IMG/VR virus record: IMGVR_UViG_2862035965_000001
Source of the DNA: a virus
Taxonomy: Duplodnaviria > Heunggongvirae > Uroviricota > Caudoviricetes
Strand: one strand, 5' to 3'
Length of the DNA: 64,000 nucleotides
How positions within the stretch are numbered: the first letter of the stretch is position 1; each line of letters opens with the position of its first letter. Below are positions 1 to 64,000 of the stretch, one piece after another. Under the pieces are notes generated by a model that was not told where the DNA came from, did no database searches, and worked only from the letters and a program-made list of their open reading frames with translations. The position numbers and the translations under genes were made by a program.

Positions 1-28
1 TCTTTTTGCAGCCTAGGAGTCCACTGCT

Positions 29-1864
29 ATGACCTCAACAACTCAGCCCGCCACCACACCTAAACACAGCGCAGACACCACTTCTGAGCCCTGGGATGTG
101 GTCATTGAAAACACCCTCGAACCATTCCAAAAGGTCGTTCGTCAATTTATGATCGACCGACCTTATTCAGGTATTTTCCTCAACATGGGTGGTGGAAAAA
201 CACTGACCACCCTGTCCGCATTGACCTATATCCAGCCGCCAGGACACATTCTGGTTGTCGCGCCCTTAAATATCTCTCGGCTCACCTGGCCTGAAGAAGT
301 TCGCAAATGGAATATCCCTGTCAACGCGGTATCGCTGATCACCAATGAGCGCGGTACGAAACTCACTCGGGCCAAACGCCTCAAGCTCTACGAGGAGACA
401 GCGACAACGCCACCAACGCTGTATTACATCACCATTAATCTGCTCGAAGATATTGTCAATTACTTTGGGGATAGGTGGCCTTTTTGGACAGTCATTATTG
501 ATGAGTCCCAGACAATCTCTGATGTATCCTCCAAGCGCACCAAAGCACTATTTTCTGTGCGACCTCATATCGGCAGGCTGATTCTGCTCACCGGAACGCC
601 GAGTGCTAATAAGTTCGACGCCATTTATGCCCAAGTCGCGGTATTGGATTATGGTGCCAGCCTGGGTGAAAACATCGACGTTTTCCGTGCAAGATGGTGT
701 GCACCAGACGTTATTACCGATAAACAGGTACGCCGCTGGAAACCGGCTAACAAACAGGCCGAGGCAGAGGTCTACCGCACTATTAGTCATCTTGTTATGT
801 CTGCCGTTAACACAGACATCAAGCTGCCACCGCTGCATTTTGTCGATCATGAGGTACACATGAACGACGATGAGCACCGCGATTATGAACTCTTCAAAAA
901 AGACGCCGTACTCGCAGCACTACTCGATATGGCTGAAGATAATGAAGTAGCACACGCAGACACACCGCCTCCATCAACCACACCAGCGCCGACACCAGCA
1001 TCACCACAGCACTCCGCCCCCGCTATCCCAACCGGTCTACTTCAAGCCGTAGCACAATCCACCTCACCAAGTGGTCGCGCTATTGCCCCTGTGACCACCG
1101 CTGAACTTGACCATTTTGATGATCTGCCAGTACAGCGCCAAGAAGATCTTGGCGCCTTGGTTGTCATCTCTGCGGTCCACGCTGCAACCTTGCGTATGAA
1201 GTTACTGCAATATGCCGGTGGTGCTGTCTATGTCGATCCAGAAGATTCTGCTCAAGCTCAAGATCTGGACGCCAGCACTGCACGTGATGTTATCGACGCT
1301 ACCAACGCCGCCATGACCACCATGACGTCCAGACCCACCATGATCGTGCATTTGCACAAAGTGCGTAAAGTCATTGAGATTTTGTGTAACCCTGCACTTG
1401 GTGGCGAGCCTGTGCACATCGACCAGGATGAGAACGGAAGGCAGTTGTACACGCCGACACCCACACTTGTTGCTTATCGCTTTATCTCTGATAAAGAGAT
1501 TCTGCTTCATTATCTGGCGCAGGCCGGGGTTCAAGGTGTGGAGGTCTTTGATGGGTCGCCTGACATACTGCGCCGTTGGAATGCGGGGCGCATTCCGGTC
1601 TTACTTTTGCAGCCTGCGTCTGCTGGTCACGGCTTGAATTTCCAGCACGGTGGTCACCGCTTGATCTGGTACAACCTACCAGACAATAACGAGCACTATA
1701 TGCAAGCGAATGCCCGCTTGCACCGTATTGGTCAAAAAGACCCCGTGACCATTCACCGCATTATTACTGCTGATACTTATGATGCGAATATGCCGGCGAT
1801 TCTGGCCGGTAAAGCAAATAGACAGCAACGTCTCATCGACGCGGTGCGCCGTGACCCTGTATAA
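29..1864 (+). CDS. SNF2-family (superfamily II) helicase/ATPase
   Basis: Motif I NMGGGKT, motif II IIDESQ, motif III LTGTP, C-terminal GHGLNFQ and QANARLHRIGQ motifs. Confidence 0.88.
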   Translation: MTSTTQPATTPKHSADTTSEPWDVVIENTLEPFQKVVRQFMIDRPYSGIFLNMGGGKTLTTLSALTYIQPPGHILVVAPLNISRLTWPEEVRKWNIPVNAVSLITNERGTKLTRAKRLKLYEETATTPPTLYYITINLLEDIVNYFGDRWPFWTVIIDESQTISDVSSKRTKALFSVRPHIGRLILLTGTPSANKFDAIYAQVAVLDYGASLGENIDVFRARWCAPDVITDKQVRRWKPANKQAEAEVYRTISHLVMSAVNTDIKLPPLHFVDHEVHMNDDEHRDYELFKKDAVLAALLDMAEDNEVAHADTPPPSTTPAPTPASPQHSAPAIPTGLLQAVAQSTSPSGRAIAPVTTAELDHFDDLPVQRQEDLGALVVISAVHAATLRMKLLQYAGGAVYVDPEDSAQAQDLDASTARDVIDATNAAMTTMTSRPTMIVHLHKVRKVIEILCNPALGGEPVHIDQDENGRQLYTPTPTLVAYRFISDKEILLHYLAQAGVQGVEVFDGSPDILRRWNAGRIPVLLLQPASAGHGLNFQHGGHRLIWYNLPDNNEHYMQANARLHRIGQKDPVTIHRIITADTYDANMPAILAGKANRQQRLIDAVRRDPV

Positions 1865-1988
1865 GACCGGCACGCTCATTCCGTTTTAGCTACTAAGCAC
1901 CAATCACAACACTGCAAACACACCCCAATCAGCATGATCGCGCCGGTTGGGGTGTCGCGCTGCCACCATATAAGAAAGCACCAATCTC

Positions 1989-2372
1989 ATGTCCCACACT
2001 GACAACAATTCCCAACACCCACCCATCCCCAAGGGTTTTTGGCAACAGATTGATCACCAGCTCGATCGCATCGTCGCGCAACGCCCCGAGACCTTCGACG
2101 CACTGCGTGAGACGTTGCTCGATCCCGCCTACACCGCGATTGTCCATGACCGAGATCGCTACGGCGTTGTTACCTATGACTCCAATTCAGCCTTTTTCTC
2201 AGGCTCTGGCGGAGACAACGGCCTGGCCGATGTGCTCATTAACTGTGATTGGCGCATGACTGACTACCGCGCTGCATACTACTTTGTCATGACACACAAA
2301 TACACCAAAGAATCATTTACCTATATCGAAGGCGACGTGAAACGCGGCGATCTCATCGACAACGACAATTAG
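1989..2372 (+). CDS. Hypothetical protein
   Basis: 127-aa ORF with AGAAAG RBS 10 nt upstream, co-oriented with neighbours. Confidence 0.7.
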   Translation: MSHTDNNSQHPPIPKGFWQQIDHQLDRIVAQRPETFDALRETLLDPAYTAIVHDRDRYGVVTYDSNSAFFSGSGGDNGLADVLINCDWRMTDYRAAYYFVMTHKYTKESFTYIEGDVKRGDLIDNDN

Positions 2373-2384
2373 GGAGAAACCATC

Positions 2385-2735
2385 ATGCCCCGTATCAACA
2401 TGTATCTCGCAGGCCCCATGACCGGCTACCCCGAGTACAACTACCCCGCCTTTCATGCGGTAGCACAGCGTTTCCGTGCAGCTGGCTTTACCGTACTCTC
2501 CCCTGCCGAAGATGAATATGAAACGCAGCTGACGGCACCACTGCCTGAGAACGCCGAGCACAAATATGGCTACTACTTGCGCCTCGGTATCGAAAAGCTG
2601 CTCAAGGCTGATGTTGTCCATATGCTGAAAGGGTGGCAAAACAGCACTGGCGCTACCTTAGAGCACAACATTGCGCAGAAACTGGGCCTGTCGATCACCT
2701 ATGAAGAGCCACCAACAACTCTCGTTGATACCTGA
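2385..2735 (+). CDS. DUF4406 / nucleoside 2-deoxyribosyltransferase-like protein
   Basis: YLAGPMTG…YNYPAF…GFTVLSPA…GWQNSTGATLEHNIAQKLG is the typical pattern of this phage family. Confidence 0.75.
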   Translation: MPRINMYLAGPMTGYPEYNYPAFHAVAQRFRAAGFTVLSPAEDEYETQLTAPLPENAEHKYGYYLRLGIEKLLKADVVHMLKGWQNSTGATLEHNIAQKLGLSITYEEPPTTLVDT

Positions 2736-2745
2736 GATGAATTAA

Positions 2746-2774
2746 ACCCCCGCTAAGACAATCTCAGCGGGGGT
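2746..2774. terminator. Hairpin terminator between convergent genes
   Basis: ACCCCCGCT…AGCGGGGGT inverted repeat between the DUF4406 gene and the cgpS stop. Confidence 0.7.
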
Positions 2775-2841
2775 GATCATGAATGAGTGTGCTGCCCAGG
2801 GAGGAACCTCTAGTACCGTTCAACAATTCTCCACGTGGTTC

Positions 2842-3192
2842 TTATTCGAAAGGAATACCTTCTTCTTCGCAATACTCTTTGTACGCGTCGATAATTTCTT
2901 GTGGCACGATACCGCGTTGTCCTACCTGCATGTCGTTATCGAGTGCCCATAGGCGTGCTTTGCGATGCAATTCTGCATCTATGGAGCCACGGCGCACCTG
3001 TCGTGCGGATTCTTCACGGCCAATCTTGATGACTTCTTTAAGCGTGATCATATCGAGCTCTGTGTCAATGTCGTCGCCGTTAAGGTCAACCACATACTGC
3101 TTGCCGTTGTAGACCACACCAACAGAGACAACATTGGTGATGCGTTCGTGTGAAACGTCGGATGTGTATTCGACCGACTGAATAATCGCCAT
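2842..3192 (-). CDS. cgpS: Lsr2-like xenogeneic silencer / nucleoid-associated protein CgpS
   Basis: MAIIQSVEYTSDVS…YVVDL N-terminal oligomerisation domain; C-terminal ARLWALDNDMQVGQRGIVPQEIIDAY DNA-binding domain with RGI variant of the Lsr2 RGR hook. Start placed at ATG 3192. Confidence 0.88.
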   Translation of the reverse strand: MAIIQSVEYTSDVSHERITNVVSVGVVYNGKQYVVDLNGDDIDTELDMITLKEVIKIGREESARQVRRGSIDAELHRKARLWALDNDMQVGQRGIVPQEIIDAYKEYCEEEGIPFE

Positions 3193-3794
3193 GTCCATAG
3201 TCCTAACCAATCATGTAATAAATGCAATAACTTAATGTCACATAATACTACATAATTTATTGTGTTTAGGTTATGTCAAAGTTATTGACATACTTTCTTA
3301 AAGCTCGTGATTGAACATCCAGCAGGGTTAAAAAAACTTCTTTAATCAAGTCTTTTCCTCACTAGTTGCCCTTATTCTCCATTAAATCACTAAATTATCT
3401 AATAATGCAATTCAATCGACCCTTATTGGTCAATTAAGTGTCAATTAAAGGGGTTTTCTTATGACTAATGAAAAGTAGCGTCGGTATCCACTTTTAATCT
3501 TTGCGCCAAAACCCGCAGTGAAACTAGTTAATAACCTAAATTACATTCACGACTCACCATTAAGACTAATAACAGCATGTCCTTTTGGTCGCTGCTCGCA
3601 CACCGTAGGAGATCATTTCCGTCTACGGTGACGCACACATCCGACCATGCCAACGACTAGTAAAAGCACAGTCAATCCGCGGATACCACCAGCATAGGCA
3701 CACGCCGGCAGTGATGCACCGCACTTGAGAAAAATAAATCATCTCAAGAAACAAACTAATACGTTATTATTGTATTTCAAATAGATAAAAGAAA

Positions 3795-4415
3795 GTGACT
3801 TTTAAAGTGCTTATTCGCCTTGCCGAGCATCAAGGTCGGCTCCATGTCCATAGCCCCTACTCAAAAGCTTTTACCACCCGCGCCCGAAAGCTCAACGGTC
3901 TCTGGTCACCCGAAACAAAGACCTGGCATTTCAGCCTCGATAAAGAACAACAAGTGCGACGTACGCTCAAGGATGTCTACGGTTGGGATGAACATGCGAC
4001 CCCCGAACTGTGCACTGTACAGCTCACTGTGACCCCAGAAACAATCCTCAACAAACACACACTCACCATCGCCGGCGCAACAATACTTAGTCGTGTACGC
4101 AGAAATTACTCTGTGTGGCTAGGCGATAATGTCCGCATCATCAGCGGTAATTTCCCAGAAGCAGCAGGATCACCCCAGTACCCCCTCATCATGGGTGTGG
4201 GTGCTCAACCTGTTGTTATCCATGTGCAGAAATTCCCTGTAGATGCTGTTTCGACTATTCCCCCTCGATTTAATCCTATTGTTGTCACCGCGCCACCGAA
4301 CATAGATATTGCAGCTCTTCGAGCTGAACGCGAGCGCCTAACTCACCGCATCAGCGAAATTGACAAGAAAATCGCAAGTGCTGTGCACCCAACCATCCAG
4401 ACTGAGGCTGCCTAA
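3795..4415 (+). CDS. Hypothetical protein
   Basis: 206-aa ORF, GTG start after AGAAA, first gene of the operon divergent from cgpS. Confidence 0.65.
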   Translation: MTFKVLIRLAEHQGRLHVHSPYSKAFTTRARKLNGLWSPETKTWHFSLDKEQQVRRTLKDVYGWDEHATPELCTVQLTVTPETILNKHTLTIAGATILSRVRRNYSVWLGDNVRIISGNFPEAAGSPQYPLIMGVGAQPVVIHVQKFPVDAVSTIPPRFNPIVVTAPPNIDIAALRAERERLTHRISEIDKKIASAVHPTIQTEAA

Positions 4416-4417
4416 TA

Positions 4418-4957
4418 ATGATGCAGACCCTTAAGCGGAAAATTCCGCTCATCTCATGTAATAGCCTCAAAGAAGTGCAGTTACTTTTTCTTAAAGGTCA
4501 GATGCACGCAGTCGGCTACAAGCTAGATACCGATCTTCGCAAGCTTACCAATACCGACGTACGGGATCTTATTAACGAACTCTTCGGCACCACTGTGACC
4601 AGCAAAGATGACCCGGTGGCAGATTATGCCACCACCGATCCTGAGTTCGCGGTCCTCGTTGAGTTGGTCTACCACGACTGCGCACGCCGCGCTGCCATGG
4701 GTCTATCCAGGGTGCAGCAGCTTATTTATAACAACGCTACCAAGTCAACCCACTACCGCAGTGTTGCTGCCAACCATCGCAAACACATCCGTGAGCTTCA
4801 CGAACAAACACAACGAGATGGTATTCACCTCGACAACCTGTTGTCTCGTGCAGTGATCACCGATCTCAGCGTTGCCATGAACCGTGCTCGATTAGACAAC
4901 ATCGCTTCGTGGAAATCAGCCGGCGTGCAGCGCTATCTCAACCCCACCATCTCTTAA
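4418..4957 (+). CDS. Hypothetical protein
   Basis: 179-aa ORF starting 2 nt after the upstream stop. Confidence 0.65.
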   Translation: MMQTLKRKIPLISCNSLKEVQLLFLKGQMHAVGYKLDTDLRKLTNTDVRDLINELFGTTVTSKDDPVADYATTDPEFAVLVELVYHDCARRAAMGLSRVQQLIYNNATKSTHYRSVAANHRKHIRELHEQTQRDGIHLDNLLSRAVITDLSVAMNRARLDNIASWKSAGVQRYLNPTIS

Positions 4958-4986
4958 AAACCCACAACCAAGAAAGCAGCCAATCC

Positions 4987-5520
4987 ATGACCACTGCATC
5001 ACCACTCAAGCCCAAGAATTCCCTCAACGGCGCCCAGACAACCTTTGTGCACAACTGTATTACCGATGGTCCTACCGAGCTAAAAAACACCATTGATGCA
5101 CGTGGCGGTATCGAGCAGCTCCGTGACAATGAAATTTCGCAGCTCCCTGACAAGCTGTGGTTCAATAGCGCAACTTCGACATCCAATGACGAATTCACCA
5201 CCGATGATGCTCGACTAGCGCTGCTGTACAACATGGCGCTGAATAAGGCATTAGCGCATCGCAATGAGCTTGCCGCCCGCTGGTACGCCATTGTTAATCC
5301 GCAAACCTCACAGGAAGCCAGCCACAAGCGCATTGCGTCCTGGCATCTTACACAGTTACACGCCCTAGTCACCCTGTCCCGCACCCTAGGGATCATCATT
5401 CCTGGCGATGAGATCGACACTGTAGCACAGTCGATGGAAAAAGCCCGTCAAGCCGGCACTGAAAATTGGTCCACTGTCGCTATGCGCACCTACGTGATCA
5501 ACCACAAGGCATCCAAATGA
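4987..5520 (+). CDS. Hypothetical protein
   Basis: ATG 4987 (MTTASP) preceded by AGAAAG; stop overlaps next start (ATGA). Confidence 0.65.
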   Translation: MTTASPLKPKNSLNGAQTTFVHNCITDGPTELKNTIDARGGIEQLRDNEISQLPDKLWFNSATSTSNDEFTTDDARLALLYNMALNKALAHRNELAARWYAIVNPQTSQEASHKRIASWHLTQLHALVTLSRTLGIIIPGDEIDTVAQSMEKARQAGTENWSTVAMRTYVINHKASK

Positions 5521-6263
5521 CTCGCGATATTTTCCACGAGGCTGCAAAACTCATCGCGCACCTGGGGTGGAAAGACGCTTTTCCTGCGCTGCAGCGCACA
5601 GACCCAGCGCCAACACATGCCGTGCCGATCAGGGCTTTTGACCCCAAAGCAGGGGACATCATCACCGATGACAATCGAGACAGTGCTTATATCTATGACA
5701 CCCTGGTCATCACCCAGCCCTATAAACACGAGTTACCGAATCAGAACACCCACCCGTACGAATGGGCTCTCAAACAAATTGCCACACTTGATCCAGCGTT
5801 CTCAATCAAGCTCGATCGCTCAGTGGCCGTCCCTGAAATTGGACTTTACGCCCGCACACTGCATGACCTTAATACTCAGCATCAGGACTTTTTGGCACAG
5901 CGTAATGCCATGCTGCTTGTTGTCGCACAATGCGGTGCTGATCCAAAAAATATCGCAGACGTACTTGGTGTGACCACCGACCAGATCTATCGGATTCTCA
6001 GTGCTACCCCGGCTGAATCCCCCGCCCACTTGGGTATTAGCCCTGCCACGACAATGGGTGATGTGGTCGAATTCATAAAAAAACGTCGCGCCACCATGCA
6101 CCTGCGCAGCGTGGCTGTTCGCGCACTGCTTTTTCATGGTCTCACGCCAGCGGTTATCTCCCGACTCAGCGGCATGTCGCGAGCCGGTGTAATCAACGCA
6201 GCCAAGGCATTCCCCACCACCAACCACAACGATAAGAAAAGAAAGCAGCACTTCCATGTCTAA
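5517..6263 (+). CDS. Hypothetical protein with HTH-like segments
   Basis: ATGA-coupled to the upstream gene; PKNIADVLGVTTDQIYRIL and PAVISRLSGMSRAGVINA resemble helix-turn-helix motifs. Confidence 0.6.
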   Translation: MTRDIFHEAAKLIAHLGWKDAFPALQRTDPAPTHAVPIRAFDPKAGDIITDDNRDSAYIYDTLVITQPYKHELPNQNTHPYEWALKQIATLDPAFSIKLDRSVAVPEIGLYARTLHDLNTQHQDFLAQRNAMLLVVAQCGADPKNIADVLGVTTDQIYRILSATPAESPAHLGISPATTMGDVVEFIKKRRATMHLRSVAVRALLFHGLTPAVISRLSGMSRAGVINAAKAFPTTNHNDKKRKQHFHV

Positions 6264-6444
6264 TCTCGGCAACTACTACGCAGCACGACGTACCGTTATT
6301 GAGCAACTACGCAATGAAGGTCTTGACGCGAAACAGATCGCGGCACAATTGCAGCTCAGCCCCGATCTCATTAACGCAGATCTTGAGGCTCTAGAAAAAG
6401 AGAAGGGTGAAACCCAGAAAAAATATCAGCAGCGTGGTCTTTAG
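6256..6444 (+). CDS. Small HTH-like DNA-binding protein
   Basis: LRNEGLDAKQIAAQLQLSPDLINADL is HTH-like; overlaps the upstream stop. Confidence 0.55.
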   Translation: MSNLGNYYAARRTVIEQLRNEGLDAKQIAAQLQLSPDLINADLEALEKEKGETQKKYQQRGL

Positions 6445-6551
6445 CCTTAATCGCCAACGCCACACTGAGCCAACCACCGCAATAGCCCAGCAACATGATG
6501 TCGCTGGGCTATTGCGCATTTCTACACACCCGCACCATGAAAGGAGATCCA

Positions 6552-6890
6552 ATGATGACCCCTCAACCAATGGTCGCGCTCTTTACCCTCCACGCTAATC
6601 CCGTGCATGACCGCAAAGAACGCGCCACCACCATTACTGGCTCGCTAAGCTCCATCCGTCGCTGGCTGGTCTCGCAATCAGATCTTTATGGCTGGAATCT
6701 GGGCGATTTCTCAGCCTGGGGTCTTGATCGACGCGATCGTGACCCTTGTGAAATCATCCCTGAGCTTAATCAAGACACCCTACTCGCCTGTGCATCCCTG
6801 GTCTGGGATATTCCACTAGCTCATATTGCACTGCAGGCTGTGGTCCCCCAACCAGAAAATATCCCACTGATGAGAGCAGCGACGCTCTAA
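6552..6890 (+). CDS. Hypothetical protein
   Basis: ATG 6552 preceded by AAGGAG; followed by a terminator. Confidence 0.6.
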   Translation: MMTPQPMVALFTLHANPVHDRKERATTITGSLSSIRRWLVSQSDLYGWNLGDFSAWGLDRRDRDPCEIIPELNQDTLLACASLVWDIPLAHIALQAVVPQPENIPLMRAATL

Positions 6891-6894
6891 GCAC

Positions 6895-6933
6895 AAAAAA
6901 CAGCCATCAACACAACGTTGATGGCTGTTTTTT
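6895..6933. terminator. Bidirectional intrinsic terminator
   Basis: AAAAAACAGCCATCAAC-ACAAC-GTTGATGGCTGTTTTTT with A/T tails on both sides, between convergent genes. Confidence 0.85.
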
Positions 6934-6950
6934 AACCCTCTACTACTACA

Positions 6951-7520
6951 TTACTGTATCGCAGCAGCAAGTTCCTGCTCAGTAGGGATCGCCAATGGCG
7001 TACCCGCATAGATGAGGTCAGGATCAATCAGCTTGTTGCGATCAATGATCAACCCGACCGGCACACCACTGTCCTGAGAAATAGAGGACAAGGTTTCGCC
7101 ATTCTCAATGACGTGCACAGTACCTGGGCGTGCGGGTCCTGCGACAGCATCGAGTGCTGATGCTGGGCCATCACCGTTGTCAGTAATGGTGACGGTGGGG
7201 TCGGTGGGAGCCGTTGGCTCTTGAGCACTGTCGTGCTCACGGGGTTCTTTGTGATCTGAGTCTGCGCCTTCGGCGGTGCCTGTGTTGCTGTCGGCGTCAG
7301 ATGAAGAAGGATCGTGAACCTTCGTGACAATTTCCGTTTCTGTCACGACCTGGGTTTTTACCTCGTCCTGTGGCTCTACGACGGCCACTGTATTGACATC
7401 ACCACCGCCTTGAGCGAGAAAGGTCACGCCTGATCCACCTGCAATAACAGCAGCAGCAATAAACGCACCTGCTGCCACACCTGGCACTCGATTCTTCGGC
7501 ATTGCGCCTTTAACTGCCAT
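6951..7520 (-). CDS. Exported/membrane-anchored LysM-domain protein
   Basis: N-terminal hydrophobic helix (GVAAGAFIAAAVIAGG), acidic linker, C-terminal LysM (HVIENGETLSSISQDSGVPVGLIIDRNKLIDPDLIYAGTPLAIP). Confidence 0.85.
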   Translation of the reverse strand: MAVKGAMPKNRVPGVAAGAFIAAAVIAGGSGVTFLAQGGGDVNTVAVVEPQDEVKTQVVTETEIVTKVHDPSSSDADSNTGTAEGADSDHKEPREHDSAQEPTAPTDPTVTITDNGDGPASALDAVAGPARPGTVHVIENGETLSSISQDSGVPVGLIIDRNKLIDPDLIYAGTPLAIPTEQELAAAIQ

Positions 7521-7689
7521 GTTCGTTTGTCCTTTACCTTTACCCATTTAATGTTCCCTGGATACTACAAAATAAACTCTAGTATCTTATTAATTTCTGT
7601 TACTATTAACATATAGGTTTTTTTAAGTTTCGTCTACATAAACCTCCAACAGAAATCACCACTTCACTTCTCGAAAGGCTTTTTCTCTT

Positions 7690-8778
7690 ATGACCTATCC
7701 AGCCACCCCTACCCCAGCTCAGTCAGCACAGCAGACTAAGCCAGCAAAACAGTACGCTGCAAACCGCCTTCAGGAGGGTTCACAGATCCTCGTTGATGGT
7801 CGCATCAGCTTCTCCCGCATTGCGAGCTTCATTACTGGCGACGAGCGCGATCAGCGCAATCAGGGACAGACCTTCCCTATTAACTTTGATTACACCTCTC
7901 TCGGGCTAAGCCATGCTGCCGTCCGGTTCAAGGACCCACAGGCAGCCACCTATGAGGAAATGTTCATTCATGAGCGCCTCTACACCTCCCCCACTAAGCC
8001 GGACAATGGGCTCAACTACAGCATCGACAATAAGTCCAACCGTCTCCCACAGGTCTGGGTACCGGCCCTGGATGAAGCGGGTAACCCCACTGGCGCCCAT
8101 GAGCAGCTTGAAGGTCTTGAAGGTGAGCTTGATAACGGCCTCACGGCCACCATCCTGCTAGAGGTCTACAAGACCAGTCAGCCCAACCGTGGCATCCGAC
8201 TTAATGCTGTTTTCCTGCATGAACCTGTGCGCTACTACGCACGTGGCTTCAACACCGATCATCTTGCAGCACTAGGCATCGTGCTCAATGGTTCACCTAA
8301 GGACTCTGTACAGCTAGTACCAAACAATGACGGCGTACAGCAATCCGCCAACACCGACGCTAATGGTCTCCCATTGCCAGGTCAGGGCTACGGCGCACCA
8401 GCACCACAGCAAGCTGCACCTCAGCCTCAGTACCAGCAGTCAGCTCCACAGGCACAACCTGCACCGGCACCAGTTGCGCAGTTCCAGCAGGCAGCGCCTC
8501 AGGCACCTGCTCAGCCAGCACAGCAGCAGTATCAGGCACCACTTCCTGCTGGCAATCCTCTTGCAGCAGGTCAGCCAGTTGCGCCACAGGCCGGTTCTGC
8601 ATTTACCGATGCTCCGGGTGCTGTGCCACAGGCACCAGCAGTTCAGGCTGCTCCCGCTGTAGCTCAGGCGCCTGTCGCGCCAGTAGTTGATATGACCGAA
8701 CCAGCATCCCCATGGGATCTTCCAGCTGCACCTAGTCAGCCAGCGCAGCCAGCTCAGGGCATCACCTACCCGGCATAA
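7690..8778 (+). CDS. Putative ssDNA-binding/replication protein with long P/Q/A-rich tail
   Basis: Beta-rich N-terminal ~200 aa (GRISFSRI…ATILLEVY…GIRLNAVFL) followed by a disordered tail, directly upstream of the primase; the function is inferred. Confidence 0.45.
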   Translation: MTYPATPTPAQSAQQTKPAKQYAANRLQEGSQILVDGRISFSRIASFITGDERDQRNQGQTFPINFDYTSLGLSHAAVRFKDPQAATYEEMFIHERLYTSPTKPDNGLNYSIDNKSNRLPQVWVPALDEAGNPTGAHEQLEGLEGELDNGLTATILLEVYKTSQPNRGIRLNAVFLHEPVRYYARGFNTDHLAALGIVLNGSPKDSVQLVPNNDGVQQSANTDANGLPLPGQGYGAPAPQQAAPQPQYQQSAPQAQPAPAPVAQFQQAAPQAPAQPAQQQYQAPLPAGNPLAAGQPVAPQAGSAFTDAPGAVPQAPAVQAAPAVAQAPVAPVVDMTEPASPWDLPAAPSQPAQPAQGITYPA

Positions 8779-8795
8779 CAACCAGCACAACCCTT

Positions 8796-8836
8796 AGACC
8801 CCAGACTCGCATTTTGCAGGGTTTGGGGTCTTTTTT
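8796..8836 (+). terminator. Intrinsic terminator
   Basis: AGACCCCAGAC…GTTTGGGGTCT stem followed by a T run. Confidence 0.7.
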
Positions 8837-8930
8837 CACCAGGGTCGAGGCGCGGTCTGTGTGCCCACCTCGACCCGTTTTTCGCCCACCACTTTTCGCC
8901 AACCTACCAACAACAAAGCCCAGGTCACTT

Positions 8931-10211
8931 ATGGTCAACCCTCTTCACACGCTTGATAACTCACCGTTTGATCCGGTGGCACAGTTTCCTGCGTTTTATC
9001 ACAACCCGCTTATCAATCACTTGGGCCGCCGTCGCGCCTGGACAATCTCAGACATCAACAAACGCCCCATCAATGTCCAACAGATGCTGACCACGGCCAC
9101 CTACGGTAGCCCCGTTATTCATGGTGCCCGCATCGAAGACGCAGCAACCTCCCTGCTCACCCTGGATGAACTGCGTACACAGATTCCCACCGCTGCCAAC
9201 AATGCGTTTTATCTCGATGCTGTCCAAGATGGCTGTCTTATTTTAGATATTGAAAAAACCTGTCCCCCCGAGGTCGCAGCCACACTACTCACGCTCTCCC
9301 CCACCGCCTTTTACACAGAGGTGTCCATGAGTGGTCGTGGCTATCACCTGGTTATGCCGATACCAGAGAATTTCGCAGCGTTTCCTGCCGTACACAACAA
9401 ACCCAGTATCAAACACCCCAAGCGCTGGTTCGAAATTCTCACCTCACAGTGGATCACCTTCACCCGACAACCAATCCCAGAGCATGTTCTCCATCACAGT
9501 GAATCTGCTAACACAAGTGCTGTGCCATGGTTGAATGATCAACCACTTACATGGGAAAACGTCTTTGCAGACTTAGCTAAAACTGTTGCACCCAACTTAA
9601 AAACCGGTGCCGGACTTACCATCACACCCAATGCACTGATGCCACCAGATCTCAGCGATGCTGAGCGCATTCGCGACGATGAAGTCATCGACTCGACCTG
9701 TCGATTATTTGCCGAACATTACTCGAAAACACTTGCGGACTTCTATGATGATGCATCCCGGTTCGAGTTCAGCCAAATTGGTGTCATTATCAATCTACTG
9801 CTTCCCACTATGAGGATGCATCCCACCACGATCAGTCTCGACAAACCCATCAACTCCGATCACATCATCAGACTTCTGTTCGCTGTCGCTACTCGCATGA
9901 TCACTCACCGCAGCAAACATGATGAGGAGCGATCTGGCGTGCCGTATCTGATGTATCAGGTTATTTCCTGCCTTGACATGCGAGAACACCCCGACAATGG
10001 TGACTACCGTTTCGTACCCTCCCGGCATAGTAAAAACCATTACACCCATAACCCCCCAAACAATATCGTCCACCAACAACCACAACCCCAGCTCAGCACA
10101 GCAGATTCACCACATCACTACCGCGCACTACCCCAAGAAAACACGGTGTCCGAACACAGTTTTAAAATCTACAACCCGCCAGCTGCACCCCCTCTAGGAG
10201 GTGAGAAATAG
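8931..10211 (+). CDS. Archaeo-eukaryotic primase (Prim-Pol)-like protein
   Basis: Motif I variant LILDIEK, motif II EVSMSGRGYHLVMP, later helical domain (DDASRFEF…); start placed at ATG 8931. Confidence 0.7.
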   Translation: MVNPLHTLDNSPFDPVAQFPAFYHNPLINHLGRRRAWTISDINKRPINVQQMLTTATYGSPVIHGARIEDAATSLLTLDELRTQIPTAANNAFYLDAVQDGCLILDIEKTCPPEVAATLLTLSPTAFYTEVSMSGRGYHLVMPIPENFAAFPAVHNKPSIKHPKRWFEILTSQWITFTRQPIPEHVLHHSESANTSAVPWLNDQPLTWENVFADLAKTVAPNLKTGAGLTITPNALMPPDLSDAERIRDDEVIDSTCRLFAEHYSKTLADFYDDASRFEFSQIGVIINLLLPTMRMHPTTISLDKPINSDHIIRLLFAVATRMITHRSKHDEERSGVPYLMYQVISCLDMREHPDNGDYRFVPSRHSKNHYTHNPPNNIVHQQPQPQLSTADSPHHYRALPQENTVSEHSFKIYNPPAAPPLGGEK

Positions 10212-10220
10212 ATTTATTAT

Positions 10221-10236
10221 TGAAACACTTGTTCTA
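10221..10236. promoter_or_regulatory. Possible LexA (SOS) box
   Basis: TGAAACACTTGTTCTA versus the actinobacterial consensus TCGAAC-N4-GTTCGA: core has one mismatch, flanks deviate. It heads an AT-rich intergenic region. Confidence 0.35.
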
Positions 10237-10632
10237 AACATAAAGAACGCGCTACCATTCATAGTCAGTGGGCACCGTACCCCATGACAACCAGTGGAAA
10301 TTTAAGGAGCGCAGCGTTGCACATGTTGGGTAAACAAAATTATTCAACATCTATCCAGTCAAATGTTGACGTAGACACATTGCTAAGCACTCACGGAGTT
10401 TACATGCGTTTTTATATTTTTTAACAAGTTGTTATTGCGGGGTTATTAGTCTTCTTAAAGTATCGAGTTTTATTTACATAACTTGACCTGTAATCACACA
10501 ATAAAGTACTAATTAATTACTACGGGGCGCTGCGGATTTAAAAGTCACTAAAATTAATTCTTTCCGTACCTGCCCACTCCTTTTTTCTTTCGATCACTGC
10601 CTATTCACCACTTGAACGGAGCATTATTCACC

Positions 10633-11208
10633 ATGTTGAAATTCCGCATCATCTCCACGACCGTTACTAAATCTCAACTAACTCCGCGAAAAAATTGGAG
10701 CCACCCCAGCACCGCCCCCATAGTCACGGTAGTCACCGCACCAACACTGTGTTCCGCCGTCAAGGTGTGGAACGCAACCGAACGTATCCCCGCGCAAAAA
10801 CTACTTTGCGTAGAAGAAATACACGTTCTTGGTAAATGCAACGATGCCATCATCGCTGAATCTTTAACCAAAAAAGATAATCCTCACGCACTCGCCCCCG
10901 ACGACTTCGACCACATGGGTGATGTCTTTGGCTATGCCCAGAGCAACCCCACTATCTTTGATGATATTGTTGCGGCGCTGAATGGTGCTGGTTATGGTCT
11001 GCTGCCTGGTTTGGTCATTCACCCCATTGATGAACACACCGTTGGGCTCGTCTTTGATACTCATTTCGATACCGGGACTCATATCCTGGGAGAACGTGGC
11101 GTGTACTCCGACATCACTCACATGACTGACGATAAGTCTGCTCGTGGCTTCGATGCCGTTATCGCTATCGCACGAGCCATCATCCTCAAAGTTGAACAGA
11201 TCATGTAG
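10633..11208 (+). CDS. Hypothetical protein
   Basis: ~190-aa ORF after the AT-rich promoter region. Confidence 0.65.
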   Translation: MLKFRIISTTVTKSQLTPRKNWSHPSTAPIVTVVTAPTLCSAVKVWNATERIPAQKLLCVEEIHVLGKCNDAIIAESLTKKDNPHALAPDDFDHMGDVFGYAQSNPTIFDDIVAALNGAGYGLLPGLVIHPIDEHTVGLVFDTHFDTGTHILGERGVYSDITHMTDDKSARGFDAVIAIARAIILKVEQIM

Positions 11209-11408
11209 CAGCACATCATGACTCACTTAATTCACCACAAATACCCGCTCGTACCGGCATCACTACCCGTGTACGCGCAGAATCAGACTTGCTCTCCGCC
11301 CTCGATGAGCAAGTCTGTGTCATATCTACCCGCACTATTTTCTTGACTAAACGAAATGTGAAGCACACTCTCTTCTCCACACACATCGCATAAGAAAGAA
11401 CACTCATT

Positions 11409-11591
11409 ATGGCTAAAGAATTCGAATTCACCATCCCTGACCAACATAATCGCTTACCACTTATTTACCTGGTCGCAGCACGCACAATTACGAGTGCTCG
11501 CACACAGCTTCGCGCTGAGCTTGATCAGGATGACCCTGAACTACTCTCAAGCATCGACATTGATGCTCTCCCCTACGTCATCGTTGAATAA
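11409..11591 (+). CDS. gip: Small acidic protein, probable gyrase-inhibiting protein Gip orthologue
   Basis: 60 aa with a good RBS, immediately upstream of the MoxR ATPase gene. Size and position match my recollection of CGP3 Gip (Cg1978); not sequence-verified. Confidence 0.5.
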   Translation: MAKEFEFTIPDQHNRLPLIYLVAARTITSARTQLRAELDQDDPELLSSIDIDALPYVIVE

Positions 11592-11879
11592 AGGCATTTC
11601 CCTTCCCCCCTGTGGTCTGACCTGTCAGGCAGTCGGGCTGGTTGATTTTTCTGGCGGTGGCTGCATGGTGCAGCGTCGGTGAAAAGACAACACAGCGAAG
11701 CTGTGTTCGGGGGATTATGTGAGATCGCACCGGCTCCTGTTGCGGTGCGGATCGCACATTGTTCTCTTGCGTCCTGGCTCAGATAGCTACTACCCAGGCG
11801 TATCTCTTGTGCTGAAACAACAGCGCAACACTCACTCTTCTCATTACTCAACAACTTACTTTTAAGGACTACACAACTT

Positions 11880-13136
11880 ATGTCTCTCTACCTTGACGAC
11901 ACTTTGTCTCGCATCGTTGAACTTGATCTCAAAGACACCCGCATTGTGCCGTTTCTTGCTGGTGAACCAGGTATCGGTAAAACCTCATTCATCTACGGAA
12001 TCGGTGAGCGTGCAGGCTACAAAGTCTTCAGTATCTCGGTGAACACCCTTGCCGATAAGGGCGACCTCACTGGTGCTCGCACCCTGCAGGACCCCACCGA
12101 TGGCAAGTGGAAGCAAATGTTTTTCCCGCACGCGACCTTCGTTGAGGCAAATGACTACGCACTGGCAAACCCCAGTGAAACCGTCGTTATTCTTCTCGAT
12201 GAGATTAACCGAACCGATTCAGATGTCACCTCTGCGTCCATGACTATCTCCACTGAGCGTCGCGTTGGCACCACTGATCTAGCACCTAATGTCCGCCTTG
12301 CTGTCACCGGCAACCTCACCGGTAATGTCACCCATCTTGACTCTGCATCGTTGACCAGGTTCTCCCTCTACGAAGTCAAGCCATCTGCAGAGACTTTTAT
12401 GAAGATCATGGGCGACAACCTCAACAAATACATCCGTACTGTGCTGACTAAGTTCCCTGAGTACATCTTCATGAAGCCAACTACCGCTACCGCTCTCATT
12501 ACCACTGATGATGACGATAATGATGATGCCAGTGCACAACAAATGATGGACTTCAACGCCGTGCTTGGATCTGATCAAGACATGGTTCAGTTTACCGCCC
12601 CTCGTACAATTGAGGGCTTATCTATCTGGCTCAACAATGCAGATGATGGCTTTCTTCGTCTACTACTCAAAGACACAGCTGACGGACATTCAAGGTCTAC
12701 CTCCTTGCTACAGGTCGCACTTGAATCTCACACCGGCAATACGGCATTTACCGCAGAAATCCTCAGCGAAATGACTAATGACCTGCTCAGCGCAGCATCC
12801 CAGGCACCCTCTGGGCCGATCAAGCCGTTTGCCTACGACCGGCTCGCAGCGGCACCAAGCAACACTGTGCTTGAACAAGAGGTAGACACACTAAGCAACA
12901 ATGATCGAGCCGAAGTTCTTATTTTTGCACTGCATGACTCAATTAATGCTGCCGCTCCAAATATCATCGCACATCTCGCGTCCAACGGTGTTCTTGATGA
13001 ACTACCGATTGACAAGATCGGCAAAATTGCTTCACTCGGTTCTGTGCCAGCTGCCAATTATCACGCCTTGACCAGACAAGATACCACGCTAACTCGAAAT
13101 CTCGGCCCCGGCATTTTGGCTGTCATCAAAGGATAA
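11880..13136 (+). CDS. MoxR-type AAA+ ATPase
   Basis: Walker A GEPGIGKT, Walker B VILLDEINR, sensor AVTGN, and LDSASLTRF; adjacent to a VWA gene. Confidence 0.85.
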   Translation: MSLYLDDTLSRIVELDLKDTRIVPFLAGEPGIGKTSFIYGIGERAGYKVFSISVNTLADKGDLTGARTLQDPTDGKWKQMFFPHATFVEANDYALANPSETVVILLDEINRTDSDVTSASMTISTERRVGTTDLAPNVRLAVTGNLTGNVTHLDSASLTRFSLYEVKPSAETFMKIMGDNLNKYIRTVLTKFPEYIFMKPTTATALITTDDDDNDDASAQQMMDFNAVLGSDQDMVQFTAPRTIEGLSIWLNNADDGFLRLLLKDTADGHSRSTSLLQVALESHTGNTAFTAEILSEMTNDLLSAASQAPSGPIKPFAYDRLAAAPSNTVLEQEVDTLSNNDRAEVLIFALHDSINAAAPNIIAHLASNGVLDELPIDKIGKIASLGSVPAANYHALTRQDTTLTRNLGPGILAVIKG

Positions 13137-13247
13137 TAACCCACCCTCGCTGAAGTAGTTATGCGTCTGCCCGCGTGGAGCAGACAAAAATTCAACATCC
13201 ACGCACCTGTACCTCTCTTGACTCTCGTAGTAGAAAGCGATCCCCCC

Positions 13248-15074
13248 ATGGTTACCTTCAGCGTCTCCAATCACGCACCACACACATTTAGCCCTTTTGA
13301 TATTCAGCCACCTCTTACTGGTAACTCCACCACTGGCGAGCATGGTTACGAGTACACCGCAGTGCTAGAAAAACTAGCCACCAACCATCTATTCACCCCT
13401 ATCAACCCACAGCATCCAGCCACTATCACAGTTACCGATAGCGGATCTACCATTGATCTCGATGCAGCAGCATTAGCACAGCATCTTGCTCTCGCTATTA
13501 CGTCAGATTCATTGCTCGCGAATCATCAAGACCACAACCGTGACATGATGGATCTTCTCTCACAGCTCACGCATCATGTGGGGTTTGATCGTCGATTCAT
13601 TGTGGATCAACTTTTTGTCTCCCAAGCCCTTAAAACTCACCGTTTACCAGCACCGGCGAACAACGTTATTTACACTGTCGCCAACGATGTCATCCCCTCT
13701 GCTAAAGACATCTTGTCCATCACCGCAAAGATGAACAATCCACTGACCGCTACCACACGTGCCCCAGTGACCACTGATGAGGTTCACGCAGCCTATGACG
13801 TGTTTTTTGCCTCTCTTGCATCAGTATTTTTCCCCTGCACTTATGGTGCAGTGTTCCTCAACAATGCCGAATTTATTAAATTTGTTGACTACCTCATTGC
13901 TGAGGCAACCACGTTGCACACTGCATCAATTATCTCCACCGACACCTTCAATCAGTTCCAATCAATGCGTAACATCACCATTGACGACCTCACTGCAGAG
14001 TTTCTATTGCGCAAAGATGAACATGACACAACTGATGATTATTCATTCCCTCGCACACTCATCTCGCTACTGCATTCCTGGGTATATCACAATCACAGTA
14101 ACGCACAAACCAACAATAATGCACCGACCTGCACTTTGACTCCCTTTAGCGTGACCCAATGGATCATGCCAGAAACCATTGTCTTCATTAATGCTGAAGC
14201 ACATGCTCACGCATCCTCCCAGGATATTGAAAAGAAGTGGAAGGAGATTAACGCGGCATTAACAGGATCTATCCGCATTATGTCGCCTAATGCTATTTCC
14301 AAGTTGCAATCTGCCCAACATCTCGGAGTGCAAGCTCAGATGCAGGCCCTGCGTGCTCGAAAAAATCATCAAACAGCACAAAAGCGAGCTGCACAAGAAA
14401 ACGACTTCTCTCAAGCGCTCCCTTCTCCGCAAACCATCGTTCTCTCTGTCGCAGACGTTCTGAGCAAGCTAACTCATGTGCGTCAATCACAGAACCCGCA
14501 AAAGTATCAGAAAAAGACCCTGACCAGGGCTTCTCGCCGCCACCCAGACAATCCTAATGTCTCTGGCACCGTTAAAAGCAAACGCTTCTATCCTGATTTG
14601 CATGTCTATGTAGATACTTCGGGATCTATTAGTGAAGAAAGTTACCGCAACTCTGTGGTGCTGCTCATGCAGCTTGCCACCAAGCTAGACATCAACCTCT
14701 ATTTCTCCACCTTCTCACATGTGCTCTCCCAAGAAATCCTACTACCTACTAAGGGTAAATCCGTACAGCAATTAACTGCTCTCATTTCGGCCATCCCCAA
14801 AGTCTCTGGCGGAACTGACTATCACCAAATTTGGGATTACATCCAAACCAACCCACAACGCCAAGAACGCATGAATCTCGTGCTCACCGACTTTGGTTTT
14901 ATGCCTAATCGTGGATTAAACATCGACCACCCAAATTCGATGTTCTATGTTCCGATTCTGCCGGACTATGGCAGCTGGTCAATGGTGCGTAGAGATATGA
15001 CTGACTTCGCTAACGCCATGGTTGATTTCGACCCCTATATCCATAGCCGACTACTTGGCGTACATGGAAAATAG
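13248..15074 (+). CDS. VWA (MIDAS) domain protein, MoxR partner
   Basis: C-terminal VYVDTSGSIS (DxSxS), SGGTDY and LVLTDFG motifs; ATG 13248 has AGAAAG 10 nt upstream. Confidence 0.8.
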   Translation: MVTFSVSNHAPHTFSPFDIQPPLTGNSTTGEHGYEYTAVLEKLATNHLFTPINPQHPATITVTDSGSTIDLDAAALAQHLALAITSDSLLANHQDHNRDMMDLLSQLTHHVGFDRRFIVDQLFVSQALKTHRLPAPANNVIYTVANDVIPSAKDILSITAKMNNPLTATTRAPVTTDEVHAAYDVFFASLASVFFPCTYGAVFLNNAEFIKFVDYLIAEATTLHTASIISTDTFNQFQSMRNITIDDLTAEFLLRKDEHDTTDDYSFPRTLISLLHSWVYHNHSNAQTNNNAPTCTLTPFSVTQWIMPETIVFINAEAHAHASSQDIEKKWKEINAALTGSIRIMSPNAISKLQSAQHLGVQAQMQALRARKNHQTAQKRAAQENDFSQALPSPQTIVLSVADVLSKLTHVRQSQNPQKYQKKTLTRASRRHPDNPNVSGTVKSKRFYPDLHVYVDTSGSISEESYRNSVVLLMQLATKLDINLYFSTFSHVLSQEILLPTKGKSVQQLTALISAIPKVSGGTDYHQIWDYIQTNPQRQERMNLVLTDFGFMPNRGLNIDHPNSMFYVPILPDYGSWSMVRRDMTDFANAMVDFDPYIHSRLLGVHGK

Positions 15075-15150
15075 CAACTGACCTATCTCGGGTCAGTGAA
15101 TTCTTGCTGATTGCCACACCACCAACCACTACAAGAAAGAACCACCCACC

Positions 15151-17055
15151 GTGCCTTTTCACGATTTCACTGACCCGAACAACGATCCTGGACAACACAA
15201 CCCAACTAATCCAACTGCTCAACCAACATCTGCATCCACCCCACATCCATCACAGCACGGCCTTCCCTCCGGTGCCATCATGACTCCTTTCCCTGGTGCT
15301 CAACAACAAACCGCACCGGACGAAGAGCCTGGTACCAACCTCAATGACCTTCATAAAGACTCTGATCCAGCACTATATCGTGATGATGTTATTGATCAGA
15401 CTCTCGCCATTTTGATCAGCAAAAACAAGCCCAACCCACTGCTGGTTGGGCCTGCTGGTACGGGTAAAACCCGTATTGTTGAAGATATTGCGCGGCGACT
15501 TGCCAATAATGATCCATCTATTCCCAATCAACTTGTTGGTCACCGTATTCTCGATGTCTCTATTGCAGAGCTTATCTCTGGCACCGGCATTGTTGGTCAA
15601 CTCGAAGAGCGCATCTTGGACCTTATCAAATACGCAACCGATCCCAGCAACCAAGTCATCATCTTTATTGACGAGATTCACCAAATCGCCGGCGATCAAT
15701 CCAGTCATGGCGGATCACAAGCCAAGGTCGCGCAGATTCTCAAACCTCATCTTGCCCGTGGCGACCTCCGTGTCATTGGTGCCACCACCACGCAAGAGGC
15801 TCGTGACTTCGACCATGACCCTGCACTGAAACGCCGTTTCAGCAGGGTAAACGTCGATGAGTTTAATCGAGATCAGACTCTGACCATTCTTAACGCAGCC
15901 CGAGATAGCTACCTACAACATTTCGATAATGCTGTCACGGTATCCGATGATGTGCTGAGTTATGTCTACACTTACTCGGAACAGTTCAATACAAACAGTG
16001 TTGCGCAACCAGATGCTGCCCTGACACTACTTGATAAGGCGTTAGCTTCGCTGACCATGGAGAATCAACGTCTGATTAACACTCGCATTATCCCACCGAC
16101 CCTCAAGTTTCCGATGTCTGAGGAGCATGTGCACACCACCGCACGCGAACTTGCTTTCGGTGCCCAAGTGCCAGCAACCATCAGCACCGACCAAACTCGC
16201 GAAAAGCTCACAGCGCTGTTTGGTCAAGATCATATTATTGAGCCAGTACTCACAGCCCTCAAGCGGGAGCAGCTCGGTATTTTCCCGCGTACCAGGCCGT
16301 TAAGCTGGGTTTTTGCGGGTTCTTCCGGTGTGGGCAAAACCGAGATGGCCCGTATCCTCTCCCATGCCATCAACGGCGGTGACCCCATCATTATTAACGG
16401 GCCTGAATACATCAGTTCAGAATCTATTACCGGACTTATTGGATCGTCCGATGGCTATATTGGCTCAAATTCTAAACGCACCAAACCACTTGACCCGCTG
16501 ATTTCTAATCCGCACCAAGTTATTGTGCTGGATGAGTTCGAGAAGTCGCACCCTAATTTCAGGCAGCTGTTTATGGCGGCTCTTGATACAGGCTCTATGA
16601 CAATGGCTAATGGCACAACCTTGAATTTCTCTCAAGCCATTATCATTGCCACCACTAATGCAGCCAGCGATAAAATCGGCCGCAACAGTTTTGGGTTCGA
16701 CTCAGGTAACGCAGGTGTGCTCGGCTCTGCTCATGCTGCAACCGACCCACGTGCGCAAGAGCGTCTTAAAAAATTGCTTGCCAAAGACTTCCCCGTAGAA
16801 CTGCTGAATCGTTTTCAAGATGTCTTTGCCTTCAACCGTATTGACGCACACACCTACCGTGAGATTCTTGTTGATCTCTATGCACGTCGCCGCGACGCTG
16901 TGCTGCTCAGTCACCCCCATTATGCAGCACAGATCCCCACTGATATTGACGCAAGCGCCCTTGATCAGTTGGTCGAGACCACCTTTATCTCAGATTTTGG
17001 TGCACGTCCTGCTGCACGCGCCATCGAAGACTACATCGCATCTTTGTTGATATAA
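15151..17055 (+). CDS. ClpA/ClpB-family AAA+ ATPase lacking the N- and M-domains
   Basis: NBD1 GPAGTGKT / IFIDEIHQ / GATT / ALKRRF / PDAALTLLD; NBD2 GSSGVGKT / VLDEFEK / ELLNRF / FGARP. Confidence 0.88.
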   Translation: MPFHDFTDPNNDPGQHNPTNPTAQPTSASTPHPSQHGLPSGAIMTPFPGAQQQTAPDEEPGTNLNDLHKDSDPALYRDDVIDQTLAILISKNKPNPLLVGPAGTGKTRIVEDIARRLANNDPSIPNQLVGHRILDVSIAELISGTGIVGQLEERILDLIKYATDPSNQVIIFIDEIHQIAGDQSSHGGSQAKVAQILKPHLARGDLRVIGATTTQEARDFDHDPALKRRFSRVNVDEFNRDQTLTILNAARDSYLQHFDNAVTVSDDVLSYVYTYSEQFNTNSVAQPDAALTLLDKALASLTMENQRLINTRIIPPTLKFPMSEEHVHTTARELAFGAQVPATISTDQTREKLTALFGQDHIIEPVLTALKREQLGIFPRTRPLSWVFAGSSGVGKTEMARILSHAINGGDPIIINGPEYISSESITGLIGSSDGYIGSNSKRTKPLDPLISNPHQVIVLDEFEKSHPNFRQLFMAALDTGSMTMANGTTLNFSQAIIIATTNAASDKIGRNSFGFDSGNAGVLGSAHAATDPRAQERLKKLLAKDFPVELLNRFQDVFAFNRIDAHTYREILVDLYARRRDAVLLSHPHYAAQIPTDIDASALDQLVETTFISDFGARPAARAIEDYIASLLI

Positions 17056-17075
17056 CCAACCTTTAGGAGTACATC

Positions 17076-17552
17076 ATGACTGATACCGCTACTCACAACA
17101 CCTCAAGAGCTCGACCTGAGCTAACTGCTGACCAAGCTGCATTTATTACCGGTTTTTGCGATGCAGCCATTTTCACAGCCATCGTCACAATAGACGACGA
17201 ACCTATGTTTCTTACCGATGCGTTCTTCTTAGGTCAAGAAACCTATACCGACATTCTTATAGCTCAGCTCCGCAATAACAAAGCCATTGTTAAAGATTGT
17301 CTTGAATTCCTCCATGACAATTACGACACAATGAAAAAGCTCATTGACGATGGTTTATGTCCAGATTGGGAACACCACGGTCATGACTTCTTACTCACTC
17401 GTGACCATCATGGCGCCGGATTCTGGGATCGTGGCTATGACGAATACGGTGACCGACTCACCGACAATGCCGAAAAATATTCAGAAAATTGCTTCAACTT
17501 CTGGATAGAGCCTGATAGTGACCCGCTCAGCATCAGCTACGACTACCGCTAA
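17076..17552 (+). CDS. Conserved phage-type hypothetical protein
   Basis: AGGAG RBS; distinctive GHDFLLTRDHHGAGFWDRG motif. Confidence 0.65.
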   Translation: MTDTATHNTSRARPELTADQAAFITGFCDAAIFTAIVTIDDEPMFLTDAFFLGQETYTDILIAQLRNNKAIVKDCLEFLHDNYDTMKKLIDDGLCPDWEHHGHDFLLTRDHHGAGFWDRGYDEYGDRLTDNAEKYSENCFNFWIEPDSDPLSISYDYR

Positions 17553-17642
17553 CACCCCTTGACCTTATTTTTCTTTGGTTAAGGGGTGTTATCACCTCAC
17601 CCCACACACCCATGTCTTTACAACCAAAGAAAACTCACCCAC

Positions 17643-17801
17643 ATGTACAAAATTCAGACTTCCTCTCAGCCACTTCATGATGGCTACGACAACTCCAAAC
17701 TTGATCCCACCAGCCCTTGTTACTGCGACCAAGAGTATGAAGACTACCTCAATGCCGTACTCATGACAGATCATGAATCGCTCTACCCCACTGCTGCATA
17801 A
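17643..17801 (+). CDS. Small hypothetical protein
   Basis: 52-aa acidic ORF after AAGAAAA, co-oriented. Confidence 0.4.
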   Translation: MYKIQTSSQPLHDGYDNSKLDPTSPCYCDQEYEDYLNAVLMTDHESLYPTAA

Positions 17802-17853
17802 AAAACCTGTCTCAACACACATCCATTTTTATATATAAGAAAGCCACATCCCC

Positions 17854-20800
17854 ATGCCTATTATTATTGACAACCTTAATCCTGACGACGACTCCGCTAT
17901 CGGTGCCGTCACCGAATACAACCCCGACACCGACGCAGATTTGCTTGACGCTATTAACGCCGATGCTGAACTTGACGGTGATACTGCTGCCACCACTGAC
18001 CCTGCAGAAGAAGAAGGTGCAGGCGCTACAGCCGAGCAGCCAAAGAAGAAAAAGCGTAAAGCCCCTATTCTTAAGTCTAAAGGTCTTACTGCAAAGTTCT
18101 TTCACCGTGATCTCACTGGTGTGGGTGGTAAGACAGGTCGCCTCAATAAGAATGTGCACCCAACTAACCCTGATCTGTCTTACCAGCCGGTATCTGATGT
18201 CTACACCCCTCAGTCAACTGATCACAAAGGTATTAAGACCCGCTACATCCTTACTCACCCAACCCCTGCTGTCGTCCTCACTGAATCCATCAGCAACGCA
18301 CTGCATGTCTCCACCCTGCGTCGCAACAACAACGTCAACAACTCTGATGCAGAGTTGGCCGCTTGGCCGTACCTCTACCAGCTCGATATTCCGCAGCTGG
18401 ACCAAATGATTAATGTCGCTGACATCTGCGGTTACCATTTCCACGGTTACAACCTGTGGGTGGACTTTACCCCGCAGACCATTGCTCTACGCACCGGTAA
18501 GACTGTGCTTGATGACGGTACCACCGCATCTGATAACACAACTCATGTCTACTATCGAGTCACTGTGCATGTTATCGCTGGCCAAGATCACGGCTCTACC
18601 TTGCTTGATGATCAGGGCACCCAGGTGCTCGATAAGGATGGTAATCCTATTTCTATCCCAAGCATCAAGCGCATTGGTGCTGTCTGCAACCTGTTCGAGG
18701 ATAACCCGCTAGGATTCGCTAGTGTTAATTCTTTCGCACATGTGGACTTCTCATGGGACCCAGCGACGACCCTGGTAGATATGCTCAACAATCTTGATTC
18801 ATATCTCTCCAACCACATCAATGTCGCCAGCTCACCCACCCCTATTACGCTGGATATGGCCATGCTTAATGAGTGGTCGGAAAAGTCCTATCACCTATAC
18901 GAACGCGTTGTTGCGCAGGCGAAACTCATTAACAGCAACAAGATCACCAACCATGTCAGCGATGTCATTAAACAAAATGCCCGCGATATTTTGTGGCTCA
19001 CCCAGCAACTGACCCCCACTATCACCGACATCAACGAGGTGCCTATCTCCAAGAAGGCAATGCTGCCGATGTCTCGTCAGCTGCGCATTTTGGAGCATTA
19101 CGATGTACCGTTGACCGCGTATTCTTCCCTGTTCTGGACTGTCAGTGCCATCAAGAATGAATCCATGGTTCAGTACCTCGTGCGACAGAATATGCAGCTA
19201 ACCTTGAGCTCCAACCTGGATGCACTCAACTCGATTGTCTCCCAGCTACCTGTGCCAGATGAGAATGTTGTGGCTGCTTCTGGTTACCAGATTCAACCAC
19301 ATTTCTCCACGCAGCAACGTGAAGCCATCACCACTGATAATCCGCTCGCGATTATTCAGGCCGGCGCCGGTACCGGCAAATCTACAGTGATTCTGGAACG
19401 CATTGAGTACTTGTGCGCTGCAGGTACCAACCCGGAAGAAATCGCTGTGCTGTCGTTTACTAACGCTGCCGCAGATAACATCACGGCAAAAAATGACAAG
19501 GTAACTTCCATGACCATCTCCAAGATGGTTCACGAGATTTACGCACACAATTTCCCTGATCATGAGATCTCCACCATTGACACCATTATCAACACCCTTG
19601 ATATTGAGTATGGCGATCAGATGGTGACCTCTGATTACATGATTCAGCTTCGTGACCTGCTCTATAAGGTCATGACCCAAGGCGGTAATGCCAACCTGAC
19701 CGCATTGAGTATTTTCATGGAATCTCATATTGAGGCTTTCATTTCTGTACTCAGCCAGATTAAGCAGACCTCGCTGGAACTGGAAATAATCATCTGCTAC
19801 CTGCTCTTGGACAAGCTGGTCGAGCCTCATGCATCTCCGAAGTACCTCATTATTGATGAGGTACAGGACAACTCGGTCTTCGAGTTCGTCTTCGCACTTC
19901 GTTTTGCAGCTAAGCACAACACGAGCCTGTACCTTGTCGGTGACTCATCACAGACCTTGTATGAGTTCCGTTCTGCTAACCCTAAGGCCCTGAACTCCCT
20001 GGAAGCGTCTGGTGTTTTCGGTACCTACCGTTTGACCACCAATTACCGTTCCAACCAGGAGATTCTGGACTTCGCTAATATCCACCTCTCCGATATTGAG
20101 GCTAACCAGTTCGCTGGTATCCAGCTCTACGCCAACTCTTTTGATGCACCTACTGCAGACAGCTTCAAAGAAAAGGTTGAACTAGACATGCACCATGTGT
20201 CTAAGCAATCTGAGTTTACCGACAGCATTCCTTATTTCATGCAGTCCAATAAGGATCGCTTTGACTCGGCCATTCTCAACAATGAGCAGACCATCGTGCT
20301 CGCGCACTCCGGTCGCGAGATCCGTGCAGCGCAGCAAGCTCTCGCTGAAATGTATCCCAACATCACTGTGCGCAACTTGCAGTCCGATAAGGGCTTCAAC
20401 AACACAGTGTTCTCGACCTTTATTAAGGATTTCTGGTTTGAGGTCACCGCTGTTGACCCAGCTCATGCCGCATTTACGTTCACGAGCCAGGTCACTGCGC
20501 ACCTAGATAAGCTCGTGCGCGGAAAACGTGAGCAAATGGAGGGTCGCGTCATCAAGGCTATGGCTACATGGTGGCGTGAAAATGAGCGTGATATTCAGGG
20601 TTGGGTGCAGCAAACTCAGTCCGGCATGATCACCCATGACGAATTCTTCTATCGTCTTCGCCAGTGCATTCTTGACTACGAAATCAGAAATAACCGCGCT
20701 CGACAGTCCATGCTTAATGCACGTAACAATGCCAATAAGGAGGCTGTCGCACAGGAAAAGCCACTACTCATGGTCTCCACCATCCACAGTGCTAAAGGTC

Positions 20801-21699
20801 TGGAATTCGATAATGTCATCGTGCTTCAAAAACCAAGCTCCGATGCAGAGATGACCGAAGAAGGTAAGCGCGCCACCTATGTGGCTCTAACCCGTGCAAA
20901 AAAGCGTGAACTCATTATTGCTGGTTCTACTCGCGCATTCCCACGCATCGTCACCGACTATGAGCAGATCGTTGATCTTCTCGAAGAGCGCGACGCCGAA
21001 CGCAAGATCAAGGAAGAAGAAGCTGCAGCGCTTGCCCTCCTTGAGGCTGAACAGGAAGCGCGTGCTCTTGCTGTTGCTGAATCTCAGGCTCAAGCACTGT
21101 TGCTCGACAACAATCCCTGGTTGCGTGGTCTCAGCGATGAGGAAGTCACCGCACTGGTCGATCAAGAAATCGTCAACAATGCTGAAGCTGCGCTACAGAT
21201 CGAAGAAGAGGAGGAAGCTCGCGAACTCGAAGCCGCAGAACCAGCAATTCAGCAGTACTTGTCGCAATTCGCTTTCGATTCGTTCTCGGAAGAGGATGCT
21301 GCTCTGCCGGCTCAGTCACCTGTACCAGCTGCAGCCACCGACTCAGTGGCACCGCAGCCTGTACTCCACCCAGCTATCCCGACCCATGTGAATGTTCAGA
21401 CAAGCACTGCTCCGGTAGCACCAACTGTTACCGAGCTTGAGGCACCTATCAATGAGGGGCCAGTAACTCAGCCGACTTCTCTTCCAGAGATCACTGAGCC
21501 AGCTGTAGCGGTTGAGCCAACCATGCCAGTTGATGTTGCACCACAACCTCAGCTAGGTGACAACCTTGTCTACAGCACCTCTACCCCCAATTGTCACAGT
21601 GACGTTTCTGCAGTGAACTCTGATGCGTCAGAAAACGCTGCTGTTAACCCAGTCGTGTCCGATATTGAAGCACTTCGTGCAATTTTTAACAAGCAGTAA
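17854..21699 (+). CDS. UvrD/Rep superfamily I DNA helicase with long N- and C-terminal extensions
   Basis: Q motif STQQREAI, AGAGTGKS, SFTNAAA, IIDEVQD, VGDSSQTLYEFR, LTTNYRS, STIHSAKGLEFDNV, YVALTRAK. Confidence 0.92.
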   Translation: MPIIIDNLNPDDDSAIGAVTEYNPDTDADLLDAINADAELDGDTAATTDPAEEEGAGATAEQPKKKKRKAPILKSKGLTAKFFHRDLTGVGGKTGRLNKNVHPTNPDLSYQPVSDVYTPQSTDHKGIKTRYILTHPTPAVVLTESISNALHVSTLRRNNNVNNSDAELAAWPYLYQLDIPQLDQMINVADICGYHFHGYNLWVDFTPQTIALRTGKTVLDDGTTASDNTTHVYYRVTVHVIAGQDHGSTLLDDQGTQVLDKDGNPISIPSIKRIGAVCNLFEDNPLGFASVNSFAHVDFSWDPATTLVDMLNNLDSYLSNHINVASSPTPITLDMAMLNEWSEKSYHLYERVVAQAKLINSNKITNHVSDVIKQNARDILWLTQQLTPTITDINEVPISKKAMLPMSRQLRILEHYDVPLTAYSSLFWTVSAIKNESMVQYLVRQNMQLTLSSNLDALNSIVSQLPVPDENVVAASGYQIQPHFSTQQREAITTDNPLAIIQAGAGTGKSTVILERIEYLCAAGTNPEEIAVLSFTNAAADNITAKNDKVTSMTISKMVHEIYAHNFPDHEISTIDTIINTLDIEYGDQMVTSDYMIQLRDLLYKVMTQGGNANLTALSIFMESHIEAFISVLSQIKQTSLELEIIICYLLLDKLVEPHASPKYLIIDEVQDNSVFEFVFALRFAAKHNTSLYLVGDSSQTLYEFRSANPKALNSLEASGVFGTYRLTTNYRSNQEILDFANIHLSDIEANQFAGIQLYANSFDAPTADSFKEKVELDMHHVSKQSEFTDSIPYFMQSNKDRFDSAILNNEQTIVLAHSGREIRAAQQALAEMYPNITVRNLQSDKGFNNTVFSTFIKDFWFEVTAVDPAHAAFTFTSQVTAHLDKLVRGKREQMEGRVIKAMATWWRENERDIQGWVQQTQSGMITHDEFFYRLRQCILDYEIRNNRARQSMLNARNNANKEAVAQEKPLLMVSTIHSAKGLEFDNVIVLQKPSSDAEMTEEGKRATYVALTRAKKRELIIAGSTRAFPRIVTDYEQIVDLLEERDAERKIKEEEAAALALLEAEQEARALAVAESQAQALLLDNNPWLRGLSDEEVTALVDQEIVNNAEAALQIEEEEEARELEAAEPAIQQYLSQFAFDSFSEEDAALPAQSPVPAAATDSVAPQPVLHPAIPTHVNVQTSTAPVAPTVTELEAPINEGPVTQPTSLPEITEPAVAVEPTMPVDVAPQPQLGDNLVYSTSTPNCHSDVSAVNSDASENAAVNPVVSDIEALRAIFNKQ

Positions 21700-21731
21700 T
21701 AAAACACACGAAGCTGTTTCATGCACCACCC

Positions 21732-21787
21732 CAAGAACCCCGTTGCAGCACCGACATATCTCTATGTTCGCTGTAACGGGGTTCTTG
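21732..21787. terminator. Long hairpin after the helicase gene
   Basis: CAAGAACCCCGTTGCAGC…GCTGTAACGGGGTTCTTG imperfect inverted repeat. Confidence 0.6.
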
Positions 21788-21839
21788 CGCTCGACCTTTA
21801 GTACTCACCTTTTCCTTGATTGGTTTCCACTACACACCC

Positions 21840-22217
21840 ATGACCCCTATTACTACCACCAACACCCCGCTGTATTCAGCACTACTCCATACTCGTATCT
21901 CTGATGCGGAATTGTTGACACCAACAACAACTGTGCACGAAATTCTCGTCTACGGTCCAGCAGATTGCCCAGGGTGTACAGCGACACTTGATTTCTTTGC
22001 TCGCAAAAACATGCCGGCCACAAAAGTCACTGTGGCTGCCGGTGATGTAGCACATACCTACATCACTCAAGACTTAGGCTATCTCCAAGCGCCAGTGGTC
22101 ACTATACGTGTCAGCCCCCCAAAGACTGACCACGACAACGAACACAACACCCAGATCCTGCACTGGGCCGGCGTTAATCGCTACCTCATGCAGGCACTCT
22201 CCCGTACTCATTTCTAG
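21840..22217 (+). CDS. NrdH/glutaredoxin-like redoxin
   Basis: ILVYGPADCPGCTAT (CxxC) and LGYLQAPVV, typical of NrdH. Confidence 0.75.
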   Translation: MTPITTTNTPLYSALLHTRISDAELLTPTTTVHEILVYGPADCPGCTATLDFFARKNMPATKVTVAAGDVAHTYITQDLGYLQAPVVTIRVSPPKTDHDNEHNTQILHWAGVNRYLMQALSRTHF

Positions 22218-22231
22218 AAAGGTTTTCCATC

Positions 22232-22612
22232 ATGTCTGAATCTACTTCTTCCACTAACTCCACCGCCATCCTCAACGACACCTTCAACCCGAAGCCTGGC
22301 GTACCTTATGCACGCGTCGAAGATCACGAGTTTGCCACGCGTGACGAATTCCGCGCTTGGGCTTCCAAGGAAATGGCAGCCGGCAACGTTTTCTCTGCAA
22401 CCATCGCCAACGCTCCACGTGAAGACCGCATCAAGTCTTTTGTCATGGACCTTGTTCGCGACGGTATTGACGATGCTGCTGAAGAAATTGTCTCACGTAT
22501 TGATTGTGGCGACTTCACTATGAAGGAGGCTCTCACCGCGATCACGGCATCAATCAACGACCTCGACGCTGAGGATGTTGTCAGCGACATCGTTAACGAC
22601 CACTTCAGTTAA
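22232..22612 (+). CDS. Hypothetical acidic protein
   Basis: AGAAAGG RBS, followed by a terminator. Confidence 0.7.
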   Translation: MSESTSSTNSTAILNDTFNPKPGVPYARVEDHEFATRDEFRAWASKEMAAGNVFSATIANAPREDRIKSFVMDLVRDGIDDAAEEIVSRIDCGDFTMKEALTAITASINDLDAEDVVSDIVNDHFS

Positions 22613-22633
22613 TCCCTCCCCCCACACCCTCAC

Positions 22634-22675
22634 AAAGAGCGTCGAAGCAATCTACGCTTCGACGCTCTTTTTTTT
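22634..22675 (+). terminator. Intrinsic terminator
   Basis: AAAGAGCGTCGAAGC-AATCTAC-GCTTCGACGCTCTTT followed by TTTTT. Confidence 0.88.
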
Positions 22676-22707
22676 CGCTGCCTATATAAGAAAAGGACGA
22701 CACCACC

Positions 22708-23175
22708 ATGATTGAACATAATCTGTGGTTCAACAACATCACCAACCTTGCCTCTAAAAAAGAAGCAGCTGATAAATCCGGTATTCCAGTTCTCGAACTA
22801 TATGACCAACTTGATGATGGGATTCTCCCCGAAAAGACTGTCATCGCTCTTGCACGTGCTTATGACCTCTCGCCTGTTGAAGCTCTTCTGCACACCGGCT
22901 ACCTCTCTGAAGAAGAGACCTCCAGCATTACAGAGGACACCACCCCAGATTCAGCTGACGACTACCCCACCTGGGCACTCAACTCGCACCTTGACCACAG
23001 CATTCTCGAAGCTTTTGGCGACATCGCTGAAGAAGTAAACAGCGGACGAGTTTCTCGCGACAACGCCATAGAACAGATTAATGCATGGCTTGACGAGCTT
23101 CCAGGCAGCCTATTTAGCAATCTCCGCAGCACTAAAGCAGGCTACCTCGAACTGTTCGAGACCTATCTCGACTAA
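22708..23175 (+). CDS. XRE/phage-repressor-like HTH protein
   Basis: SKKEAADKSGIPVLELYDQL…TVIALARAYDLSPVEALLHTGYL resembles actinophage repressor-type HTH domains. Confidence 0.6.
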   Translation: MIEHNLWFNNITNLASKKEAADKSGIPVLELYDQLDDGILPEKTVIALARAYDLSPVEALLHTGYLSEEETSSITEDTTPDSADDYPTWALNSHLDHSILEAFGDIAEEVNSGRVSRDNAIEQINAWLDELPGSLFSNLRSTKAGYLELFETYLD

Positions 23176-23211
23176 ACCCAACCAGCACAACAGTAAGGAG
23201 AACCCTCACCC

Positions 23212-23469
23212 ATGTCCTTTAAGCACCTCTATGACGAGACACCAGAAATGGTCATGTATTGCTCCGGGCCGCTGTGTGATGCAGAACTAGAGCATGACCG
23301 TGATGGGTGGACATGCCTTGAATGCGGCACCTTTTGGGTTGATGTCGTCAACGGTGAACGTGCCCAAGAGGATACACCCGATGATGAGCTAGAAGGATTA
23401 CCTGTATATGACCTTTACGGCACCCACCTCTACAATCACCATGAACACCCAGAAAGTGCAGAATTATAA
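23212..23469 (+). CDS. Small Zn-ribbon protein
   Basis: CSGPLC…CLECG cysteine pairs; AAGGAG RBS. Confidence 0.6.
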   Translation: MSFKHLYDETPEMVMYCSGPLCDAELEHDRDGWTCLECGTFWVDVVNGERAQEDTPDDELEGLPVYDLYGTHLYNHHEHPESAEL

Positions 23470-24254
23470 TGACCGCACCTAACTCCCACCGTGTACCACG
23501 CCTGGCCTCCACGGTCATTATTGCCCGCGAGTCTGCTGACTCAAGCACTCTAGAATTCTTTATCCAGCAGCGACAATCCACTATGGCTTATGCAGCAAGC
23601 GCTGTTGTCTTCCCCGGTGGTGGTGTTGAATACAGCGATTACCCATATATTTTACCCCACCAAGACGCGCATATGACTCGCGAACAGATCGAACATCATG
23701 CGTACAGACTCCACATCGACCCGGAGACCATGGCGGCGCACATTACTGCTGCACGCCGTGAAGTATGGGAAGAAACAGGCGTCGATCTCGATAATTACGC
23801 CCATGAGCTGATCCCTCTTGATCGCTGGATCACACCGGACATTCCTGCTTTTAGGCGCCGTTACGACACCGCCACCTTCGTGCTCGTCCCCAAAGACAGC
23901 AGTGATACAGAAGACAACGCCCTACAACCCCGACACCAAACAACCGAAGCAACCCACTCTTATTGGGCAACTGCAGCTGACCTACTATCACAGTGGTCGA
24001 ACGCAGAGCTCAACCTGTTGTTGCCGACATGGTGGCACATCAACCAACTGAGTCACTTCCGCACGCTAGACCAGCTCTATAGCTTCGCCCAACATGCTCA
24101 TAATCCACAGCACACCCCGCCAACGGTGTTTTCTAACTGGGTTGTGCCCGCTAATGCGACCACCATGCAGCACTATGGATTCCCTGATCCAGCCATCTAC
24201 TTTGACCATGCCACCATCGCAGGAAAACACCACAAAATCCCCTCAAGAAAGTAG
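23469..24254 (+). CDS. NUDIX hydrolase
   Basis: Split Nudix box FPGGGVE…AARREVWEETG, and WITP…RRYDT. Confidence 0.85.
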   Translation: MTAPNSHRVPRLASTVIIARESADSSTLEFFIQQRQSTMAYAASAVVFPGGGVEYSDYPYILPHQDAHMTREQIEHHAYRLHIDPETMAAHITAARREVWEETGVDLDNYAHELIPLDRWITPDIPAFRRRYDTATFVLVPKDSSDTEDNALQPRHQTTEATHSYWATAADLLSQWSNAELNLLLPTWWHINQLSHFRTLDQLYSFAQHAHNPQHTPPTVFSNWVVPANATTMQHYGFPDPAIYFDHATIAGKHHKIPSRK

Positions 24255-24262
24255 GTCTCACC

Positions 24263-24967
24263 ATGACTTTTGCAGAACTTACCGCACCGCGCACCATCAT
24301 CGCTTTTAATGGCCGTGCCGAATCTGGCAAAGATACCGCAGCACAATATCTCACCAATATGCACAGTTTTCACCGCATTGCCTTTGCCGATGGTATCCGT
24401 GACGCACTCTATGCACTCAACCCACTCGTCTGTGTGGAACAGGCTGTTACCACGGATTCAGCCATCTATGACCGCGTTGCCACAGTCGTAGACAAGCTCG
24501 GATGGGATAGTGCCAAACAACTTCCTGAAATCCGTGCACTCATGCAGCGCATTGGTACCGAGGCCGGTTGGCGTATTCACGGCGAGCATCTCTGGATCAA
24601 CCTTGCCGTCAAAAAGATTAACGAGCTACCAGCTGGAAAGGCAGTTGTCATCACTGACCTGCGGTTCCCCAATGAAATTGAGTGGTTGAACAACCTCAAG
24701 GACAACCCACTGAACACCGTGCAGACCATCAAAGTCATCCGACCAGATCATGAATCGACCTTGACTGCAGGCTCATTCGGTACTGCCTCACATATTTCAG
24801 AGAGCTTTAATCTCGCTACCGATGTTACGCTCCGCAACGACGGCTCCATTGACGATTTACATACACAACTGGCTGATGTTCTGAGCACCTCACCACAACC
24901 GGTGCTCTCTCGTAACACCCCTGTACCAAAACACAACGCACCGGCTCCAACCACTGATGCCGTATAA
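24263..24967 (+). CDS. Phage-type deoxynucleoside monophosphate kinase
   Basis: IAFNGRAESGKDT P-loop, AFADGIR, RALMQRIGTE, VVITDLRFPNE, HISE, as in T4 gp1-like dNMP kinases. Confidence 0.85.
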   Translation: MTFAELTAPRTIIAFNGRAESGKDTAAQYLTNMHSFHRIAFADGIRDALYALNPLVCVEQAVTTDSAIYDRVATVVDKLGWDSAKQLPEIRALMQRIGTEAGWRIHGEHLWINLAVKKINELPAGKAVVITDLRFPNEIEWLNNLKDNPLNTVQTIKVIRPDHESTLTAGSFGTASHISESFNLATDVTLRNDGSIDDLHTQLADVLSTSPQPVLSRNTPVPKHNAPAPTTDAV

Positions 24968-25026
24968 ATAACCCCCGTATCAAGATCGCTGCACTCACGC
25001 AGACCTTGGTACGGGGGTTATTTTTT
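24967..25026. terminator. Bidirectional terminator where the + and - gene arms converge
   Basis: AAATAACCCCCGTATCAAG…CTTGGTACGGGGGTTATTT inverted repeat. Confidence 0.8.
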
Positions 25027-25046
25027 AATTAACTACAGCTCACACT

Positions 25047-25274
25047 TTAACCAAAGCTAAAGCCATCATTCTGCTGCTGCACTTGAGCTTCTTCCTGGAT
25101 AACTGGCTGCTCTTCCTGGTTCATAGCCTGGTAACGCTGACGCATTCGCAGCTGCTGATCAACAGAGTTCAGTACGCCGTTAGCATCCATACCACCCTCG
25201 CCAAGTCGAACCTGAGTCTTGGGTACACCCATAAGCTCTTGGGTGTCGCGGTTAGTGGGATCTGGAGTCGTCAT
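25047..25274 (-). CDS. Small hypothetical protein
   Basis: 75 aa, AGAAGGA RBS, last gene of the - strand operon. Confidence 0.6.
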   Translation of the reverse strand: MTTPDPTNRDTQELMGVPKTQVRLGEGGMDANGVLNSVDQQLRMRQRYQAMNQEEQPVIQEEAQVQQQNDGFSFG

Positions 25275-25302
25275 AATGAATCCTTCTTTCTATCGTTTTA
25301 TA

Positions 25303-27444
25303 TTAGTAGCCGTACTGCGAATCATTGGTTTTTGCTTCAGTCTCACGAACATACGCCTCATAAGGATTCGCAGGTCGATCCTCTGGCAGATTGGATTCAC
25401 GGAAATCATGAACGGTCATATCCAACTGTGCTGCCTGATTAAGCTGTGCCGCTTGTACACGACGGCGAGCTGCCAATTCTCGACCTGATCCACGACTCTC
25501 CTGAGGTCGAACCATAGCATCAGTATACTCGCTCGACGTGTCTTTTTCCATAGTTATGGATTTAACAAAAGCATCCGCATCCTGCCCAAACGTCTGCCCA
25601 TGCTTGCGCACAAACTTATCCAAAATCACTGGGTGATCGCGCTGCATCACCTTCTCAGCCTGATCCATCGCCCACACCTGAACTTCCTTGACCTGCTCAG
25701 TAGTCATCGCAGTCTGGTTGCCATCATCCTGCAGAACCTTAATGGCAGCCTGTGTACGCTGCGCCATAGCAATCTGACGCACCCGAGAAGCACTGCGTCC
25801 GCGTGTATCAAAATCAGGCAACAGTTTCTTCGCAGAGGCAAGACCGCTTTCTGAGACATCAGTAGCCGTCATAAAGCCAGCAACCACATCACGAACACCA
25901 TCGGAACCATGCTGCTCACCAGCCACGCGCATCTCTGTCGCCAAGGTCGCAGCCAGATTGTCCGCGAAATTCTGTACATTACCCATCGGCTCACGAACGC
26001 TGAACCAGCCGGCATTTTTGCTCAAGCCTGCACCATCAGGAAACTGCCATGTCGGTGTCTTAGAGGTCACCATGCCACGTCGTTGTTCACCCAGACGCAC
26101 GGTGCCAAAAGCCGTCTCATTAAACCGGGCAGCATAGCCTGGATCGCGCTCCATACGACGACCCACAATATCGCGGGCAGCGCCATAAATATCCTTCGAC
26201 TTCAGGCCATGCTCTTCGCCCTGTTTGACCACCATGTCAATATCTTCTGCCACCTGTGCAGAGACATCGCTCGCATCCACTATCGCTTGACCATCCGCAT
26301 CTACTTCCCGCATCGCCTCATATGCTTGATCAGATAGCCGCACCACAGTCTGCGCAGCAGAATTCACACTCATGGGGATTCGTTCACGGTTGCTAATAAT
26401 CGCTGTTTTCTGCTGTATAAACGCATCAGAGAGCGACTTCGCTTCCTTCTCCGTCTTATCCCGCGTCAGCTTTGACTTCCAAAAATCTTTGGATACATAT
26501 TTCGACAACTTAGTGTCTTTAGCCTGTTCCAGATCCTTGTTGATCTTGCGCTTCATATCCACATTGACACCGGTCATACGCGGACTCATACACCACATCA
26601 CCGCAGCGGTCGTACATGCCGCCATCACAGTCTGGGTGTTGACACCTTTGCGTAGTGGCCCCATCGCAGCCTGTGCCATCTCTTGTGCAAAGTTATCATG
26701 AGCTGCATTGATCTTCCGCCTACGAGCAGCTGCATCTTTGGCATCCCGTGCTAGGTACGGATTATCACTTTTTGGTGGCTTCGCATACTTCTTTTCCGCT
26801 GCCTTGCGTTCCTTTTTGGCAATATCAATAGGGTCAAGACTCTGCGCATGGACTTCGCGCATATGTAGTTGCCCATCCACACCAGAAAGGTCAGCTTCAT
26901 TATCGACCGCCTCTTGTGCACCACTGAGAGGCACACCAGCATCATCGACTAGTCGATCGCCATCGCTACGATCATCTTGCCCAGCACGCACCCAATGACT
27001 GGTATCAAATTCTTCAACGTCATTGAGATCATCAAAATCAGACGAAGCTGATTCACCAAAAATACTGCGCTGCTCACCGCCATCAACCTCATAGCTCTGT
27101 GTTATCTCAGATGGGTGAAGCTTTCGCCGAGGCAGCACATCACGCAGTGTTTCTGGTTCTGCAGGCTCACCATAAGCAACAGACTGTTGCTCCACACCAA
27201 TAATAGAAGCCAAGTCGCTGCTACTCATGACATTTTTAGTTGGGTCATGCAGCTGCCCCAACGTCTTAGGCCGGGTTAATGACTGGGCCGAAGGTTCCTC
27301 GACACTAACCTCTTCTACCTGTTCACGCACCTGCGCACTTGCTTGTGTAGCAAGACTGATCTCTGCCTCTACGACCGCCTGGGCACGCCGAGCAACCTGC
27401 TCTTCTCGTACCTTATTGTTCTCATTCCCAGCCACTGTTCCCAC
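25303..27444 (-). CDS. Large hypothetical, mostly helical protein
   Basis: 713-aa ORF with AGGAG RBS, in the operon downstream of the RNA polymerase. Confidence 0.75.
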   Translation of the reverse strand: MGTVAGNENNKVREEQVARRAQAVVEAEISLATQASAQVREQVEEVSVEEPSAQSLTRPKTLGQLHDPTKNVMSSSDLASIIGVEQQSVAYGEPAEPETLRDVLPRRKLHPSEITQSYEVDGGEQRSIFGESASSDFDDLNDVEEFDTSHWVRAGQDDRSDGDRLVDDAGVPLSGAQEAVDNEADLSGVDGQLHMREVHAQSLDPIDIAKKERKAAEKKYAKPPKSDNPYLARDAKDAAARRRKINAAHDNFAQEMAQAAMGPLRKGVNTQTVMAACTTAAVMWCMSPRMTGVNVDMKRKINKDLEQAKDTKLSKYVSKDFWKSKLTRDKTEKEAKSLSDAFIQQKTAIISNRERIPMSVNSAAQTVVRLSDQAYEAMREVDADGQAIVDASDVSAQVAEDIDMVVKQGEEHGLKSKDIYGAARDIVGRRMERDPGYAARFNETAFGTVRLGEQRRGMVTSKTPTWQFPDGAGLSKNAGWFSVREPMGNVQNFADNLAATLATEMRVAGEQHGSDGVRDVVAGFMTATDVSESGLASAKKLLPDFDTRGRSASRVRQIAMAQRTQAAIKVLQDDGNQTAMTTEQVKEVQVWAMDQAEKVMQRDHPVILDKFVRKHGQTFGQDADAFVKSITMEKDTSSEYTDAMVRPQESRGSGRELAARRRVQAAQLNQAAQLDMTVHDFRESNLPEDRPANPYEAYVRETEAKTNDSQYGY

Positions 27445-27449
27445 ACTCC

Positions 27450-27725
27450 TTAAAAGTCCATATCGTCAAACTGATTATTCTGAGCTGCTGCGCCTGTGCG
27501 TTCAAAGCGTCGCAACAATTCTGCGGCACCCATCCGTGCTGTTCGCACATGCGCCGGCACAGCAGCAGCTACTTCTTTGTCTGGTAGAGGTGACACAGGC
27601 TGCGCTGCAACCTCCGCCACGGGGTCAGAGACAACTACCTCACGTGCAACAGATCGACTCTGCTGTCGTGGTGTACTTTTCATGCTCTGACCCCGCGTTC
27701 CTTTTCTGCTGAAATCTACTGCCAT
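27450..27725 (-). CDS. Small hypothetical protein
   Basis: 91 aa, tightly packed between neighbours. Confidence 0.55.
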   Translation of the reverse strand: MAVDFSRKGTRGQSMKSTPRQQSRSVAREVVVSDPVAEVAAQPVSPLPDKEVAAAVPAHVRTARMGAAELLRRFERTGAAAQNNQFDDMDF

Positions 27726-27728
27726 TGT

Positions 27729-28739
27729 TTAGAGCTCAAACCCGCCATCCTGTTGTTGTGGTGGTTCCTGTTGGTTGTAACGGCTTGTATCAAATCGACC
27801 CATAAACTGATTGTTTGCACCACCGTTAGTAAATGGGTTTCCTGTACCTGGCTTCGGTGCAACCGGTGTAGGTGGAACAGAATTTTGTGGTACCGGATTA
27901 TGCACAGGTGGAATATTCTGCTGCTGAGGCACAGCCGGTTGTTGCGCCCCCATTGCAGGTCCCTGATGTCCATAATTCCCGATTTTTCCACCCTGGTCGA
28001 ATGGCTGACCAACGCCCCGGAAGTCCGTCTGAGCAGGTGAAACAGGCTGCTGTACTACAGGTGTAGCTGGTACCTCAGGTTGAGCTACAGGCGAGGTGGT
28101 AGGCAGCTGTTCATAATCAAACTGCCCAACTGCAACCCCAGATACCTCTGCTACATCAGCCACCGGTGCCGGCACCGCAGCTCCCGCACCGACCAACGCT
28201 GGTACACGCCGCTCAATACGGAAACCAGAGCGTTGCTGGACCCGCTCAAAGCTCGCCAATGACTGCTGTGCAGAGATCGACTGAATCTCTACATCAGGGA
28301 TACCAAAACGTGCTGCATCCTCCATTGCCTTGATATTGGCTCGCACCACACGAGGAGCAAAGTCATAGGCATCACCGTCGTAGATGTTGACCTGCTGCTT
28401 TGCCATCTCACACAACAAATCAAAGCGATTCTTCTTATCGCCATAGGCAAGCTGATCAAGTGCTAGTGGCTTAATCTCAGTCGGCAGCTCATCGTGGCTG
28501 AGCACACGCATATAGCCCTGCTCATCAGAGAATTCTTCCGCGATCTTCTCCACCTGGTCAACGCCAACAGAAACACCCATGCCCTTGTCATCGGCGTACA
28601 TCTCCATGTACTGCTGTACCCATTCATCCTTGGTGGCCTGAATAGGCTGGTGGTTGTCATCCTTGACCACCTCCCATTCATAGCGACCTTGCTCATTCTC
28701 GCTTCGACGCATCTTGTGACCTTGATAAAGATCACCCAC
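27729..28739 (-). CDS. C-terminal part of the giant RNA polymerase in a shifted frame (or a separately initiated product)
   Basis: Overlaps the last ~277 nt of the 28463-34246 ORF; adding one base at ATGGGCCC/GTG joins the two in frame. Confidence 0.6.
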   Translation of the reverse strand: MGDLYQGHKMRRSENEQGRYEWEVVKDDNHQPIQATKDEWVQQYMEMYADDKGMGVSVGVDQVEKIAEEFSDEQGYMRVLSHDELPTEIKPLALDQLAYGDKKNRFDLLCEMAKQQVNIYDGDAYDFAPRVVRANIKAMEDAARFGIPDVEIQSISAQQSLASFERVQQRSGFRIERRVPALVGAGAAVPAPVADVAEVSGVAVGQFDYEQLPTTSPVAQPEVPATPVVQQPVSPAQTDFRGVGQPFDQGGKIGNYGHQGPAMGAQQPAVPQQQNIPPVHNPVPQNSVPPTPVAPKPGTGNPFTNGGANNQFMGRFDTSRYNQQEPPQQQDGGFEL

Positions 28740-31700
28740 GGGCCCATGAGAGTTTCTGCACGGTACAACGCATCAATGGGGTCATGCTTTGCCTGCAGAA
28801 TTGACTGTTGCGCTGGTGCAGATGCAGCCATTGCTTCCTTGGTCAGACCTAGGTTGCGGCACAATGCCACCATTTCCTGTTCTTTTTTACCAGCCACACC
28901 GGTAAAGAGCACCTTGATGGCAGTTGCTTTCTGGGAACCCTCATAGTGGCTACGCAGTGCTTGCGCTGTTGGTTGACCTATATCCTTAAAGCCCTGCTCA
29001 GGGTCAGCGCCGATATAGGTGGCATATTCCTTCAGCTTGCCTGGTGAACCTTTCGCGCCCGTTTCAAAGCACTGTGCAACAGAAGACATATGGTTTTCCA
29101 TGCCGTCAAAACGCAGGGTCACCAAACCATCACGGTTGGCAAAAGCCTGTGCATAGTGCTCGTTGAGATCATCCATGTGTGCACGGTTGACCTCTAGTAA
29201 TTCTTCACGGCTAATCTCGCCGGCCTCGTACTCACGCTGGTAGCGGTTAAGCTCAGAGACAATGACCTTCATGTTCTCAGCCATTGCTGGATCATGATGC
29301 TGCGCTACCTGCACATCGAGACTGTCATGCAAGGTCAGCCCATAGAACATCGAGCCGTCCTCCATGCGCTTACCATCACCAAGATCGAGCATATTTGCCT
29401 CAACAGTCAGCCTCGACAGTGCTTCCTCATGCGCCTTTTTCGGCAGATTGCCGACTAGACCCACAGAGTCACCATCGAAGTCACCGTCAAAACTCTTCAC
29501 CGACACTGGGTTAACTGCCACACCATGTAAATCTTCATTGATGACAACTCGCAAATAGCGCACACCACCATCGCGGATCACCGGATCACGCCACACCATC
29601 GCATAACCATTATCGAGGACACCCAACTCTCGTGCCATCGAAGAGTTCATGGCTACTTCATCAACTGCCAGGCGTGGGTCGCCTGTCCACACAGCAGTAG
29701 CGGAGTGTGACTGGCGTGCCGACATGAAGCCATCTTTGAACAGATTGTTCTTGGTCTCAATGCGGCTGGCAACAATATCATTAGCAATCCCGTCAAAGCT
29801 TGCCTGCACCTTTTTCTGTGCCTGATCGACAAACTTCTGTGACTCGCTCAGTCGCTTTTCCGCAGCACGGGGTAACGTGCCATGCTCAGCTTCCTCCTGG
29901 CGCAATGCATCAATCTTGGCTTGCTCTTCTGCCAACTTGTAGCACGTATCAAAAATGGACATGTATCGCGTGGTGTACTCATGTCGAGAGGTACTACCGT
30001 CCGCTAAATCTTCATCACTACGCAGATGCGGGCTGAGCAATGGCAGCTGATACATGCCTGGATTGTTGGGTGATTCTTCCAGCTGTGCGCCATTGCGCAG
30101 CTGCAGCTGAAAGGGAATCTCCATGACGCCACCTGCACGACTGATCTGCTCAACAAAAGCTTCTCGCACCTGTGCGCGATTAACACGATCGTTCAGGTTG
30201 CCGCCCTCATCGTAAATGCTCGGCATTTCGATGACATTGCGCTGCTCATTAGACTCACTGAGTCCCTCACGCAATTCACCATAGGGGGTGACATCAAGAC
30301 CCGTGACCCGCAGATATTCCTGGAAGTTAGACAACGCAGAGACGTTGGTGCCATAAAAGTGCTCCATAATTTCATGGCATTCCTGAGCTTGGAGCACCCA
30401 CGCTAGCTGTGAGGACGCTTTACGCCCCTGACCTTCACGAACAGCGTCTTCGTCATACACATTGGTTTTCGCATCAACAGCCATATGCGTGACGATGAAG
30501 TTGAGATCGCCAGATGCACCCGGCTGCACACGAGTAGAACCGTCATTGTTCCTAAACGTCACATCCTGTGGATCATTCATGAGCTCACGTGCCGTACCAC
30601 CATTAAAACGAGAAATGGCAGAAAACGGACTCATGACAACCTCTAGATCGGGGTTGTCGCGGAAAAACGCCACCTCTGATTCCAGCCCTGCAGCACGTGC
30701 ATCAGCATCACTCATCGCTGGATCAACAACAAGAGCGATCACGCCCTTATTACCGTGGAAGTCAGACAACTTATCACCGGCTACCAGTGGTCGCATCTTA
30801 TCTTCCGTGTCGCGAATAACATGGGTATTCGCAAAATCAGCAGAGACAATAATGCCGTCTTCAAAATTCCAACCATGAAGCTGCGTCATAGCCGTACGTG
30901 CACCACCCGTAACAGCACTAGCCTGCATGATGTTCGAAAACGTCATGTTCTGACGATCATGGGGGTCAAAGCCCATCGCCCACGCCTCAGGATGTGCTGC
31001 AACAGGTACTCGATCAGCCGGGTCACCAGGGGTAATCATGCCATCAGCACCCACCTGCGCAGAGGGCAGCAAATAGCGTACTGAGCCCTGGTTTGCCGCC
31101 ATACCGGTCATCATGGGATCAAAGAACCCTGCGCCGGCATCAACATCAAGCACAGAAATATTGCGCCCACCAGTCAGCACCAGTGCGTCACGAGAGTTAT
31201 CGTTACGCGCATCAAAACCACGCTGCTGTGCCCGAATATCCTCCATCACATTGGCGCCATCACGAATTGAGTTGTCGTAACGCACACGCAAACTCGCAGT
31301 CTCAAGCAACGCAGCGCGCCACTCATCGCTCAAACCTTCTTCAGCACTACGCTCGAAAAAGTCCACTGGGAAGCGATTGTCATACAGTCGCTTATACGCA
31401 CTGTTGATGCTGGTTGTAGCACCCACTCGGGAGCGTTCAGTAAACATCAAATCTTCTCGCACACGGTATGCTAACGCCTCTGACATCACCTGCTCATAGC
31501 CTTTGAGCTTGGTACGCTCTTCTAAACTCTTTGTCTCACTGGGTTTTTGTGGTACCACAGATGCGGTGTAACCAGGGGCGAACATATAGTTCTCGCTACC
31601 ATTAAATTTGGTGACAATTTCACCATGCTCACCGCGAGTAAAAATCTGACCGATCTCGCCTTGCACATGGCGGGTGCGCTCACCGCGAACCTGCCCCTTA

Positions 31701-34246
31701 CTATCTGTGACACGACTATCTTTCGCACCGACACGTCGCTGCGCAGACCACCGGACCACGCCGTTGTCATCAACAGCAATATCAACCACATCAGCACCGT
31801 TGCGAGAAATAGTCTCGGCAATAACGGTGCCGAATCGAGCCAACTGCGGGTCAAGATCCGGGTTGTTAATCATCTTCTGCGCAGTCTCAGGGTTAAATTT
31901 GAGCAGCTGCTGATTAATAACGTCATTATAAAATTCATCACCGCGCAGCTCATCGCCAGTAATCGAAGTTGCTCGCAACGCCGCGATAATATCGTCATGG
32001 TTTGACCACAAAGATTTAGCACTCGGCATGTGCTTCGCCACCGCCACCGGATCAAAACGCAAACCGGTAACCGGATCAGGCTCCACCGTTCCGACATAAT
32101 CGTCAAGAACAAGTGCTGCGTGCGCACGCACACGATCCTCAACAGACGCAGCATTCATTGCTGAGGTCATCGCAGCGATCTGCTCATAATCACCATCGCG
32201 AATTGCAGCCATATAGTCGTCGCGATTGACACCAGGATTAAGCAGGTCGGTCTCTTCTCCACGCAGCATCGCCCAATAGTCCTGCTTTATCGCCATGAGC
32301 ACATCGTCACCGGCAAAAGTTGGCGTGAAATCAGGATCTTCCGCATACTGTGCAGAAAGCGCAATCAGTTCTTCAACGCCAAGCTCCTCAGCCACACGTG
32401 CACGGGTGAGGGCAACACTGTCACTGAGCCATTTCAAGCCACTGTCCTCATCATCAAACCACTTTCCGGGACCAGCACCTCGATCACGTGCATCCTGAGC
32501 GATCGAAAGTCCTTCGCGCACCATAAAAGAGGAACGATTCTTAGTGAAATACGCATCCTGTGCCTGCTCCAACGCACGTGGATGGCGTTCATTAGGTACA
32601 CCAACAAGACCCTTACCATCCTGTCGTTCAACCTCCCGACCGAGAGCAAATTTCACAAGATCGACAACTTCTGCCGGACTTGGCTCATAATCGGTAGCCG
32701 GTGTCCACGTTCCATCACCATTCTCCATGCGCTCACGAGCTCGCAGACGTTCTTCCGCTGTTTGTTCGGCGGAATACTTAATCACAGTGCCAGAATCATA
32801 GACACGACCCACCCACTGTTCATTGGCGCGAGTATCAGTGAGGCGAATATCAATACGGGTGCCCTCAATACGCACTTTGAGCTGCCCCGGCTCACGATCT
32901 GGCTCGATCCTAAAATCCACACCCTCATCGGACAGGTAGGTCAAAATAGCTTCCGAGCGTGCAATACCCTCGTCGGACATGACTTTATTGGGGTCAATTT
33001 TTTGGCTCGCAACATCTGCTGTATCAATCAACCCAGCACGCAACCAGGATGCTGCAGCTCGATATTCTTTCGCCGTCATAAACTGCCCAATATTAGGCAG
33101 TCGCATCTGGTCATTCTCGGTGATGGTACGCCAGGCAATAGCTTCGCCATTGACCCATTGAGTCAGCGGTCGCACACCACCTTTAGTGTCATCTTCTCGG
33201 TGAGTGCCCTCATAGACGTCATTATCCTGCAGATGAATGGTTGCTAGATCAAGATCCCTAATCATGCCAACGCTGTCCTCGGACAGCGACAGCAGCTTGG
33301 TTCCATGCACACGAACTACTTCACGGTCTGACCAGCGTGGATCATAAGGCGAAATAGGTAAACGACGACCACCCAGATCAGGACCCTCAGGCAAACCATT
33401 AGGTCCAATTGCAGCGCCGACCATCTTGTCGAAACGATGACGCAATGCCTGATAGCCCTTTGAGCTTTCACCATCGCGAGCAATCGCATTAAACATAGGT
33501 GCTGCGTGAGGCGCTACCTCAGCAAAGGCAGCATTGACAGAGGCGAAAAATGCCTGAGTACTCCCCCGCTGCTCTACTGGTTCGTAGGCTGCGAGATGCT
33601 CATCAACAAGCGCTCGGATCGCACGGCCATCAGAAGCACTAAGCTGCGACACCCCAGCATTAACGTGTGTACCCCAGGTACCAAACATCTCGACACCTTC
33701 ATAGAAGGCGTATTCCTGAAAATAACTCTCCATCGGATCAATGTCAGGTAGCCCAGCACTTTCTGACTGACGGGCTGATTCTTGTGCAGACACCTGTTCT
33801 GCCTGCGCAGTAGCTTGGTCGCGTTCCTGGAAGATAGCTGCTTGTTCTTGTGCACGCTGTTCAGCTTCAACCTGTGCTTGTAACTGCTGCTGCACCAGCA
33901 CATCATGTGATGTCTTAATAGAGATATAAGACTTTGAGTTAAGTATGTTTTGTCGTGTCACACCAGCAAACTGTGGTCGGTGCACACCGCCATGAGCTTG
34001 AGCATCAGCAGCAAAGGCATCATCGAAAGACGCAAACATGATGGCGCCATAGGTCGCTTCATCATTAAGGTCTAAGCCTTTATTATTTGCTGCGTGCTGG
34101 TTCGCAAAGGCACGTGCCAACTGATAGATACGCGCGGCATCCTGATCGCCCAGTGGAGACTTACCCCAGTGATCTTTTTGACCCCACTCTGAGCGCGCCA
34201 TCTCAAGCGATCGCTCAAAAGCGTGTCGAAATAAAGTTTTGGACAT
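28463..34246 (-). CDS. Single-polypeptide two-barrel RNA polymerase (beta-like and beta-prime-like catalytic domains fused; NCgl1702-like), frameshifted near 28740
   Basis: Beta-like GWNFEDG (~30853-30874) and GDKLSDFHGNKGVI (~30743-30778); beta-prime-like RDPVI and VNP…FDGDFDGD (~29468-29491); GAKGS. Strong GGGAGG RBS. Confidence 0.82.
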   Translation of the reverse strand: MSKTLFRHAFERSLEMARSEWGQKDHWGKSPLGDQDAARIYQLARAFANQHAANNKGLDLNDEATYGAIMFASFDDAFAADAQAHGGVHRPQFAGVTRQNILNSKSYISIKTSHDVLVQQQLQAQVEAEQRAQEQAAIFQERDQATAQAEQVSAQESARQSESAGLPDIDPMESYFQEYAFYEGVEMFGTWGTHVNAGVSQLSASDGRAIRALVDEHLAAYEPVEQRGSTQAFFASVNAAFAEVAPHAAPMFNAIARDGESSKGYQALRHRFDKMVGAAIGPNGLPEGPDLGGRRLPISPYDPRWSDREVVRVHGTKLLSLSEDSVGMIRDLDLATIHLQDNDVYEGTHREDDTKGGVRPLTQWVNGEAIAWRTITENDQMRLPNIGQFMTAKEYRAAASWLRAGLIDTADVASQKIDPNKVMSDEGIARSEAILTYLSDEGVDFRIEPDREPGQLKVRIEGTRIDIRLTDTRANEQWVGRVYDSGTVIKYSAEQTAEERLRARERMENGDGTWTPATDYEPSPAEVVDLVKFALGREVERQDGKGLVGVPNERHPRALEQAQDAYFTKNRSSFMVREGLSIAQDARDRGAGPGKWFDDEDSGLKWLSDSVALTRARVAEELGVEELIALSAQYAEDPDFTPTFAGDDVLMAIKQDYWAMLRGEETDLLNPGVNRDDYMAAIRDGDYEQIAAMTSAMNAASVEDRVRAHAALVLDDYVGTVEPDPVTGLRFDPVAVAKHMPSAKSLWSNHDDIIAALRATSITGDELRGDEFYNDVINQQLLKFNPETAQKMINNPDLDPQLARFGTVIAETISRNGADVVDIAVDDNGVVRWSAQRRVGAKDSRVTDSKGQVRGERTRHVQGEIGQIFTRGEHGEIVTKFNGSENYMFAPGYTASVVPQKPSETKSLEERTKLKGYEQVMSEALAYRVREDLMFTERSRVGATTSINSAYKRLYDNRFPVDFFERSAEEGLSDEWRAALLETASLRVRYDNSIRDGANVMEDIRAQQRGFDARNDNSRDALVLTGGRNISVLDVDAGAGFFDPMMTGMAANQGSVRYLLPSAQVGADGMITPGDPADRVPVAAHPEAWAMGFDPHDRQNMTFSNIMQASAVTGGARTAMTQLHGWNFEDGIIVSADFANTHVIRDTEDKMRPLVAGDKLSDFHGNKGVIALVVDPAMSDADARAAGLESEVAFFRDNPDLEVVMSPFSAISRFNGGTARELMNDPQDVTFRNNDGSTRVQPGASGDLNFIVTHMAVDAKTNVYDEDAVREGQGRKASSQLAWVLQAQECHEIMEHFYGTNVSALSNFQEYLRVTGLDVTPYGELREGLSESNEQRNVIEMPSIYDEGGNLNDRVNRAQVREAFVEQISRAGGVMEIPFQLQLRNGAQLEESPNNPGMYQLPLLSPHLRSDEDLADGSTSRHEYTTRYMSIFDTCYKLAEEQAKIDALRQEEAEHGTLPRAAEKRLSESQKFVDQAQKKVQASFDGIANDIVASRIETKNNLFKDGFMSARQSHSATAVWTGDPRLAVDEVAMNSSMARELGVLDNGYAMVWRDPVIRDGGVRYLRVVINEDLHGVAVNPVSVKSFDGDFDGDSVGLVGNLPKKAHEEALSRLTVEANMLDLGDGKRMEDGSMFYGLTLHDSLDVQVAQHHDPAMAENMKVIVSELNRYQREYEAGEISREELLEVNRAHMDDLNEHYAQAFANRDGLVTLRFDGMENHMSSVAQCFETGAKGSPGKLKEYATYIGADPEQGFKDIGQPTAQALRSHYEGSQKATAIKVLFTGVAGKKEQEMVALCRNLGLTKEAMAASAPAQQSILQAKHDPIDALYRAETLMGPWVIFIKVTRCVEARMSKVAMNGRWSRMTTTSLFRPPRMNGYSSTWRCTPMTRAWVFLLALTRWRRSRKNSLMSRAICVCSATMSCRLRLSH

Positions 34247-34669
34247 AATAAAGTCCTCCCTTTTCTTTATTCTTTTGTCATATCACTAGTGGATATGCGG
34301 ATGTGTGTTATTACATCCATAATCATACTCTAAAACTTAATTGTTTTTAAAGTACTTTTAGAACTAAAAATTAAAGTTGAAAACTTAGGTCTTCAGGTCA
34401 CCGACAACCTCGCTTATGCCTAAAAATTTGTACTCACCCGCCCTTGCGCATTAGGATTCTCTCAGCTAAGACATGTTCACCACGGCACCTAAAAAGACAC
34501 CATCTTGAGCCGCACATTCGTTCACTACATTCACTGAAAAATCTTGTTGACCACTGATAACTAACAAGAAGCGGCAAATATGTGCGGCTTGGCATAAACT
34601 GTGTCAATCGGTACCTGTGTAATAGACACACGGTAAACACGCACAAGATAAAACATTGCGAGATTTTTC

Positions 34670-35761
34670 ATGAGTACAAAACCCACTATTGTGTCCACAT
34701 TTTCTGGTTGTGGTGGTCTTGATCTTGGCCTCCAAGAGGTCGGCTTTGACCCCATTTGGGCCAACGACTTCTCAAAAGAAGCAGTCGAAACCTATAGGCA
34801 CAACATCGGTGACCACATTGTTCACGGTGACATCACTGAGATTGATCCATTTACTGATGACACCATCCCTGACGGCGATCTTGTCACAGGTGGTTTCCCC
34901 TGCCAGGATTTCTCCATGATTTGGAAGCGCCCCGGACTCGACGGCAAGCGTGGCACCCTATACCAAAATTTTCGTGATTTTGTTGCAGCAAAAAAGCCTA
35001 AAGCCTTTATCGCAGAAAACGTCAAGGGACTCCTTACGGCGAACCAACACAAGGCTATTAAGACCATCATCGAAGACCTCGAAGCTGTAGAACCTGGCTA
35101 CATCGTCAAGCCCCGCCTGTACAACTTCGCTGAGTACGGTGTCCCGCAATTCCGTGAACGTGTGCTCATTGTCGGCATTCGTCGTGATACTGGCTTTGAC
35201 TTCAAACACCCCGCCCCCACCCACGGCCCTCGCGGTGACATGCCTTATAAGACTGCCGGCGAAGCGCTCACAGACGTTGAAAAAGTACCCTTCAACAACA
35301 ACCACATGAAGATCATGCCTCGCACCATTGAAGTGCTTAAGCGCATCCCTGAGGGTGAGAACTTCACGGCTATCCCCAAGGATGACCCTTTCTACGTCAA
35401 GGGCATGATTAGCCACGTTTACCGTCGCTTGCACCGTGATGAGCCGTCCAAAACCCTTATCGCCGGTGGCGGCGGGGGTACATGGGGATACCATTATGAG
35501 GAAAATCGAGCATTGACCAACCGCGAGCGGGCTAGAATTCAATCGTTCCCCGATGACTTTGAGTTTTTGGGATCAAACACTGAAGTCCGCCGCCAAATCG
35601 GTAATGCGGTCCCTCCTGTGGGTATGCACGCTGTGGGTGAACGACTGATGAACTTGTACACCGGGAATTACACCCCCGTCGATCTAGAGGAACAGCACGC
35701 GTACTTGCAGACGCTCACCATTAAGGAACGTCTCGCGCTGGCTGATCAGGAAGCTGATTAA
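34670..35761 (+). CDS. cglIM: C5-cytosine DNA methyltransferase M.CglI
   Basis: FSGCGG (motif I), GGFPCQDFS (IV), AENVKG (VI), QFRERV (VIII), RERARIQSFPD and QIGNAVPP (IX-X). Confidence 0.95.
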   Translation: MSTKPTIVSTFSGCGGLDLGLQEVGFDPIWANDFSKEAVETYRHNIGDHIVHGDITEIDPFTDDTIPDGDLVTGGFPCQDFSMIWKRPGLDGKRGTLYQNFRDFVAAKKPKAFIAENVKGLLTANQHKAIKTIIEDLEAVEPGYIVKPRLYNFAEYGVPQFRERVLIVGIRRDTGFDFKHPAPTHGPRGDMPYKTAGEALTDVEKVPFNNNHMKIMPRTIEVLKRIPEGENFTAIPKDDPFYVKGMISHVYRRLHRDEPSKTLIAGGGGGTWGYHYEENRALTNRERARIQSFPDDFEFLGSNTEVRRQIGNAVPPVGMHAVGERLMNLYTGNYTPVDLEEQHAYLQTLTIKERLALADQEAD

Positions 35762-35769
35762 GTAGATAT

Positions 35770-36843
35770 ATGAAGCCCACCGTTAATGTTGTGTTCAATG
35801 CGCATCGACCTAACGATACGCAGCCGTTGGATAAGTTCTTTGATAAAGAACTCAAAGACACGCATCATCTCGATATAACGGTGGGCTATATCAGTGAGAA
35901 ATCACTGCGGTATTTGCGCGATATTCTCGAAGAAAAGACCAACATCACCGCCAACCTCACGTGTGGAATGCACGCTTGTGAAGGCATGACTGCCCCGCAA
36001 TTACATTACGCACGTGAATTACACACGTTCCTCAGTAACAACAATCGTGGCGGAGTTTTCGTACTTCCTCGCCTGCGATACCACGGTAAAATTTATCTTT
36101 TTCACCAACGCACAGCGCCAGATCCAAAAGCATATATCGGCAGTGCAAATCTCTCGGCCATCATTCCCGGCCACGCATCAACTTTCGAGACCGGTGTCAT
36201 GCTTGACCCCGCGCCTACCGAACTCATCCAACATCTTCAACGTGATGTTGAGCCGCTTAAAGTACCCATCGACGAATATCACGTCCCCATTGTCGCTGAT
36301 CAAAACGCCCTGATGCGGGGCGTGTCCAGGGCTGCACCAATGTCAACGTCCCATGTCGTTGCAGTCATGTCTAGCCCTGCTCAATACACCTTTGATCTTC
36401 CGCTAAAAGCCCACCCAAAAAGCAGCCTCAACGCTCACCTTGGCGGTGACGGTGGGCGAATGCAAAAAACCGGACGAAGACTTTCCCGCAAATGGTATGA
36501 GGGTGAGCTCATTGTTGATGAGAAATATCGCGATCTGCCTGGATACCCACAAAAAGGAGTGCCATTTACAGTCATCACTGATGATGGATGGACTTTTGAA
36601 TGCAAGACCAGCGGTGACGGTGGTAAAAATCTTCGAAGTGTTGGCAGTCTTGAGACCTTCGGTGCCTGGATGAAGTCACGGCTTATCGACGCCGGTGCAC
36701 TTGAGTTCGGTGAAACGGCCACCGAAAAAAACATCGAACGATTTGGACGATCCCATCTCACAATGAAGTACCACCCCGACTACAATGTCTGGTCATTCGA
36801 TCTCAGCACTATTACGCCAATCCACCACACTGAACAGGACTAG
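35770..36843 (+). CDS. cglIR: PLD-family restriction endonuclease subunit R.CglI (NgoFVII-like)
   Basis: HGKIY…YIGSANLS (HKD/PLD motif) and a C-terminal DNA-recognition domain; directly after the methylase. Confidence 0.9.
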   Translation: MKPTVNVVFNAHRPNDTQPLDKFFDKELKDTHHLDITVGYISEKSLRYLRDILEEKTNITANLTCGMHACEGMTAPQLHYARELHTFLSNNNRGGVFVLPRLRYHGKIYLFHQRTAPDPKAYIGSANLSAIIPGHASTFETGVMLDPAPTELIQHLQRDVEPLKVPIDEYHVPIVADQNALMRGVSRAAPMSTSHVVAVMSSPAQYTFDLPLKAHPKSSLNAHLGGDGGRMQKTGRRLSRKWYEGELIVDEKYRDLPGYPQKGVPFTVITDDGWTFECKTSGDGGKNLRSVGSLETFGAWMKSRLIDAGALEFGETATEKNIERFGRSHLTMKYHPDYNVWSFDLSTITPIHHTEQD

Positions 36844-36844
36844 T

Positions 36845-38743
36845 ATGAGCGCACCATCACATCTTGAAATTTATACTCAAAGCATCAAAGACAATCCAGA
36901 CCTCAATACCAAAGTCACACAAACTATCAACGCTTTCAACGAAACAGTTTTAGCGGACTACGATTATTTTGGTGATCGGCAGGTACTTCTTTACGGTGAT
37001 GTCCAAAGTGGTAAAACGTCACACATGCTGGGTATTGTCGCTGACTGTTTAGACAAAAACTTCAACACAATTATCATTCTCACCTCGCCTAATATTCGTC
37101 TCGTACAACAAACCTATGACCGTGTATTCCAGTCTTTTTCCAACGTACTAGTGTGCGACAAAGATGACTTTAACGACTTCCGAGCTAATCAAAACCGAAC
37201 CATTCCTCAAAAGTCAATCATCGTCATAGGAAAAATCCCGGCTGTGCTTGATAAGTGGATAGAGACTTTTGATCAAACACAAGCCCTTAGTGGGAACCCT
37301 GTACTCATCATTGATGATGAGGCGGACGCAACAAGCCTTAACACTAAAGTAAACAAAAACGAAGTATCCACCATCAATGACAACCTCAGAAGCATCCGTG
37401 AACTTGCTACTGGATGCGTCTATCTTCAGGTGACAGGCACACCCCAGGCTGTACTTCTACAAACCATCGAAAGCGGTTGGACTGCCGAACAAGCGCTGCA
37501 TTTCGCTCCCGGTGATAAATACATCGGTGGATCACAATTTTTCAACGAATTCCCTAGCCCCTACACCCGACTATTCGCAAACACAGAACAAGATGAGCAT
37601 CGCCACCTTATTGACGCTGTACACACATTTATGTTGACAGCAGCGATGTTCAAGATCAACGGTGAGACCCTGTGCAACATGCTGGTGCATCCCAGCCACA
37701 CCGGTGCAATGCACGATGATTACAGCACCAATGTGAAAGCAATTATCGCAGATACATTCTCTCGTTTTGATGAGCTCGAAATTCAACAGTCTTTAAGACA
37801 GTCCTATGAGCAAATCTGCCAAACATATACCGAGGCACCGTCATTAAAGACCACCCTTGGCGTTGTGAAATTCATGGAAAAGGATTTCAACACCTACATC
37901 ATTAACAGCAAAAATAAGACAGACGAATCTGATTGGGCTAGTGGTTACAACATTGTCATCGGTGGTAACTCCCTTGGACGTGGCTTAACATTCGACAACT
38001 TACAAACCGTTTTCTACGTGCGCGAATCCAAGCGACCACAGGCAGACACCCTGTGGCAGCACGCCCGCATGTTTGGCTACAAACGCCACAAAGACACCAT
38101 GCGCGTGTTCATGCCGGCCACTATTGCTCAAACCTTCCAAGAGGTCTATCTCGGCAACGAAGCTATTAAAAATCAGCTCGATCATGGCACGCATATCAAC
38201 GACATTCGAGTCATTTTAGGTGATGGTGTCGCACCTACTCGTGGCAATGTTCTCGACAAACGCAAAGTTGGAAAACTCAGCGGTGGTGTCAACTACTTTG
38301 CTGCTGATCCTAAAATCAAGAATCTCGAAGCGCTCGACAACAAACTCTTGGCCTACTTGGACAAGCACGGTGAGGACTCCACCATCGGTATGCGGGCGAT
38401 GATCACCATTCTCAACGCCTTTACTGTAGACCCCAACGACCTCGATCTCGCTACATTCAAAGCCGCACTCCTTGACTTTGAGCGCAACCAACCTCATCTC
38501 ACAGCGCGTATAGTGCTGCGAACAAACCGTAAGGTCAATCAGGGTACAGGTGCCCTGCTCTCCCCTACTGACCAAGCACTCAGCCGTGAAGAAGTCACAC
38601 ACCCATTATTGATCCTGTACCGCATTGAAGGTGTTAACGATGCTGCTGCGCAAAGAGGTGAACCTACATGGTCAAGCGATCCTATTTGGGTCCCAAACAT
38701 TAAGCTGCCGGGTCAACGTCAATTCTGGCGCGTAGACAACTAA
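36845..38743 (+). CDS. cglIIR: Helicase/Z1-domain subunit H.CglI
   Basis: GDVQSGKT, IIDDEAD, QVTGTPQ, IGGNSLGRGLT, DTLWQHARMFGY (Z1). Start placed at ATG 36845 (632 aa). Confidence 0.9.
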   Translation: MSAPSHLEIYTQSIKDNPDLNTKVTQTINAFNETVLADYDYFGDRQVLLYGDVQSGKTSHMLGIVADCLDKNFNTIIILTSPNIRLVQQTYDRVFQSFSNVLVCDKDDFNDFRANQNRTIPQKSIIVIGKIPAVLDKWIETFDQTQALSGNPVLIIDDEADATSLNTKVNKNEVSTINDNLRSIRELATGCVYLQVTGTPQAVLLQTIESGWTAEQALHFAPGDKYIGGSQFFNEFPSPYTRLFANTEQDEHRHLIDAVHTFMLTAAMFKINGETLCNMLVHPSHTGAMHDDYSTNVKAIIADTFSRFDELEIQQSLRQSYEQICQTYTEAPSLKTTLGVVKFMEKDFNTYIINSKNKTDESDWASGYNIVIGGNSLGRGLTFDNLQTVFYVRESKRPQADTLWQHARMFGYKRHKDTMRVFMPATIAQTFQEVYLGNEAIKNQLDHGTHINDIRVILGDGVAPTRGNVLDKRKVGKLSGGVNYFAADPKIKNLEALDNKLLAYLDKHGEDSTIGMRAMITILNAFTVDPNDLDLATFKAALLDFERNQPHLTARIVLRTNRKVNQGTGALLSPTDQALSREEVTHPLLILYRIEGVNDAAAQRGEPTWSSDPIWVPNIKLPGQRQFWRVDN

Positions 38744-38767
38744 GTCTCACGCTATCACCAAAAACAC

Positions 38768-38807
38768 ACAAACACCGCTGTGGAATACTTTCCACAGCGG
38801 TGTTTGT
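38768..38807. terminator. Bidirectional terminator
   Basis: Perfect 18-bp stem ACAAACACCGCTGTGGAA-TACT-TTCCACAGCGGTGTTTGT between convergent genes. Confidence 0.85.
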
Positions 38808-38823
38808 TATCTCTCAACTACAA

Positions 38824-40347
38824 CTAAACACCTTCAATGCGCCTAAAGGCTCGCGCGACTTCTTTATCAAAGTGACCTTGGGCAAGATCACGCCAATGCG
38901 GAAGCTTCACCAACATCATGCGGAATGCTCGGGTGGTCTTATATTTACCCATAGCAGACAGCGGATCATCGTCTGTACCAGATAGCGCCTCTTCCCCCTC
39001 AGCGTAGACACGCGACTGCTCCACCCCTGCCTGGGCACGCATAAGTGCAATATCTTCCTGCGACAACGCTTCGATCAGCACAGTGCCATCGACAGCATTA
39101 ACCAAGCCGTTGTTAGCAGTCACCCGGAAATTCGGATCTTGAGCAAAGGCATGGACGCATTCATCATATGCGGCAGTGAGCTCATCTTCGAGTGAATCCT
39201 GCAGGATGCGGTCGAATTGATCAACCAGCATATCTCGTGACACCTTGCCTTCGGCATAACGCTTCAACTGCATGTCAGCGAGCTTATGTTCTGCATTCTC
39301 CTGATCATGGATGAACTCATCGTTGACCTCCGCTTCTTCTGCCAGAGACTTCTTTTCAATCTTCACGCCAGTAGCGACTGGAAAACCTTGTGAACTGTCT
39401 TCAAAATCATCATCAAAGTCGTCGTACTCTGATTCCATGAAGTCACGTGCGTTCATTACAGCTTCATTAGCCTCATCATAATCTGGCGCGTCATCGTACT
39501 CGTCTTTCGCAATCATCGTATCTACGATGTCCATGATTTCTGCCGAGTACACATCCATATCCAGGCGTGCAATATCTGAGTCATCAAGCCCAGTCGCCTT
39601 TTTGTAAATATCGACGGCACGCTGAGTACGAATCGACTGCGCCATACGCTTTTCCAGCATCGCCATAAAGTCCGGTGCATTTTGATTCACATCGAATTCA
39701 TTGGCGCTCGACAGTGTTGGGATAGTCTGCAACGAGTATTCGCGACCCGGTTGGATAATCTGGTTAGCAAACAGCATGAAACTCATCGGCCAAATCGTTT
39801 CATTGCGTGACCACACCGGATACTGACCTGCACGGAAAACAACGGCATTCTGCGATGGCAGAGTATTTAGGTCATTATAAGACACCACCGGCTCTTTCTC
39901 AGTTGCAGACGTATACGACACTTTGCCCTCGGTGCGCATAACTAACTGAGCCAAGTCACGGGTCACTGTCTTTGAGTTCCTGCGTACAACATGCCGTTCA
40001 CCTGACCAGTCCACCAACGTCTTAATCATTGTTTCGTCTGTGGATTTCAAGAAAATAATATTGGACGTGTTGTGGGTCGGGATCATATCGTCAGTGATGT
40101 AGAGATGGTCACGGTCGGCAATGCTGATGCATTGCACGGTGTCGCGACGAGAGAACTCTACAGAGACGATTTCGTTGTTTGCTGCCGGCACATCGAGGCG
40201 TGCCCGATCTGCTGGATCGAAGTTGTCTAAGATCTCTGGCGCCGGCGCTGTGACACCAGGTAGAAACACCCTATCCCCTCGTGCCAGCATCGCTTGAAGC
40301 TCTGCCGTGGTGACGATTCTGCGCTCGCCGGCAATTGTCTGCGTCAT
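38824..40347 (-). CDS. C-terminal half of the VirD4/TraG coupling protein, preceded by a split-intein C-fragment
   Basis: The first 93 aa end in intein blocks F/G (DTVQCISIADRDHLYITDDMIPTHN). They are followed by TSNIIFLKSTDETMIKTLVDWSG…EPVVSYNDL, the canonical TraG/VirD4 C-terminal region. Own RBS (GAAGGGG). Confidence 0.88.
   Translation of the reverse strand: MTQTIAGERRIVTTAELQAMLARGDRVFLPGVTAPAPEILDNFDPADRARLDVPAANNEIVSVEFSRRDTVQCISIADRDHLYITDDMIPTHNTSNIIFLKSTDETMIKTLVDWSGERHVVRRNSKTVTRDLAQLVMRTEGKVSYTSATEKEPVVSYNDLNTLPSQNAVVFRAGQYPVWSRNETIWPMSFMLFANQIIQPGREYSLQTIPTLSSANEFDVNQNAPDFMAMLEKRMAQSIRTQRAVDIYKKATGLDDSDIARLDMDVYSAEIMDIVDTMIAKDEYDDAPDYDEANEAVMNARDFMESEYDDFDDDFEDSSQGFPVATGVKIEKKSLAEEAEVNDEFIHDQENAEHKLADMQLKRYAEGKVSRDMLVDQFDRILQDSLEDELTAAYDECVHAFAQDPNFRVTANNGLVNAVDGTVLIEALSQEDIALMRAQAGVEQSRVYAEGEEALSGTDDDPLSAMGKYKTTRAFRMMLVKLPHWRDLAQGHFDKEVARAFRRIEGV
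40069..40347 (-). other. Split intein C-fragment (IntC, 93 aa, class 3 signature)
   Basis: Block F with Cys at F4 (TVQCISI) and His (DHLY); block G PTHN with Thr at G5; +1 residue Thr (ACG, 40066-40068). Confidence 0.88.
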
Positions 40348-40444
40348 ATTATAAACCCCTTCAATTAAATCAAGTAATTAATATACTAACTTAATTAAGT
40401 TTATTTTTTAAGATTTACTATGCTCTACGCAAACGCACCCAGAA

Positions 40445-40515
40445 TCACCATAAGCACCGTTTCCAGACGCAGAAACTAATTGAGCATATTGTAAAATATA
40501 GCTATGCTGACAATG
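40445..40515 (+). repeat. 71-bp direct repeat, copy 1
   Basis: 67/71 identical to 41553-41623 by manual alignment. Confidence 0.9.
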
Positions 40516-40574
40516 ATTCCGCCACAACCATCTACACAGCTGGTAGATAGAAGCGTTGAGAAGTGCTTTAAGTG

Positions 40575-41354
40575 TTAGCGATTAAAGCGCCCACAAATAT
40601 AACCAACAGCAAATCCAGCAAGAGCAGTTGTTGTTGCACTCTCGACAGGACGGGTGGCTATATCCTCGGCAGGACTATCGGGGCTATCAGCACTGCGCTC
40701 TTCAAGATCGCTATCATCTTTATCTTCGTCATGAAAATCAATGAGTATGCCATCAATAAAGTCATCCATGGTTGATGTGATGAAACTGGCGACTGCAATG
40801 AGCAGCAGCGCTACACACGTAATCCAAGCAGGTGTACCACTAGACGCATCAGGTGCGTTTGGAACGATGACTCCAAATGCAACACAGTAGACAACTCCAG
40901 GAATTAGTAGCCCATAAATAACAAATAGTACTGCATAAGCAATAGCAACACTGAGCCTAGAAGAAGTCTTGCTGACGTAAAGCGCCATGCGACGTGCAAT
41001 ATGCGCGAACTCATGGCGACCGTGCACTACTCTATACTTTGTTATCACCATGTAGATCACCAGGATTACTAAAGATATAATCATTGCACTGGAAGTTAGC
41101 CCTTCGGCCAATGGGAGTGGCGCAATCATCAAAGACAGCAACAGCGATCTAATTTTGCGAACGAATAATGTGCGTAACATGCTTCCTGCAATTTGCATAT
41201 TGCTGGGATCATCTTTGGTTCTATCGCGTCCACCCTTGGGGTAGTGGTCTTCAATTCTATTGGTATTAGTCACTGGACTTTTTTCTCCTTGTGTAAATGT
41301 TCCCGAAAATAGTAGATTCATCCCGCTTTTAGGAACGGTAATTAACTCTGTCAA
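40575..41354 (-). CDS. Multi-pass membrane protein with acidic tail
   Basis: About four hydrophobic helices plus a C-terminal hydrophobic segment; start uncertain (TTG 41354 or a downstream ATG). Confidence 0.65.
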   Translation of the reverse strand: MTELITVPKSGMNLLFSGTFTQGEKSPVTNTNRIEDHYPKGGRDRTKDDPSNMQIAGSMLRTLFVRKIRSLLLSLMIAPLPLAEGLTSSAMIISLVILVIYMVITKYRVVHGRHEFAHIARRMALYVSKTSSRLSVAIAYAVLFVIYGLLIPGVVYCVAFGVIVPNAPDASSGTPAWITCVALLLIAVASFITSTMDDFIDGILIDFHDEDKDDSDLEERSADSPDSPAEDIATRPVESATTTALAGFAVGYICGRFNR

Positions 41355-41552
41355 TGAAACTGTGAAGTAAAAGCAGTTTCAATAAAAGCACATCTATACG
41401 TGCTCTCACTATCACTGTGCGCGCATCATAAAAACGCGCAAGCACTATATAAATATCAACAGTTTCTACACAATAATCAGAAAACAATAAATAAGCTGGT
41501 CACCGCAGCAACTCACCCCACCCGGCCCCCTTTTCCCTCGCTGACACCGGAG

Positions 41553-41623
41553 TCACCATAAACACCGTTTCCAGACACAGAAACTAATTGAGCATATTGT
41601 AAAATATAGCTATGCCAACAATG
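41553..41623 (+). repeat. 71-bp direct repeat, copy 2 (promoter and first codons of the endonuclease gene)
   Basis: Contains TAAAAT (41600-41605) 6 nt before ATG 41612, the spacing of a leaderless transcript. Confidence 0.88.
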
Positions 41624-43432
41624 CTTATTGATACCCACCCACATCTTGCAGCACAACTTCTTGATCCTGATTTAGGCAAACTTCTTACCGCTGGCTCCAA
41701 CAAAAAGGTCCAGTGGCAATGCCCTGAGCACGCTGATCATATCTGGACAGCCTCGGTGAATAACCGAACCAATGCGAAGAACCCGCGCTGCCCATATTGT
41801 GCCAGCACGCGAGTATTAGCTGGATTTAATGACCTTGCCACCACTCACCCACATCTCGCTGTGCAGCTGGTTGACCAAGATATTGCCCTCACCATTTCTG
41901 CTGGTTCTGGCAAAAAGCAACTGTGGCAGTGTGCAGTAAACCCCAAGCACCAGTGGTTGGCTACGCCAAATAATCGCACGAGTACTAAATCTGCGAGTTC
42001 GGGTTGTCCCTATTGCGCAAATCGAGCAGTCTTAGTCGGTGACAATGACTTTGCAACAACCCACCCCGAACTTGCAGCGCAGTTAGTAGATCAATCTGCA
42101 GCGACAACCTTTACAGCCGGCCACAACAAGCCTGTTGAGTGGATCTGTTGCAAACATGAGCCACCATTTATCTGGAAAACCTCACCAATTTTGCGTGTAC
42201 GACAGAACACCCAGTGTCCTGTGTGCTCCGAACGAGCTGTGGCACCAACACTTAATGATCTTGCAACCACTCACCCTAAACTTGCCGAGCAAATCACAGA
42301 CCCTCAACCAAACGGCATGAGTGCCACAACTATTATCCCAACCATCAGTAGGGGCTCCCATACGCAATTAACATGGCAATGTTCTAAAAATCATGACCAT
42401 CAGTGGATCGCTACAGTGAAAGATCGAGTTCGCGGGACAGATTGCCCCACCTGCGCAAATACAGGGACATCACGTAAAGAAGCCGAGCTTGTTGAGGTCA
42501 TCCGAGCATTGCTCCCAAACACTGATGTCCAGCAAGGTGCGCTCATTAATGGGCGTACTGGTAATCGAGGTGCATCGCCATCAACCGATGTACTCATACC
42601 GTCCAAAAATCTCGCTATCGAGTTCAACGGCCTGTACTGGCACTCTGAGCTTTTCCTCAAAGATAAGCATTATCATGCGAACAAATCGGCTCTCGCAGAA
42701 CAAGCCGGCGTGCAGCTTATTCATGTGTGGGAGGACGACTGGAATCTTCGCCGCGACATTGTGATCCGCATGATCGCGCACAAGCTTCATGCAACCCATA
42801 ATCTCGGCACCGTCCTACCAGCAGAAACCACTGACCCGCGTGTGTCCACCACAGCCTTTGCCCGCACACTCACACCAACTGCAGTCTCTGGTTCACATGC
42901 TGCTGCATTCTTGAACAGGAACCATATTCAGGGTGCTGTCTCGGCCACCAAGCATCTAGCCCTGTGCGATAACAACGGTGACATTCGAGCACTACTATCG
43001 GTGCGCTCACCAAAAAACAATGCCCGCATGTATCGCAAAAAAGGCACATGGGAGATCCAGCGCTATGCGACACTCGGTAACGTCCCTGGCGGTTTTACTA
43101 GGCTGCTAAAGTTTGCCGAACACACACTCAACGAACACGGCACAGTGCTCAAACAATGGATCTCGTTTTCTGCAGCAGATGTCTCTGACGGTGGTTTGTA
43201 TCGAGCTGCCGGCTTTACTGCTGAGCAACAGCTTGCACCGGATTATCGCTATGTCGGTGGCGCAACAGGTTGGCGCCGAACACCCAAAGAAAGCTTCCAA
43301 CGCAAGCGATTTAGAGACGACCCAGCGTTGCTGTGGAACGAATCTTGGACAGAGCACGAAGCAGCGCTCAACAACGAGCTGTACAGAATCTACGATGCCG
43401 GCAAAACCCGGTGGGTTAAAAATGTTGCTTGA
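41612..43432 (+). CDS. Putative free-standing homing endonuclease: four Zn-ribbon repeats, a Vsr/DUF559-like nuclease and a Hef-like C-terminal domain
   Basis: Four THPxLAxQ…WxC…W…R…CPxC repeats (DUF4379-like); DVLIPSKNLAIEFNGLYWHS…LIHVWEDDW; FLNRNHIQG…GGFTRLLKF…GLYRAAGF…RIYDAG. Confidence 0.72.
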   Translation: MPTMLIDTHPHLAAQLLDPDLGKLLTAGSNKKVQWQCPEHADHIWTASVNNRTNAKNPRCPYCASTRVLAGFNDLATTHPHLAVQLVDQDIALTISAGSGKKQLWQCAVNPKHQWLATPNNRTSTKSASSGCPYCANRAVLVGDNDFATTHPELAAQLVDQSAATTFTAGHNKPVEWICCKHEPPFIWKTSPILRVRQNTQCPVCSERAVAPTLNDLATTHPKLAEQITDPQPNGMSATTIIPTISRGSHTQLTWQCSKNHDHQWIATVKDRVRGTDCPTCANTGTSRKEAELVEVIRALLPNTDVQQGALINGRTGNRGASPSTDVLIPSKNLAIEFNGLYWHSELFLKDKHYHANKSALAEQAGVQLIHVWEDDWNLRRDIVIRMIAHKLHATHNLGTVLPAETTDPRVSTTAFARTLTPTAVSGSHAAAFLNRNHIQGAVSATKHLALCDNNGDIRALLSVRSPKNNARMYRKKGTWEIQRYATLGNVPGGFTRLLKFAEHTLNEHGTVLKQWISFSAADVSDGGLYRAAGFTAEQQLAPDYRYVGGATGWRRTPKESFQRKRFRDDPALLWNESWTEHEAALNNELYRIYDAGKTRWVKNVA

Positions 43433-43446
43433 TTGTATACAACGAA

Positions 43447-43481
43447 AACAACCCCCTGAGGATAATCATCAGGGGGTTGTT
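43447..43481. terminator. Bidirectional terminator
   Basis: AACAACCCCCTGA…TCAGGGGGTTGTT between the convergent endonuclease gene and the VirD4 N-half gene. Confidence 0.8.
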
Positions 43482-43494
43482 CTGTTTCAACTCA

Positions 43495-46400
43495 TTATGC
43501 TGCGCTTGCTGCATCCTGCTCGGCAGGAACCACAATCACTTCCCACAAATGCTCATCACACGCCTCTGTGGTTGAGCCATCTTTACGTGTCACTGTGAAC
43601 ACGTCCCGCTCACCTTGTGGGAACACGCCGTCAATCTCGCTGACCGTTCCCTTTGGGGTAAGCACCTTCATGCCCTCTTCTGCTTCGCCCATCGTGACCC
43701 ATCCATCGGGTGTTGCGATCTTCGCCGTCAACGGCTGCGCATTACCTTGGAGAATCTTGTCTGAGGCTTCGCCATACACCTGCGTCAATTGCTGCAGTGT
43801 CTGCAGGATCAACGTAAATTGCTGTTCCTGACCCAAACCAATCGAAAGCATGGTTTCAAACCCTGCGATTCCGTGCCCTTCCGATTGCAAATTTCCCAAC
43901 TCATCCAACATGAACCGAGTCTTATAATCCGGCTTCTGGTTCTCGCGTGTCATATACGACGAGTCAAAATTCAGATCCACTAGCTGTTTGATAAGAATCA
44001 AAATCAACTTCGCATATTTCATAAGATGCGGAGGCGTTACGAAAAACACTGCCTTAGGCTTCTCCGAATACCGCACACTCAGAGCCGACACCGCATCAAC
44101 CATCGCATCAACCTGCTTGATCATGTCGTGACCAGGCATATTGATCTGCTCCTGCGTGAGCTGGTTAAGATTCAGTTTCTTCGTCTTAAACTGCACATGC
44201 CCTGGAACAAAGTCACCAGCATCGTTTTTCACCAGCTCAATCAGCAGACCATTCTTAATGATCTTCTCATCGGTCACCGGATCAGTAATAAACGCACGGC
44301 CTTTAAGGTTCGTTTGGTAGCCCTTGGTGAACTTGAAGAACAACGTCTTGATCAAAGTGCCAGAAGTGCCGTTGAGAATCCGCAAACGCAAGTACGCAGT
44401 ATTACTCGGGAACGAATCCTTAATATAAAACCGCGCCCAACCCTCAACCGACAACGTGTCATCATGAACAAAATTCTTACCCAACGGCTTGGTGAACTTG
44501 GCGTCACTGTAGGCATCCCATTTCACCTGTGATCCAACCAAGTTGTAGCGCTTCACATAGGGGGCTGCAAAACGAACACCCATGCGCCGTGGAAACGACA
44601 ATCCGGCCAAGTCAACATTCTGACTTAGTGTGCCTGAGGTTAACGTTGAAATTGTGGGGTCTGTAAAGAAGGACATCGCTGTAATCGCGATACCGTAGAC
44701 CGACGCGATCATTTTTTCAGCGCCACCCATTGCTTTCAGGGCCTTATCTGCGTTGCCTACCAAAGTACGAACACTGGACTTTGGCAGACCGTCTGTGGCA
44801 CTAAAGAACAAGGTGAGCATGTCTTTTTCTTTCTCACCCTCCCACAGAAACATTTCGTTCTCTTCGGCCTCTGTCACAGCATCCTGGAACATCATGGCTG
44901 CATTTTCATCAGTCTCTAAGTTACCGAATTCACCGGCACGTGCACGTTCATTAAGCCGCTCAACGGGGTTCTTCAGCTTCTTTGCCGAAAGCTGCACAAA
45001 GAGCTGGTAGCAGTTGTAGAGCGTTACTTTGCCCCACATCTGATCAATACGTGTATCGAGGACTTTGGCATCCCAATTCTCAGCTGCAGCCTGCTTGCGC
45101 ATCTCGCGCTCCTCTTCCAAATAGAAGTCGATAAGACCATAGGCTGCACGCTTGAAGGCATTGTTGGCCGCATTCGGCCATACCGGATCATCGGCACCGT
45201 CCACCGGAAAGAACACCTCTGCGATATTTTCCACATAGGTTGCGCACTTCATCCCGTTACCTTCGCGAGCTGCTTCGGCTGCTAATCCCAACGGGTTATA
45301 AATATCAGTTTTCAGGTTGTTAATCAGGTTAAACTGAACAACCTGAAAACCGCGCTTAGACATCCGAACATAATTTTTCTTCAGCAACTCGCCTTTAGGG
45401 TCGTTGATACACATATTGTTCGGTCGAGTTTCCCGTGTCCACATGTCGATCATTGGCTCAATGTAGGTCTGACCCTTACCTGCACGAGTCATAGCCAGCA
45501 CCAACGTGTTCACCGGAGCCTCATCGACGACATAGGCGCCAGCTGGTCGCTGCGGCTCATAATCGGGGAATTCCCAATCCTCATTGATGTGCTGCGCAAC
45601 AGTATCCTGCTTACCAGTCTTGTCGCGATTACTACCGCCAGGGTTCCATTCAATCGTTGTCGGATTAAAAAACCGTCGCAGCTCAGGAAGGTTCGGCACG
45701 TCTGACTTATCAAAAATCGAGTGACTAAATTCGTTGTCAATCATCGGCAAACTCTTAGTCACCGGCTGTCCTGCATTGTCATAGAGCACCTCACCCTTTT
45801 CGGAGACAATTTCACCGGTGTCGTTGTCGATAATTGTCTCCTGCGCAAACTGTGTCACATCCACCTTTTTCAAACCCTTATTCGACAACATCACATGAGA
45901 AATCATGCTTGAGGGCTGGACTGGTGAGTGTGCACCGACATCAGGGAACAAGCTCAAATCGCGCACAATCTCCTGCGGAATAGCCAAACGCGCGTCATTA
46001 GTGTGCTGGTTAATATCCGTGGTGTCCACAGCAACATTCTGAGTCTCTAACTGACGCATCATAGCTGCACGTGACATCGCATACACACCTGTTGCAATAG
46101 CAATCACAAACATCACCCGAATAAGACTGGTGTGCCCAAATAACAGCCAGCTACCCACCGAATTATCAATAGGTTCTGGTGCATCAAAGCCATGTTCTGC
46201 GAACACACTAGCTACATAATCGGCGTACCACACTGGCTCTTTAGGCACGCTACGTGTACAGTCACCAAAATTATTGCCAAATTCATCAAGCGGTTGGTAG
46301 CACGTGGTGTGAGCACTACTGGTGCCAATTTGCTGTTCGACGGCAACGTAATAGGGCCTCACACCAAGCTCATCGAAAAGCTCTTCATCATAGGGTGAGC

Positions 46401-46713
46401 TAGTATTCATCATTGTCTGGACCAAAAGCCCGATGCCGCCCCAGACCAACCACATCACGATCAGTACAAACACACCCAAAATTGCAGCGCCCACCTCAAC
46501 CCACATTGGTGAGCGCATTTCTCCAATTTCACCACGTGCTAATTGCTGCTCATTATGCACATCGCGGTTGCGGGCTTTATCTGTTACCCGCTGTTTTCGC
46601 AGCTGATCAAATGTGCGATCAGTCTGTTTCAGATCTTTGGTCCCACCACCTTTAAAGGTCTTGCCACCAGACACATTGTCATAGTCGCGTTTGCTTGAAC
46701 CAAATAACGCCAT
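43495..46713 (-). CDS. N-terminal half of the VirD4/TraG type IV coupling ATPase, ending in a split-intein N-fragment
   Basis: Two N-terminal TM helices, Walker A variant AMTRAGKGQT, INDPKGEL, YNPL, Walker B FMLDELGNL, SIGLG…ILQTLQQLTQVYG…ILQGN, then the intein N-fragment. Start placed at ATG 46713 (AGAAAGG RBS). Confidence 0.88.
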   Translation of the reverse strand: MALFGSSKRDYDNVSGGKTFKGGGTKDLKQTDRTFDQLRKQRVTDKARNRDVHNEQQLARGEIGEMRSPMWVEVGAAILGVFVLIVMWLVWGGIGLLVQTMMNTSSPYDEELFDELGVRPYYVAVEQQIGTSSAHTTCYQPLDEFGNNFGDCTRSVPKEPVWYADYVASVFAEHGFDAPEPIDNSVGSWLLFGHTSLIRVMFVIAIATGVYAMSRAAMMRQLETQNVAVDTTDINQHTNDARLAIPQEIVRDLSLFPDVGAHSPVQPSSMISHVMLSNKGLKKVDVTQFAQETIIDNDTGEIVSEKGEVLYDNAGQPVTKSLPMIDNEFSHSIFDKSDVPNLPELRRFFNPTTIEWNPGGSNRDKTGKQDTVAQHINEDWEFPDYEPQRPAGAYVVDEAPVNTLVLAMTRAGKGQTYIEPMIDMWTRETRPNNMCINDPKGELLKKNYVRMSKRGFQVVQFNLINNLKTDIYNPLGLAAEAAREGNGMKCATYVENIAEVFFPVDGADDPVWPNAANNAFKRAAYGLIDFYLEEEREMRKQAAAENWDAKVLDTRIDQMWGKVTLYNCYQLFVQLSAKKLKNPVERLNERARAGEFGNLETDENAAMMFQDAVTEAEENEMFLWEGEKEKDMLTLFFSATDGLPKSSVRTLVGNADKALKAMGGAEKMIASVYGIAITAMSFFTDPTISTLTSGTLSQNVDLAGLSFPRRMGVRFAAPYVKRYNLVGSQVKWDAYSDAKFTKPLGKNFVHDDTLSVEGWARFYIKDSFPSNTAYLRLRILNGTSGTLIKTLFFKFTKGYQTNLKGRAFITDPVTDEKIIKNGLLIELVKNDAGDFVPGHVQFKTKKLNLNQLTQEQINMPGHDMIKQVDAMVDAVSALSVRYSEKPKAVFFVTPPHLMKYAKLILILIKQLVDLNFDSSYMTRENQKPDYKTRFMLDELGNLQSEGHGIAGFETMLSIGLGQEQQFTLILQTLQQLTQVYGEASDKILQGNAQPLTAKIATPDGWVTMGEAEEGMKVLTPKGTVSEIDGVFPQGERDVFTVTRKDGSTTEACDEHLWEVIVVPAEQDAASAA
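43498..43740 (-). other. Split intein N-fragment (IntN, 81 aa, Ala1, class 3 signature)
   Basis: Block A AQPLTAKIATPDGWVTMGE, N2 GMKVLTPKG, block B TTEACDEHLW (His B10, Trp B12), then a stop codon 15 aa later. Confidence 0.88.
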
Positions 46714-46816
46714 TGTCCTTGCCTTTCTGTTGATTATTGCTATACAAATGCCCGCCACACAATTTCTTATGTGGCGGGCATCAACCTGACTACTTTGGAA
46801 CCCACAATGCGATCTT

Positions 46817-49342
46817 TTAGAAGAACACTCCACCAGCGACCAAGCCGGCAATCAGCGCCGTAACAGCACTACCGACAATCATGAAAACGTAGCTTTGATC
46901 TTTCTGCTTCAAAGACTCAACAAAGCTCATCGAGTTCGCCTCAGCCTGATCCGAACGCTCACGCTCGGCAGCCATTTCAATCTCGTGTACTTCATTGTTT
47001 GCACGAATCTGTTCTTCCATACGCTTCAACGCCGCTTCAGCATCTAGGCGTGCGGTGGTAATTTCTCGCTCAGCACGTTCTTCCGATGCAGCGACAATAG
47101 TGTCGCGACGCTTAAGCTCTGCTGCAAACTCCTTCTCCTGGCGCTCAAGTGCCTGTCGCTGGGAGGCGATCATCTTGTCAGTCTCGACGCGGATACCCTC
47201 GATGCGCTCTTCGGCTTCCTTGGTTAGCTGTGCCACGCGATTATCCGCAGCAAGCTTCTGCTCATTCACCGATGCCAAACGCAGATCATCTTCGCGGTGA
47301 TCAGCAATAAACTTGTCAAGGTCACCAATGAAACCGTCGAAAGTTGCTCGTTGCAGTTCCGCCTGGCGCTCCACAATGGGTCGCAGCTCGTCAATAATGC
47401 GAGATTCTGCAGCGTTAGCCCGTTCACCAGCACGTGCACGACGCAGTGTGTTCATGCGTGCTGTGTAATCCTCAATAGTGCGATCCCGCAGGCTCGTCAG
47501 CTCTCGACCTACTGCCTCAAGTGATGCAGTATGCCGTGGCATATGGCGGCGGTCGTACTCCACGCGCTGTTCTGCGATCTTTGCCATGACATATTCTTCA
47601 CGGTTCGCCTCATACTCCTGCTGCAATTGCTGACGACGCTCTGACTCCACGCGCTGTTGATCACCAGCCATAACATCGCGGTCACGCTCAATGGCGCGGT
47701 AAACCTCGTAGAATTCGGAATCCTTATTATCCAGTCCAAGATCACGAGCGATCTCAAGATTAGAGCGATCGTTTAGAGCAATATACATCGCGCGTACTTC
47801 TTCATAATCACGCTGATGCTGGTCAAGCAGCTGACCATTAAATACCGTCACCAATGTACGAAGCTGATCACCTAACCACGGTGTAGTCTCCTGGAATTGC
47901 GGCATCGCTACCTGGAACGGTGCCCTAGTCAGAGCGTTATTGAAGTTTGCTTCATCGACATACAGCCCCAAGTCGTCATTAACATAACGTTTGGTGACAG
48001 CATCGCCCACTTGATCAGCGTCAAAGCTTCGGTCATCAGCTGCGTGCACCTGCGCCAATGCTGCCTGAGAATCCTGAACCGGATTGTAAGCCAGTGCTTG
48101 TGCAAGATCTTCTCGCAGAGCATTCAGCTCTGAACCAGTCTTTGCTTGCACGGACTCAGACACACCACGAATCAGCGCCTGGATCTGCTCATCAGACATA
48201 CCGGCTACTGGTGCTGGTGCTACACCAGATGCACCAAAATCTGGCTCATCGTCACCGCCGAAAGGATCGTCTTCTACTACATCACCAAAAGGTGCCTCGT
48301 CATCGTCACCAAAAGGATCTGCATCGGCTACCGTTTCTGCAAGCGCCTCATCCGCGGACTCATCCTCAGGCTCGGTAGCCTCTACATCGTCAATACCAAA
48401 ACCATCACTGAAATCCGGCGTATCCACCTGTTCTGCTAGTTCGGCATCATCAAGGCTCGCAATAACCACTGTGTCATGGGACTCCTGTGCATCAGCATCC
48501 ACTACGTCTGCGCTGTGAAGCACCGGCTGTGGCGCTACATGATGCTTGCCCTGCAACTTGGTGAACACGTGCACAATATTGTCAATGATCTCTGCACTGC
48601 TCGGATAGGAGCCCGCATTAAGCTTTTCGCGAATGAGATCATCAGTGATAACTCCCGCTGCATTGACACCCTCAAGACCATAGGGCACGTCACCATCTTC
48701 GTCATCAATATCTACCTCCGAGGTCTCGTTCAATACCTCCAAGAACGTCGCGATAACCTCGAAATCAACCACGTCTTCGAGGTCAGTCGCACCACTAAGT
48801 ACGTCACCAACCTCTGCAAAAATGTCACCGCGTGCCGAAGCGCTGTTTTTCGCTGGCACCTTGAACACCACCAGCTCACCCGTATCCGGTTCAATTGCAG
48901 CGACACCGTAGTGCCAGCGCGCCTTGTTGCGCAGCAGATCAAATTCATCCATACGATCAAAAGAGGCTTCATCTGGAATGACACCGAGTACATCATTATC
49001 GAGCAGTTCAGGCGTAACCACAGAATGAATATCATCGTTGATCACCAGATTGATGATCGTGCCCTTATCCTCATTGCTCTTTTCTTTGGCATTGAGCCCA
49101 CCGAATTGTGGATCGTGAGTTGGTAGCAGCATGACTACCCAACCGGTCTCACCTGGCAAGGCGAATGCGTCATTGCGACGCATAACCTCGACTGCAGCAC
49201 CTGGTTCGGTTTCCTGAATGACCGAAGCGAGTCGTTCTTCTTTGCGCAATGGCTTTAGTGCCGCATCGCCAGAAACAGCCCCCTCCCCCACTCCATGAGA
49301 GTTTTTCGCTTTGGTAAAGCGATTTTTCAATGAATCGAGCAT
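46817..49342 (-). CDS. Large acidic/coiled-coil protein with C-terminal membrane anchor
   Basis: 841 aa with a D/E-rich middle, long heptad region and terminal YVFMIVGSAVTALIAGLVAGGVFF helix; in the conjugation-type cluster. Confidence 0.75.
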   Translation of the reverse strand: MLDSLKNRFTKAKNSHGVGEGAVSGDAALKPLRKEERLASVIQETEPGAAVEVMRRNDAFALPGETGWVVMLLPTHDPQFGGLNAKEKSNEDKGTIINLVINDDIHSVVTPELLDNDVLGVIPDEASFDRMDEFDLLRNKARWHYGVAAIEPDTGELVVFKVPAKNSASARGDIFAEVGDVLSGATDLEDVVDFEVIATFLEVLNETSEVDIDDEDGDVPYGLEGVNAAGVITDDLIREKLNAGSYPSSAEIIDNIVHVFTKLQGKHHVAPQPVLHSADVVDADAQESHDTVVIASLDDAELAEQVDTPDFSDGFGIDDVEATEPEDESADEALAETVADADPFGDDDEAPFGDVVEDDPFGGDDEPDFGASGVAPAPVAGMSDEQIQALIRGVSESVQAKTGSELNALREDLAQALAYNPVQDSQAALAQVHAADDRSFDADQVGDAVTKRYVNDDLGLYVDEANFNNALTRAPFQVAMPQFQETTPWLGDQLRTLVTVFNGQLLDQHQRDYEEVRAMYIALNDRSNLEIARDLGLDNKDSEFYEVYRAIERDRDVMAGDQQRVESERRQQLQQEYEANREEYVMAKIAEQRVEYDRRHMPRHTASLEAVGRELTSLRDRTIEDYTARMNTLRRARAGERANAAESRIIDELRPIVERQAELQRATFDGFIGDLDKFIADHREDDLRLASVNEQKLAADNRVAQLTKEAEERIEGIRVETDKMIASQRQALERQEKEFAAELKRRDTIVAASEERAEREITTARLDAEAALKRMEEQIRANNEVHEIEMAAERERSDQAEANSMSFVESLKQKDQSYVFMIVGSAVTALIAGLVAGGVFF

Positions 49343-49389
49343 AACCCCTGCTTTCCGCTGTATTTCGAGAATCTACATATGTCGAAAAC

Positions 49390-49436
49390 TATTAAAGTCG
49401 CGTAATTAATATAACACTAATTACGCGACTTTAATA
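49390..49436. repeat. Perfect 19-bp AT-rich inverted repeat
   Basis: TATTAAAGTCGCGTAATTA-(9 nt)-TAATTACGCGACTTTAATA in an intergenic region. Confidence 0.85.
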
Positions 49437-49482
49437 TTGAGTTTCTTTGTGTTTATAACTTATTCAAGCGACCCCAGAGTAA

Positions 49483-51270
49483 TTACCCCTCTACACGCTT
49501 AATCACCACACGTGCTGTAGACACACGGTTGGTCTTATTACGCATCTGACCATCGACATCAACGTAAATGTCACGCACCTCGGGGTAGGTATTAATAAAG
49601 GTTGCGACCTCGGTGACTACTTCCCGCTGCAAAGATCGCACCGCACCACGGGCACCACCGGACTCCGCACTTTCCTCCACCTGATCCACCAACAAGAACT
49701 CCATCACCTTGTGCGAACAGTGCATAACCACACCATGTCGTGCGTATACCTCACTAGCCACATCTTTGAGCTTTTTGGTGATAATCCTGTCCTGCGTCGT
49801 TTCCGATAGTGGTTGAAACGGCACAATCTCATCCACACGCCCAAGAAGTTCTGGTGGAAAGCCTTTATTTTTGATTGACGTATGAATGTTTTTAATAAAG
49901 TCTTTAATTGCTCGTCCATCACCTGTGTCATCAGTGGCGTAATTCGAAATAGTCTCGAAAATCTCAGAACCAGCGTTGGTTGTCATAACAATATAGGTAT
50001 TAAGAAAACTCACCTCGCGGTTGTAATCATCAGATAATCGACCATCATCAAGTACTTGCAGCAAAAGCCGTGCAATAGCTCGGTCAGCCTTTTCTACTTC
50101 ATCGAGCAGAACAATGGCATTACCCTGGTCTGCCACGCGGCGCGTGAGTTCAGACCTAAACAGATCTAGACTTGATTCCAAGGCAAATTCCGACATATCA
50201 AATCGAATAAGGCGCCCGGTATCATCACCAAACAGTACTCGTGCCAACTGCTTAACTAGCTCTGTTTTACCCACACCAGTGGGGCCAGTGAACAAAAAAT
50301 TCGACAGTGGCCTGGACTTATCATGAAGATCGGCCACCACCAGCTGCAAACGACGTGCTACCACAGTCGTAGCGAGACTTTGCGCCATCACTTTCTCATC
50401 AAGCTTGTCTTTAATGCTCGTACCATCGACCTTGAAGGCAATATCCACACCAATAGCATCGTGGAGCACATCGCCCAGCAGATCCATATCCATCGGCTTG
50501 CCAGAGAGTCGATGCCAACCCACCATTGCATCAAGGACGCGAATTGATTTACGAGGCTGGACAGAACTCGGCATAAAACGCTCAGTGGTGGAGTAAATCT
50601 GCTCAAAAACGTGATCGTCATAAAACTGATCGCTTACACCATAACGATCCGCCATACCACGCAAAATCGCCACAGTGGTCTTCTGATCGGTCGGTGTTAG
50701 TCGAATTTCCTGCAAGCGCTCCGTCAATGCTTGGTTCGGCCTGATGTGCTCATGAAATTCTTCCAACGTGGTCGCAGCGATAACACGCACACCAAGCACG
50801 CCTGACATCGCCAAAATCGGCTTAATTGCCTCTACCGCAGCAGTAGACAGCTGCACAATTTGGTGAAACTCGTCAATAAAGAGCACCAGCTCATGACCCT
50901 CGTGCTTGCGATAAGCAATAGCGTCTTCAAACACACCTTTAATGCGTGCTGCCATCTGCGCCGGCGTGCTCAAATCCGCAACCATTTTCGCTACATCGAC
51001 CTCGATATAGTTACGTTCTGGATCTTTCACCAGTGCTTGCTGCACCAACGTGGTTTTACCCGAACCCGCAGGACCAACGAGCATGACATTCGAGATCTCT
51101 GGTCGCATCAGCGCAGCCATAATCTTATTGACTTCTTCTTCGCGTCCAACAATCTCACGCACCGGTACGGCAACAGGTGCTGCATACGCGCTCAAATAGG
51201 GGTACTTGTCTTCATCAATCTCCCGATTAATCGACACACCTACCGACACACCTACCATACTCTGAGTCAT
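49483..51270 (-). CDS. Second ClpA/B-family AAA+ ATPase (no N-domain)
   Basis: NBD1 GPAGSGKT / LFIDEFHQ / AATT; NBD2 GPTGVGKT / RFDMSEF / LLDEVEKA / DDGRLSD / PELLGRVD / GARG. Confidence 0.88.
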   Translation of the reverse strand: MTQSMVGVSVGVSINREIDEDKYPYLSAYAAPVAVPVREIVGREEEVNKIMAALMRPEISNVMLVGPAGSGKTTLVQQALVKDPERNYIEVDVAKMVADLSTPAQMAARIKGVFEDAIAYRKHEGHELVLFIDEFHQIVQLSTAAVEAIKPILAMSGVLGVRVIAATTLEEFHEHIRPNQALTERLQEIRLTPTDQKTTVAILRGMADRYGVSDQFYDDHVFEQIYSTTERFMPSSVQPRKSIRVLDAMVGWHRLSGKPMDMDLLGDVLHDAIGVDIAFKVDGTSIKDKLDEKVMAQSLATTVVARRLQLVVADLHDKSRPLSNFLFTGPTGVGKTELVKQLARVLFGDDTGRLIRFDMSEFALESSLDLFRSELTRRVADQGNAIVLLDEVEKADRAIARLLLQVLDDGRLSDDYNREVSFLNTYIVMTTNAGSEIFETISNYATDDTGDGRAIKDFIKNIHTSIKNKGFPPELLGRVDEIVPFQPLSETTQDRIITKKLKDVASEVYARHGVVMHCSHKVMEFLLVDQVEESAESGGARGAVRSLQREVVTEVATFINTYPEVRDIYVDVDGQMRNKTNRVSTARVVIKRVEG

Positions 51271-51341
51271 GTCCCCACCTTTACAAAAAAGTTAATTGAG
51301 TTTAATAATCAATTAAATACTACACTTTATTAATTATTTTG

Positions 51342-51932
51342 TTAATGCAGATTATCCCCGTAAATATTGTCCCAGTGCGCAACAAAAGACTCCTCTGCCT
51401 GCTGCGCTGCACTCATGGCAGCACTCCATTGATCCAGAGACATATACACCCACGGCCCATCCATGTGCGGCGGGTACGCCTTCATGCGCATCAACCCAAA
51501 AGGGCCGACAATCATCGCAGCAGACGTGCCCAAGCACAGGCCAATAAGCACGCCGACAAAACCGCCAAAAATAAGACCTAGGGCCGGACCACCCACAATG
51601 AGTACACAGAGCGTAATAAATAGCGCCACCATGAGTTTTTTCATTGCCTCAAAGGGATACACCCGCTTCATGACCCATACATAGGGTTGTGACTCATCAG
51701 GTTGATAATGCACAAACTTAATCGTGTCTCCGCCACCACCACTATCGTCATCGCTGAAATTCACGAGCATCACCTCGGCTTCAATCTGACGTAAACCTAC
51801 AGGTACATCCAACAACCGCGCTGTACCCGCATCAAGAGTGACCAGCTCAGTGCTGTCAAGCCCAAGACTGTGAAATTGCGCTTCGAGCTCAGCAATTTTT
51901 CGATCATCATGCGATTTAGACATCGCGAACAC
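51342..51932 (-). CDS. Membrane protein
   Basis: Two Gly-rich hydrophobic helices. Confidence 0.7.
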   Translation of the reverse strand: MFAMSKSHDDRKIAELEAQFHSLGLDSTELVTLDAGTARLLDVPVGLRQIEAEVMLVNFSDDDSGGGGDTIKFVHYQPDESQPYVWVMKRVYPFEAMKKLMVALFITLCVLIVGGPALGLIFGGFVGVLIGLCLGTSAAMIVGPFGLMRMKAYPPHMDGPWVYMSLDQWSAAMSAAQQAEESFVAHWDNIYGDNLH

Positions 51933-53055
51933 CTGCTGCCACGTCTATCTGGGCACCGTCTGCATCGACTGGGTTATCAGCGTCTCTCCGCTCCGAAATT
52001 CCGCTGGTTTTATTGACATAAGCCAACACCTCATCAACCGCAGAATTATCAACGACACTAACTTCTAGCGCATTCTTCTTGTGCGCAGCCTTCGCACGGT
52101 GGTTATCTTTCTTGCGCTGCACTTTCTCCTTGTGAGCAACCTGTTTCTGTGCAGCCAGCTCCGCGAGACGTGCTTGTTTTGCAGCCTTCTTCTCGGCACG
52201 CTGTGCAATGACAGCAGCTTTCCCTGACTGCTCTGCCACAAATTCCTGTGCTTTTCGCTTACGTTCTGCCTCTTTGTCGCGCTCAGCCTGAGTCTGCTTA
52301 CGCTGTGCATCACGTTCTAGCTGTTTGGCTGCCCGAACTTTACGCTGAGATTCTTGCCTATGGTTCCACCACCCGGCGACATCGACGCCATCAGCTCGAC
52401 CAATAATGAGGCGGTCTTTTTTACGAACACTTGCCTGTGCGACACCATGAGCCTGCACGGTGACATCAAGTTTGTCCGCCACAGCACACGCGCGACATTC
52501 ACACCCGCGCAAGCCTGAACCATAATCCTCTAGCTGTGCGGGATTATTATGCAGCTCACGGCCAAGTTTGTGGTGATAGCGTCGTTGCGTTTCCACCAAC
52601 ATGTGCTGACGCAGTGACGCAATATAATTTCCAACTGCTGCTGCATCTGAGGCGACGGGCTTTTTAGCCTTCTTCGCTTCGGCTCGGGCCGCAATGTCTG
52701 CTGCAATATCGTTCTTGATACCCTCCCAGATCACCGAATCCATCTCCACAGGATCAGCTTCCTCATACACTGTGCCAGACATACGCTGCTCATAGCGCAA
52801 CAGTGCGTAGACCACCATGACAATCACCGCCACAAAAATCGGCACGTACAACAACGGCAAACCGGCACCAATAATGAGCACCAATACGGCCAGCGCACTG
52901 AGAACCCCACTGACAATGATGTGTACTGTCCACCGGGACTCCGTTATTTCTGTGACTCGTACACGGTGATCGGCTGCATCCCGTGCTACTTCGCAGCGTG
53001 TGGTGCGATTCCAGGTGTGGAGAATAACCTCATTCTCCGGCGTTCCCATTTTCAT
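51916..53055 (-). CDS. Membrane protein with basic coiled-coil tail
   Basis: Two TM helices, a CECRAC motif and a K/A-rich helix. Confidence 0.7.
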   Translation of the reverse strand: MKMGTPENEVILHTWNRTTRCEVARDAADHRVRVTEITESRWTVHIIVSGVLSALAVLVLIIGAGLPLLYVPIFVAVIVMVVYALLRYEQRMSGTVYEEADPVEMDSVIWEGIKNDIAADIAARAEAKKAKKPVASDAAAVGNYIASLRQHMLVETQRRYHHKLGRELHNNPAQLEDYGSGLRGCECRACAVADKLDVTVQAHGVAQASVRKKDRLIIGRADGVDVAGWWNHRQESQRKVRAAKQLERDAQRKQTQAERDKEAERKRKAQEFVAEQSGKAAVIAQRAEKKAAKQARLAELAAQKQVAHKEKVQRKKDNHRAKAAHKKNALEVSVVDNSAVDEVLAYVNKTSGISERRDADNPVDADGAQIDVAAGVRDV

Positions 53056-53150
53056 AACTTATTATCTACTTTCCCAATCCGAAAATATACTAATTTACTC
53101 CCCTGTAATATTAATACTTTAAAAGTAGACTTTTAAATAGCGAGAAATGG

Positions 53151-53193
53151 ACAACAACCCCGCTCCCAGCACAGCTGGAAACGGGGTTGTTGT
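53151..53193. terminator. Intrinsic terminator
   Basis: ACAACAACCCCG…CGGGGTTGTTGT downstream of the Gly-rich gene. Confidence 0.7.
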
Positions 53194-53216
53194 TTCGCCT
53201 TGAGGTCTGAGGCCTA

Positions 53217-54062
53217 CTAGACCTCGTAACCTTGGTCGTAGCTAGTGTCCACAGATCGCGACTCCTGAGGTAGCGCTACCTGTGCGATCTCAGCTCGCTG
53301 GGGCTGACCCAGATTCGCAAACTGCGGGATCTCGGTGCTGATCTCATTACTCACCTGGTTGGCACCAAACCCTGATGCAGATGTTCCAGCGTTGCTGTAG
53401 TCATCACCACCACCAAAGTAGTTTTGTGCCAGTCCTGCAAGACCGCCTGTTGCGCTACCAATGCCAGCACCGGTGAGACCACCAAGTGTCGAGTAACCAA
53501 GCCCGCCACCCTGAACGGCACCAGACAACGAGTCAGCGAGACCCTCGTGACCCGATTCGGCCAAACTATCGTGTATTTTATCGGCACCAAAGCCGGTCAC
53601 ACCGCTTGCCATCGCAGATTTCAGCACACCTGGACCACCATCTTTAAGATACGATCCCAGGCCACCGGCAATAGCGGAATATGCACTCGCCTTCATTGAG
53701 CCACCTTCGGCCTGAATCGCATCATTAGCAAGCTTGGTAAACACACCAGCACCTGCACCAGCGAGACCTTTGCCGACCATGTTGCGCGCTTTCGACGACA
53801 AACTCTGCCCGTCTTCAAAGTCGTTGTAGGCAAGCCCTGCACCTGCGGCTGCACCGGCAAGACCAGCGCCCATATTGCCATACCGACCCATGAAGCCACT
53901 ATTCTCTGCAGAGTTCTGAGCAGTATTGTTTACCTGCCCGAAGCTCATCTGCTGGTTCTGAGCTTGCTGATTGTTCTGCGAATTGCCCAAAAACTTATCT
54001 TTCGCCCATCCCGCAGCAACAGGGGCGACTGTTCCTGCGACGGCCAGAAGTGGAATTGCCAT
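53217..54062 (-). CDS. Gly/Ala-rich hypothetical protein
   Basis: 281 aa of GxxxG-rich amphipathic segments; GGAG RBS. Confidence 0.7.
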   Translation of the reverse strand: MAIPLLAVAGTVAPVAAGWAKDKFLGNSQNNQQAQNQQMSFGQVNNTAQNSAENSGFMGRYGNMGAGLAGAAAGAGLAYNDFEDGQSLSSKARNMVGKGLAGAGAGVFTKLANDAIQAEGGSMKASAYSAIAGGLGSYLKDGGPGVLKSAMASGVTGFGADKIHDSLAESGHEGLADSLSGAVQGGGLGYSTLGGLTGAGIGSATGGLAGLAQNYFGGGDDYSNAGTSASGFGANQVSNEISTEIPQFANLGQPQRAEIAQVALPQESRSVDTSYDQGYEV

Positions 54063-54102
54063 TTTATTCTTCTCCCAAAATATCTAGTAAATGAGTCCCG
54101 AG

Positions 54103-54140
54103 ACAAACACCCCAACAAATAAGTTTGCTGGGGTGTGTGT
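54103..54140. terminator. Probable terminator
   Basis: ACAAACACCCCA…TGGGGTGTGTGT imperfect stem. Confidence 0.55.
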
Positions 54141-54152
54141 GTTAAAGAACTC

Positions 54153-54965
54153 TTAGAACGGTGGTTCGTTCTCAACCTGTGGTGCTACCGGCTGCTGAGC
54201 TGCCTGTGGCGCCAAAGCTGCGGCAACTGCCGGCGGCTGAGTGAAAGGGTTTCCGGCAGGTGCTTGCGGAACCTGAGCTGCGGCTGCAGCCTGCTGAGCA
54301 GTTGCCTGTGCTACCGCATCGGCATAGACCGGAGCGCCCGCATACGCTGGCTGCTGATTCTGCATAACTGGCTGCGGTGCCACCTGTGGTGCTTGAGCCT
54401 GGGTAGCTTGGGCTTGCGCAGCCTTCTGCGCTTCCGCTGCTTGGCGATTCATAGCCACAGCCATAAATTGCTGCTGCTGGATATTCATCGCGTCTGAGAT
54501 GGGAACCCCGGATGGCTGCAAAGACTTAGTGTTCATGACCGGAGGAAGAGACTTGCCGTCCTTAGTCTTCGGGAACATGACATCTGCCTTGACCAACATG
54601 GAGTAACCGACCGTCTCACCGTCTTTACTCAAAAGCGGTGTCATCTGATTACGCCCCTGTGCAGCCACCGCCTGCATCGCCTGAATCTGCGCATCAGAAT
54701 ATGCAACGCCTGTGTTGCGCTGACCACCTTTAGTTTCAAGGTGGAGGTGAGGCATAGTCTGTGGCGCAAGATTCGCATTCGCACGAGTGCCATCAGCATC
54801 AATTGGGATCTGAGCTACCTGAACATCCGCAAAGTGAATAGTGTTACCCTTTTCGGTCACATGCTTGGCGCTGTCATAGACATTGACAACGAGATCTACA
54901 CCCTTAGTGGACGCATTCGGGTTGATGACATTGCCATCTTTATCTTTACTTCGGAAATTCGCCAT
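54153..54965 (-). CDS. Hypothetical protein with beta-rich domain, Q/A/P linker and SSB-like C-terminal tip (…ENEPPF)
   Basis: 270-aa ORF with GAAAGGG RBS; architecture seen directly in the sequence. Confidence 0.65.
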   Translation of the reverse strand: MANFRSKDKDGNVINPNASTKGVDLVVNVYDSAKHVTEKGNTIHFADVQVAQIPIDADGTRANANLAPQTMPHLHLETKGGQRNTGVAYSDAQIQAMQAVAAQGRNQMTPLLSKDGETVGYSMLVKADVMFPKTKDGKSLPPVMNTKSLQPSGVPISDAMNIQQQQFMAVAMNRQAAEAQKAAQAQATQAQAPQVAPQPVMQNQQPAYAGAPVYADAVAQATAQQAAAAAQVPQAPAGNPFTQPPAVAAALAPQAAQQPVAPQVENEPPF

Positions 54966-55182
54966 GATAAAAGCCCTTTCGCACTAGTTTGTTTGGGACT
55001 TTGTTTATGACTTCCCAAACAATTCTTATTAAGTATTAATGTGAAGCATAATCATCTTGTCAAATAAATGCAATACTTTTTTCGAAAACTTATGAAATTT
55101 ATTTACACCTGTTTGAATAGATTTTTTAAACAAAAAAAGAACACATCGACTTAATACATGTCAAAGTTTTCTTTTTAATCAA

Positions 55183-57927
55183 TTAACCTAAGCCACCATC
55201 CAGCACAGCCCGATCCACTGCATCGCGAATAAGTGGTTGTACCCGCTTATCCAGTGTGACTGTTCGACCTCGCTTGATCTGCACAGATTCTTGCTGCACA
55301 CGTCGTTGCACCACCTCAAAAGCTGGCTGTACAGGTACCTGATCAATCTCTTGTTGTCGTTGCGCTGCTAATTCTTCTTCACGAAGAGCCTGCTCTTCTG
55401 CTGCACGCTGGGCACGCTGTCGCGCCTGCTCTTTGATCCTGGCAAGCATGGCGCTGCGTAAAATACCGGTGCGAGAAACCTCAATGCTCGTTGCTTCCAT
55501 GCGTGAAATATCGGCATCCGCTACACCCAACTCTTCGACCACCGCCTCGGGCTCTTGCTGCGAGCTGATCATCCACTCCCGTGCACGCTCAAAGGCATAC
55601 CGTCGCTGGGTGACAAGCTCTCCATAACTACGCACAATCGGTTGACTGACTTTTTGATCGCTAAACCAGTCATAATGTAGATCATGTAAATCAACCCCGC
55701 GCACCTGCTCAAAATCATGCTCCGGTCGGAACACCACCTGAAACCGGCCACGCAAATGATGCACCGGGTCATGAGTCTCACGCTCTGTACTATCACGTGA
55801 CTCTTCCTCAAGATACGTGCGCACAGAATCAGATACATCAGCAGCCGGCAACTCAATTGTTTGCTGCTGTATATGTCGTTCATCTGCAACCTCTCCCCCA
55901 GCCTCGCGTGGATCTGCTGCGTCCATCAATACAGCATCCCCACCGACCTCTAAACGAGCTCCTAGCTGCGCCCATTCTCGACGCAGATCATCAATTTTTT
56001 GCCCATAGGTCACCATCATGCGCTCAATTCGACCATCTAAGACAGCACGTCCGGCTTTACCTTCAGCACCTGTGCGTGCAAGCAATCCACCGCCTGGTTG
56101 ATCATAAAGTTGACGGCCTAAAGCCTCAGCAGCACGTTCATCGCTCATACGAGCCAACGAACGATCCGCACGCAGAGCACGCAGACCCACCACCTTTTTG
56201 CCGTAGTCTGCAACCTCAGCCCACTGTTTTTCCCACTGACCCACAGGTGGCGCAAAGGTTAAAAAGTGCTGGTACTTCGATTGGCACATTGCATGGTACT
56301 GCTCTTCGGCATCATAAAAACTCCACATCACCTGTGAGGTGGGATCTGCTAGACCTTGAGCATTAGCGTCCTCCCAGGATCGTTTTTTCGCAGCAAACTC
56401 ATGGCGTTGTTCGCGGTGATGGTTCAACCGTGCAGAATACGAGCGCAAACGCAGCCCAAATTCCTCAATACTTGGCTCAGGCGCTTCCGCTTCTACTTCT
56501 TGTGTGCCACTACCACCCTGCTCGTCTAGATCCTTACTCTTTTTCCGTGCAATACCATCAAGCAAATCCTCATAGTCTTGACCCATGACAGTCAACATGG
56601 CTGTCGAGACATCGCGCTGCTCATCGGGGATCGCAGATAGGACACTGTAGACACCATTCATAGCCTGCTCAATGATCTTTTCCCGACCATTATCAATCAA
56701 ACGCTGTGTGTCCTGCTTGCCTAAACCTTCTTTGACCCGGCGTTTTTGTGCATACTGATAAACCTGGGACATTGCTGCCGGCATGGGTGAATCTGATTCA
56801 CCTAATCGCGCCTCCACCAACTCACGCACTAATCTATTCGGCTTATCCATTTCTTTGGCGTTGGTCGATGCGCGCCACAGGCGCTTATCCTCGGGCAAAC
56901 AAGCGACTACAAATTGCGCAGCACTTTCTTGGGTAAGTTGATGAAACGCCCAGCGCTTGACATAACTGGTGACATTACGTTTTTCATACCCCACCGCTGC
57001 CGACAAGTGCGCCATATGCTGATGCTGATCAAGCCAGGCATCAATACCACGCCGCAGAACTGCTTTACCGGGTGCATTGATTTTGCCTTTTTGCGTGCCA
57101 TCAGCTGCACGATTCCCATGACCGGCATCGACCAGAGTCAAGTGTGCGTGCACATGCTTCGTATCGACCTGGATCACGCCAACATAGCGTAGGTCATCAT
57201 AATGGCGCTGCGCTAAACGATCGACACCGTGCATGACAGCCATCCGCAGCTTCATCTGATCGACCTGCCCGCGATAATCACCGGCACGCTTAATATCTAA
57301 ATCCTCTGGAATAAGACCATGCTCTGCTAAATATTCTTGAGTAAAAGACAAAACCACTTTCATCACGGTGTGGCCGTCCTCGTAAAGCTCTTGCACATTG
57401 TTACTTGCTGCATGAAGATCATCGTGCGACAGTGAGACATCGCCGTAGCCAAAGGCCACACCGCCATTACCCTGAGCGCTCAGCATCAAATCATGTACGC
57501 GCTGCCCATCCTGGGTAGTAAATTCTGCGAGTTCCCTAGGGTGCACAGGTTGTGATGGGTTGGCGGTGTCGGGAGCTGTGTCCGCGCCCGCGCGCAGTGC
57601 TGCTCGCCGGGCGCTGCGTTCTTCACGACGTTGTTTCAAGGTGGTGCGGCGACCTTGCCGGCCACGACGAGGGCTCATTTCAGGCTGCTGGTCATAGCCT
57701 GTTTCGCTGTCCGTGGTGAGCTGCTCCACAGCGCTATCACGGGCCATATACCGCATGATGAAGTCATCTAGTTTGTTGCGCACAATCGGCGCCACTGTTT
57801 CTACCGCATCACTGCGTGCCATATAGCCAGAAATATATTTACCTGGTGATGATCCCCGAGAACCTTTACCATTTGCTTGTTTGATCGTGTATTCATTGCG
57901 CACGATAATGGCTTGTTTCAAACTCAT
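55183..57927 (-). CDS. HUH relaxase (MobL-like)
   Basis: N-terminal Tyr motifs (YISGYMARSDAVE, FIMRYMARDSAVE), MKVVLSF, HUH motif GVIQVDTKHVHAHL, long helical C-terminal region. Confidence 0.75.
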   Translation of the reverse strand: MSLKQAIIVRNEYTIKQANGKGSRGSSPGKYISGYMARSDAVETVAPIVRNKLDDFIMRYMARDSAVEQLTTDSETGYDQQPEMSPRRGRQGRRTTLKQRREERSARRAALRAGADTAPDTANPSQPVHPRELAEFTTQDGQRVHDLMLSAQGNGGVAFGYGDVSLSHDDLHAASNNVQELYEDGHTVMKVVLSFTQEYLAEHGLIPEDLDIKRAGDYRGQVDQMKLRMAVMHGVDRLAQRHYDDLRYVGVIQVDTKHVHAHLTLVDAGHGNRAADGTQKGKINAPGKAVLRRGIDAWLDQHQHMAHLSAAVGYEKRNVTSYVKRWAFHQLTQESAAQFVVACLPEDKRLWRASTNAKEMDKPNRLVRELVEARLGESDSPMPAAMSQVYQYAQKRRVKEGLGKQDTQRLIDNGREKIIEQAMNGVYSVLSAIPDEQRDVSTAMLTVMGQDYEDLLDGIARKKSKDLDEQGGSGTQEVEAEAPEPSIEEFGLRLRSYSARLNHHREQRHEFAAKKRSWEDANAQGLADPTSQVMWSFYDAEEQYHAMCQSKYQHFLTFAPPVGQWEKQWAEVADYGKKVVGLRALRADRSLARMSDERAAEALGRQLYDQPGGGLLARTGAEGKAGRAVLDGRIERMMVTYGQKIDDLRREWAQLGARLEVGGDAVLMDAADPREAGGEVADERHIQQQTIELPAADVSDSVRTYLEEESRDSTERETHDPVHHLRGRFQVVFRPEHDFEQVRGVDLHDLHYDWFSDQKVSQPIVRSYGELVTQRRYAFERAREWMISSQQEPEAVVEELGVADADISRMEATSIEVSRTGILRSAMLARIKEQARQRAQRAAEEQALREEELAAQRQQEIDQVPVQPAFEVVQRRVQQESVQIKRGRTVTLDKRVQPLIRDAVDRAVLDGGLG

Positions 57928-58020
57928 TTTTCCCCACAGCTCTTTCGTTAACTACTACAACAACAGCGCCGCCACCAAAACGGTAACGACGCTGTTGCTT
58001 CTCCTGATGCCTCACCTTGC

Positions 58021-58629
58021 CTAAAGCACGACGTTGCGCGCCTCTTGATCCACAAGCCAGGCTTCAACACCACGTCTAAACAACACACGCTCGGTGTCCG
58101 TAATCTGCACCTGTGCGTTGCCACGTGCGTCATCGACACCAAAACCTGCATCGGCCATAATGATGTGCGCATACACATAGCTACGACTCACCTCGACAGA
58201 TGCGACATAACGCACGTCCTCAAAAAACGTTCCCTCAAGCCCCATGAGCCCATTCATCACGGCTAAGCGTAATTCCATGAGATCAATGTCTGGATGAGTG
58301 TCCGCATAAATATCCTGACCAAAATAATTCAGGTCAAAGCCCATAACCCCATGCTCATGAAGATAGCTCTTATCAAAAACGACAATTGCCGAGATGACTG
58401 TATGCCCGCACGCAAACAGATCCTGAATATCTTCTGCAGCGGTTGCTACATCTTCATTACTGAGCGACGCGTCACCATAACCGAAGCACGAACCTCCGTC
58501 ATCGGCTCTCAACCCTCGGGCTGCAATATTGTGCTGGATATGCTCATAGGGCTCTAGTTGTGTCTTGGTTGCACCGCGACCTTTGACCAGGCGCTGTTCA
58601 ATCATGACCATAGCGTCATCGAGTTTCAC
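58021..58629 (-). CDS. Truncated relaxase paralogue lacking catalytic residues
   Basis: Aligns by eye with the relaxase core (FGYGDxSLS, GHTV, YLxEHG, LRxAVMxG, RRGxxAWL), but the HUH motif reads SYVYAH and there is no YMAR motif. Confidence 0.7.
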   Translation of the reverse strand: MKLDDAMVMIEQRLVKGRGATKTQLEPYEHIQHNIAARGLRADDGGSCFGYGDASLSNEDVATAAEDIQDLFACGHTVISAIVVFDKSYLHEHGVMGFDLNYFGQDIYADTHPDIDLMELRLAVMNGLMGLEGTFFEDVRYVASVEVSRSYVYAHIIMADAGFGVDDARGNAQVQITDTERVLFRRGVEAWLVDQEARNVVL

Positions 58630-58717
58630 TGTATTTCTCCTGTTGCCTTATGTGTGTATAGCTATGGAAAAATCGGCGCCACCAGCACAAACATGCTTAA
58701 AGTAGCGCCGATTCTCG

Positions 58718-59971
58718 TTATAGGTCTAGCCCGCGTTCTGCAATTTTTTCATCAAGCTCACGCTGCTCCACAGGCGTGGTGTCATATCCATGCTTTTGCT
58801 CGCGAATATATGCCTCACGCACAGATTCTTGAGTCTGGATCTTCTGTGCGACACGTCGGCTGGCTTCACGCTGTGCGGTCTTAGCGCGTGGCTCGCGATC
58901 AAAATCAAGCTCTGTCGCAGAAATCTCTGCAGCACTAATGCTCGCTGGTGCTTCTGCCTCAACGGTATCGACAACATCATCGGCATCAAGATCAATAACG
59001 TCATCGAATTCAAGCTCATCAAGATCATGAACAACATCGTCAATCTCTGCAGCACTAACAGTTGGTGCAGTATCAACCCCAGTCTCACGTTCGCTGTCCT
59101 GCTCAATTTCTCGCTCCACCACAGGCTCCTGGGTGCGAATCTTCTCGTTGTAGAACTCGGTGACTTCGCGCTCCCATTCACTCATACCAGCAGTGTCATC
59201 AAGATCATGGGTAAGGAACTGTTCAGCATCGAAGCTCTCTTCAGCACCAACAAGCACAGGCTCAGTCTGGAAGGAAATTCCAGCAAGTTTCGCCATCAAC
59301 TGTGCCGCGCTCAGCGCTCGCTCCTGCTCAAGGCGCTGCGCATGTGCACTGACACCGGTACGGGTGCGGTTGGCATCAGCGAAAATATCCTTGCCCTCAA
59401 TCTCTGCGCGAGAAATCGACTCAGATAGATCCGTGCCCGCCTCGCCCGCTTCACGCTGGCTACGGTAGTCCTCAAACATGCTGGTGAGCTCATAGCCAGA
59501 GGATTCTTGACTAAAATCCACACCATGAATCTCCGATAATCCCACAAGCACAATCGGTGGTGCATCCTGCGACTCTGGTGCCACGACAGTGACGTCGGCA
59601 TTCATGGGCAACTCCCACGGCAGGCTCGTCATCATCTCGCGCGGTGGCTGGAAACCTTCTAGATACAGTCCTTTATCAATGAGATCTTTATGCTGCTGTG
59701 GACTGAATTTATAAAATCCACTAAAACGCTGTTGGTTTTCTGAATCAAACGTGATTTTTTGAATGTCGTACGGTAGCTGCGACAATGCGGTCACGCTGTC
59801 AATGGCACCCTCAACGTGCAATACCGGTTCATGCTGCGTGCCAATAAACTCAACTTCAACAACATCTGGGGTAAACACCGCGTATACCGGCGCATCAAGT
59901 TGTACTTTTTCACCTTGTTCAGCAACCCGCTGCGCTGCCGGTGAATTGGTGTTAAAACCTGCAAGCTTCAT
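58718..59971 (-). CDS. Hypothetical protein with acidic C-terminal region
   Basis: 417 aa with AGAGAAA RBS, co-oriented. Confidence 0.72.
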   Translation of the reverse strand: MKLAGFNTNSPAAQRVAEQGEKVQLDAPVYAVFTPDVVEVEFIGTQHEPVLHVEGAIDSVTALSQLPYDIQKITFDSENQQRFSGFYKFSPQQHKDLIDKGLYLEGFQPPREMMTSLPWELPMNADVTVVAPESQDAPPIVLVGLSEIHGVDFSQESSGYELTSMFEDYRSQREAGEAGTDLSESISRAEIEGKDIFADANRTRTGVSAHAQRLEQERALSAAQLMAKLAGISFQTEPVLVGAEESFDAEQFLTHDLDDTAGMSEWEREVTEFYNEKIRTQEPVVEREIEQDSERETGVDTAPTVSAAEIDDVVHDLDELEFDDVIDLDADDVVDTVEAEAPASISAAEISATELDFDREPRAKTAQREASRRVAQKIQTQESVREAYIREQKHGYDTTPVEQRELDEKIAERGLDL

Positions 59972-60012
59972 ATCGTTTCTCTTTTCTCTACGTATCGTGA
60001 TGGTCGCGTTAA

Positions 60013-60726
60013 TTAGTAACGGACACTAATGCTGCGAGCTGCAACAACAGCGTCGTTGAGGGCGTCGTGTCGGTTCTTATCGTCTGACTCTTCTGACTCA
60101 GACTGCTCCTGGTGCGCCAGAGTCTCTTCGGCCTGTTCTGCCGAGTAGATGGCATCTAGTTTGCGCTGCTTCTGTGACTCTTTGGCCTGCTGCTTAAGTA
60201 GTTTCTTGCTTGCTCGGGCGCGCTTAGCTTCTTCACGGGAGACCTTTTCACGCCCCGCATACAACCCCTGTCGCAGAGTCATGGTAAAACGCCACAAGGC
60301 GCCGAAGATGAGATTAAGTACCTTCATCACAACAAGTGCCAGCACAATCATGAGGAAAAGCACCGGGATGACCCAGCTAAAGAGGAATCCATCAGTGGTG
60401 GAAACAATCACACCGGCAGAAGCGCCAATGCTAGAAATAACCAGACTTGGCAGCACTGATACCCCCCATGTGCCGATGATGGTGACCACAGTGCCAGCTG
60501 CAAGGATCGCTACCGGCCACACCGCGATGACAAAAACCAGGAAAGCAAACCAACCACCCAGTGAGCCGGTGAGGTTCCAGACCTTATCAACCCACGTAGG
60601 CCACCCACCGGTGCGCGCAGTGATCGGTTCCACCGTATCAACCGCCACCGCCTCTGCATTCTCAACCTGTACCACATCATGAGCGCGCTGCAATTGTCGC
60701 TGTTTCTTATTTTTCGCTCGTGCCAT
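60013..60726 (-). CDS. Polytopic membrane protein
   Basis: Three to four TM helices followed by a charged tail. Confidence 0.75.
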   Translation of the reverse strand: MARAKNKKQRQLQRAHDVVQVENAEAVAVDTVEPITARTGGWPTWVDKVWNLTGSLGGWFAFLVFVIAVWPVAILAAGTVVTIIGTWGVSVLPSLVISSIGASAGVIVSTTDGFLFSWVIPVLFLMIVLALVVMKVLNLIFGALWRFTMTLRQGLYAGREKVSREEAKRARASKKLLKQQAKESQKQRKLDAIYSAEQAEETLAHQEQSESEESDDKNRHDALNDAVVAARSISVRY

Positions 60727-60795
60727 AGTGCTTATCCCAATTCCTTTTTAATACAAGTATGTTTGTCACTTTCTTTTTATAATATTAAAAGACAA

Positions 60796-60834
60796 AACCC
60801 CCAATAGCTAGTCACCGACTAACTATTGGGGGTT
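60796..60834. terminator. Probable terminator
   Basis: AACCCCCAATAG…CTATTGGGGGTT. Confidence 0.7.
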
Positions 60835-60847
60835 GCCCCAGAAACTT

Positions 60848-61564
60848 TTAACCTGAGTACTTCACACCACCGGGAACAGTGCGTGCTTCGAGGTTACGAA
60901 TCTTGCCGTCAATCACGTCATAGGCAAGCCGTGATGTGGAGGTTGTTTCCGCCTCACCGCCAGATCGCTTCGACTTCATCGTCACCGTGGATACATAGCT
61001 GTACTCTGTGCCATTAATACGAGTGACCACAGATTCTAAGCTGCCAAAGCGGTTGGACAGATCCGCATCATAGGCGTAGTGCACTTCGCCAGTTGGGTCT
61101 GTGCGAGCAATACCTGCCATCTCACCAGGCATAAACACAGACATAAACTGTGATTCTTCATCCAAGTCATAAACACGCATCACCTGTTCACGCACGTCAA
61201 GGTAGTCGCGCACGCTGTCCCAGGTCAGCGCCATGGTCAAAAACTCCCGAACAACTGCGTCATCTGCAGCCTTATGTTCAGCATCCATACCGCCAGTAGC
61301 ATCACGCACTACCTGCTCTAACTGACCATCGAGCTTACTGTTTAGCGCATCGCGCTCTTGCTGCAAGGCCATAATCTCGCCAGTTTGACGCTTTAGTACA
61401 GCACTGCGATCAGCAGAAGTACTGATAGCAACAATGATGACCACCACTGCCAAAATCAACGCAATAATCATGACAATATTTCGAACGAAAAAGCGCTTGA
61501 CCTGATCAAGCATCGGCTCATCCTCAGTCACACCACTCTGGTTGTGTAGGTTTCGCGTCGTCAT
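60848..61564 (-). CDS. Bitopic membrane protein, possibly VirB8/TcpC-like
   Basis: One TM helix, a coiled coil, then an alpha/beta extracellular domain (VVREFLTMALTWDS…YSYVSTVT). Confidence 0.55.
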   Translation of the reverse strand: MTTRNLHNQSGVTEDEPMLDQVKRFFVRNIVMIIALILAVVVIIVAISTSADRSAVLKRQTGEIMALQQERDALNSKLDGQLEQVVRDATGGMDAEHKAADDAVVREFLTMALTWDSVRDYLDVREQVMRVYDLDEESQFMSVFMPGEMAGIARTDPTGEVHYAYDADLSNRFGSLESVVTRINGTEYSYVSTVTMKSKRSGGEAETTSTSRLAYDVIDGKIRNLEARTVPGGVKYSG

Positions 61565-62577
61565 TATCGGTTCTCCTGTGCCTTGTTTAGCTCAGCGATT
61601 TCTAGCGCTCGCTGTAGTTCATCAACAAAAATATCTTCGCCCTCAAGCTCTCCGGCTTCACCGCCAGCACGCGCGGCACTCGCCTCGGCGTTTGTGCCAT
61701 GAGCGCCAAATTCAGTTGGTGAAGTGGTTGCACCGATACGCTGATGTCCCTCATAGGTATGCGCCAACGCCAGCGAACTAAACACGCCGGTATTGATGTT
61801 GTAATCAGCTGTTACCCATGCCAACAGTGCACCGTCACGGTCTCCACCAGTCAAACGCGCCTCCCACATCACCACCACGTGCTCAGTATCAGACATCGAC
61901 AGTGTGGGGATCACAGCCCATTCCCAGGACTCAGCACCCATGGGTGCCCAGGTGGGGCGATTATTATCTCCAACAACAACTTCTTGTGGCTGGTACCAAC
62001 GACCTGCCGCCTGAAATTCACCTGTTGTACCAGCGGATACCGTGAATTTTGGCTTGAGCTCGTCAACAATTGCCTTAAACTGCTCGGTAGCCACATCATC
62101 ATCGACACTGGTAATAATGCCGGCTAACTGATTCTGTAAATCAGCCACATTCTGTGCACGTGAGGCTGCTGCATCAAATTGACTAGCAAGAGTCTCTTTT
62201 TTAGGCATTGCCTCTGCAGTGTTTTTTAAGTCATTAACTTCATTACGCAGGGTAACAATCTGCTCATTGTTTGCGCTTACCTTGTCGTCAAAGCCACCTG
62301 AGGTGGTACTTATCCACAACGTTGTACCAATAAATACAGCGCCAGCAAGCACAGTGATCGCGATGCGACCCAAACCAAACAGCGGCTTTCGCTTACTTGC
62401 ATCTTCTTGCGCTTTTGCTAGACGACGTTTACGGATTTGTTCTGCACGACGACGCAGATCATCACCGGTAATCTTCTCGAACGCTTGCTTTTCCTTATCG
62501 CTGCGCACTTCCCCATTGACGACCCCATCGACAGAGATGGGCTTAAGGTCATCCGACCCGCCATTATTCTCAGCCAT
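61564..62577 (-). CDS. Bitopic membrane protein of the conjugation-type cluster
   Basis: One TM helix, a coiled coil and a beta-rich extracellular domain; translationally coupled to the next gene. Confidence 0.65.
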   Translation of the reverse strand: MAENNGGSDDLKPISVDGVVNGEVRSDKEKQAFEKITGDDLRRRAEQIRKRRLAKAQEDASKRKPLFGLGRIAITVLAGAVFIGTTLWISTTSGGFDDKVSANNEQIVTLRNEVNDLKNTAEAMPKKETLASQFDAAASRAQNVADLQNQLAGIITSVDDDVATEQFKAIVDELKPKFTVSAGTTGEFQAAGRWYQPQEVVVGDNNRPTWAPMGAESWEWAVIPTLSMSDTEHVVVMWEARLTGGDRDGALLAWVTADYNINTGVFSSLALAHTYEGHQRIGATTSPTEFGAHGTNAEASAARAGGEAGELEGEDIFVDELQRALEIAELNKAQENR

Positions 62578-62706
62578 ATTAAACCCCTTTTAAAGTTACT
62601 AAGTTATTAAAGTTTCTAGAATATAAGTTATTACACAATAACGGGGCGCACAAGCGCCAACTAGCAGCTCATACGCCCCGTTAGACCAACCCAGCGTGAG
62701 AAAAAC

Positions 62707-64000
62707 TTATCCCGAAGGAGTTGTCATCGTTGGGTTAGTCATCTCGCCAATTTCTTTGCCAGCAGGGATCTGCACACCGGAGAACACTGAGTTTGTCTCG
62801 GACTTGGTGTTGCGGAACACCTTGAAGTTCACACCCCAACCATCCAGGCTTAGGGTGTCCAACGCAGGCGAACGGTCATTCAACGATGCGTGACCAATAG
62901 CTGCATTAGGCTCTGAATTACCAGGGCCCAACATGTCCACAACAACCTCATTGCTGACATACATCGCCACGTGATTCGGTGCACCAAGGAGCACATCGCC
63001 AGGCAACAAATCGCTTTCTGACATAGTGGCAAGATTGCCGATTTCCTCCCAACGGCTCGATCCTGTGCCCACAACATACTCATACTGTGCTGCTGTTGGG
63101 CCTGCCGGGAACGTATCATCCGTACCCGACCAGCGAATAGCGGTGGCAACGCCACGGTCACAGGATGCGTAATACGGATCACCGGTCAGCACTTCATCAT
63201 GGATATAGCGGTAAATATCGGTACCGTCATTGCCACGAGAATCAGCCAAATAAGGATGCGAAATCGTCACCATTGCTTCTGCTGCGGACGTGTTTCCACC
63301 TGAGGTGCGGTCCTCTTCAGGACAATCATTAAGAGCATCCTGCTCATCACGCGCCGTGGCTTTTGCTGCTGCACCATCAGCCATAGAGATCACAGACTCA
63401 CCCAAGGTTGAGTTCTTTTGCCAACCACCCATCTGCGCGTACCACTTAGATGCTTGCTCTGCACGAATGGGTGCATTACCTGGGACATCTGCCGGACGCT
63501 CCCATTCACGCAGGAAATACTCGGACGCTGCGGTGGGGCTATTGCTACTGGCGTTTTTATTATCAACCATTTCCAAAAAAACCTTGCGATCGCTTTCATT
63601 GTCGCCACCAATAGCAAATGCAAGCTGCACGTCGATGTAATGCCAGTCTCGATTTCTATCGGCAGCAAAATCTAGCAACATCTGTGTGCGCCCTGCTGTC
63701 CACTGCCCAAGCCCAATACCCATCGGCTGAGGTTCAAAGTTCTTATCCCACGCAGCTCTCTTCCGGGGACCGATGGTATTTGGTTCATCAAAAATACCCT
63801 CCACCGAAGTCGGGTCGATACCTGATTCTGTCTCAAAGTTGCCCAAGATGCCGGCGATATTTTGATCATTCATCCCAAGATACGACAGCGCACCGTACAC
63901 CAACTTCGCGTTCTCAGTCATATCACCTGCGTCAATGGTAAACGGGTTGGTCGTTACAGGTGTCTCACACAGCTCGATAATGCCGTCTTTTCGACCTGCC
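62707..64000 (-). CDS. Peptidoglycan hydrolase (phage-tail-lysozyme domain plus CHAP/NlpC-like amidase), VirB1-like; 5'-truncated by the window edge
   Basis: IAGILGNFETESGIDP…GIGLGQWT…WERP lysozyme domain; YASCDRG…HVAMY Cys/His dyad; the frame stays open from 63921 to the window end. Confidence 0.82.
   Translation of the reverse strand, partial: AGRKDGIIELCETPVTTNPFTIDAGDMTENAKLVYGALSYLGMNDQNIAGILGNFETESGIDPTSVEGIFDEPNTIGPRKRAAWDKNFEPQPMGIGLGQWTAGRTQMLLDFAADRNRDWHYIDVQLAFAIGGDNESDRKVFLEMVDNKNASSNSPTAASEYFLREWERPADVPGNAPIRAEQASKWYAQMGGWQKNSTLGESVISMADGAAAKATARDEQDALNDCPEEDRTSGGNTSAAEAMVTISHPYLADSRGNDGTDIYRYIHDEVLTGDPYYASCDRGVATAIRWSGTDDTFPAGPTAAQYEYVVGTGSSRWEEIGNLATMSESDLLPGDVLLGAPNHVAMYVSNEVVVDMLGPGNSEPNAAIGHASLNDRSPALDTLSLDGWGVNFKVFRNTKSETNSVFSGVQIPAGKEIGEMTNPTMTTPSG

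What the first reader, a model, noticed from the sequence alone, without database searches (positions are those of the whole stretch)
27729..34246. Element-encoded single-chain two-barrel RNA polymerase
Seen: one polypeptide carries beta-type motifs (GWNFEDG, GDKLSDFHGNKGVI) followed by beta-prime-type motifs (RDP, NP…FDGDFDGD with all three catalytic Asp). No alpha, omega or sigma genes are nearby. Established: fused two-barrel RNAPs occur in SPbeta (YonO) and were predicted computationally for the C. glutamicum NCgl1702 family; I know of no biochemical characterisation of the latter. Inference: the element has its own transcription machinery, probably for the - strand transfer operons.
Basis: partly seen in the sequence, partly recalled or inferred. 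Interest (0 to 1): 0.78.

Follow-up and report, generated by a model that had tools for sequence, protein, structure and literature searches.

The report
Frameshifted fused RNA polymerase, conjugation module
This gene is a close copy of Corynebacterium glutamicum NCgl1702, a known but biochemically untested single-chain relative of the two large RNA polymerase subunits; here a one-base deletion breaks it, and across bacteria it sits next to the motor protein of DNA-transfer (conjugation) machinery, not in viruses.

Summary
The motifs are real and in the stated order on the minus strand. However, the gene is not one open frame here. A 1-nt deletion at about 28743-28745 splits it into a 1836-codon part (34246-28740) and a 336-codon part (28739-27729). 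The product is 94% identical to a 2169-aa intact protein and falls in the same 90% cluster as NCgl1702 (BAB99168.1). A family profile matches bacterial beta-prime (E 5e-14). A confident AlphaFold model (pLDDT 93.6) aligns to Rpb2/beta, then to Rpb1/beta-prime (Z 11-15), and to QDE-1 and Thermus-phage single-chain RNAPs. All catalytic Asp, Lys and Arg residues are invariant in 112 relatives. No sigma, alpha or omega gene lies in the window.

The context changes the reading. In 77 of 80 related loci the gene directly follows the type IV coupling protein, inside a conserved set: AAA+ ATPase, coiled-coil membrane protein, VirD4, RNAP, 600-700-aa unknown. Relatives occur on plasmids, including conjugative pGKT2, and in none of 50,697 phage records. 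So this is most likely an RNA-synthesising enzyme of the conjugative cycle, not a YonO-style phage late transcriptase. Its activity and template are untested. This scan had already reached the same reading on other genomes, including NCgl1702 itself.

The parts
28740..34246 (-). RNAP gene, homologous part of frame A (codons 1-1836): a Corynebacterium-specific N-terminus (about 175 aa), a family-specific N-terminal module (about 170-905), a beta-like module and most of the beta-prime-like module
   Evidence: 94% identity to the intact 2169-aa P0003 over residues 1-1842. Family conservation starts at about residue 180.
27729..28739 (-). RNAP gene, C-terminal part in the -1 frame (336 codons): about 140 conserved residues plus a variable Pro/Gln-rich tail
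   Evidence: 88% identity to P0003 1843-2169. Residues 1843-1980 are conserved in all 119 relatives compared.
28739..28745 (-). Frameshift site: 1-nt deletion inside ATGGG-CCCGTG. The sequence formally reads G_GGC_CCG.
   Evidence: DNA alignment to L001 (ATGGGACCAGTA).
28463..28738 (-). Out-of-frame extension of frame A (about 90 non-homologous codons up to the stop)
   Evidence: no similarity to P0003 after ...LMGP.
30854..30874 (-). GWNFEDG: beta-type motif holding the invariant Asp (equivalent of beta NFED / Rpb2 D837)
   Evidence: This Asp is invariant in 112 sequences (D237 of A2).
30737..30778 (-). GDKLSDFHGNKGVI: beta-type DPBB motif with the two invariant Lys
   Evidence: G264, D265, K266 and K274 are invariant. 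Also kept in the S. aureus plasmid homolog.
29582..29593 (-). WRDP: switch-2-type Arg and Pro of the beta-prime module
   Evidence: R660, D661 and P662 are invariant. Aligned to beta-prime NRAPTLH.
29468..29491 (-). FDGDFDGD: metal-binding aspartate triad (NADFDGD equivalent) on the beta-prime-type DPBB
   Evidence: D694, D696, D698, G699 and D700 are invariant.
29045..29062 (-). TGAKGS: equivalent of beta-prime SGARGS, about 30 residues before a 33-residue bridge-helix-like helix
   Evidence: second matched stretch; helix at 872-904 of the model; K839 and G840 invariant.
34247..34351 (-). Own translation and transcription signals: GGGAGG Shine-Dalgarno 8 nt before the ATG, and an AT-rich region with a TTTAAA-N18-TATGAT promoter-like site
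   Evidence: These are consensus matches only.
34670..38743 (+). cglIM/cglIR/cglIIR-type restriction-modification cassette, inserted between VirD4 and the RNAP gene
   Evidence: Pfam DNA_methylase, RE_NgoFVII, Z1 in syntenic L001. In other genera VirD4 and the RNAP gene are adjacent.
38768..38807 (-). 18-bp-stem terminator-like hairpin after the VirD4 C-piece; in this genome it uncouples the RNAP gene from the upstream transfer genes
38824..46851 (-). Type IV coupling protein (VirD4/TraG) in two pieces, with intervening genes
   Evidence: T4SS-DNA_transf, TraG-D_C, TrwB_AAD_bind. Homologs lie directly upstream of the RNAP gene in 77/80 loci.
46817..49342 (-). Conserved 841-aa partner: N-terminal domain, acidic linker, long coiled coil and C-terminal membrane helix
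   Evidence: 62-75 of 80 loci; consensus. No Pfam or PDB sequence match.
49483..51270 (-). ClpB-like double-AAA+ ATPase, first gene of the conserved set
   Evidence: AAA_2, AAA; 64-73 of 80 loci.
25303..27444 (-). Conserved 713-aa protein of unknown function, encoded after the RNAP gene (a 91-aa ORF at 27450-27725 lies between them)
   Evidence: 65-73 of 80 loci, same strand, just downstream. No Pfam, NCBIfam, PHROG or PDB sequence match.
55183..57927 (-). MobL-family relaxase of the same minus-strand block
   Evidence: MobL, E 1.5e-57.

Best explanation
The interval holds an ortholog of C. glutamicum NCgl1702. NCgl1702 is a roughly 2170-residue single chain with three parts: a family-specific N-terminal module of about 900 residues, a beta-type double-psi-barrel module, and a beta-prime-type module (DPBB with the Asp triad, SGARGS region, bridge-helix-like helix, C-terminal region).

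The complete and invariant active-site set makes it very probably a Mg-dependent, sigma-independent RNA polymerase. It is a fixed component of a conjugative-transfer gene set found in Gram-positive plasmids and integrated elements: AAA+ ATPase, coiled-coil membrane protein, type IV coupling protein, RNAP, then a 600-700-aa unknown protein.

My preferred mechanism is as follows. Host RNAP expresses the transfer operon, including this gene. The enzyme then makes RNA on element DNA as part of the transfer and establishment cycle. That RNA would be transcripts of element genes and/or primers on the transferred strand.

In this particular genome the gene is cut by a 1-nt deletion about 40 residues after the bridge-helix-like helix. 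This detaches about 140 conserved C-terminal residues. Unless the deletion is an assembly error, this copy is probably inactive.

Shown: homology, fold, conserved catalytic residues, synteny, occurrence on plasmids and absence from the phage records searched, and the frameshift. Inferred: polymerase activity, template, and the link to a step of conjugation.
For: Identity: 94% identical to intact P0003, and in the same 90% cluster as BAB99168.1 (NCgl1702, 2169 aa). The locus is syntenic, with the cglIM/IR/IIR cassette next door.

Polymerase nature:
- The profile hits beta-prime at E 4.6e-14, including RxP, NADFDGD and SGARGS equivalents.
- The AF2 model has pLDDT 93.6 and pTM 0.90.
- In the VIA-align search, model 428-1076/1089 matches Rpb1/A190/beta-prime at Z 13-15 over 450-525 residues.
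- Model 1-408 matches Rpb2/beta at Z 11-12.
- QDE-1 gives Z 14.2, P74 gp62 Z 10.9 and P23-45 gp96 Z 10.6.
- Isolated DPBB domains give Z 8-9 at model 620-745.
- Foldseek top hits are beta-prime at E 2e-11.
- The beta Asp, both Lys, RDP and the Asp triad are invariant in 112 sequences. They are also kept in a 25%-identical S. aureus plasmid homolog.
- 77 of 80 relatives have one ORF of at least 1600 aa, so selection keeps the gene intact.

Conjugation link:
- VirD4 lies upstream on the same strand in 77/80 loci, the 841-aa protein in 62-75, the AAA+ in 64-73, and the 713-aa protein downstream in 65-73.
- The window block also has a MobL relaxase.
- Thirteen plasmids carry relatives, including Gordonia pGKT2 with the same gene order. 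pGKT2 transfers between genera in matings (Jung et al. 2011, as cited in PMC5640721).
- A Staphylococcus plasmid has a coupling protein two genes upstream of its homolog.
- There was no match in 50,697 phage records.

No sigma, alpha or omega gene lies in the window.
Against: No activity has ever been measured for any family member, so function rests on homology. The Pfam Rpb2_6 and Rpb1_2 hits are below the gathering cut-offs.

Synteny with a coupling protein shows co-inheritance, not a shared step. No VirB4-type (PF12846) gene was found in this genome, so the transfer apparatus itself is not fully recognised. The homologous C. glutamicum element (CGP3) is treated as a prophage in the literature (PMC4446434, PMC5137423).

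In this genome the RM cassette and a terminator separate the gene from VirD4, and the ORF is broken. No repeated promoter-like motif that could mark a dedicated regulon was found in the window.
Confidence: 0.6

Rival explanations
1. One reading: an autonomous YonO-style transcriptase of a prophage-like element. It would switch on the minus-strand (late or transfer) operons from its own promoters.
For: YonO is a proven single-chain two-barrel RNAP that transcribes SPbeta late genes (PMC5467207). The gene here has its own SD and a promoter-like site. No sigma, alpha or omega gene is nearby. The C. glutamicum counterpart element is called a prophage (PMC4446434).
Against: In 77/80 loci the gene sits inside the operon it is supposed to activate, downstream of VirD4. 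No phage record carries a relative, but plasmids do. No repeated promoter motif was seen in the window. The protein aligns with Rpb1/beta-prime over about 500 residues, whereas YonO is described as sharing only a few residues with multisubunit RNAPs.
Confidence: 0.15
2. A pilot polymerase. The enzyme acts on the transferred single strand, either as a conjugative primase for complementary-strand synthesis or as an early transcriptase. It may itself be exported through the coupling protein into the recipient, in the manner of virion RNAPs of crAss-like phages or P23-45 gp96.
For: The gene is fixed next to the coupling protein, and a ClpB-like unfoldase-type AAA+ belongs to the same set. Structural relatives include QDE-1 and the tape-measure-fused virion RNAP gp96, which enters the host with the DNA (PMC10770324). 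From my own knowledge, plasmid primases Sog and TraC are transferred to recipients.
Against: There is no direct evidence of export or of activity on single-stranded DNA. A 2000-residue protein is a demanding secretion substrate. The C-terminal tail is not conserved, so no shared export signal is visible.
Confidence: 0.2
3. State of this copy: the 1-nt deletion is a real mutation, and this strain carries a dead or crippled gene in a decaying element.
For: The frameshift removes about 140 residues that are conserved in all 119 relatives. These residues lie within the part of the model (up to 1076-1089) that aligns with Rpb1/beta-prime. The exact broken product is seen on this one contig only, while intact 2169-aa forms are on at least 190 contigs. 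The assembly is a single contig with 100% marker completeness, so it is not riddled with indels. The adjacent VirD4 is fragmented and an RM cassette has been inserted.
Against: The site is a GGG/CCC run, a classic place for sequencing or assembly indels. Both frames are otherwise free of further damage, with 94% and 88% identity.
Confidence: 0.45
4. State of this copy: the full-length protein is still made, by a programmed -1 ribosomal frameshift at G_GGC_CCG.
For: A -1 slip on this heptamer would give MGPVGDL, exactly the ortholog's sequence. An 8-bp hairpin starts 3 nt downstream. The 109 nt after the site fold with z -3.3.
Against: Orthologs at 94% identity, and 77/80 relatives, use one continuous frame. 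The heptamer arises automatically from deleting the third base of GGN before CCC. To my knowledge CCC is not a typical slippery triplet. The 3-nt spacer is short. The hairpin sequence is largely dictated by the conserved GDLYQG coding sequence and is weaker in L001.
Confidence: 0.05

Closest known systems
[quoted passage not shown] 2003, as cited in PMC2919709; Ruprich-Robert & Thuriaux 2010, PMC2919709; Iyer et al. 2021, PMC7824862)
   Same: Same 90%-identity cluster. Same neighbours, the cglIM/IR/IIR cassette. Same motifs and same beta::beta-prime order. Like NCgl1702, it is still without biochemical data.
   Different: This copy carries a 1-nt deletion that splits the 2169-aa frame at residue 1842/1843. 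The 2010 paper saw no relatives of NCgl1702. Now there are at least 443 clusters at 50% identity (E<=1e-30) across Actinomycetota, plus distant ones on Staphylococcus and Lactococcus plasmids.
Cellular multisubunit RNAP large subunits (bacterial beta/beta-prime, Rpb2/Rpb1)
   Same: The two DPBB catalytic modules have identical key residues. Profile E 5e-14 to beta-prime. Structural Z 13-15 (Rpb1-type) and 11-12 (Rpb2-type).
   Different: The modules are fused in one chain. The 900-residue N-terminal module has no recognisable fold match. Pfam scores fall below the family cut-offs. No alpha, omega or sigma partners are encoded nearby. According to PMC7824862 the family lacks the SBHM 'flap' insert; I did not test this.
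YonO of Bacillus prophage SPbeta (PMC5467207)
   Same: A single-chain two-barrel polymerase on a mobile element, and a proven DNA-dependent RNAP. This shows that such minimal enzymes can transcribe without sigma.
   Different: YonO is a roughly 100-kDa protein encoded by a phage. It is reported to share only a few residues with multisubunit RNAPs and to lack a trigger-loop homolog. The present protein is twice as long, keeps long beta-prime-like regions, and is encoded on conjugative-type elements, not phages.
QDE-1 and Thermus phage P23-45/P74-26 RNAPs (gp96 virion, gp62/gp64 non-virion; PMC10770324); crAss-like phage phi14:2 gp66
   Same: Single-chain two-barrel enzymes that align over the whole catalytic core: QDE-1 Z 14.2 over 506 residues, gp62 Z 10.9, gp96 Z 10.6, gp66 Z 7.3. 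gp96 and gp66 travel with the DNA into the target cell, which is a possible functional analogy for a coupling-protein-linked polymerase.
   Different: No detectable sequence similarity. Those enzymes are viral or eukaryotic. Delivery of the present protein is only a hypothesis.

Membership tests
Two-barrel (double-psi beta-barrel) RNA polymerase superfamily | Two DPBB domains forming the catalytic core | tested here: met
   AF2 model with pLDDT 93.6. Isolated and designed DPBB domains match model 620-745 at Z 8-9. Rpb2/beta matches model 1-408 and Rpb1/beta-prime matches 428-1076. The model is of the 94-96% identical intact ortholog P0003:900-1990.
Two-barrel (double-psi beta-barrel) RNA polymerase superfamily | DxDxD metal-binding triad on the beta-prime-type barrel | tested here: met
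   FDGDFDGD at P0001 1586-1593. It aligns to NADFDGD and is invariant in 112 sequences.
Two-barrel (double-psi beta-barrel) RNA polymerase superfamily | Two basic residues and one Asp on the beta-type barrel, plus the Arg and Pro of the RxP motif (the eight invariant residues of PMC2919709) | tested here: met
   GWNFEDG, GDKLSDFHGNKG and WRDP are present. D237, K266, K274, R660 and P662 of A2 are invariant.
Two-barrel (double-psi beta-barrel) RNA polymerase superfamily | Templated NTP polymerisation | not testable with these tools
   No biochemical report was found for any family member.
[quoted passage not shown] | Close sequence relationship to NCgl1702 along the whole length | tested here: met
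   Same 90% cluster as BAB99168.1. 94% and 88% identity to P0003 over the two frames.
[quoted passage not shown] | One uninterrupted chain of about 1800-2200 residues | tested here: not met
   A 1-nt deletion at 28743-28745 splits the frame. 77/80 relatives are uninterrupted. The gene lineage is the same, but the product here is not the fused full-length chain unless the deletion is an assembly error.
[quoted passage not shown] | Absence of the SBHM 'flap' insert in the beta-type barrel (PMC7824862) | not tested
   No residue-level superposition was available.
YonO-like single-chain RNAPs | Detectable sequence or structure relationship closer to YonO than to other two-barrel enzymes; about 100 kDa; phage-encoded | tested here: inconclusive
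   No YonO entry appeared in the PDB-based searches, so no direct comparison was possible. Length (about 2170 aa), the long beta-prime-like regions and the absence of phage relatives argue against membership.
Canonical bacterial RpoB/RpoC | Scores above curated family cut-offs (Pfam, NCBIfam) | tested here: not met
   Rpb2_6 scores 20.5 bits against a cut-off of 23.4, and Rpb1_2 scores 19.2 against 25.3. NCBIfam rpoB scores 14.5 bits against 896.
Conjugative (type IV coupling protein-linked) gene module of Gram-positive plasmids/ICEs | Encoded next to a VirD4/TraG coupling protein on elements with a relaxase | tested here: met
   VirD4 lies upstream on the same strand in 77/80 loci. A MobL relaxase is in the window. 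pGKT2 (typed MOBP) has the same order. In this window a 4-kb RM cassette separates the two genes.

The most novel reading that the evidence does not exclude
The NCgl1702-type polymerase is a conjugation-specific 'pilot' enzyme. It is handed to the type IV coupling protein, perhaps after unfolding by the co-encoded ClpB-like AAA+. It then enters the recipient with the single strand, where it primes complementary-strand synthesis and/or transcribes establishment genes independently of the host RNAP. This would be the conjugative counterpart of the injected virion RNAPs of N4, crAss-like and P23-45 phages. It would also help explain transfer of elements such as pGKT2 between genera.
Probability: 0.15. 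Interest if true: 0.9.

Novelty: already known. Interest (0 to 1): 0.45.

Why it matters
The protein itself has been known since 2003, and the 2010 review (PMC2919709) called it 'enigmatic'. That context was already seen by this scan on other genomes, and I did not find it in the papers I could search. The family is large. It is kept intact under selection. It is essentially always encoded beside the type IV coupling protein of Gram-positive conjugative plasmids and integrated elements, and it was not found in any phage record searched.

If the enzyme is active, conjugation in these bacteria includes an element-encoded RNA-synthesis step that no textbook model contains. pGKT2 is a conjugative plasmid that can be tested by mating, so the question is now directly testable. 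It also suggests that the 'cryptic prophage' CGP3 of the industrial species C. glutamicum is at least partly a conjugative-plasmid-derived element. This particular copy is a poor experimental subject because it is frameshifted.

Tried and rejected
- Single-sequence phmmer against PDB found nothing. Only the family profile reached beta-prime.
- Pfam, NCBIfam and PHROGs gave only sub-threshold RNAP hits.
- The N-terminal module (P0001 170-905) folds confidently (pLDDT 91.5). Its best structural match is only Z 5.7, to the T4 MotA C-terminal DNA-binding domain at model 244-368. That is too weak to use.
- The conserved partners of 841 aa and 713 aa have no Pfam, NCBIfam, PHROG or PDB-profile match.
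- A VirB4-type ATPase (PF12846) was not found in this genome.
- 150 other species of the same genus had no match at E<=1e-20, so distribution within the genus is patchy.
- A search for repeated motifs that could be dedicated promoters found nothing convincing. Sigma-70-like and terminator-like sites in 25-39 kb are no more frequent than in shuffled sequence.
- I first read AKHDP (residue 1819) as a trigger-loop His. I dropped this because it lies only about 20 residues after the bridge-helix-like helix and I had no residue-level superposition.
- Iyer et al. 2003 could not be read, so it is cited only through PMC2919709.
- I did not run complex prediction, because no binding claim is made.
- I could not decide between sequencing error and real mutation. 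A genome-wide frameshift census needs a reference proteome that I did not have.

Full report
OBSERVATION

The minus strand between 34246 and 27729 holds two overlapping reading frames. GWNFEDG is at residue 1125, GDKLSDFHGNKGVI at 1157, WRDP at 1552 and NPVSVKSFDGDFDGD with the triad at 1586-1593.

After ...AETLMGP, frame A turns into about 90 codons with no similarity to any relative. The homologous sequence continues in the -1 frame from GTG 28739 to 27729 (P0002, 336 codons). An intact 2169-residue relative (P0003) aligns at 94% identity with frame A up to residue 1842, and at 88% with P0002 from residue 1843. DNA alignment with its syntenic locus L001 shows one missing base: ATGGG-CCCGTG here against ATGGGACCAGTA there. 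So the motif observation is right, but the 'one polypeptide' claim does not hold for this genome as assembled.

No Sigma70_r2, alpha or omega match of the genome falls in the window.

IDENTITY

P0001 and P0003 belong to one 90%-identity cluster. That cluster also holds BAB99168.1, the C. glutamicum ATCC 13032 protein NCgl1702 (2169 aa). The intact forms are seen on at least 190 contigs, while the broken product is seen only on this genome's contig. The neighbouring methylase and two restriction genes match the arrangement in L001.

NCgl1702 was described as a distant beta::beta-prime fusion and as 'enigmatic' (PMC2919709). [quoted passage not shown] I found no biochemical work on it.

IS IT A TWO-BARREL POLYMERASE?

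Single-sequence searches are weak. Pfam Rpb2_6 and Rpb1_2 fall below their cut-offs, and PDB phmmer finds nothing.

A profile of 112 relatives (A2) matches bacterial beta-prime at E 4.6e-14. The match runs over beta-prime 240-498 and aligns the RxP and NADFDGD motifs. A second stretch ends at the SGARGS equivalent, TGAKGS.

An AlphaFold model of P0003:900-1990, built with this alignment, is confident (pLDDT 93.6, pTM 0.90). An all-against-representatives structural search gives these matches:
- Rpb1, A190 and beta-prime chains align to model 428-1076/1089 at Z 13-15, with 450-525 aligned residues.
- Rpb2 and beta chains align to model 1-408 at Z 11-12.
- QDE-1 gives Z 14.2 over 506 residues spanning 12-1071.
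- Thermus phage gp62 and gp96 give Z 10.5-10.9, plant RDR2 Z 10.5 and crAss gp66 Z 7.3.
- Isolated or designed DPBB domains give Z 8-9 at model 620-745.

Foldseek agrees, with beta-prime at E 2e-11. The beta-type Asp, the two Lys, the RDP motif and the Asp triad are invariant in all 112 sequences. They are also retained in a 25%-identical S. aureus plasmid protein. Activity remains untested.

ARCHITECTURE

Relatives share P0003 residues of about 180-1980. The first 175 residues and the Pro/Gln-rich tail after about residue 2000 are specific to Corynebacterium.

The N-terminal module (P0001 170-905) folds confidently (pLDDT 91.5) but has no convincing structural match. The best is Z 5.7, to the T4 MotA DNA-binding domain.

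The frameshift falls at model residue 943/944. That is about 40 residues after a 33-residue helix which sits where a bridge helix would be (helix 872-904, about 30 residues after TGAKGS). The roughly 140 conserved residues beyond it lie within the part of the model (to 1076-1089) that aligns with Rpb1/beta-prime. A product truncated here would lack a conserved piece of the core.

CONTEXT

The window's minus-strand block contains, in gene order:
- a MobL relaxase;
- a ClpB-like double-AAA+ ATPase;
- an 841-aa protein;
- a VirD4 coupling protein in two pieces;
- the plus-strand RM cassette;
- the polymerase gene;
- a 91-aa ORF;
- a 713-aa protein.

I fetched 79 loci from 111 matching species genomes and one Arthrobacter locus. 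The genera include Streptomyces, Arthrobacter, Kribbella, Nocardiopsis, Actinomyces, Microbacterium, Promicromonospora, Brevibacterium and others, plus three metagenome bins labelled Clostridia, Muribaculaceae and Parvibacter.

In these 80 loci, VirD4 lies directly upstream on the same strand in 77. The 841-aa protein is present in 62-75, the AAA+ in 64-73, and the 713-aa protein lies directly downstream in 65-73. The RM cassette is thus an insertion into an otherwise contiguous VirD4-polymerase pair. A strong terminator-like hairpin follows VirD4 here. The polymerase gene has its own GGGAGG ribosome-binding site and a promoter-like site.

A translated search found no relative in 50,697 phage records but found thirteen plasmids. 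One is Gordonia pGKT2, which has the same gene order. pGKT2 was transferred by mating to Gordonia, Rhodococcus and Nocardia (Jung et al. 2011, as cited in PMC5640721). It also shares the alpAC genes with CGP3 (PMC4446434). Staphylococcus and Lactococcus plasmids carry distant homologs; in the S. aureus plasmid examined, a coupling protein lies two genes upstream.

The family has at least 443 clusters at 50% identity, and 77 of 80 copies are one long ORF. Within the genus it was found only in this genome among 151 sampled.

INTERPRETATION

The best-supported reading is an element-encoded, sigma-independent RNA polymerase that belongs to the conjugative-transfer gene set. It is expressed together with the coupling protein and makes RNA on element DNA during transfer or establishment.

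That version fits less well, because the gene lies inside that operon and has no phage relatives.

A more adventurous variant has the enzyme working on the incoming single strand, and perhaps travelling with it. This is suggested by three things: the fixed position beside the coupling protein, the co-encoded unfoldase-type AAA+, and precedents among injected phage RNAPs (PMC10770324). It is unsupported by any direct evidence.

THE FRAMESHIFT

Three readings remain.
- A real mutation. The broken product is unique to this contig, the assembly has 100% marker completeness, and the element shows other signs of decay.
- An assembly error. The site is a GGG/CCC run, and both frames are otherwise clean.
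- A programmed -1 shift. The site formally reads G_GGC_CCG, a slip would give exactly the ortholog's sequence, and a hairpin follows. However, relatives use one frame, and the heptamer is an automatic by-product of the deletion.

I rate these at about 0.45, 0.4 and 0.05. The remainder covers other outcomes, such as independent translation of the C-terminal piece.

EARLIER NOTES OF THIS SCAN

I derived the VirD4 synteny before reading notes from other genomes. Those notes reached the same conclusion for NCgl1702 itself and for other family members. This is therefore a repeat find on new DNA, not an independent confirmation of function.

VERDICT

This is a known protein family and a near-identical ortholog of a described gene, broken in this genome. 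The conjugation link is the interesting part, and it is testable.

Noticed in passing
window 34670-38807: The cglIM/cglIR/cglIIR-type restriction-modification cassette (plus strand) sits exactly between VirD4 and the polymerase gene. These two genes are adjacent in other genera. An 18-bp-stem hairpin at 38768-38807 lies between the convergent ends of VirD4 and the last restriction gene. This looks like an insertion into the transfer operon.
   Followed up: partly
whole window; L084 (pGKT2): The element homologous to the C. glutamicum 'prophage' CGP3 carries a MobL relaxase, a coupling protein, a lysozyme-type hydrolase (62707-63921) and the polymerase module. It shares that module and alpAC with the conjugative plasmid pGKT2. 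No phage record matched the polymerase. The element may be largely a conjugative-plasmid-derived island.
   Followed up: partly
window 31532-33739 (P0001 residues 170-905): A 730-residue N-terminal module, conserved across the family, folds with pLDDT 91.5 but has no structural match above Z 5.7. The top match is the T4 MotA C-terminal DNA-binding domain, at about residues 413-537.
   Followed up: partly
window 46817-49342 and 25303-27444: Two conserved partners have no known family. The 841-aa protein has a conserved N-domain, an acidic linker, a long coiled coil and a C-terminal membrane helix. The 713-aa protein is always encoded just after the polymerase. Either could be an accessory factor of the enzyme.
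   Followed up: partly
window 15151-17055 (+) and 49483-51270 (-): The window has two ClpB-like double-AAA+ ATPases on opposite strands. Both find homologs in the related loci, so one may be a paralogue of the conserved module gene.
   Followed up: no
L085 (S. aureus plasmid NZ_CP150776.1), 4790-23008: A staphylococcal 55-kb plasmid typed 'non-mobilizable' has a coupling protein, a 1787-aa polymerase homolog with intact catalytic motifs, a topoisomerase and a tail-lysozyme-like hydrolase in one direction. This could be an unrecognised conjugation system. Similar hits occur on Lactococcus dairy plasmids.
   Followed up: partly
window 28630-28738, minus strand: The 109 nt after the frameshift site fold more stably than shuffles (z -3.3). 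They include an 8-bp hairpin 3 nt after the G_GGC_CCG heptamer and a longer second hairpin.
   Followed up: partly
L082 (Arthrobacter sp. Hiyo8, AP014719.1): This is the only full-size related locus in which the polymerase ORF across the catalytic region is short (1370 aa). It may be another broken copy.
   Followed up: no
L048, L063: Family members occur in metagenome bins labelled Clostridia and Muribaculaceae, outside Actinomycetota. L063 lacks the usual VirD4 cluster assignment upstream. These could reflect real spread or binning error.
   Followed up: no

What the first reader, a model, noticed from the sequence alone, without database searches (positions are those of the whole stretch)
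38824..46713. Fractured VirD4/TraG gene rejoined by a naturally split class 3 intein
Seen in sequence: ORF 43495-46713 ends …QVYGEASDKILQGN|AQPLTAKIATPDGWVTMG…TEACDEHLW…stop. ORF 38824-40347 begins with 93 aa ending …TVQCISIADRDHLYITDDMIPTHN|TSNIIFLKSTDETMIK. Removing both fragments gives ILQGN-TSNIIFLKSTD, a seamless version of the conserved TraG/VirD4 'ILGN…IF…D' motif. Established: Ala1 plus Trp(B12)-Cys(F4)-Thr(G5) defines class 3 inteins, which splice via a branched Cys intermediate; all three residues are present, Trp on one gene and Cys/Thr on the other. Inference: the coupling ATPase is assembled by protein trans-splicing from two separately transcribed genes, each with its own RBS and with a terminator between them. 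I do not recall a naturally split class 3 intein or a split intein in a T4SS coupling protein, but novelty needs checking. It could act as a post-translational switch on DNA transfer and be a useful splicing tool.
Basis: partly seen in the sequence, partly recalled or inferred. Interest (0 to 1): 0.96.

Follow-up and report, generated by a model that had tools for sequence, protein, structure and literature searches.

The report
Split class 3 intein in VirD4
A DNA-transfer ATPase gene in a Corynebacterium mobile element is encoded in two pieces that each carry half of a self-splicing protein element, so the two proteins are very probably stitched together after translation; it is only the second kind of naturally split class 3 intein found, and it is cut at an unusual place.

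Summary
The N-half ORF (46713-43498, minus strand) ends ...DKILQGN followed by an 81-aa IntN. The C-half ORF (40347-38827) starts with a 93-aa IntC, then TSNIIFLKSTD.

Intein-free homologues read QGN|TSNI(V/I)FLKSTD. One natural 1502-aa homologue carries IntN and IntC fused as a single 166-aa mini-intein. Its model has a Hint fold, and solved class 3 inteins are the best structural matches.

Ala1, His-x-Trp, Cys(F4), Thr-His-Asn and Thr+1 are present here and almost invariant in 60 IntN and 96 IntC relatives. dN/dS against C. glutamicum is 0.02 for IntN and 0.17 for IntC.

The 3.1-kb gap holds an antisense Vsr-like homing endonuclease (DUF4379 zinc ribbons) and a membrane-gene cassette. All nine split loci examined have such an endonuclease. 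An independent metagenome contig bridges the locus, so this is not an assembly artefact.

One natural split class 3 intein is published (AceL NrdHF, 2020), as are fractured genes (2009) and a cis class 3 intein in IcmO. What is new: a canonical WCT family in T4CP genes, a split just after block B, and an antisense endonuclease.

This scan already found the same system in C. glutamicum CGP3 (e1-2842705, e1-2842703). Splicing itself is inferred, not shown.

The parts
43741..46713 (-). N-extein of the VirD4/TraG-like coupling ATPase (aa 1-991; TM region, Walker A ...TRAGKGQT..., ends DKILQGN)
   Evidence: Pfam T4SS-DNA_transf 1.3e-15 and TraG-D_C 1.2e-6. 55-60% identical to the unsplit P0065 and P0042.
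43498..43740 (-). IntN, 81 aa: Ala1, block A (AQPLTAKIATPDGW), block B (CDEHLW: Cys B7, His B10, Trp B12), 15-aa tail; stop codon at 43495-43497
   Evidence: phmmer hits gp41-1 (1.6e-4) and 6bs8 (4e-3). Family profile hits gp41-1 at 1.9e-13 and 6bs8 at 1.4e-8. 59 of 60 relatives have Ala1 and 55 of 60 have EHLW.
43441..43486 (.). G+C-rich hairpin between the convergent N-half and endonuclease genes; likely a bidirectional terminator
   Evidence: -27.9 kcal/mol, z = -5.2.
41612..43432 (+). Free-standing homing-endonuclease gene, antisense to the split gene (606 aa). It has four DUF4379 treble-clef Zn ribbons, a Vsr-like/I-Bth0305I-type nuclease core (..LAIEFNGLYWHSE..HVWEDDW..) and a GNAT/Mom-like C-terminal domain.
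   Evidence: Pfam DUF4379 1.2e-41. Profile hits 3r3p at 1.3e-5. Foldseek top hit is 3r3p, TMt 0.72. MTES_1575 matches 7 of 9 orthologues. dN/dS 0.07 against G703.
40575..41354 (-). Cargo gene in the gap: a multi-pass membrane protein of no known family (259 aa from TTG; 239 aa from ATG in G703)
   Evidence: ORF list. No Pfam or NCBIfam hit. Present in G703.
41547..41626 (.). Copy 2 of an 80-nt direct repeat: the 5' region and first 5 codons of the endonuclease gene
   Evidence: the repeat finder family D3, 91% identity, spacing 1108 nt.
40439..40518 (.). Copy 1 of the 80-nt direct repeat. Together the two copies bracket the membrane-gene cassette.
40069..40347 (-). IntC, 93 aa: strand-helix-strand segment (ERRIVTTAELQAMLARGDRVFLP), linker, block F (VQCISIADRDHLY: Cys73 = F4, His81), block G (MIPTHN: Thr91 = G5, His92, Asn93)
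   Evidence: Family profile hits only class 3 inteins (6bs8 9e-6, 6rix 1.9e-5) with Cys, His and THN aligned. Of 96 relatives, 87 have VQCI and 86 have PTHN|T.
38824..40068 (-). C-extein (414 aa, starts Thr+1: TSNIIFLKSTDE...) plus stop codon
   Evidence: Pfam TraG-D_C profile 56-125. Aligns to P0065 941-1331.
38768..38807 (-). Terminator-like hairpin (18 bp) after the C-half

Best explanation
The coupling ATPase (VirD4/TraG-type T4CP) of a CGP3-like mobile element in a Corynebacterium is a 'fractured gene'. It is broken at a conserved ATPase-domain motif (..YG...DKILQGN|TSNIIFLKSTD..) by a naturally split class 3 intein.

Two polypeptides are made: N-extein plus an 81-aa IntN, and a 93-aa IntC plus C-extein. 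IntN supplies blocks A and B. IntC supplies one strand-helix-strand unit plus blocks F and G. The two associate into a single Hint domain.

The inferred chemistry follows the established class 3 pathway. Cys73 of IntC (block F4) attacks the Asn991-Ala1 peptide bond and forms a branched thioester. The acyl group then moves to Thr+1. Asn93 cyclises and releases the intein. An O-to-N shift yields a 1405-aa T4CP containing ILQGN-TSNIIFLK.

The fracture is maintained and spread by a free-standing Vsr-like (I-Bth0305I-type) homing endonuclease with DUF4379 zinc-ribbon arrays. Its gene is antisense and lies next to the IntC gene. The space between the halves has become a landing site for cargo genes, here a membrane-protein cassette.

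Shown: the anatomy, homology, fold, conservation, purifying selection and mobility pattern. Inferred: association of the halves, trans-splicing, the class 3 chemistry and endonuclease activity.
For: 1. Boundaries. Intein-free homologues read QGN|TSNIVFLKSTDD or QGN|AANLVFLK (29 of the 120 best hits). Cis alleles with a LAGLIDADG domain sit at the same site (23 of 120). 60 of the 120 are split N-halves ending 5-14 residues after block B.
2. P0066 carries IntN and IntC as one 166-aa mini-intein in a 1502-aa T4CP. The window's two genes tile it.
3. The AF2 model of that mini-intein has pLDDT 85.5 and pTM 0.81. Foldseek's best matches are the class 3 inteins MchDnaB-1 (6riy) and Msm DnaBi1 (6bs8), then gp41-1, with E about 1e-8 and TMt 0.81.
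4. Each half's family profile finds inteins on its own.
5. Class 3 signature. Ala1 occurs in 59 of 60 IntN. EHLW, with Trp two residues after the block B His, occurs in 55 of 60. VQCI occurs in 87 of 96 IntC and PTHN|T in 86 of 96. The Cys-to-His (+8) and Cys-to-aromatic (+10) spacing is as in MP-Be DnaB Cys320/His328/Phe330 (PMC2807308).
6. Selection. dN/dS against G703 is 0.02 for IntN, 0.17 for IntC, 0.09 for the C-half and 0.07 for the endonuclease.
7. All nine distinct split loci carry a DUF4379 endonuclease gene in the gap. The fused-mini locus L015 has none.
8. The endonuclease matches I-Bth0305I by profile (1.3e-5) and by fold (TMt 0.72).
9. On the N-extein tree the split, cis and free states are interspersed, with at least 8 changes forced by starred branches. 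On the IntN tree all 28 cis-LAGLIDADG inteins form one side of a branch (SH-aLRT 95.5) against the 62 split and mini inteins. This is consistent with one split lineage moving horizontally between alleles.
10. Independent assemblies bridge the locus.
Against: No protein-level evidence exists: no spliced product, no junction peptide and no structure of this pair. Co-folding of the two window fragments could not be run. The Hint-fold test was therefore made on a fused relative that is 58% identical to IntN and 38% to IntC, not on the window's own halves.

Both halves are acidic (net -9 and -6), so the charge complementarity seen in some fast split inteins is absent. Block B position 7 is Cys rather than Thr.

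The IntN tree rests on 70 columns and is unrooted. RNA-library contigs covering the locus in relatives cannot prove transcription or give the strand.
Confidence: 0.85

Rival explanations
1. The intein halves no longer splice. They act only as a non-covalent dimerisation module that holds the two T4CP fragments together. A mobile-element-derived interaction domain does this for a fragmented NrdA (title and abstract of PMC3045599, listed).
For: No splicing data exist. Both halves are acidic, with no obvious electrostatic zipper. Split genes without inteins exist in fractured arrangements (PMC2677866).
Against: Residues needed only for chemistry, not for binding, are invariant or nearly so across relatives 40-65% identical. 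These are Cys F4, His F-block, Thr-His-Asn and Thr+1, plus His B10 and Trp B12. dN/dS of IntN is 0.02.
Confidence: 0.07
2. The coupling-protein gene is simply broken. It would be a decaying pseudogene pair in a domesticated, silenced prophage-like island, with no functional product.
For: CGP3-type islands are cryptic. The family is rare in species-representative genomes: 2 of 401 in the class and 2 of 301 in the genus.
Against: Both ORFs are full length with no frameshifts. The same two-gene architecture recurs in dozens of diverged loci. There is purifying selection on the halves, the exteins and the endonuclease.
Confidence: 0.04
3. The halves do trans-splice, but not by the class 3 route. 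One alternative is direct attack of Thr+1, as in class 2.
For: Six of 23 cis relatives at this site begin with Cys1 while keeping the WCT triplet. The lineage therefore tolerates a class 1-type nucleophile.
Against: Split members are Ala1 in 59 of 60 cases. Cys F4 is invariant. In every class 3 intein tested, Cys F4 was obligatory and the +1 residue could not substitute (PMC2807308, PMC5222942).
Confidence: 0.04

Closest known systems
AceL NrdHF intein (Hoffmann et al. 2020, PMC7891396): the only published naturally split class 3 intein
   Same: Naturally split, Ala1, block F Cys nucleophile, fractured-gene organisation with a free-standing homing endonuclease between the halves.
   Different: AceL NrdHF has an aberrant MCT triplet, lacks both conserved His residues, and is split at the canonical endonuclease-insertion site (98 + 48 aa). 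It has a GIY-YIG endonuclease and comes from a single phage-like metagenome contig, in a ribonucleotide reductase gene. The intein here has the canonical WCT triplet and both His residues, and is split just after block B (81 + 93 aa). Its endonuclease is Vsr-like and antisense, its host is a T4CP gene, and it belongs to a large family that includes a cultured bacterium.
Fractured genes with Vsr-like or GIY-YIG endonucleases, including gp41-1 (Dassa et al. 2009, PMC2677866)
   Same: [quoted passage not shown] The Vsr-like (I-Bth0305I) nuclease family is shared. IntN's best sequence match in the PDB is gp41-1.
   Different: The published loci have all three genes on one strand with 27-51-nt spacers. 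They occur in phage DNA-metabolism genes and are class 1 inteins split at the canonical site. Here the endonuclease is antisense and carries DUF4379 Zn-ribbon arrays and a GNAT/Mom-like domain. The gaps are 2.4-7 kb with cargo genes. The intein is class 3.
Msm DnaBi1 (6bs8) and MchDnaB-1 (6rix/6riy) class 3 mini-inteins
   Same: Best structural and C-terminal sequence matches. They share Ala1, H-x-W, the V(R/Q)C..HLY..PTHN motifs and the Hint fold.
   Different: They are contiguous cis-splicing inteins in the DnaB P-loop, about 20-26% identical.
Bvi IcmO class 3 mini-intein (Tori et al. 2010; Tori & Perler 2016)
   Same: A class 3 (WCT) intein in a plasmid-borne protein. I recognise IcmO/DotL as a type IVB coupling-protein homologue from my own knowledge; the papers call its function unknown.
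   Different: It is cis-splicing and has Cys+1. Its insertion site (ARSLGF|CITFA) is different and the host is proteobacterial.
Cis LAGLIDADG inteins at the same T4CP site (Streptomyces, Arthrobacter, Kitasatospora, Saccharopolyspora; e.g. P0057, P0052)
   Same: Identical insertion point (QGN|..THN|TSN) and the same WCT residues. About 45% identical in the splicing blocks.
   Different: They are contiguous, at 356-364 aa, with a nested LAGLIDADG domain about 30 residues downstream of where the split family is cut. They form a separate clade from the split inteins on the IntN tree.

Membership tests
Intein (Hint domain) | Hint fold | tested here: met
   AF2 model of the fused relative P0066:952-1128 has pLDDT 85.5. 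38 PDB matches have E<=1e-3 and all of the top 22 are inteins. The test was made on a relative, not on the window's two chains.
Intein (Hint domain) | Exteins contiguous in intein-free homologues, with precise in-frame insertion | tested here: met
   QGN|TSNIVFLKSTDD in 29 intein-free homologues. BLASTP tiling.
Intein (Hint domain) | C-terminal His-Asn followed by a Ser/Thr/Cys nucleophile | tested here: met
   THN|T in the window. H92, N93 and T94 are invariant in alignment A2.
Intein (Hint domain) | Protein splicing activity | not testable with these tools
   Needs expression plus western blot or mass spectrometry.
Class 3 intein (Tori et al. 2010) | Non-nucleophilic first residue | tested here: met
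   Ala1 in the window and in 59 of 60 split relatives.
Class 3 intein (Tori et al. 2010) | Trp at block B position 12 (two residues after the block B His) | tested here: met
   CDEHLW in the window. EHLW in 55 of 60 relatives. Aligned to the H-x-W of 6bs8.
Class 3 intein (Tori et al. 2010) | Cys at block F position 4 | tested here: met
   VQCI. Cys73 is invariant in 61 sequences and aligned to the V-R-C of 6bs8 and 6rix.
Class 3 intein (Tori et al. 2010) | Thr at block G position 5 and Thr/Ser at +1 | tested here: met
   PTHN|T in 86 of 96 relatives. All 96 have Thr+1 by the pattern count.
Class 3 intein (Tori et al. 2010) | Branched thioester intermediate on Cys F4 | not testable with these tools
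   A biochemical assay is required.
Naturally split intein | Two separate genes, each with its own start and stop, whose intein parts together make one complete intein | tested here: met
   Stop codon 15 codons after Trp B12. IntC starts at an ATG with an SD-like motif. The halves tile P0066 with a 2-residue gap.
Naturally split intein | The split is genuine in the DNA, not an assembly or sequencing error | tested here: met
   Independent contigs, genome G703 and nine loci.
Naturally split intein | Fragments associate and trans-splice | not testable with these tools
   Needs co-expression.
Fractured gene (Dassa et al. 2009) | Free-standing homing-endonuclease gene between the two intein-bearing halves | tested here: met
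   41612-43432 in the window. Present in 9 of 9 split loci.
Fractured gene (Dassa et al. 2009) | All three genes on one strand, separated by tens of bases | tested here: not met
   The endonuclease is antisense in 7 of 9 loci. L016 has one gene on each strand, and the P0104 locus has it on the same strand. Gaps are 2.4-7 kb with extra genes.
Vsr-like / I-Bth0305I homing endonuclease family | Sequence and fold similarity of the catalytic core | tested here: met
   3r3p matches by profile at E=1.3e-5. Foldseek rank 1, TMt 0.72, rmsd 3.0. The model is moderate, pLDDT 73.
Vsr-like / I-Bth0305I homing endonuclease family | Site-specific cleavage of the intein-free allele | not testable with these tools
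   An in vitro cleavage assay is needed.
VirD4/TraG type IV coupling protein | T4SS-DNA_transf and TraG-D_C domains above the Pfam cut-offs | tested here: met
   57.7 bits against a cut-off of 20.1, and 28.9 against 22.
VirD4/TraG type IV coupling protein | Equivalog-level match to a named T4CP (CD1115, VirD4, IncP TraG) | tested here: not met
   NCBIfam conju_CD1115 scores 128.5 bits against a cut-off of 250. The other models score far below their cut-offs. This is a family-level member only.

The most novel reading that the evidence does not exclude
The split intein and its antisense Vsr-like endonuclease form one self-mobile 'fracture cassette'. The cassette homes into intein-free T4CP alleles of actinobacterial conjugative or prophage-like elements. 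It represents a third natural split-site type: cut in the loop directly after block B, with one strand-helix-strand unit of the usual N-fragment moved to IntC. Its inter-half gap serves as a protected landing pad for cargo and defence genes (membrane protein, PIN, GmrSD, UvrD, RNA ligase). T4CP assembly, and hence DNA transfer, then depends on co-expression of two separately transcribed units.
Probability: 0.45. Interest if true: 0.75.

Novelty: new variant of a known kind. Interest (0 to 1): 0.62.

Why it matters
1. For intein biology. The only published natural split class 3 intein is an aberrant singleton from a metagenome, and a survey of 1701 class 3 inteins in nr found none split (PMC7891396). 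Here is a large, diverse family with canonical WCT chemistry, available in a cultivable, genetically tractable, non-pathogenic genus. It coexists with intein-free, cis-LAGLIDADG and fused-mini alleles at the same site. That makes it a natural series for studying how inteins become split and how fractured genes spread.

2. For protein engineering. Class 3 split inteins need no nucleophile at the N-junction and only Thr at +1. The catalytic Cys lies on the C-fragment. The unusual cut gives fragment sizes (about 72-81 and 90 aa) unlike existing tools. Dozens of orthologues at 45-65% identity could provide orthogonal pairs.

3. For mobile-element biology. An essential DNA-transfer ATPase that must be assembled post-translationally from two transcription units is a possible control point. 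This is speculative. The gap behaves as a cargo hotspot.

Tried and rejected
The fused natural relative P0066 was folded instead.
- Pfam found no intein family for either fragment alone, even at E<=10. Recognition needed PDB phmmer or profiles.
- The search for related loci in genome contigs with the C-half gave only one distant intein hit, an Accumulibacter MAG. The single-protein patterns were too strict.
- Megablast against plasmids gave no match.
- The genome search found the family rarely among species representatives: 3 of 41 relatives (the two non-own hits matching only the IntN region), 2 of 401 in the class and 2 of 301 in the genus.
- MAFFT alignment A3, which mixed IntN and IntC fragments with the fused intein, mis-aligned IntC onto IntN (EHLY onto EHLW). 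It was discarded and replaced by A4.
- I first read the two extra insertions in the G703 allele as intein-less fractures. I rejected that for the 2,066-nt one, because Rfam shows a group II intron.
- Charge complementarity between the halves was sought and not found (net -9 and -6).
- The RNA-library contigs cannot show strand, ends or expression level, so they are not used as evidence of expression.
- Literature searches for a split intein in VirD4, in a coupling protein or in CGP3 found nothing relevant. The library lacks most subscription journals, so absence there is weak evidence.
Full report
**Observation.** The two ORFs are exactly as described. The N-half (46713..43498, minus strand, 1072 aa) is a VirD4/TraG-type coupling ATPase. 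It matches Pfam T4SS-DNA_transf at 1.3e-15 and TraG-D_C at 1.2e-6, and runs to ...DKILQGN (aa 991). An 81-aa tail follows: AQPLTAK...CDEHLWEVIVVPAEQDAASAA, then stop. The C-half (40347..38827, 507 aa) starts with 93 aa ending ...VQCISIADRDHLYITDDMIPTHN and continues TSNIIFLKSTDE. The Pfam TraG-D_C profile is cut between the genes: positions 3-59 lie in the first gene and 56-125 in the second.

A strong hairpin sits between the N-half stop and the convergent + strand gene (-27.9 kcal/mol, z = -5.2). SD-like motifs precede both starts.

**Is it an intein?** Pfam does not recognise either fragment, but other searches do. IntN alone hits the gp41-1 intein (1.6e-4) and the class 3 Msm DnaBi1 intein 6bs8 (4e-3). 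A profile of 50 IntN relatives hits gp41-1 at 1.9e-13 and the class 3 DnaB inteins at about 1e-8. A profile of 61 IntC relatives hits only class 3 inteins (6bs8 9e-6, 6rix 1.9e-5), with Cys, His-Leu-Tyr and Pro-Thr-His-Asn aligned.

A search of 5.8 billion proteins gave three allele types among the 120 best hits of the N-half:
- 29 intein-free proteins of 1320-1470 aa reading QGN|TSNIVFLKSTDD or QGN|AANLVFLK (Nocardiopsis, Rhodococcus, Gordonia).
- 23 proteins carrying a contiguous intein at the same point. 22 of them are about 1630-1740 aa, with a 310-364-aa intein that has a LAGLIDADG domain. The 23rd is the fused-mini P0066. First residues are Ala (13), Cys (6) and Pro (4).
- 60 split N-halves that stop 5-14 residues (rarely more) after block B.

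The C-half search gave 411 hits. Of the best 120, 96 are complete IntC + C-extein proteins.

One protein, P0066 (1502 aa), carries IntN and IntC fused as a 166-aa mini-intein. The window's two genes tile it: N-half to P0066 8-1035, C-half to 1038-1499. An AF2 model of that mini-intein (pLDDT 85.5, pTM 0.81) is a Hint domain. Its best PDB matches are the class 3 inteins MchDnaB-1 and Msm DnaBi1, followed by gp41-1 (E about 1e-8, TMt 0.81).

**Class 3 assignment.** Tori et al. define class 3 by three features: a non-nucleophilic first residue, the Trp(B12)-Cys(F4)-Thr(G5) triplet, and Thr or Ser at +1 (PMC2807308). All are present here: Ala1; H-L-W; V-Q-C-I with His at +8 and an aromatic residue at +10, as in MP-Be DnaB Cys320/His328/Phe330; and P-T-H-N|T.

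All are conserved among relatives. Ala1 occurs in 59 of 60 IntN, EHLW in 55 of 60, VQCI in 87 of 96 IntC, and PTHN|T in 86 of 96. Cys73, His81, His92, Asn93 and Thr+1 are invariant in alignment A2. Block B position 7 is Cys in 56 of 60 rather than Thr. That position is dispensable in MP-Be DnaB (PMC2807308).

**Evidence for function.** Against the C. glutamicum-type genome G703 (3,309,401 bp), dN/dS is 0.02 for IntN, 0.17 for IntC, 0.09 for the whole C-half and 0.07 for the endonuclease.

**Split site.** Alignment A4 compares the split, mini and LAGLIDADG inteins. The LAGLIDADG domain of the cis relatives sits after the segment homologous to IntC residues about 8-35 (RRIVTTAELQAMLARGDRVFLP). 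The split family is therefore cut about 30 residues upstream of the canonical endonuclease-insertion and split site.

In the model the cut falls in the low-confidence loop 78-87. This loop lies between the strand that carries block B (70-77) and a strand-helix-strand unit (88-107), which here belongs to IntC. Published natural split inteins are cut either at the canonical site (DnaE, gp41-1, AceL NrdHF 98 + 48; PMC7891396, PMC2677866) or, from my own memory, very near the N-terminus (AceL-TerL, VidaL). I found no report of a cut at this position.

**The gap.** The 3,147-nt gap holds two things.

First, a 606-aa + strand gene. It has four DUF4379 zinc ribbons (1.2e-41), a nuclease core and a C-terminal domain. 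The nuclease core matches the I-Bth0305I catalytic domain by profile (3r3p, 1.3e-5) and by fold (Foldseek rank 1, TMt 0.72). [quoted passage not shown] The C-terminal domain has GNAT/Mom-like structural matches.

Second, a 259-aa membrane protein gene bracketed by an 80-nt direct repeat. The repeat (40439-40518 and 41547-41626, 91% identical) duplicates the start of the endonuclease gene.

All nine distinct split loci examined carry a DUF4379 endonuclease gene between the halves, usually antisense and next to the IntC gene. The loci are the window, L005, L008, L013, L014, the P0104 locus, L016, L017 and L018. Gaps are 2.4-7 kb and contain varied cargo: PIN, GmrSD, UvrD helicase and RNA ligase. 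The fused-mini locus L015 has no endonuclease.

**Mobility.** On a tree of the 430 N-extein residues before the junction (113 rows), split, cis and free alleles are interspersed. Starred branches force at least 8 changes of the 'split' state, and near-identical exteins carry different states. On the 70-column IntN tree the 28 cis-LAGLIDADG inteins form one side of a branch (SH-aLRT 95.5) against all 62 split and mini inteins.

This fits one split lineage spreading horizontally between alleles, presumably by endonuclease-driven homing. P0066 would then be a possible secondary re-fusion. The tree is unrooted and short, so this remains inference.

**Not an artefact.** A 73.5-kb metagenome contig spans 38000-46798. 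G703 has the same gene order.

In G703 the N-half is further interrupted. One interruption is a 2,066-nt group II intron at ..EQQF|TLILQ.. (Rfam RF02004 5.5e-30, RF00029 9.4e-11). It carries a 405-aa Zn-ribbon/nuclease ORF rather than a reverse transcriptase. The other is a 1.66-kb insert right after Walker A with a DUF7487 ORF. The window's allele has neither insert and no Rfam hit.

**Comparison with the literature.** A naturally split class 3 intein has been published once: AceL NrdHF. It has an MCT triplet and lacks two conserved His residues. It is cut at the canonical site, has a GIY-YIG endonuclease and comes from a phage-like metagenome contig. The same paper found no split member among 1701 class 3 inteins in nr (PMC7891396).

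Fractured genes are known from phage-type metagenome loci with all genes on one strand (PMC2677866). A cis class 3 intein exists in Bvi IcmO (PMC2807308, PMC5222942). A survey of intein hosts lists VirB4 and VirB11 but not VirD4 (PMC4760082).

I found no paper on a split intein in a T4CP or in CGP3. This scan has already reported the same system in C. glutamicum CGP3 (e1-2842705, e1-2842703). My results on this second, intron-free allele agree with those reports.

**Verdict.** This is a real, conserved, very probably functional split class 3 intein in a fractured T4CP gene. It is a new variant of known kinds rather than a new category. Splicing itself is untested.

Noticed in passing
L022:8004-10069 (G703, C. 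glutamicum-type genome); corresponds to window 43813: The same T4CP gene in G703 carries a 2,066-nt group II intron at ..EQQF|TLILQ.., 24 codons upstream of the intein (Rfam RF02004 5.5e-30, RF00029 9.4e-11). Its ORF is a 405-aa Zn-ribbon/nuclease protein rather than a reverse transcriptase. The window's allele lacks the intron.
   Followed up: partly
L022:11729-13391 (G703); corresponds to window 45472/45473: A second 1.66-kb insert lies directly after the Walker A motif (..TRAGKG|). It carries a 402-aa DUF7487 ORF with an IELNGDRSH nuclease-like motif. An earlier scan note calls it a group I intron, but Rfam gave no hit at E<=0.01 in my search.
   Followed up: partly
window 42800-43432 (endonuclease residues ~400-606): The C-terminal domain of the homing endonuclease has GNAT-fold matches, including phage Mu Mom, a DNA-modifying enzyme. 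This could mean DNA modification or only DNA binding. Model confidence is moderate (pLDDT 73).
   Followed up: partly
window 28463-34246 (-): A 1927-aa protein has a weak RNA_pol_Rpb2_6 match. Orthologues in related elements (L015, L018) also hit RNA_pol_Rpb1_2. This looks like a single-chain two-barrel RNA polymerase encoded by the element, always directly downstream of the T4CP gene in relatives.
   Followed up: no
window 34670-38743 (+): A C5-methylase, an NgoFVII-type endonuclease and a Z1/helicase protein form a restriction-modification cluster. It is wedged between the T4CP C-half and the RNA polymerase-like gene, which are adjacent in relatives L013 and L015.
   Followed up: no
L008:4322-7486, L016:3342-7031, P0104 locus 3148-7233: In related elements the ClpB-like AAA ATPase gene upstream of the T4CP carries LAGLIDADG inteins. 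One has an IntN 36% identical to the T4CP intein. The window's copy (49483-51270, 595 aa) is intein-free.
   Followed up: no
L005:16140-16316: A 58-aa ORF immediately upstream of IntC is a remnant copy of the N-extein segment ..RFMLDELGNL..GLGQ.. (tblastn 7e-8). It hints at partial duplication or gene conversion during fracture.
   Followed up: partly
P0104 locus (no DNA held), gene 13101-17273: One split locus has a 1390-aa DUF4379 ORF on the same strand right after the N-half, and no separate ~480-aa C-half gene was called. The endonuclease may be fused in frame to IntC + C-extein.
   Followed up: no
P0018, P0033, P0040, P0060, P0091, P0116: Six cis inteins at this site start with Cys1 yet keep Trp B12, Cys F4 and Thr G5. 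They are WCT inteins with an N-terminal nucleophile, like the three exceptions noted by Tori et al.
   Followed up: no
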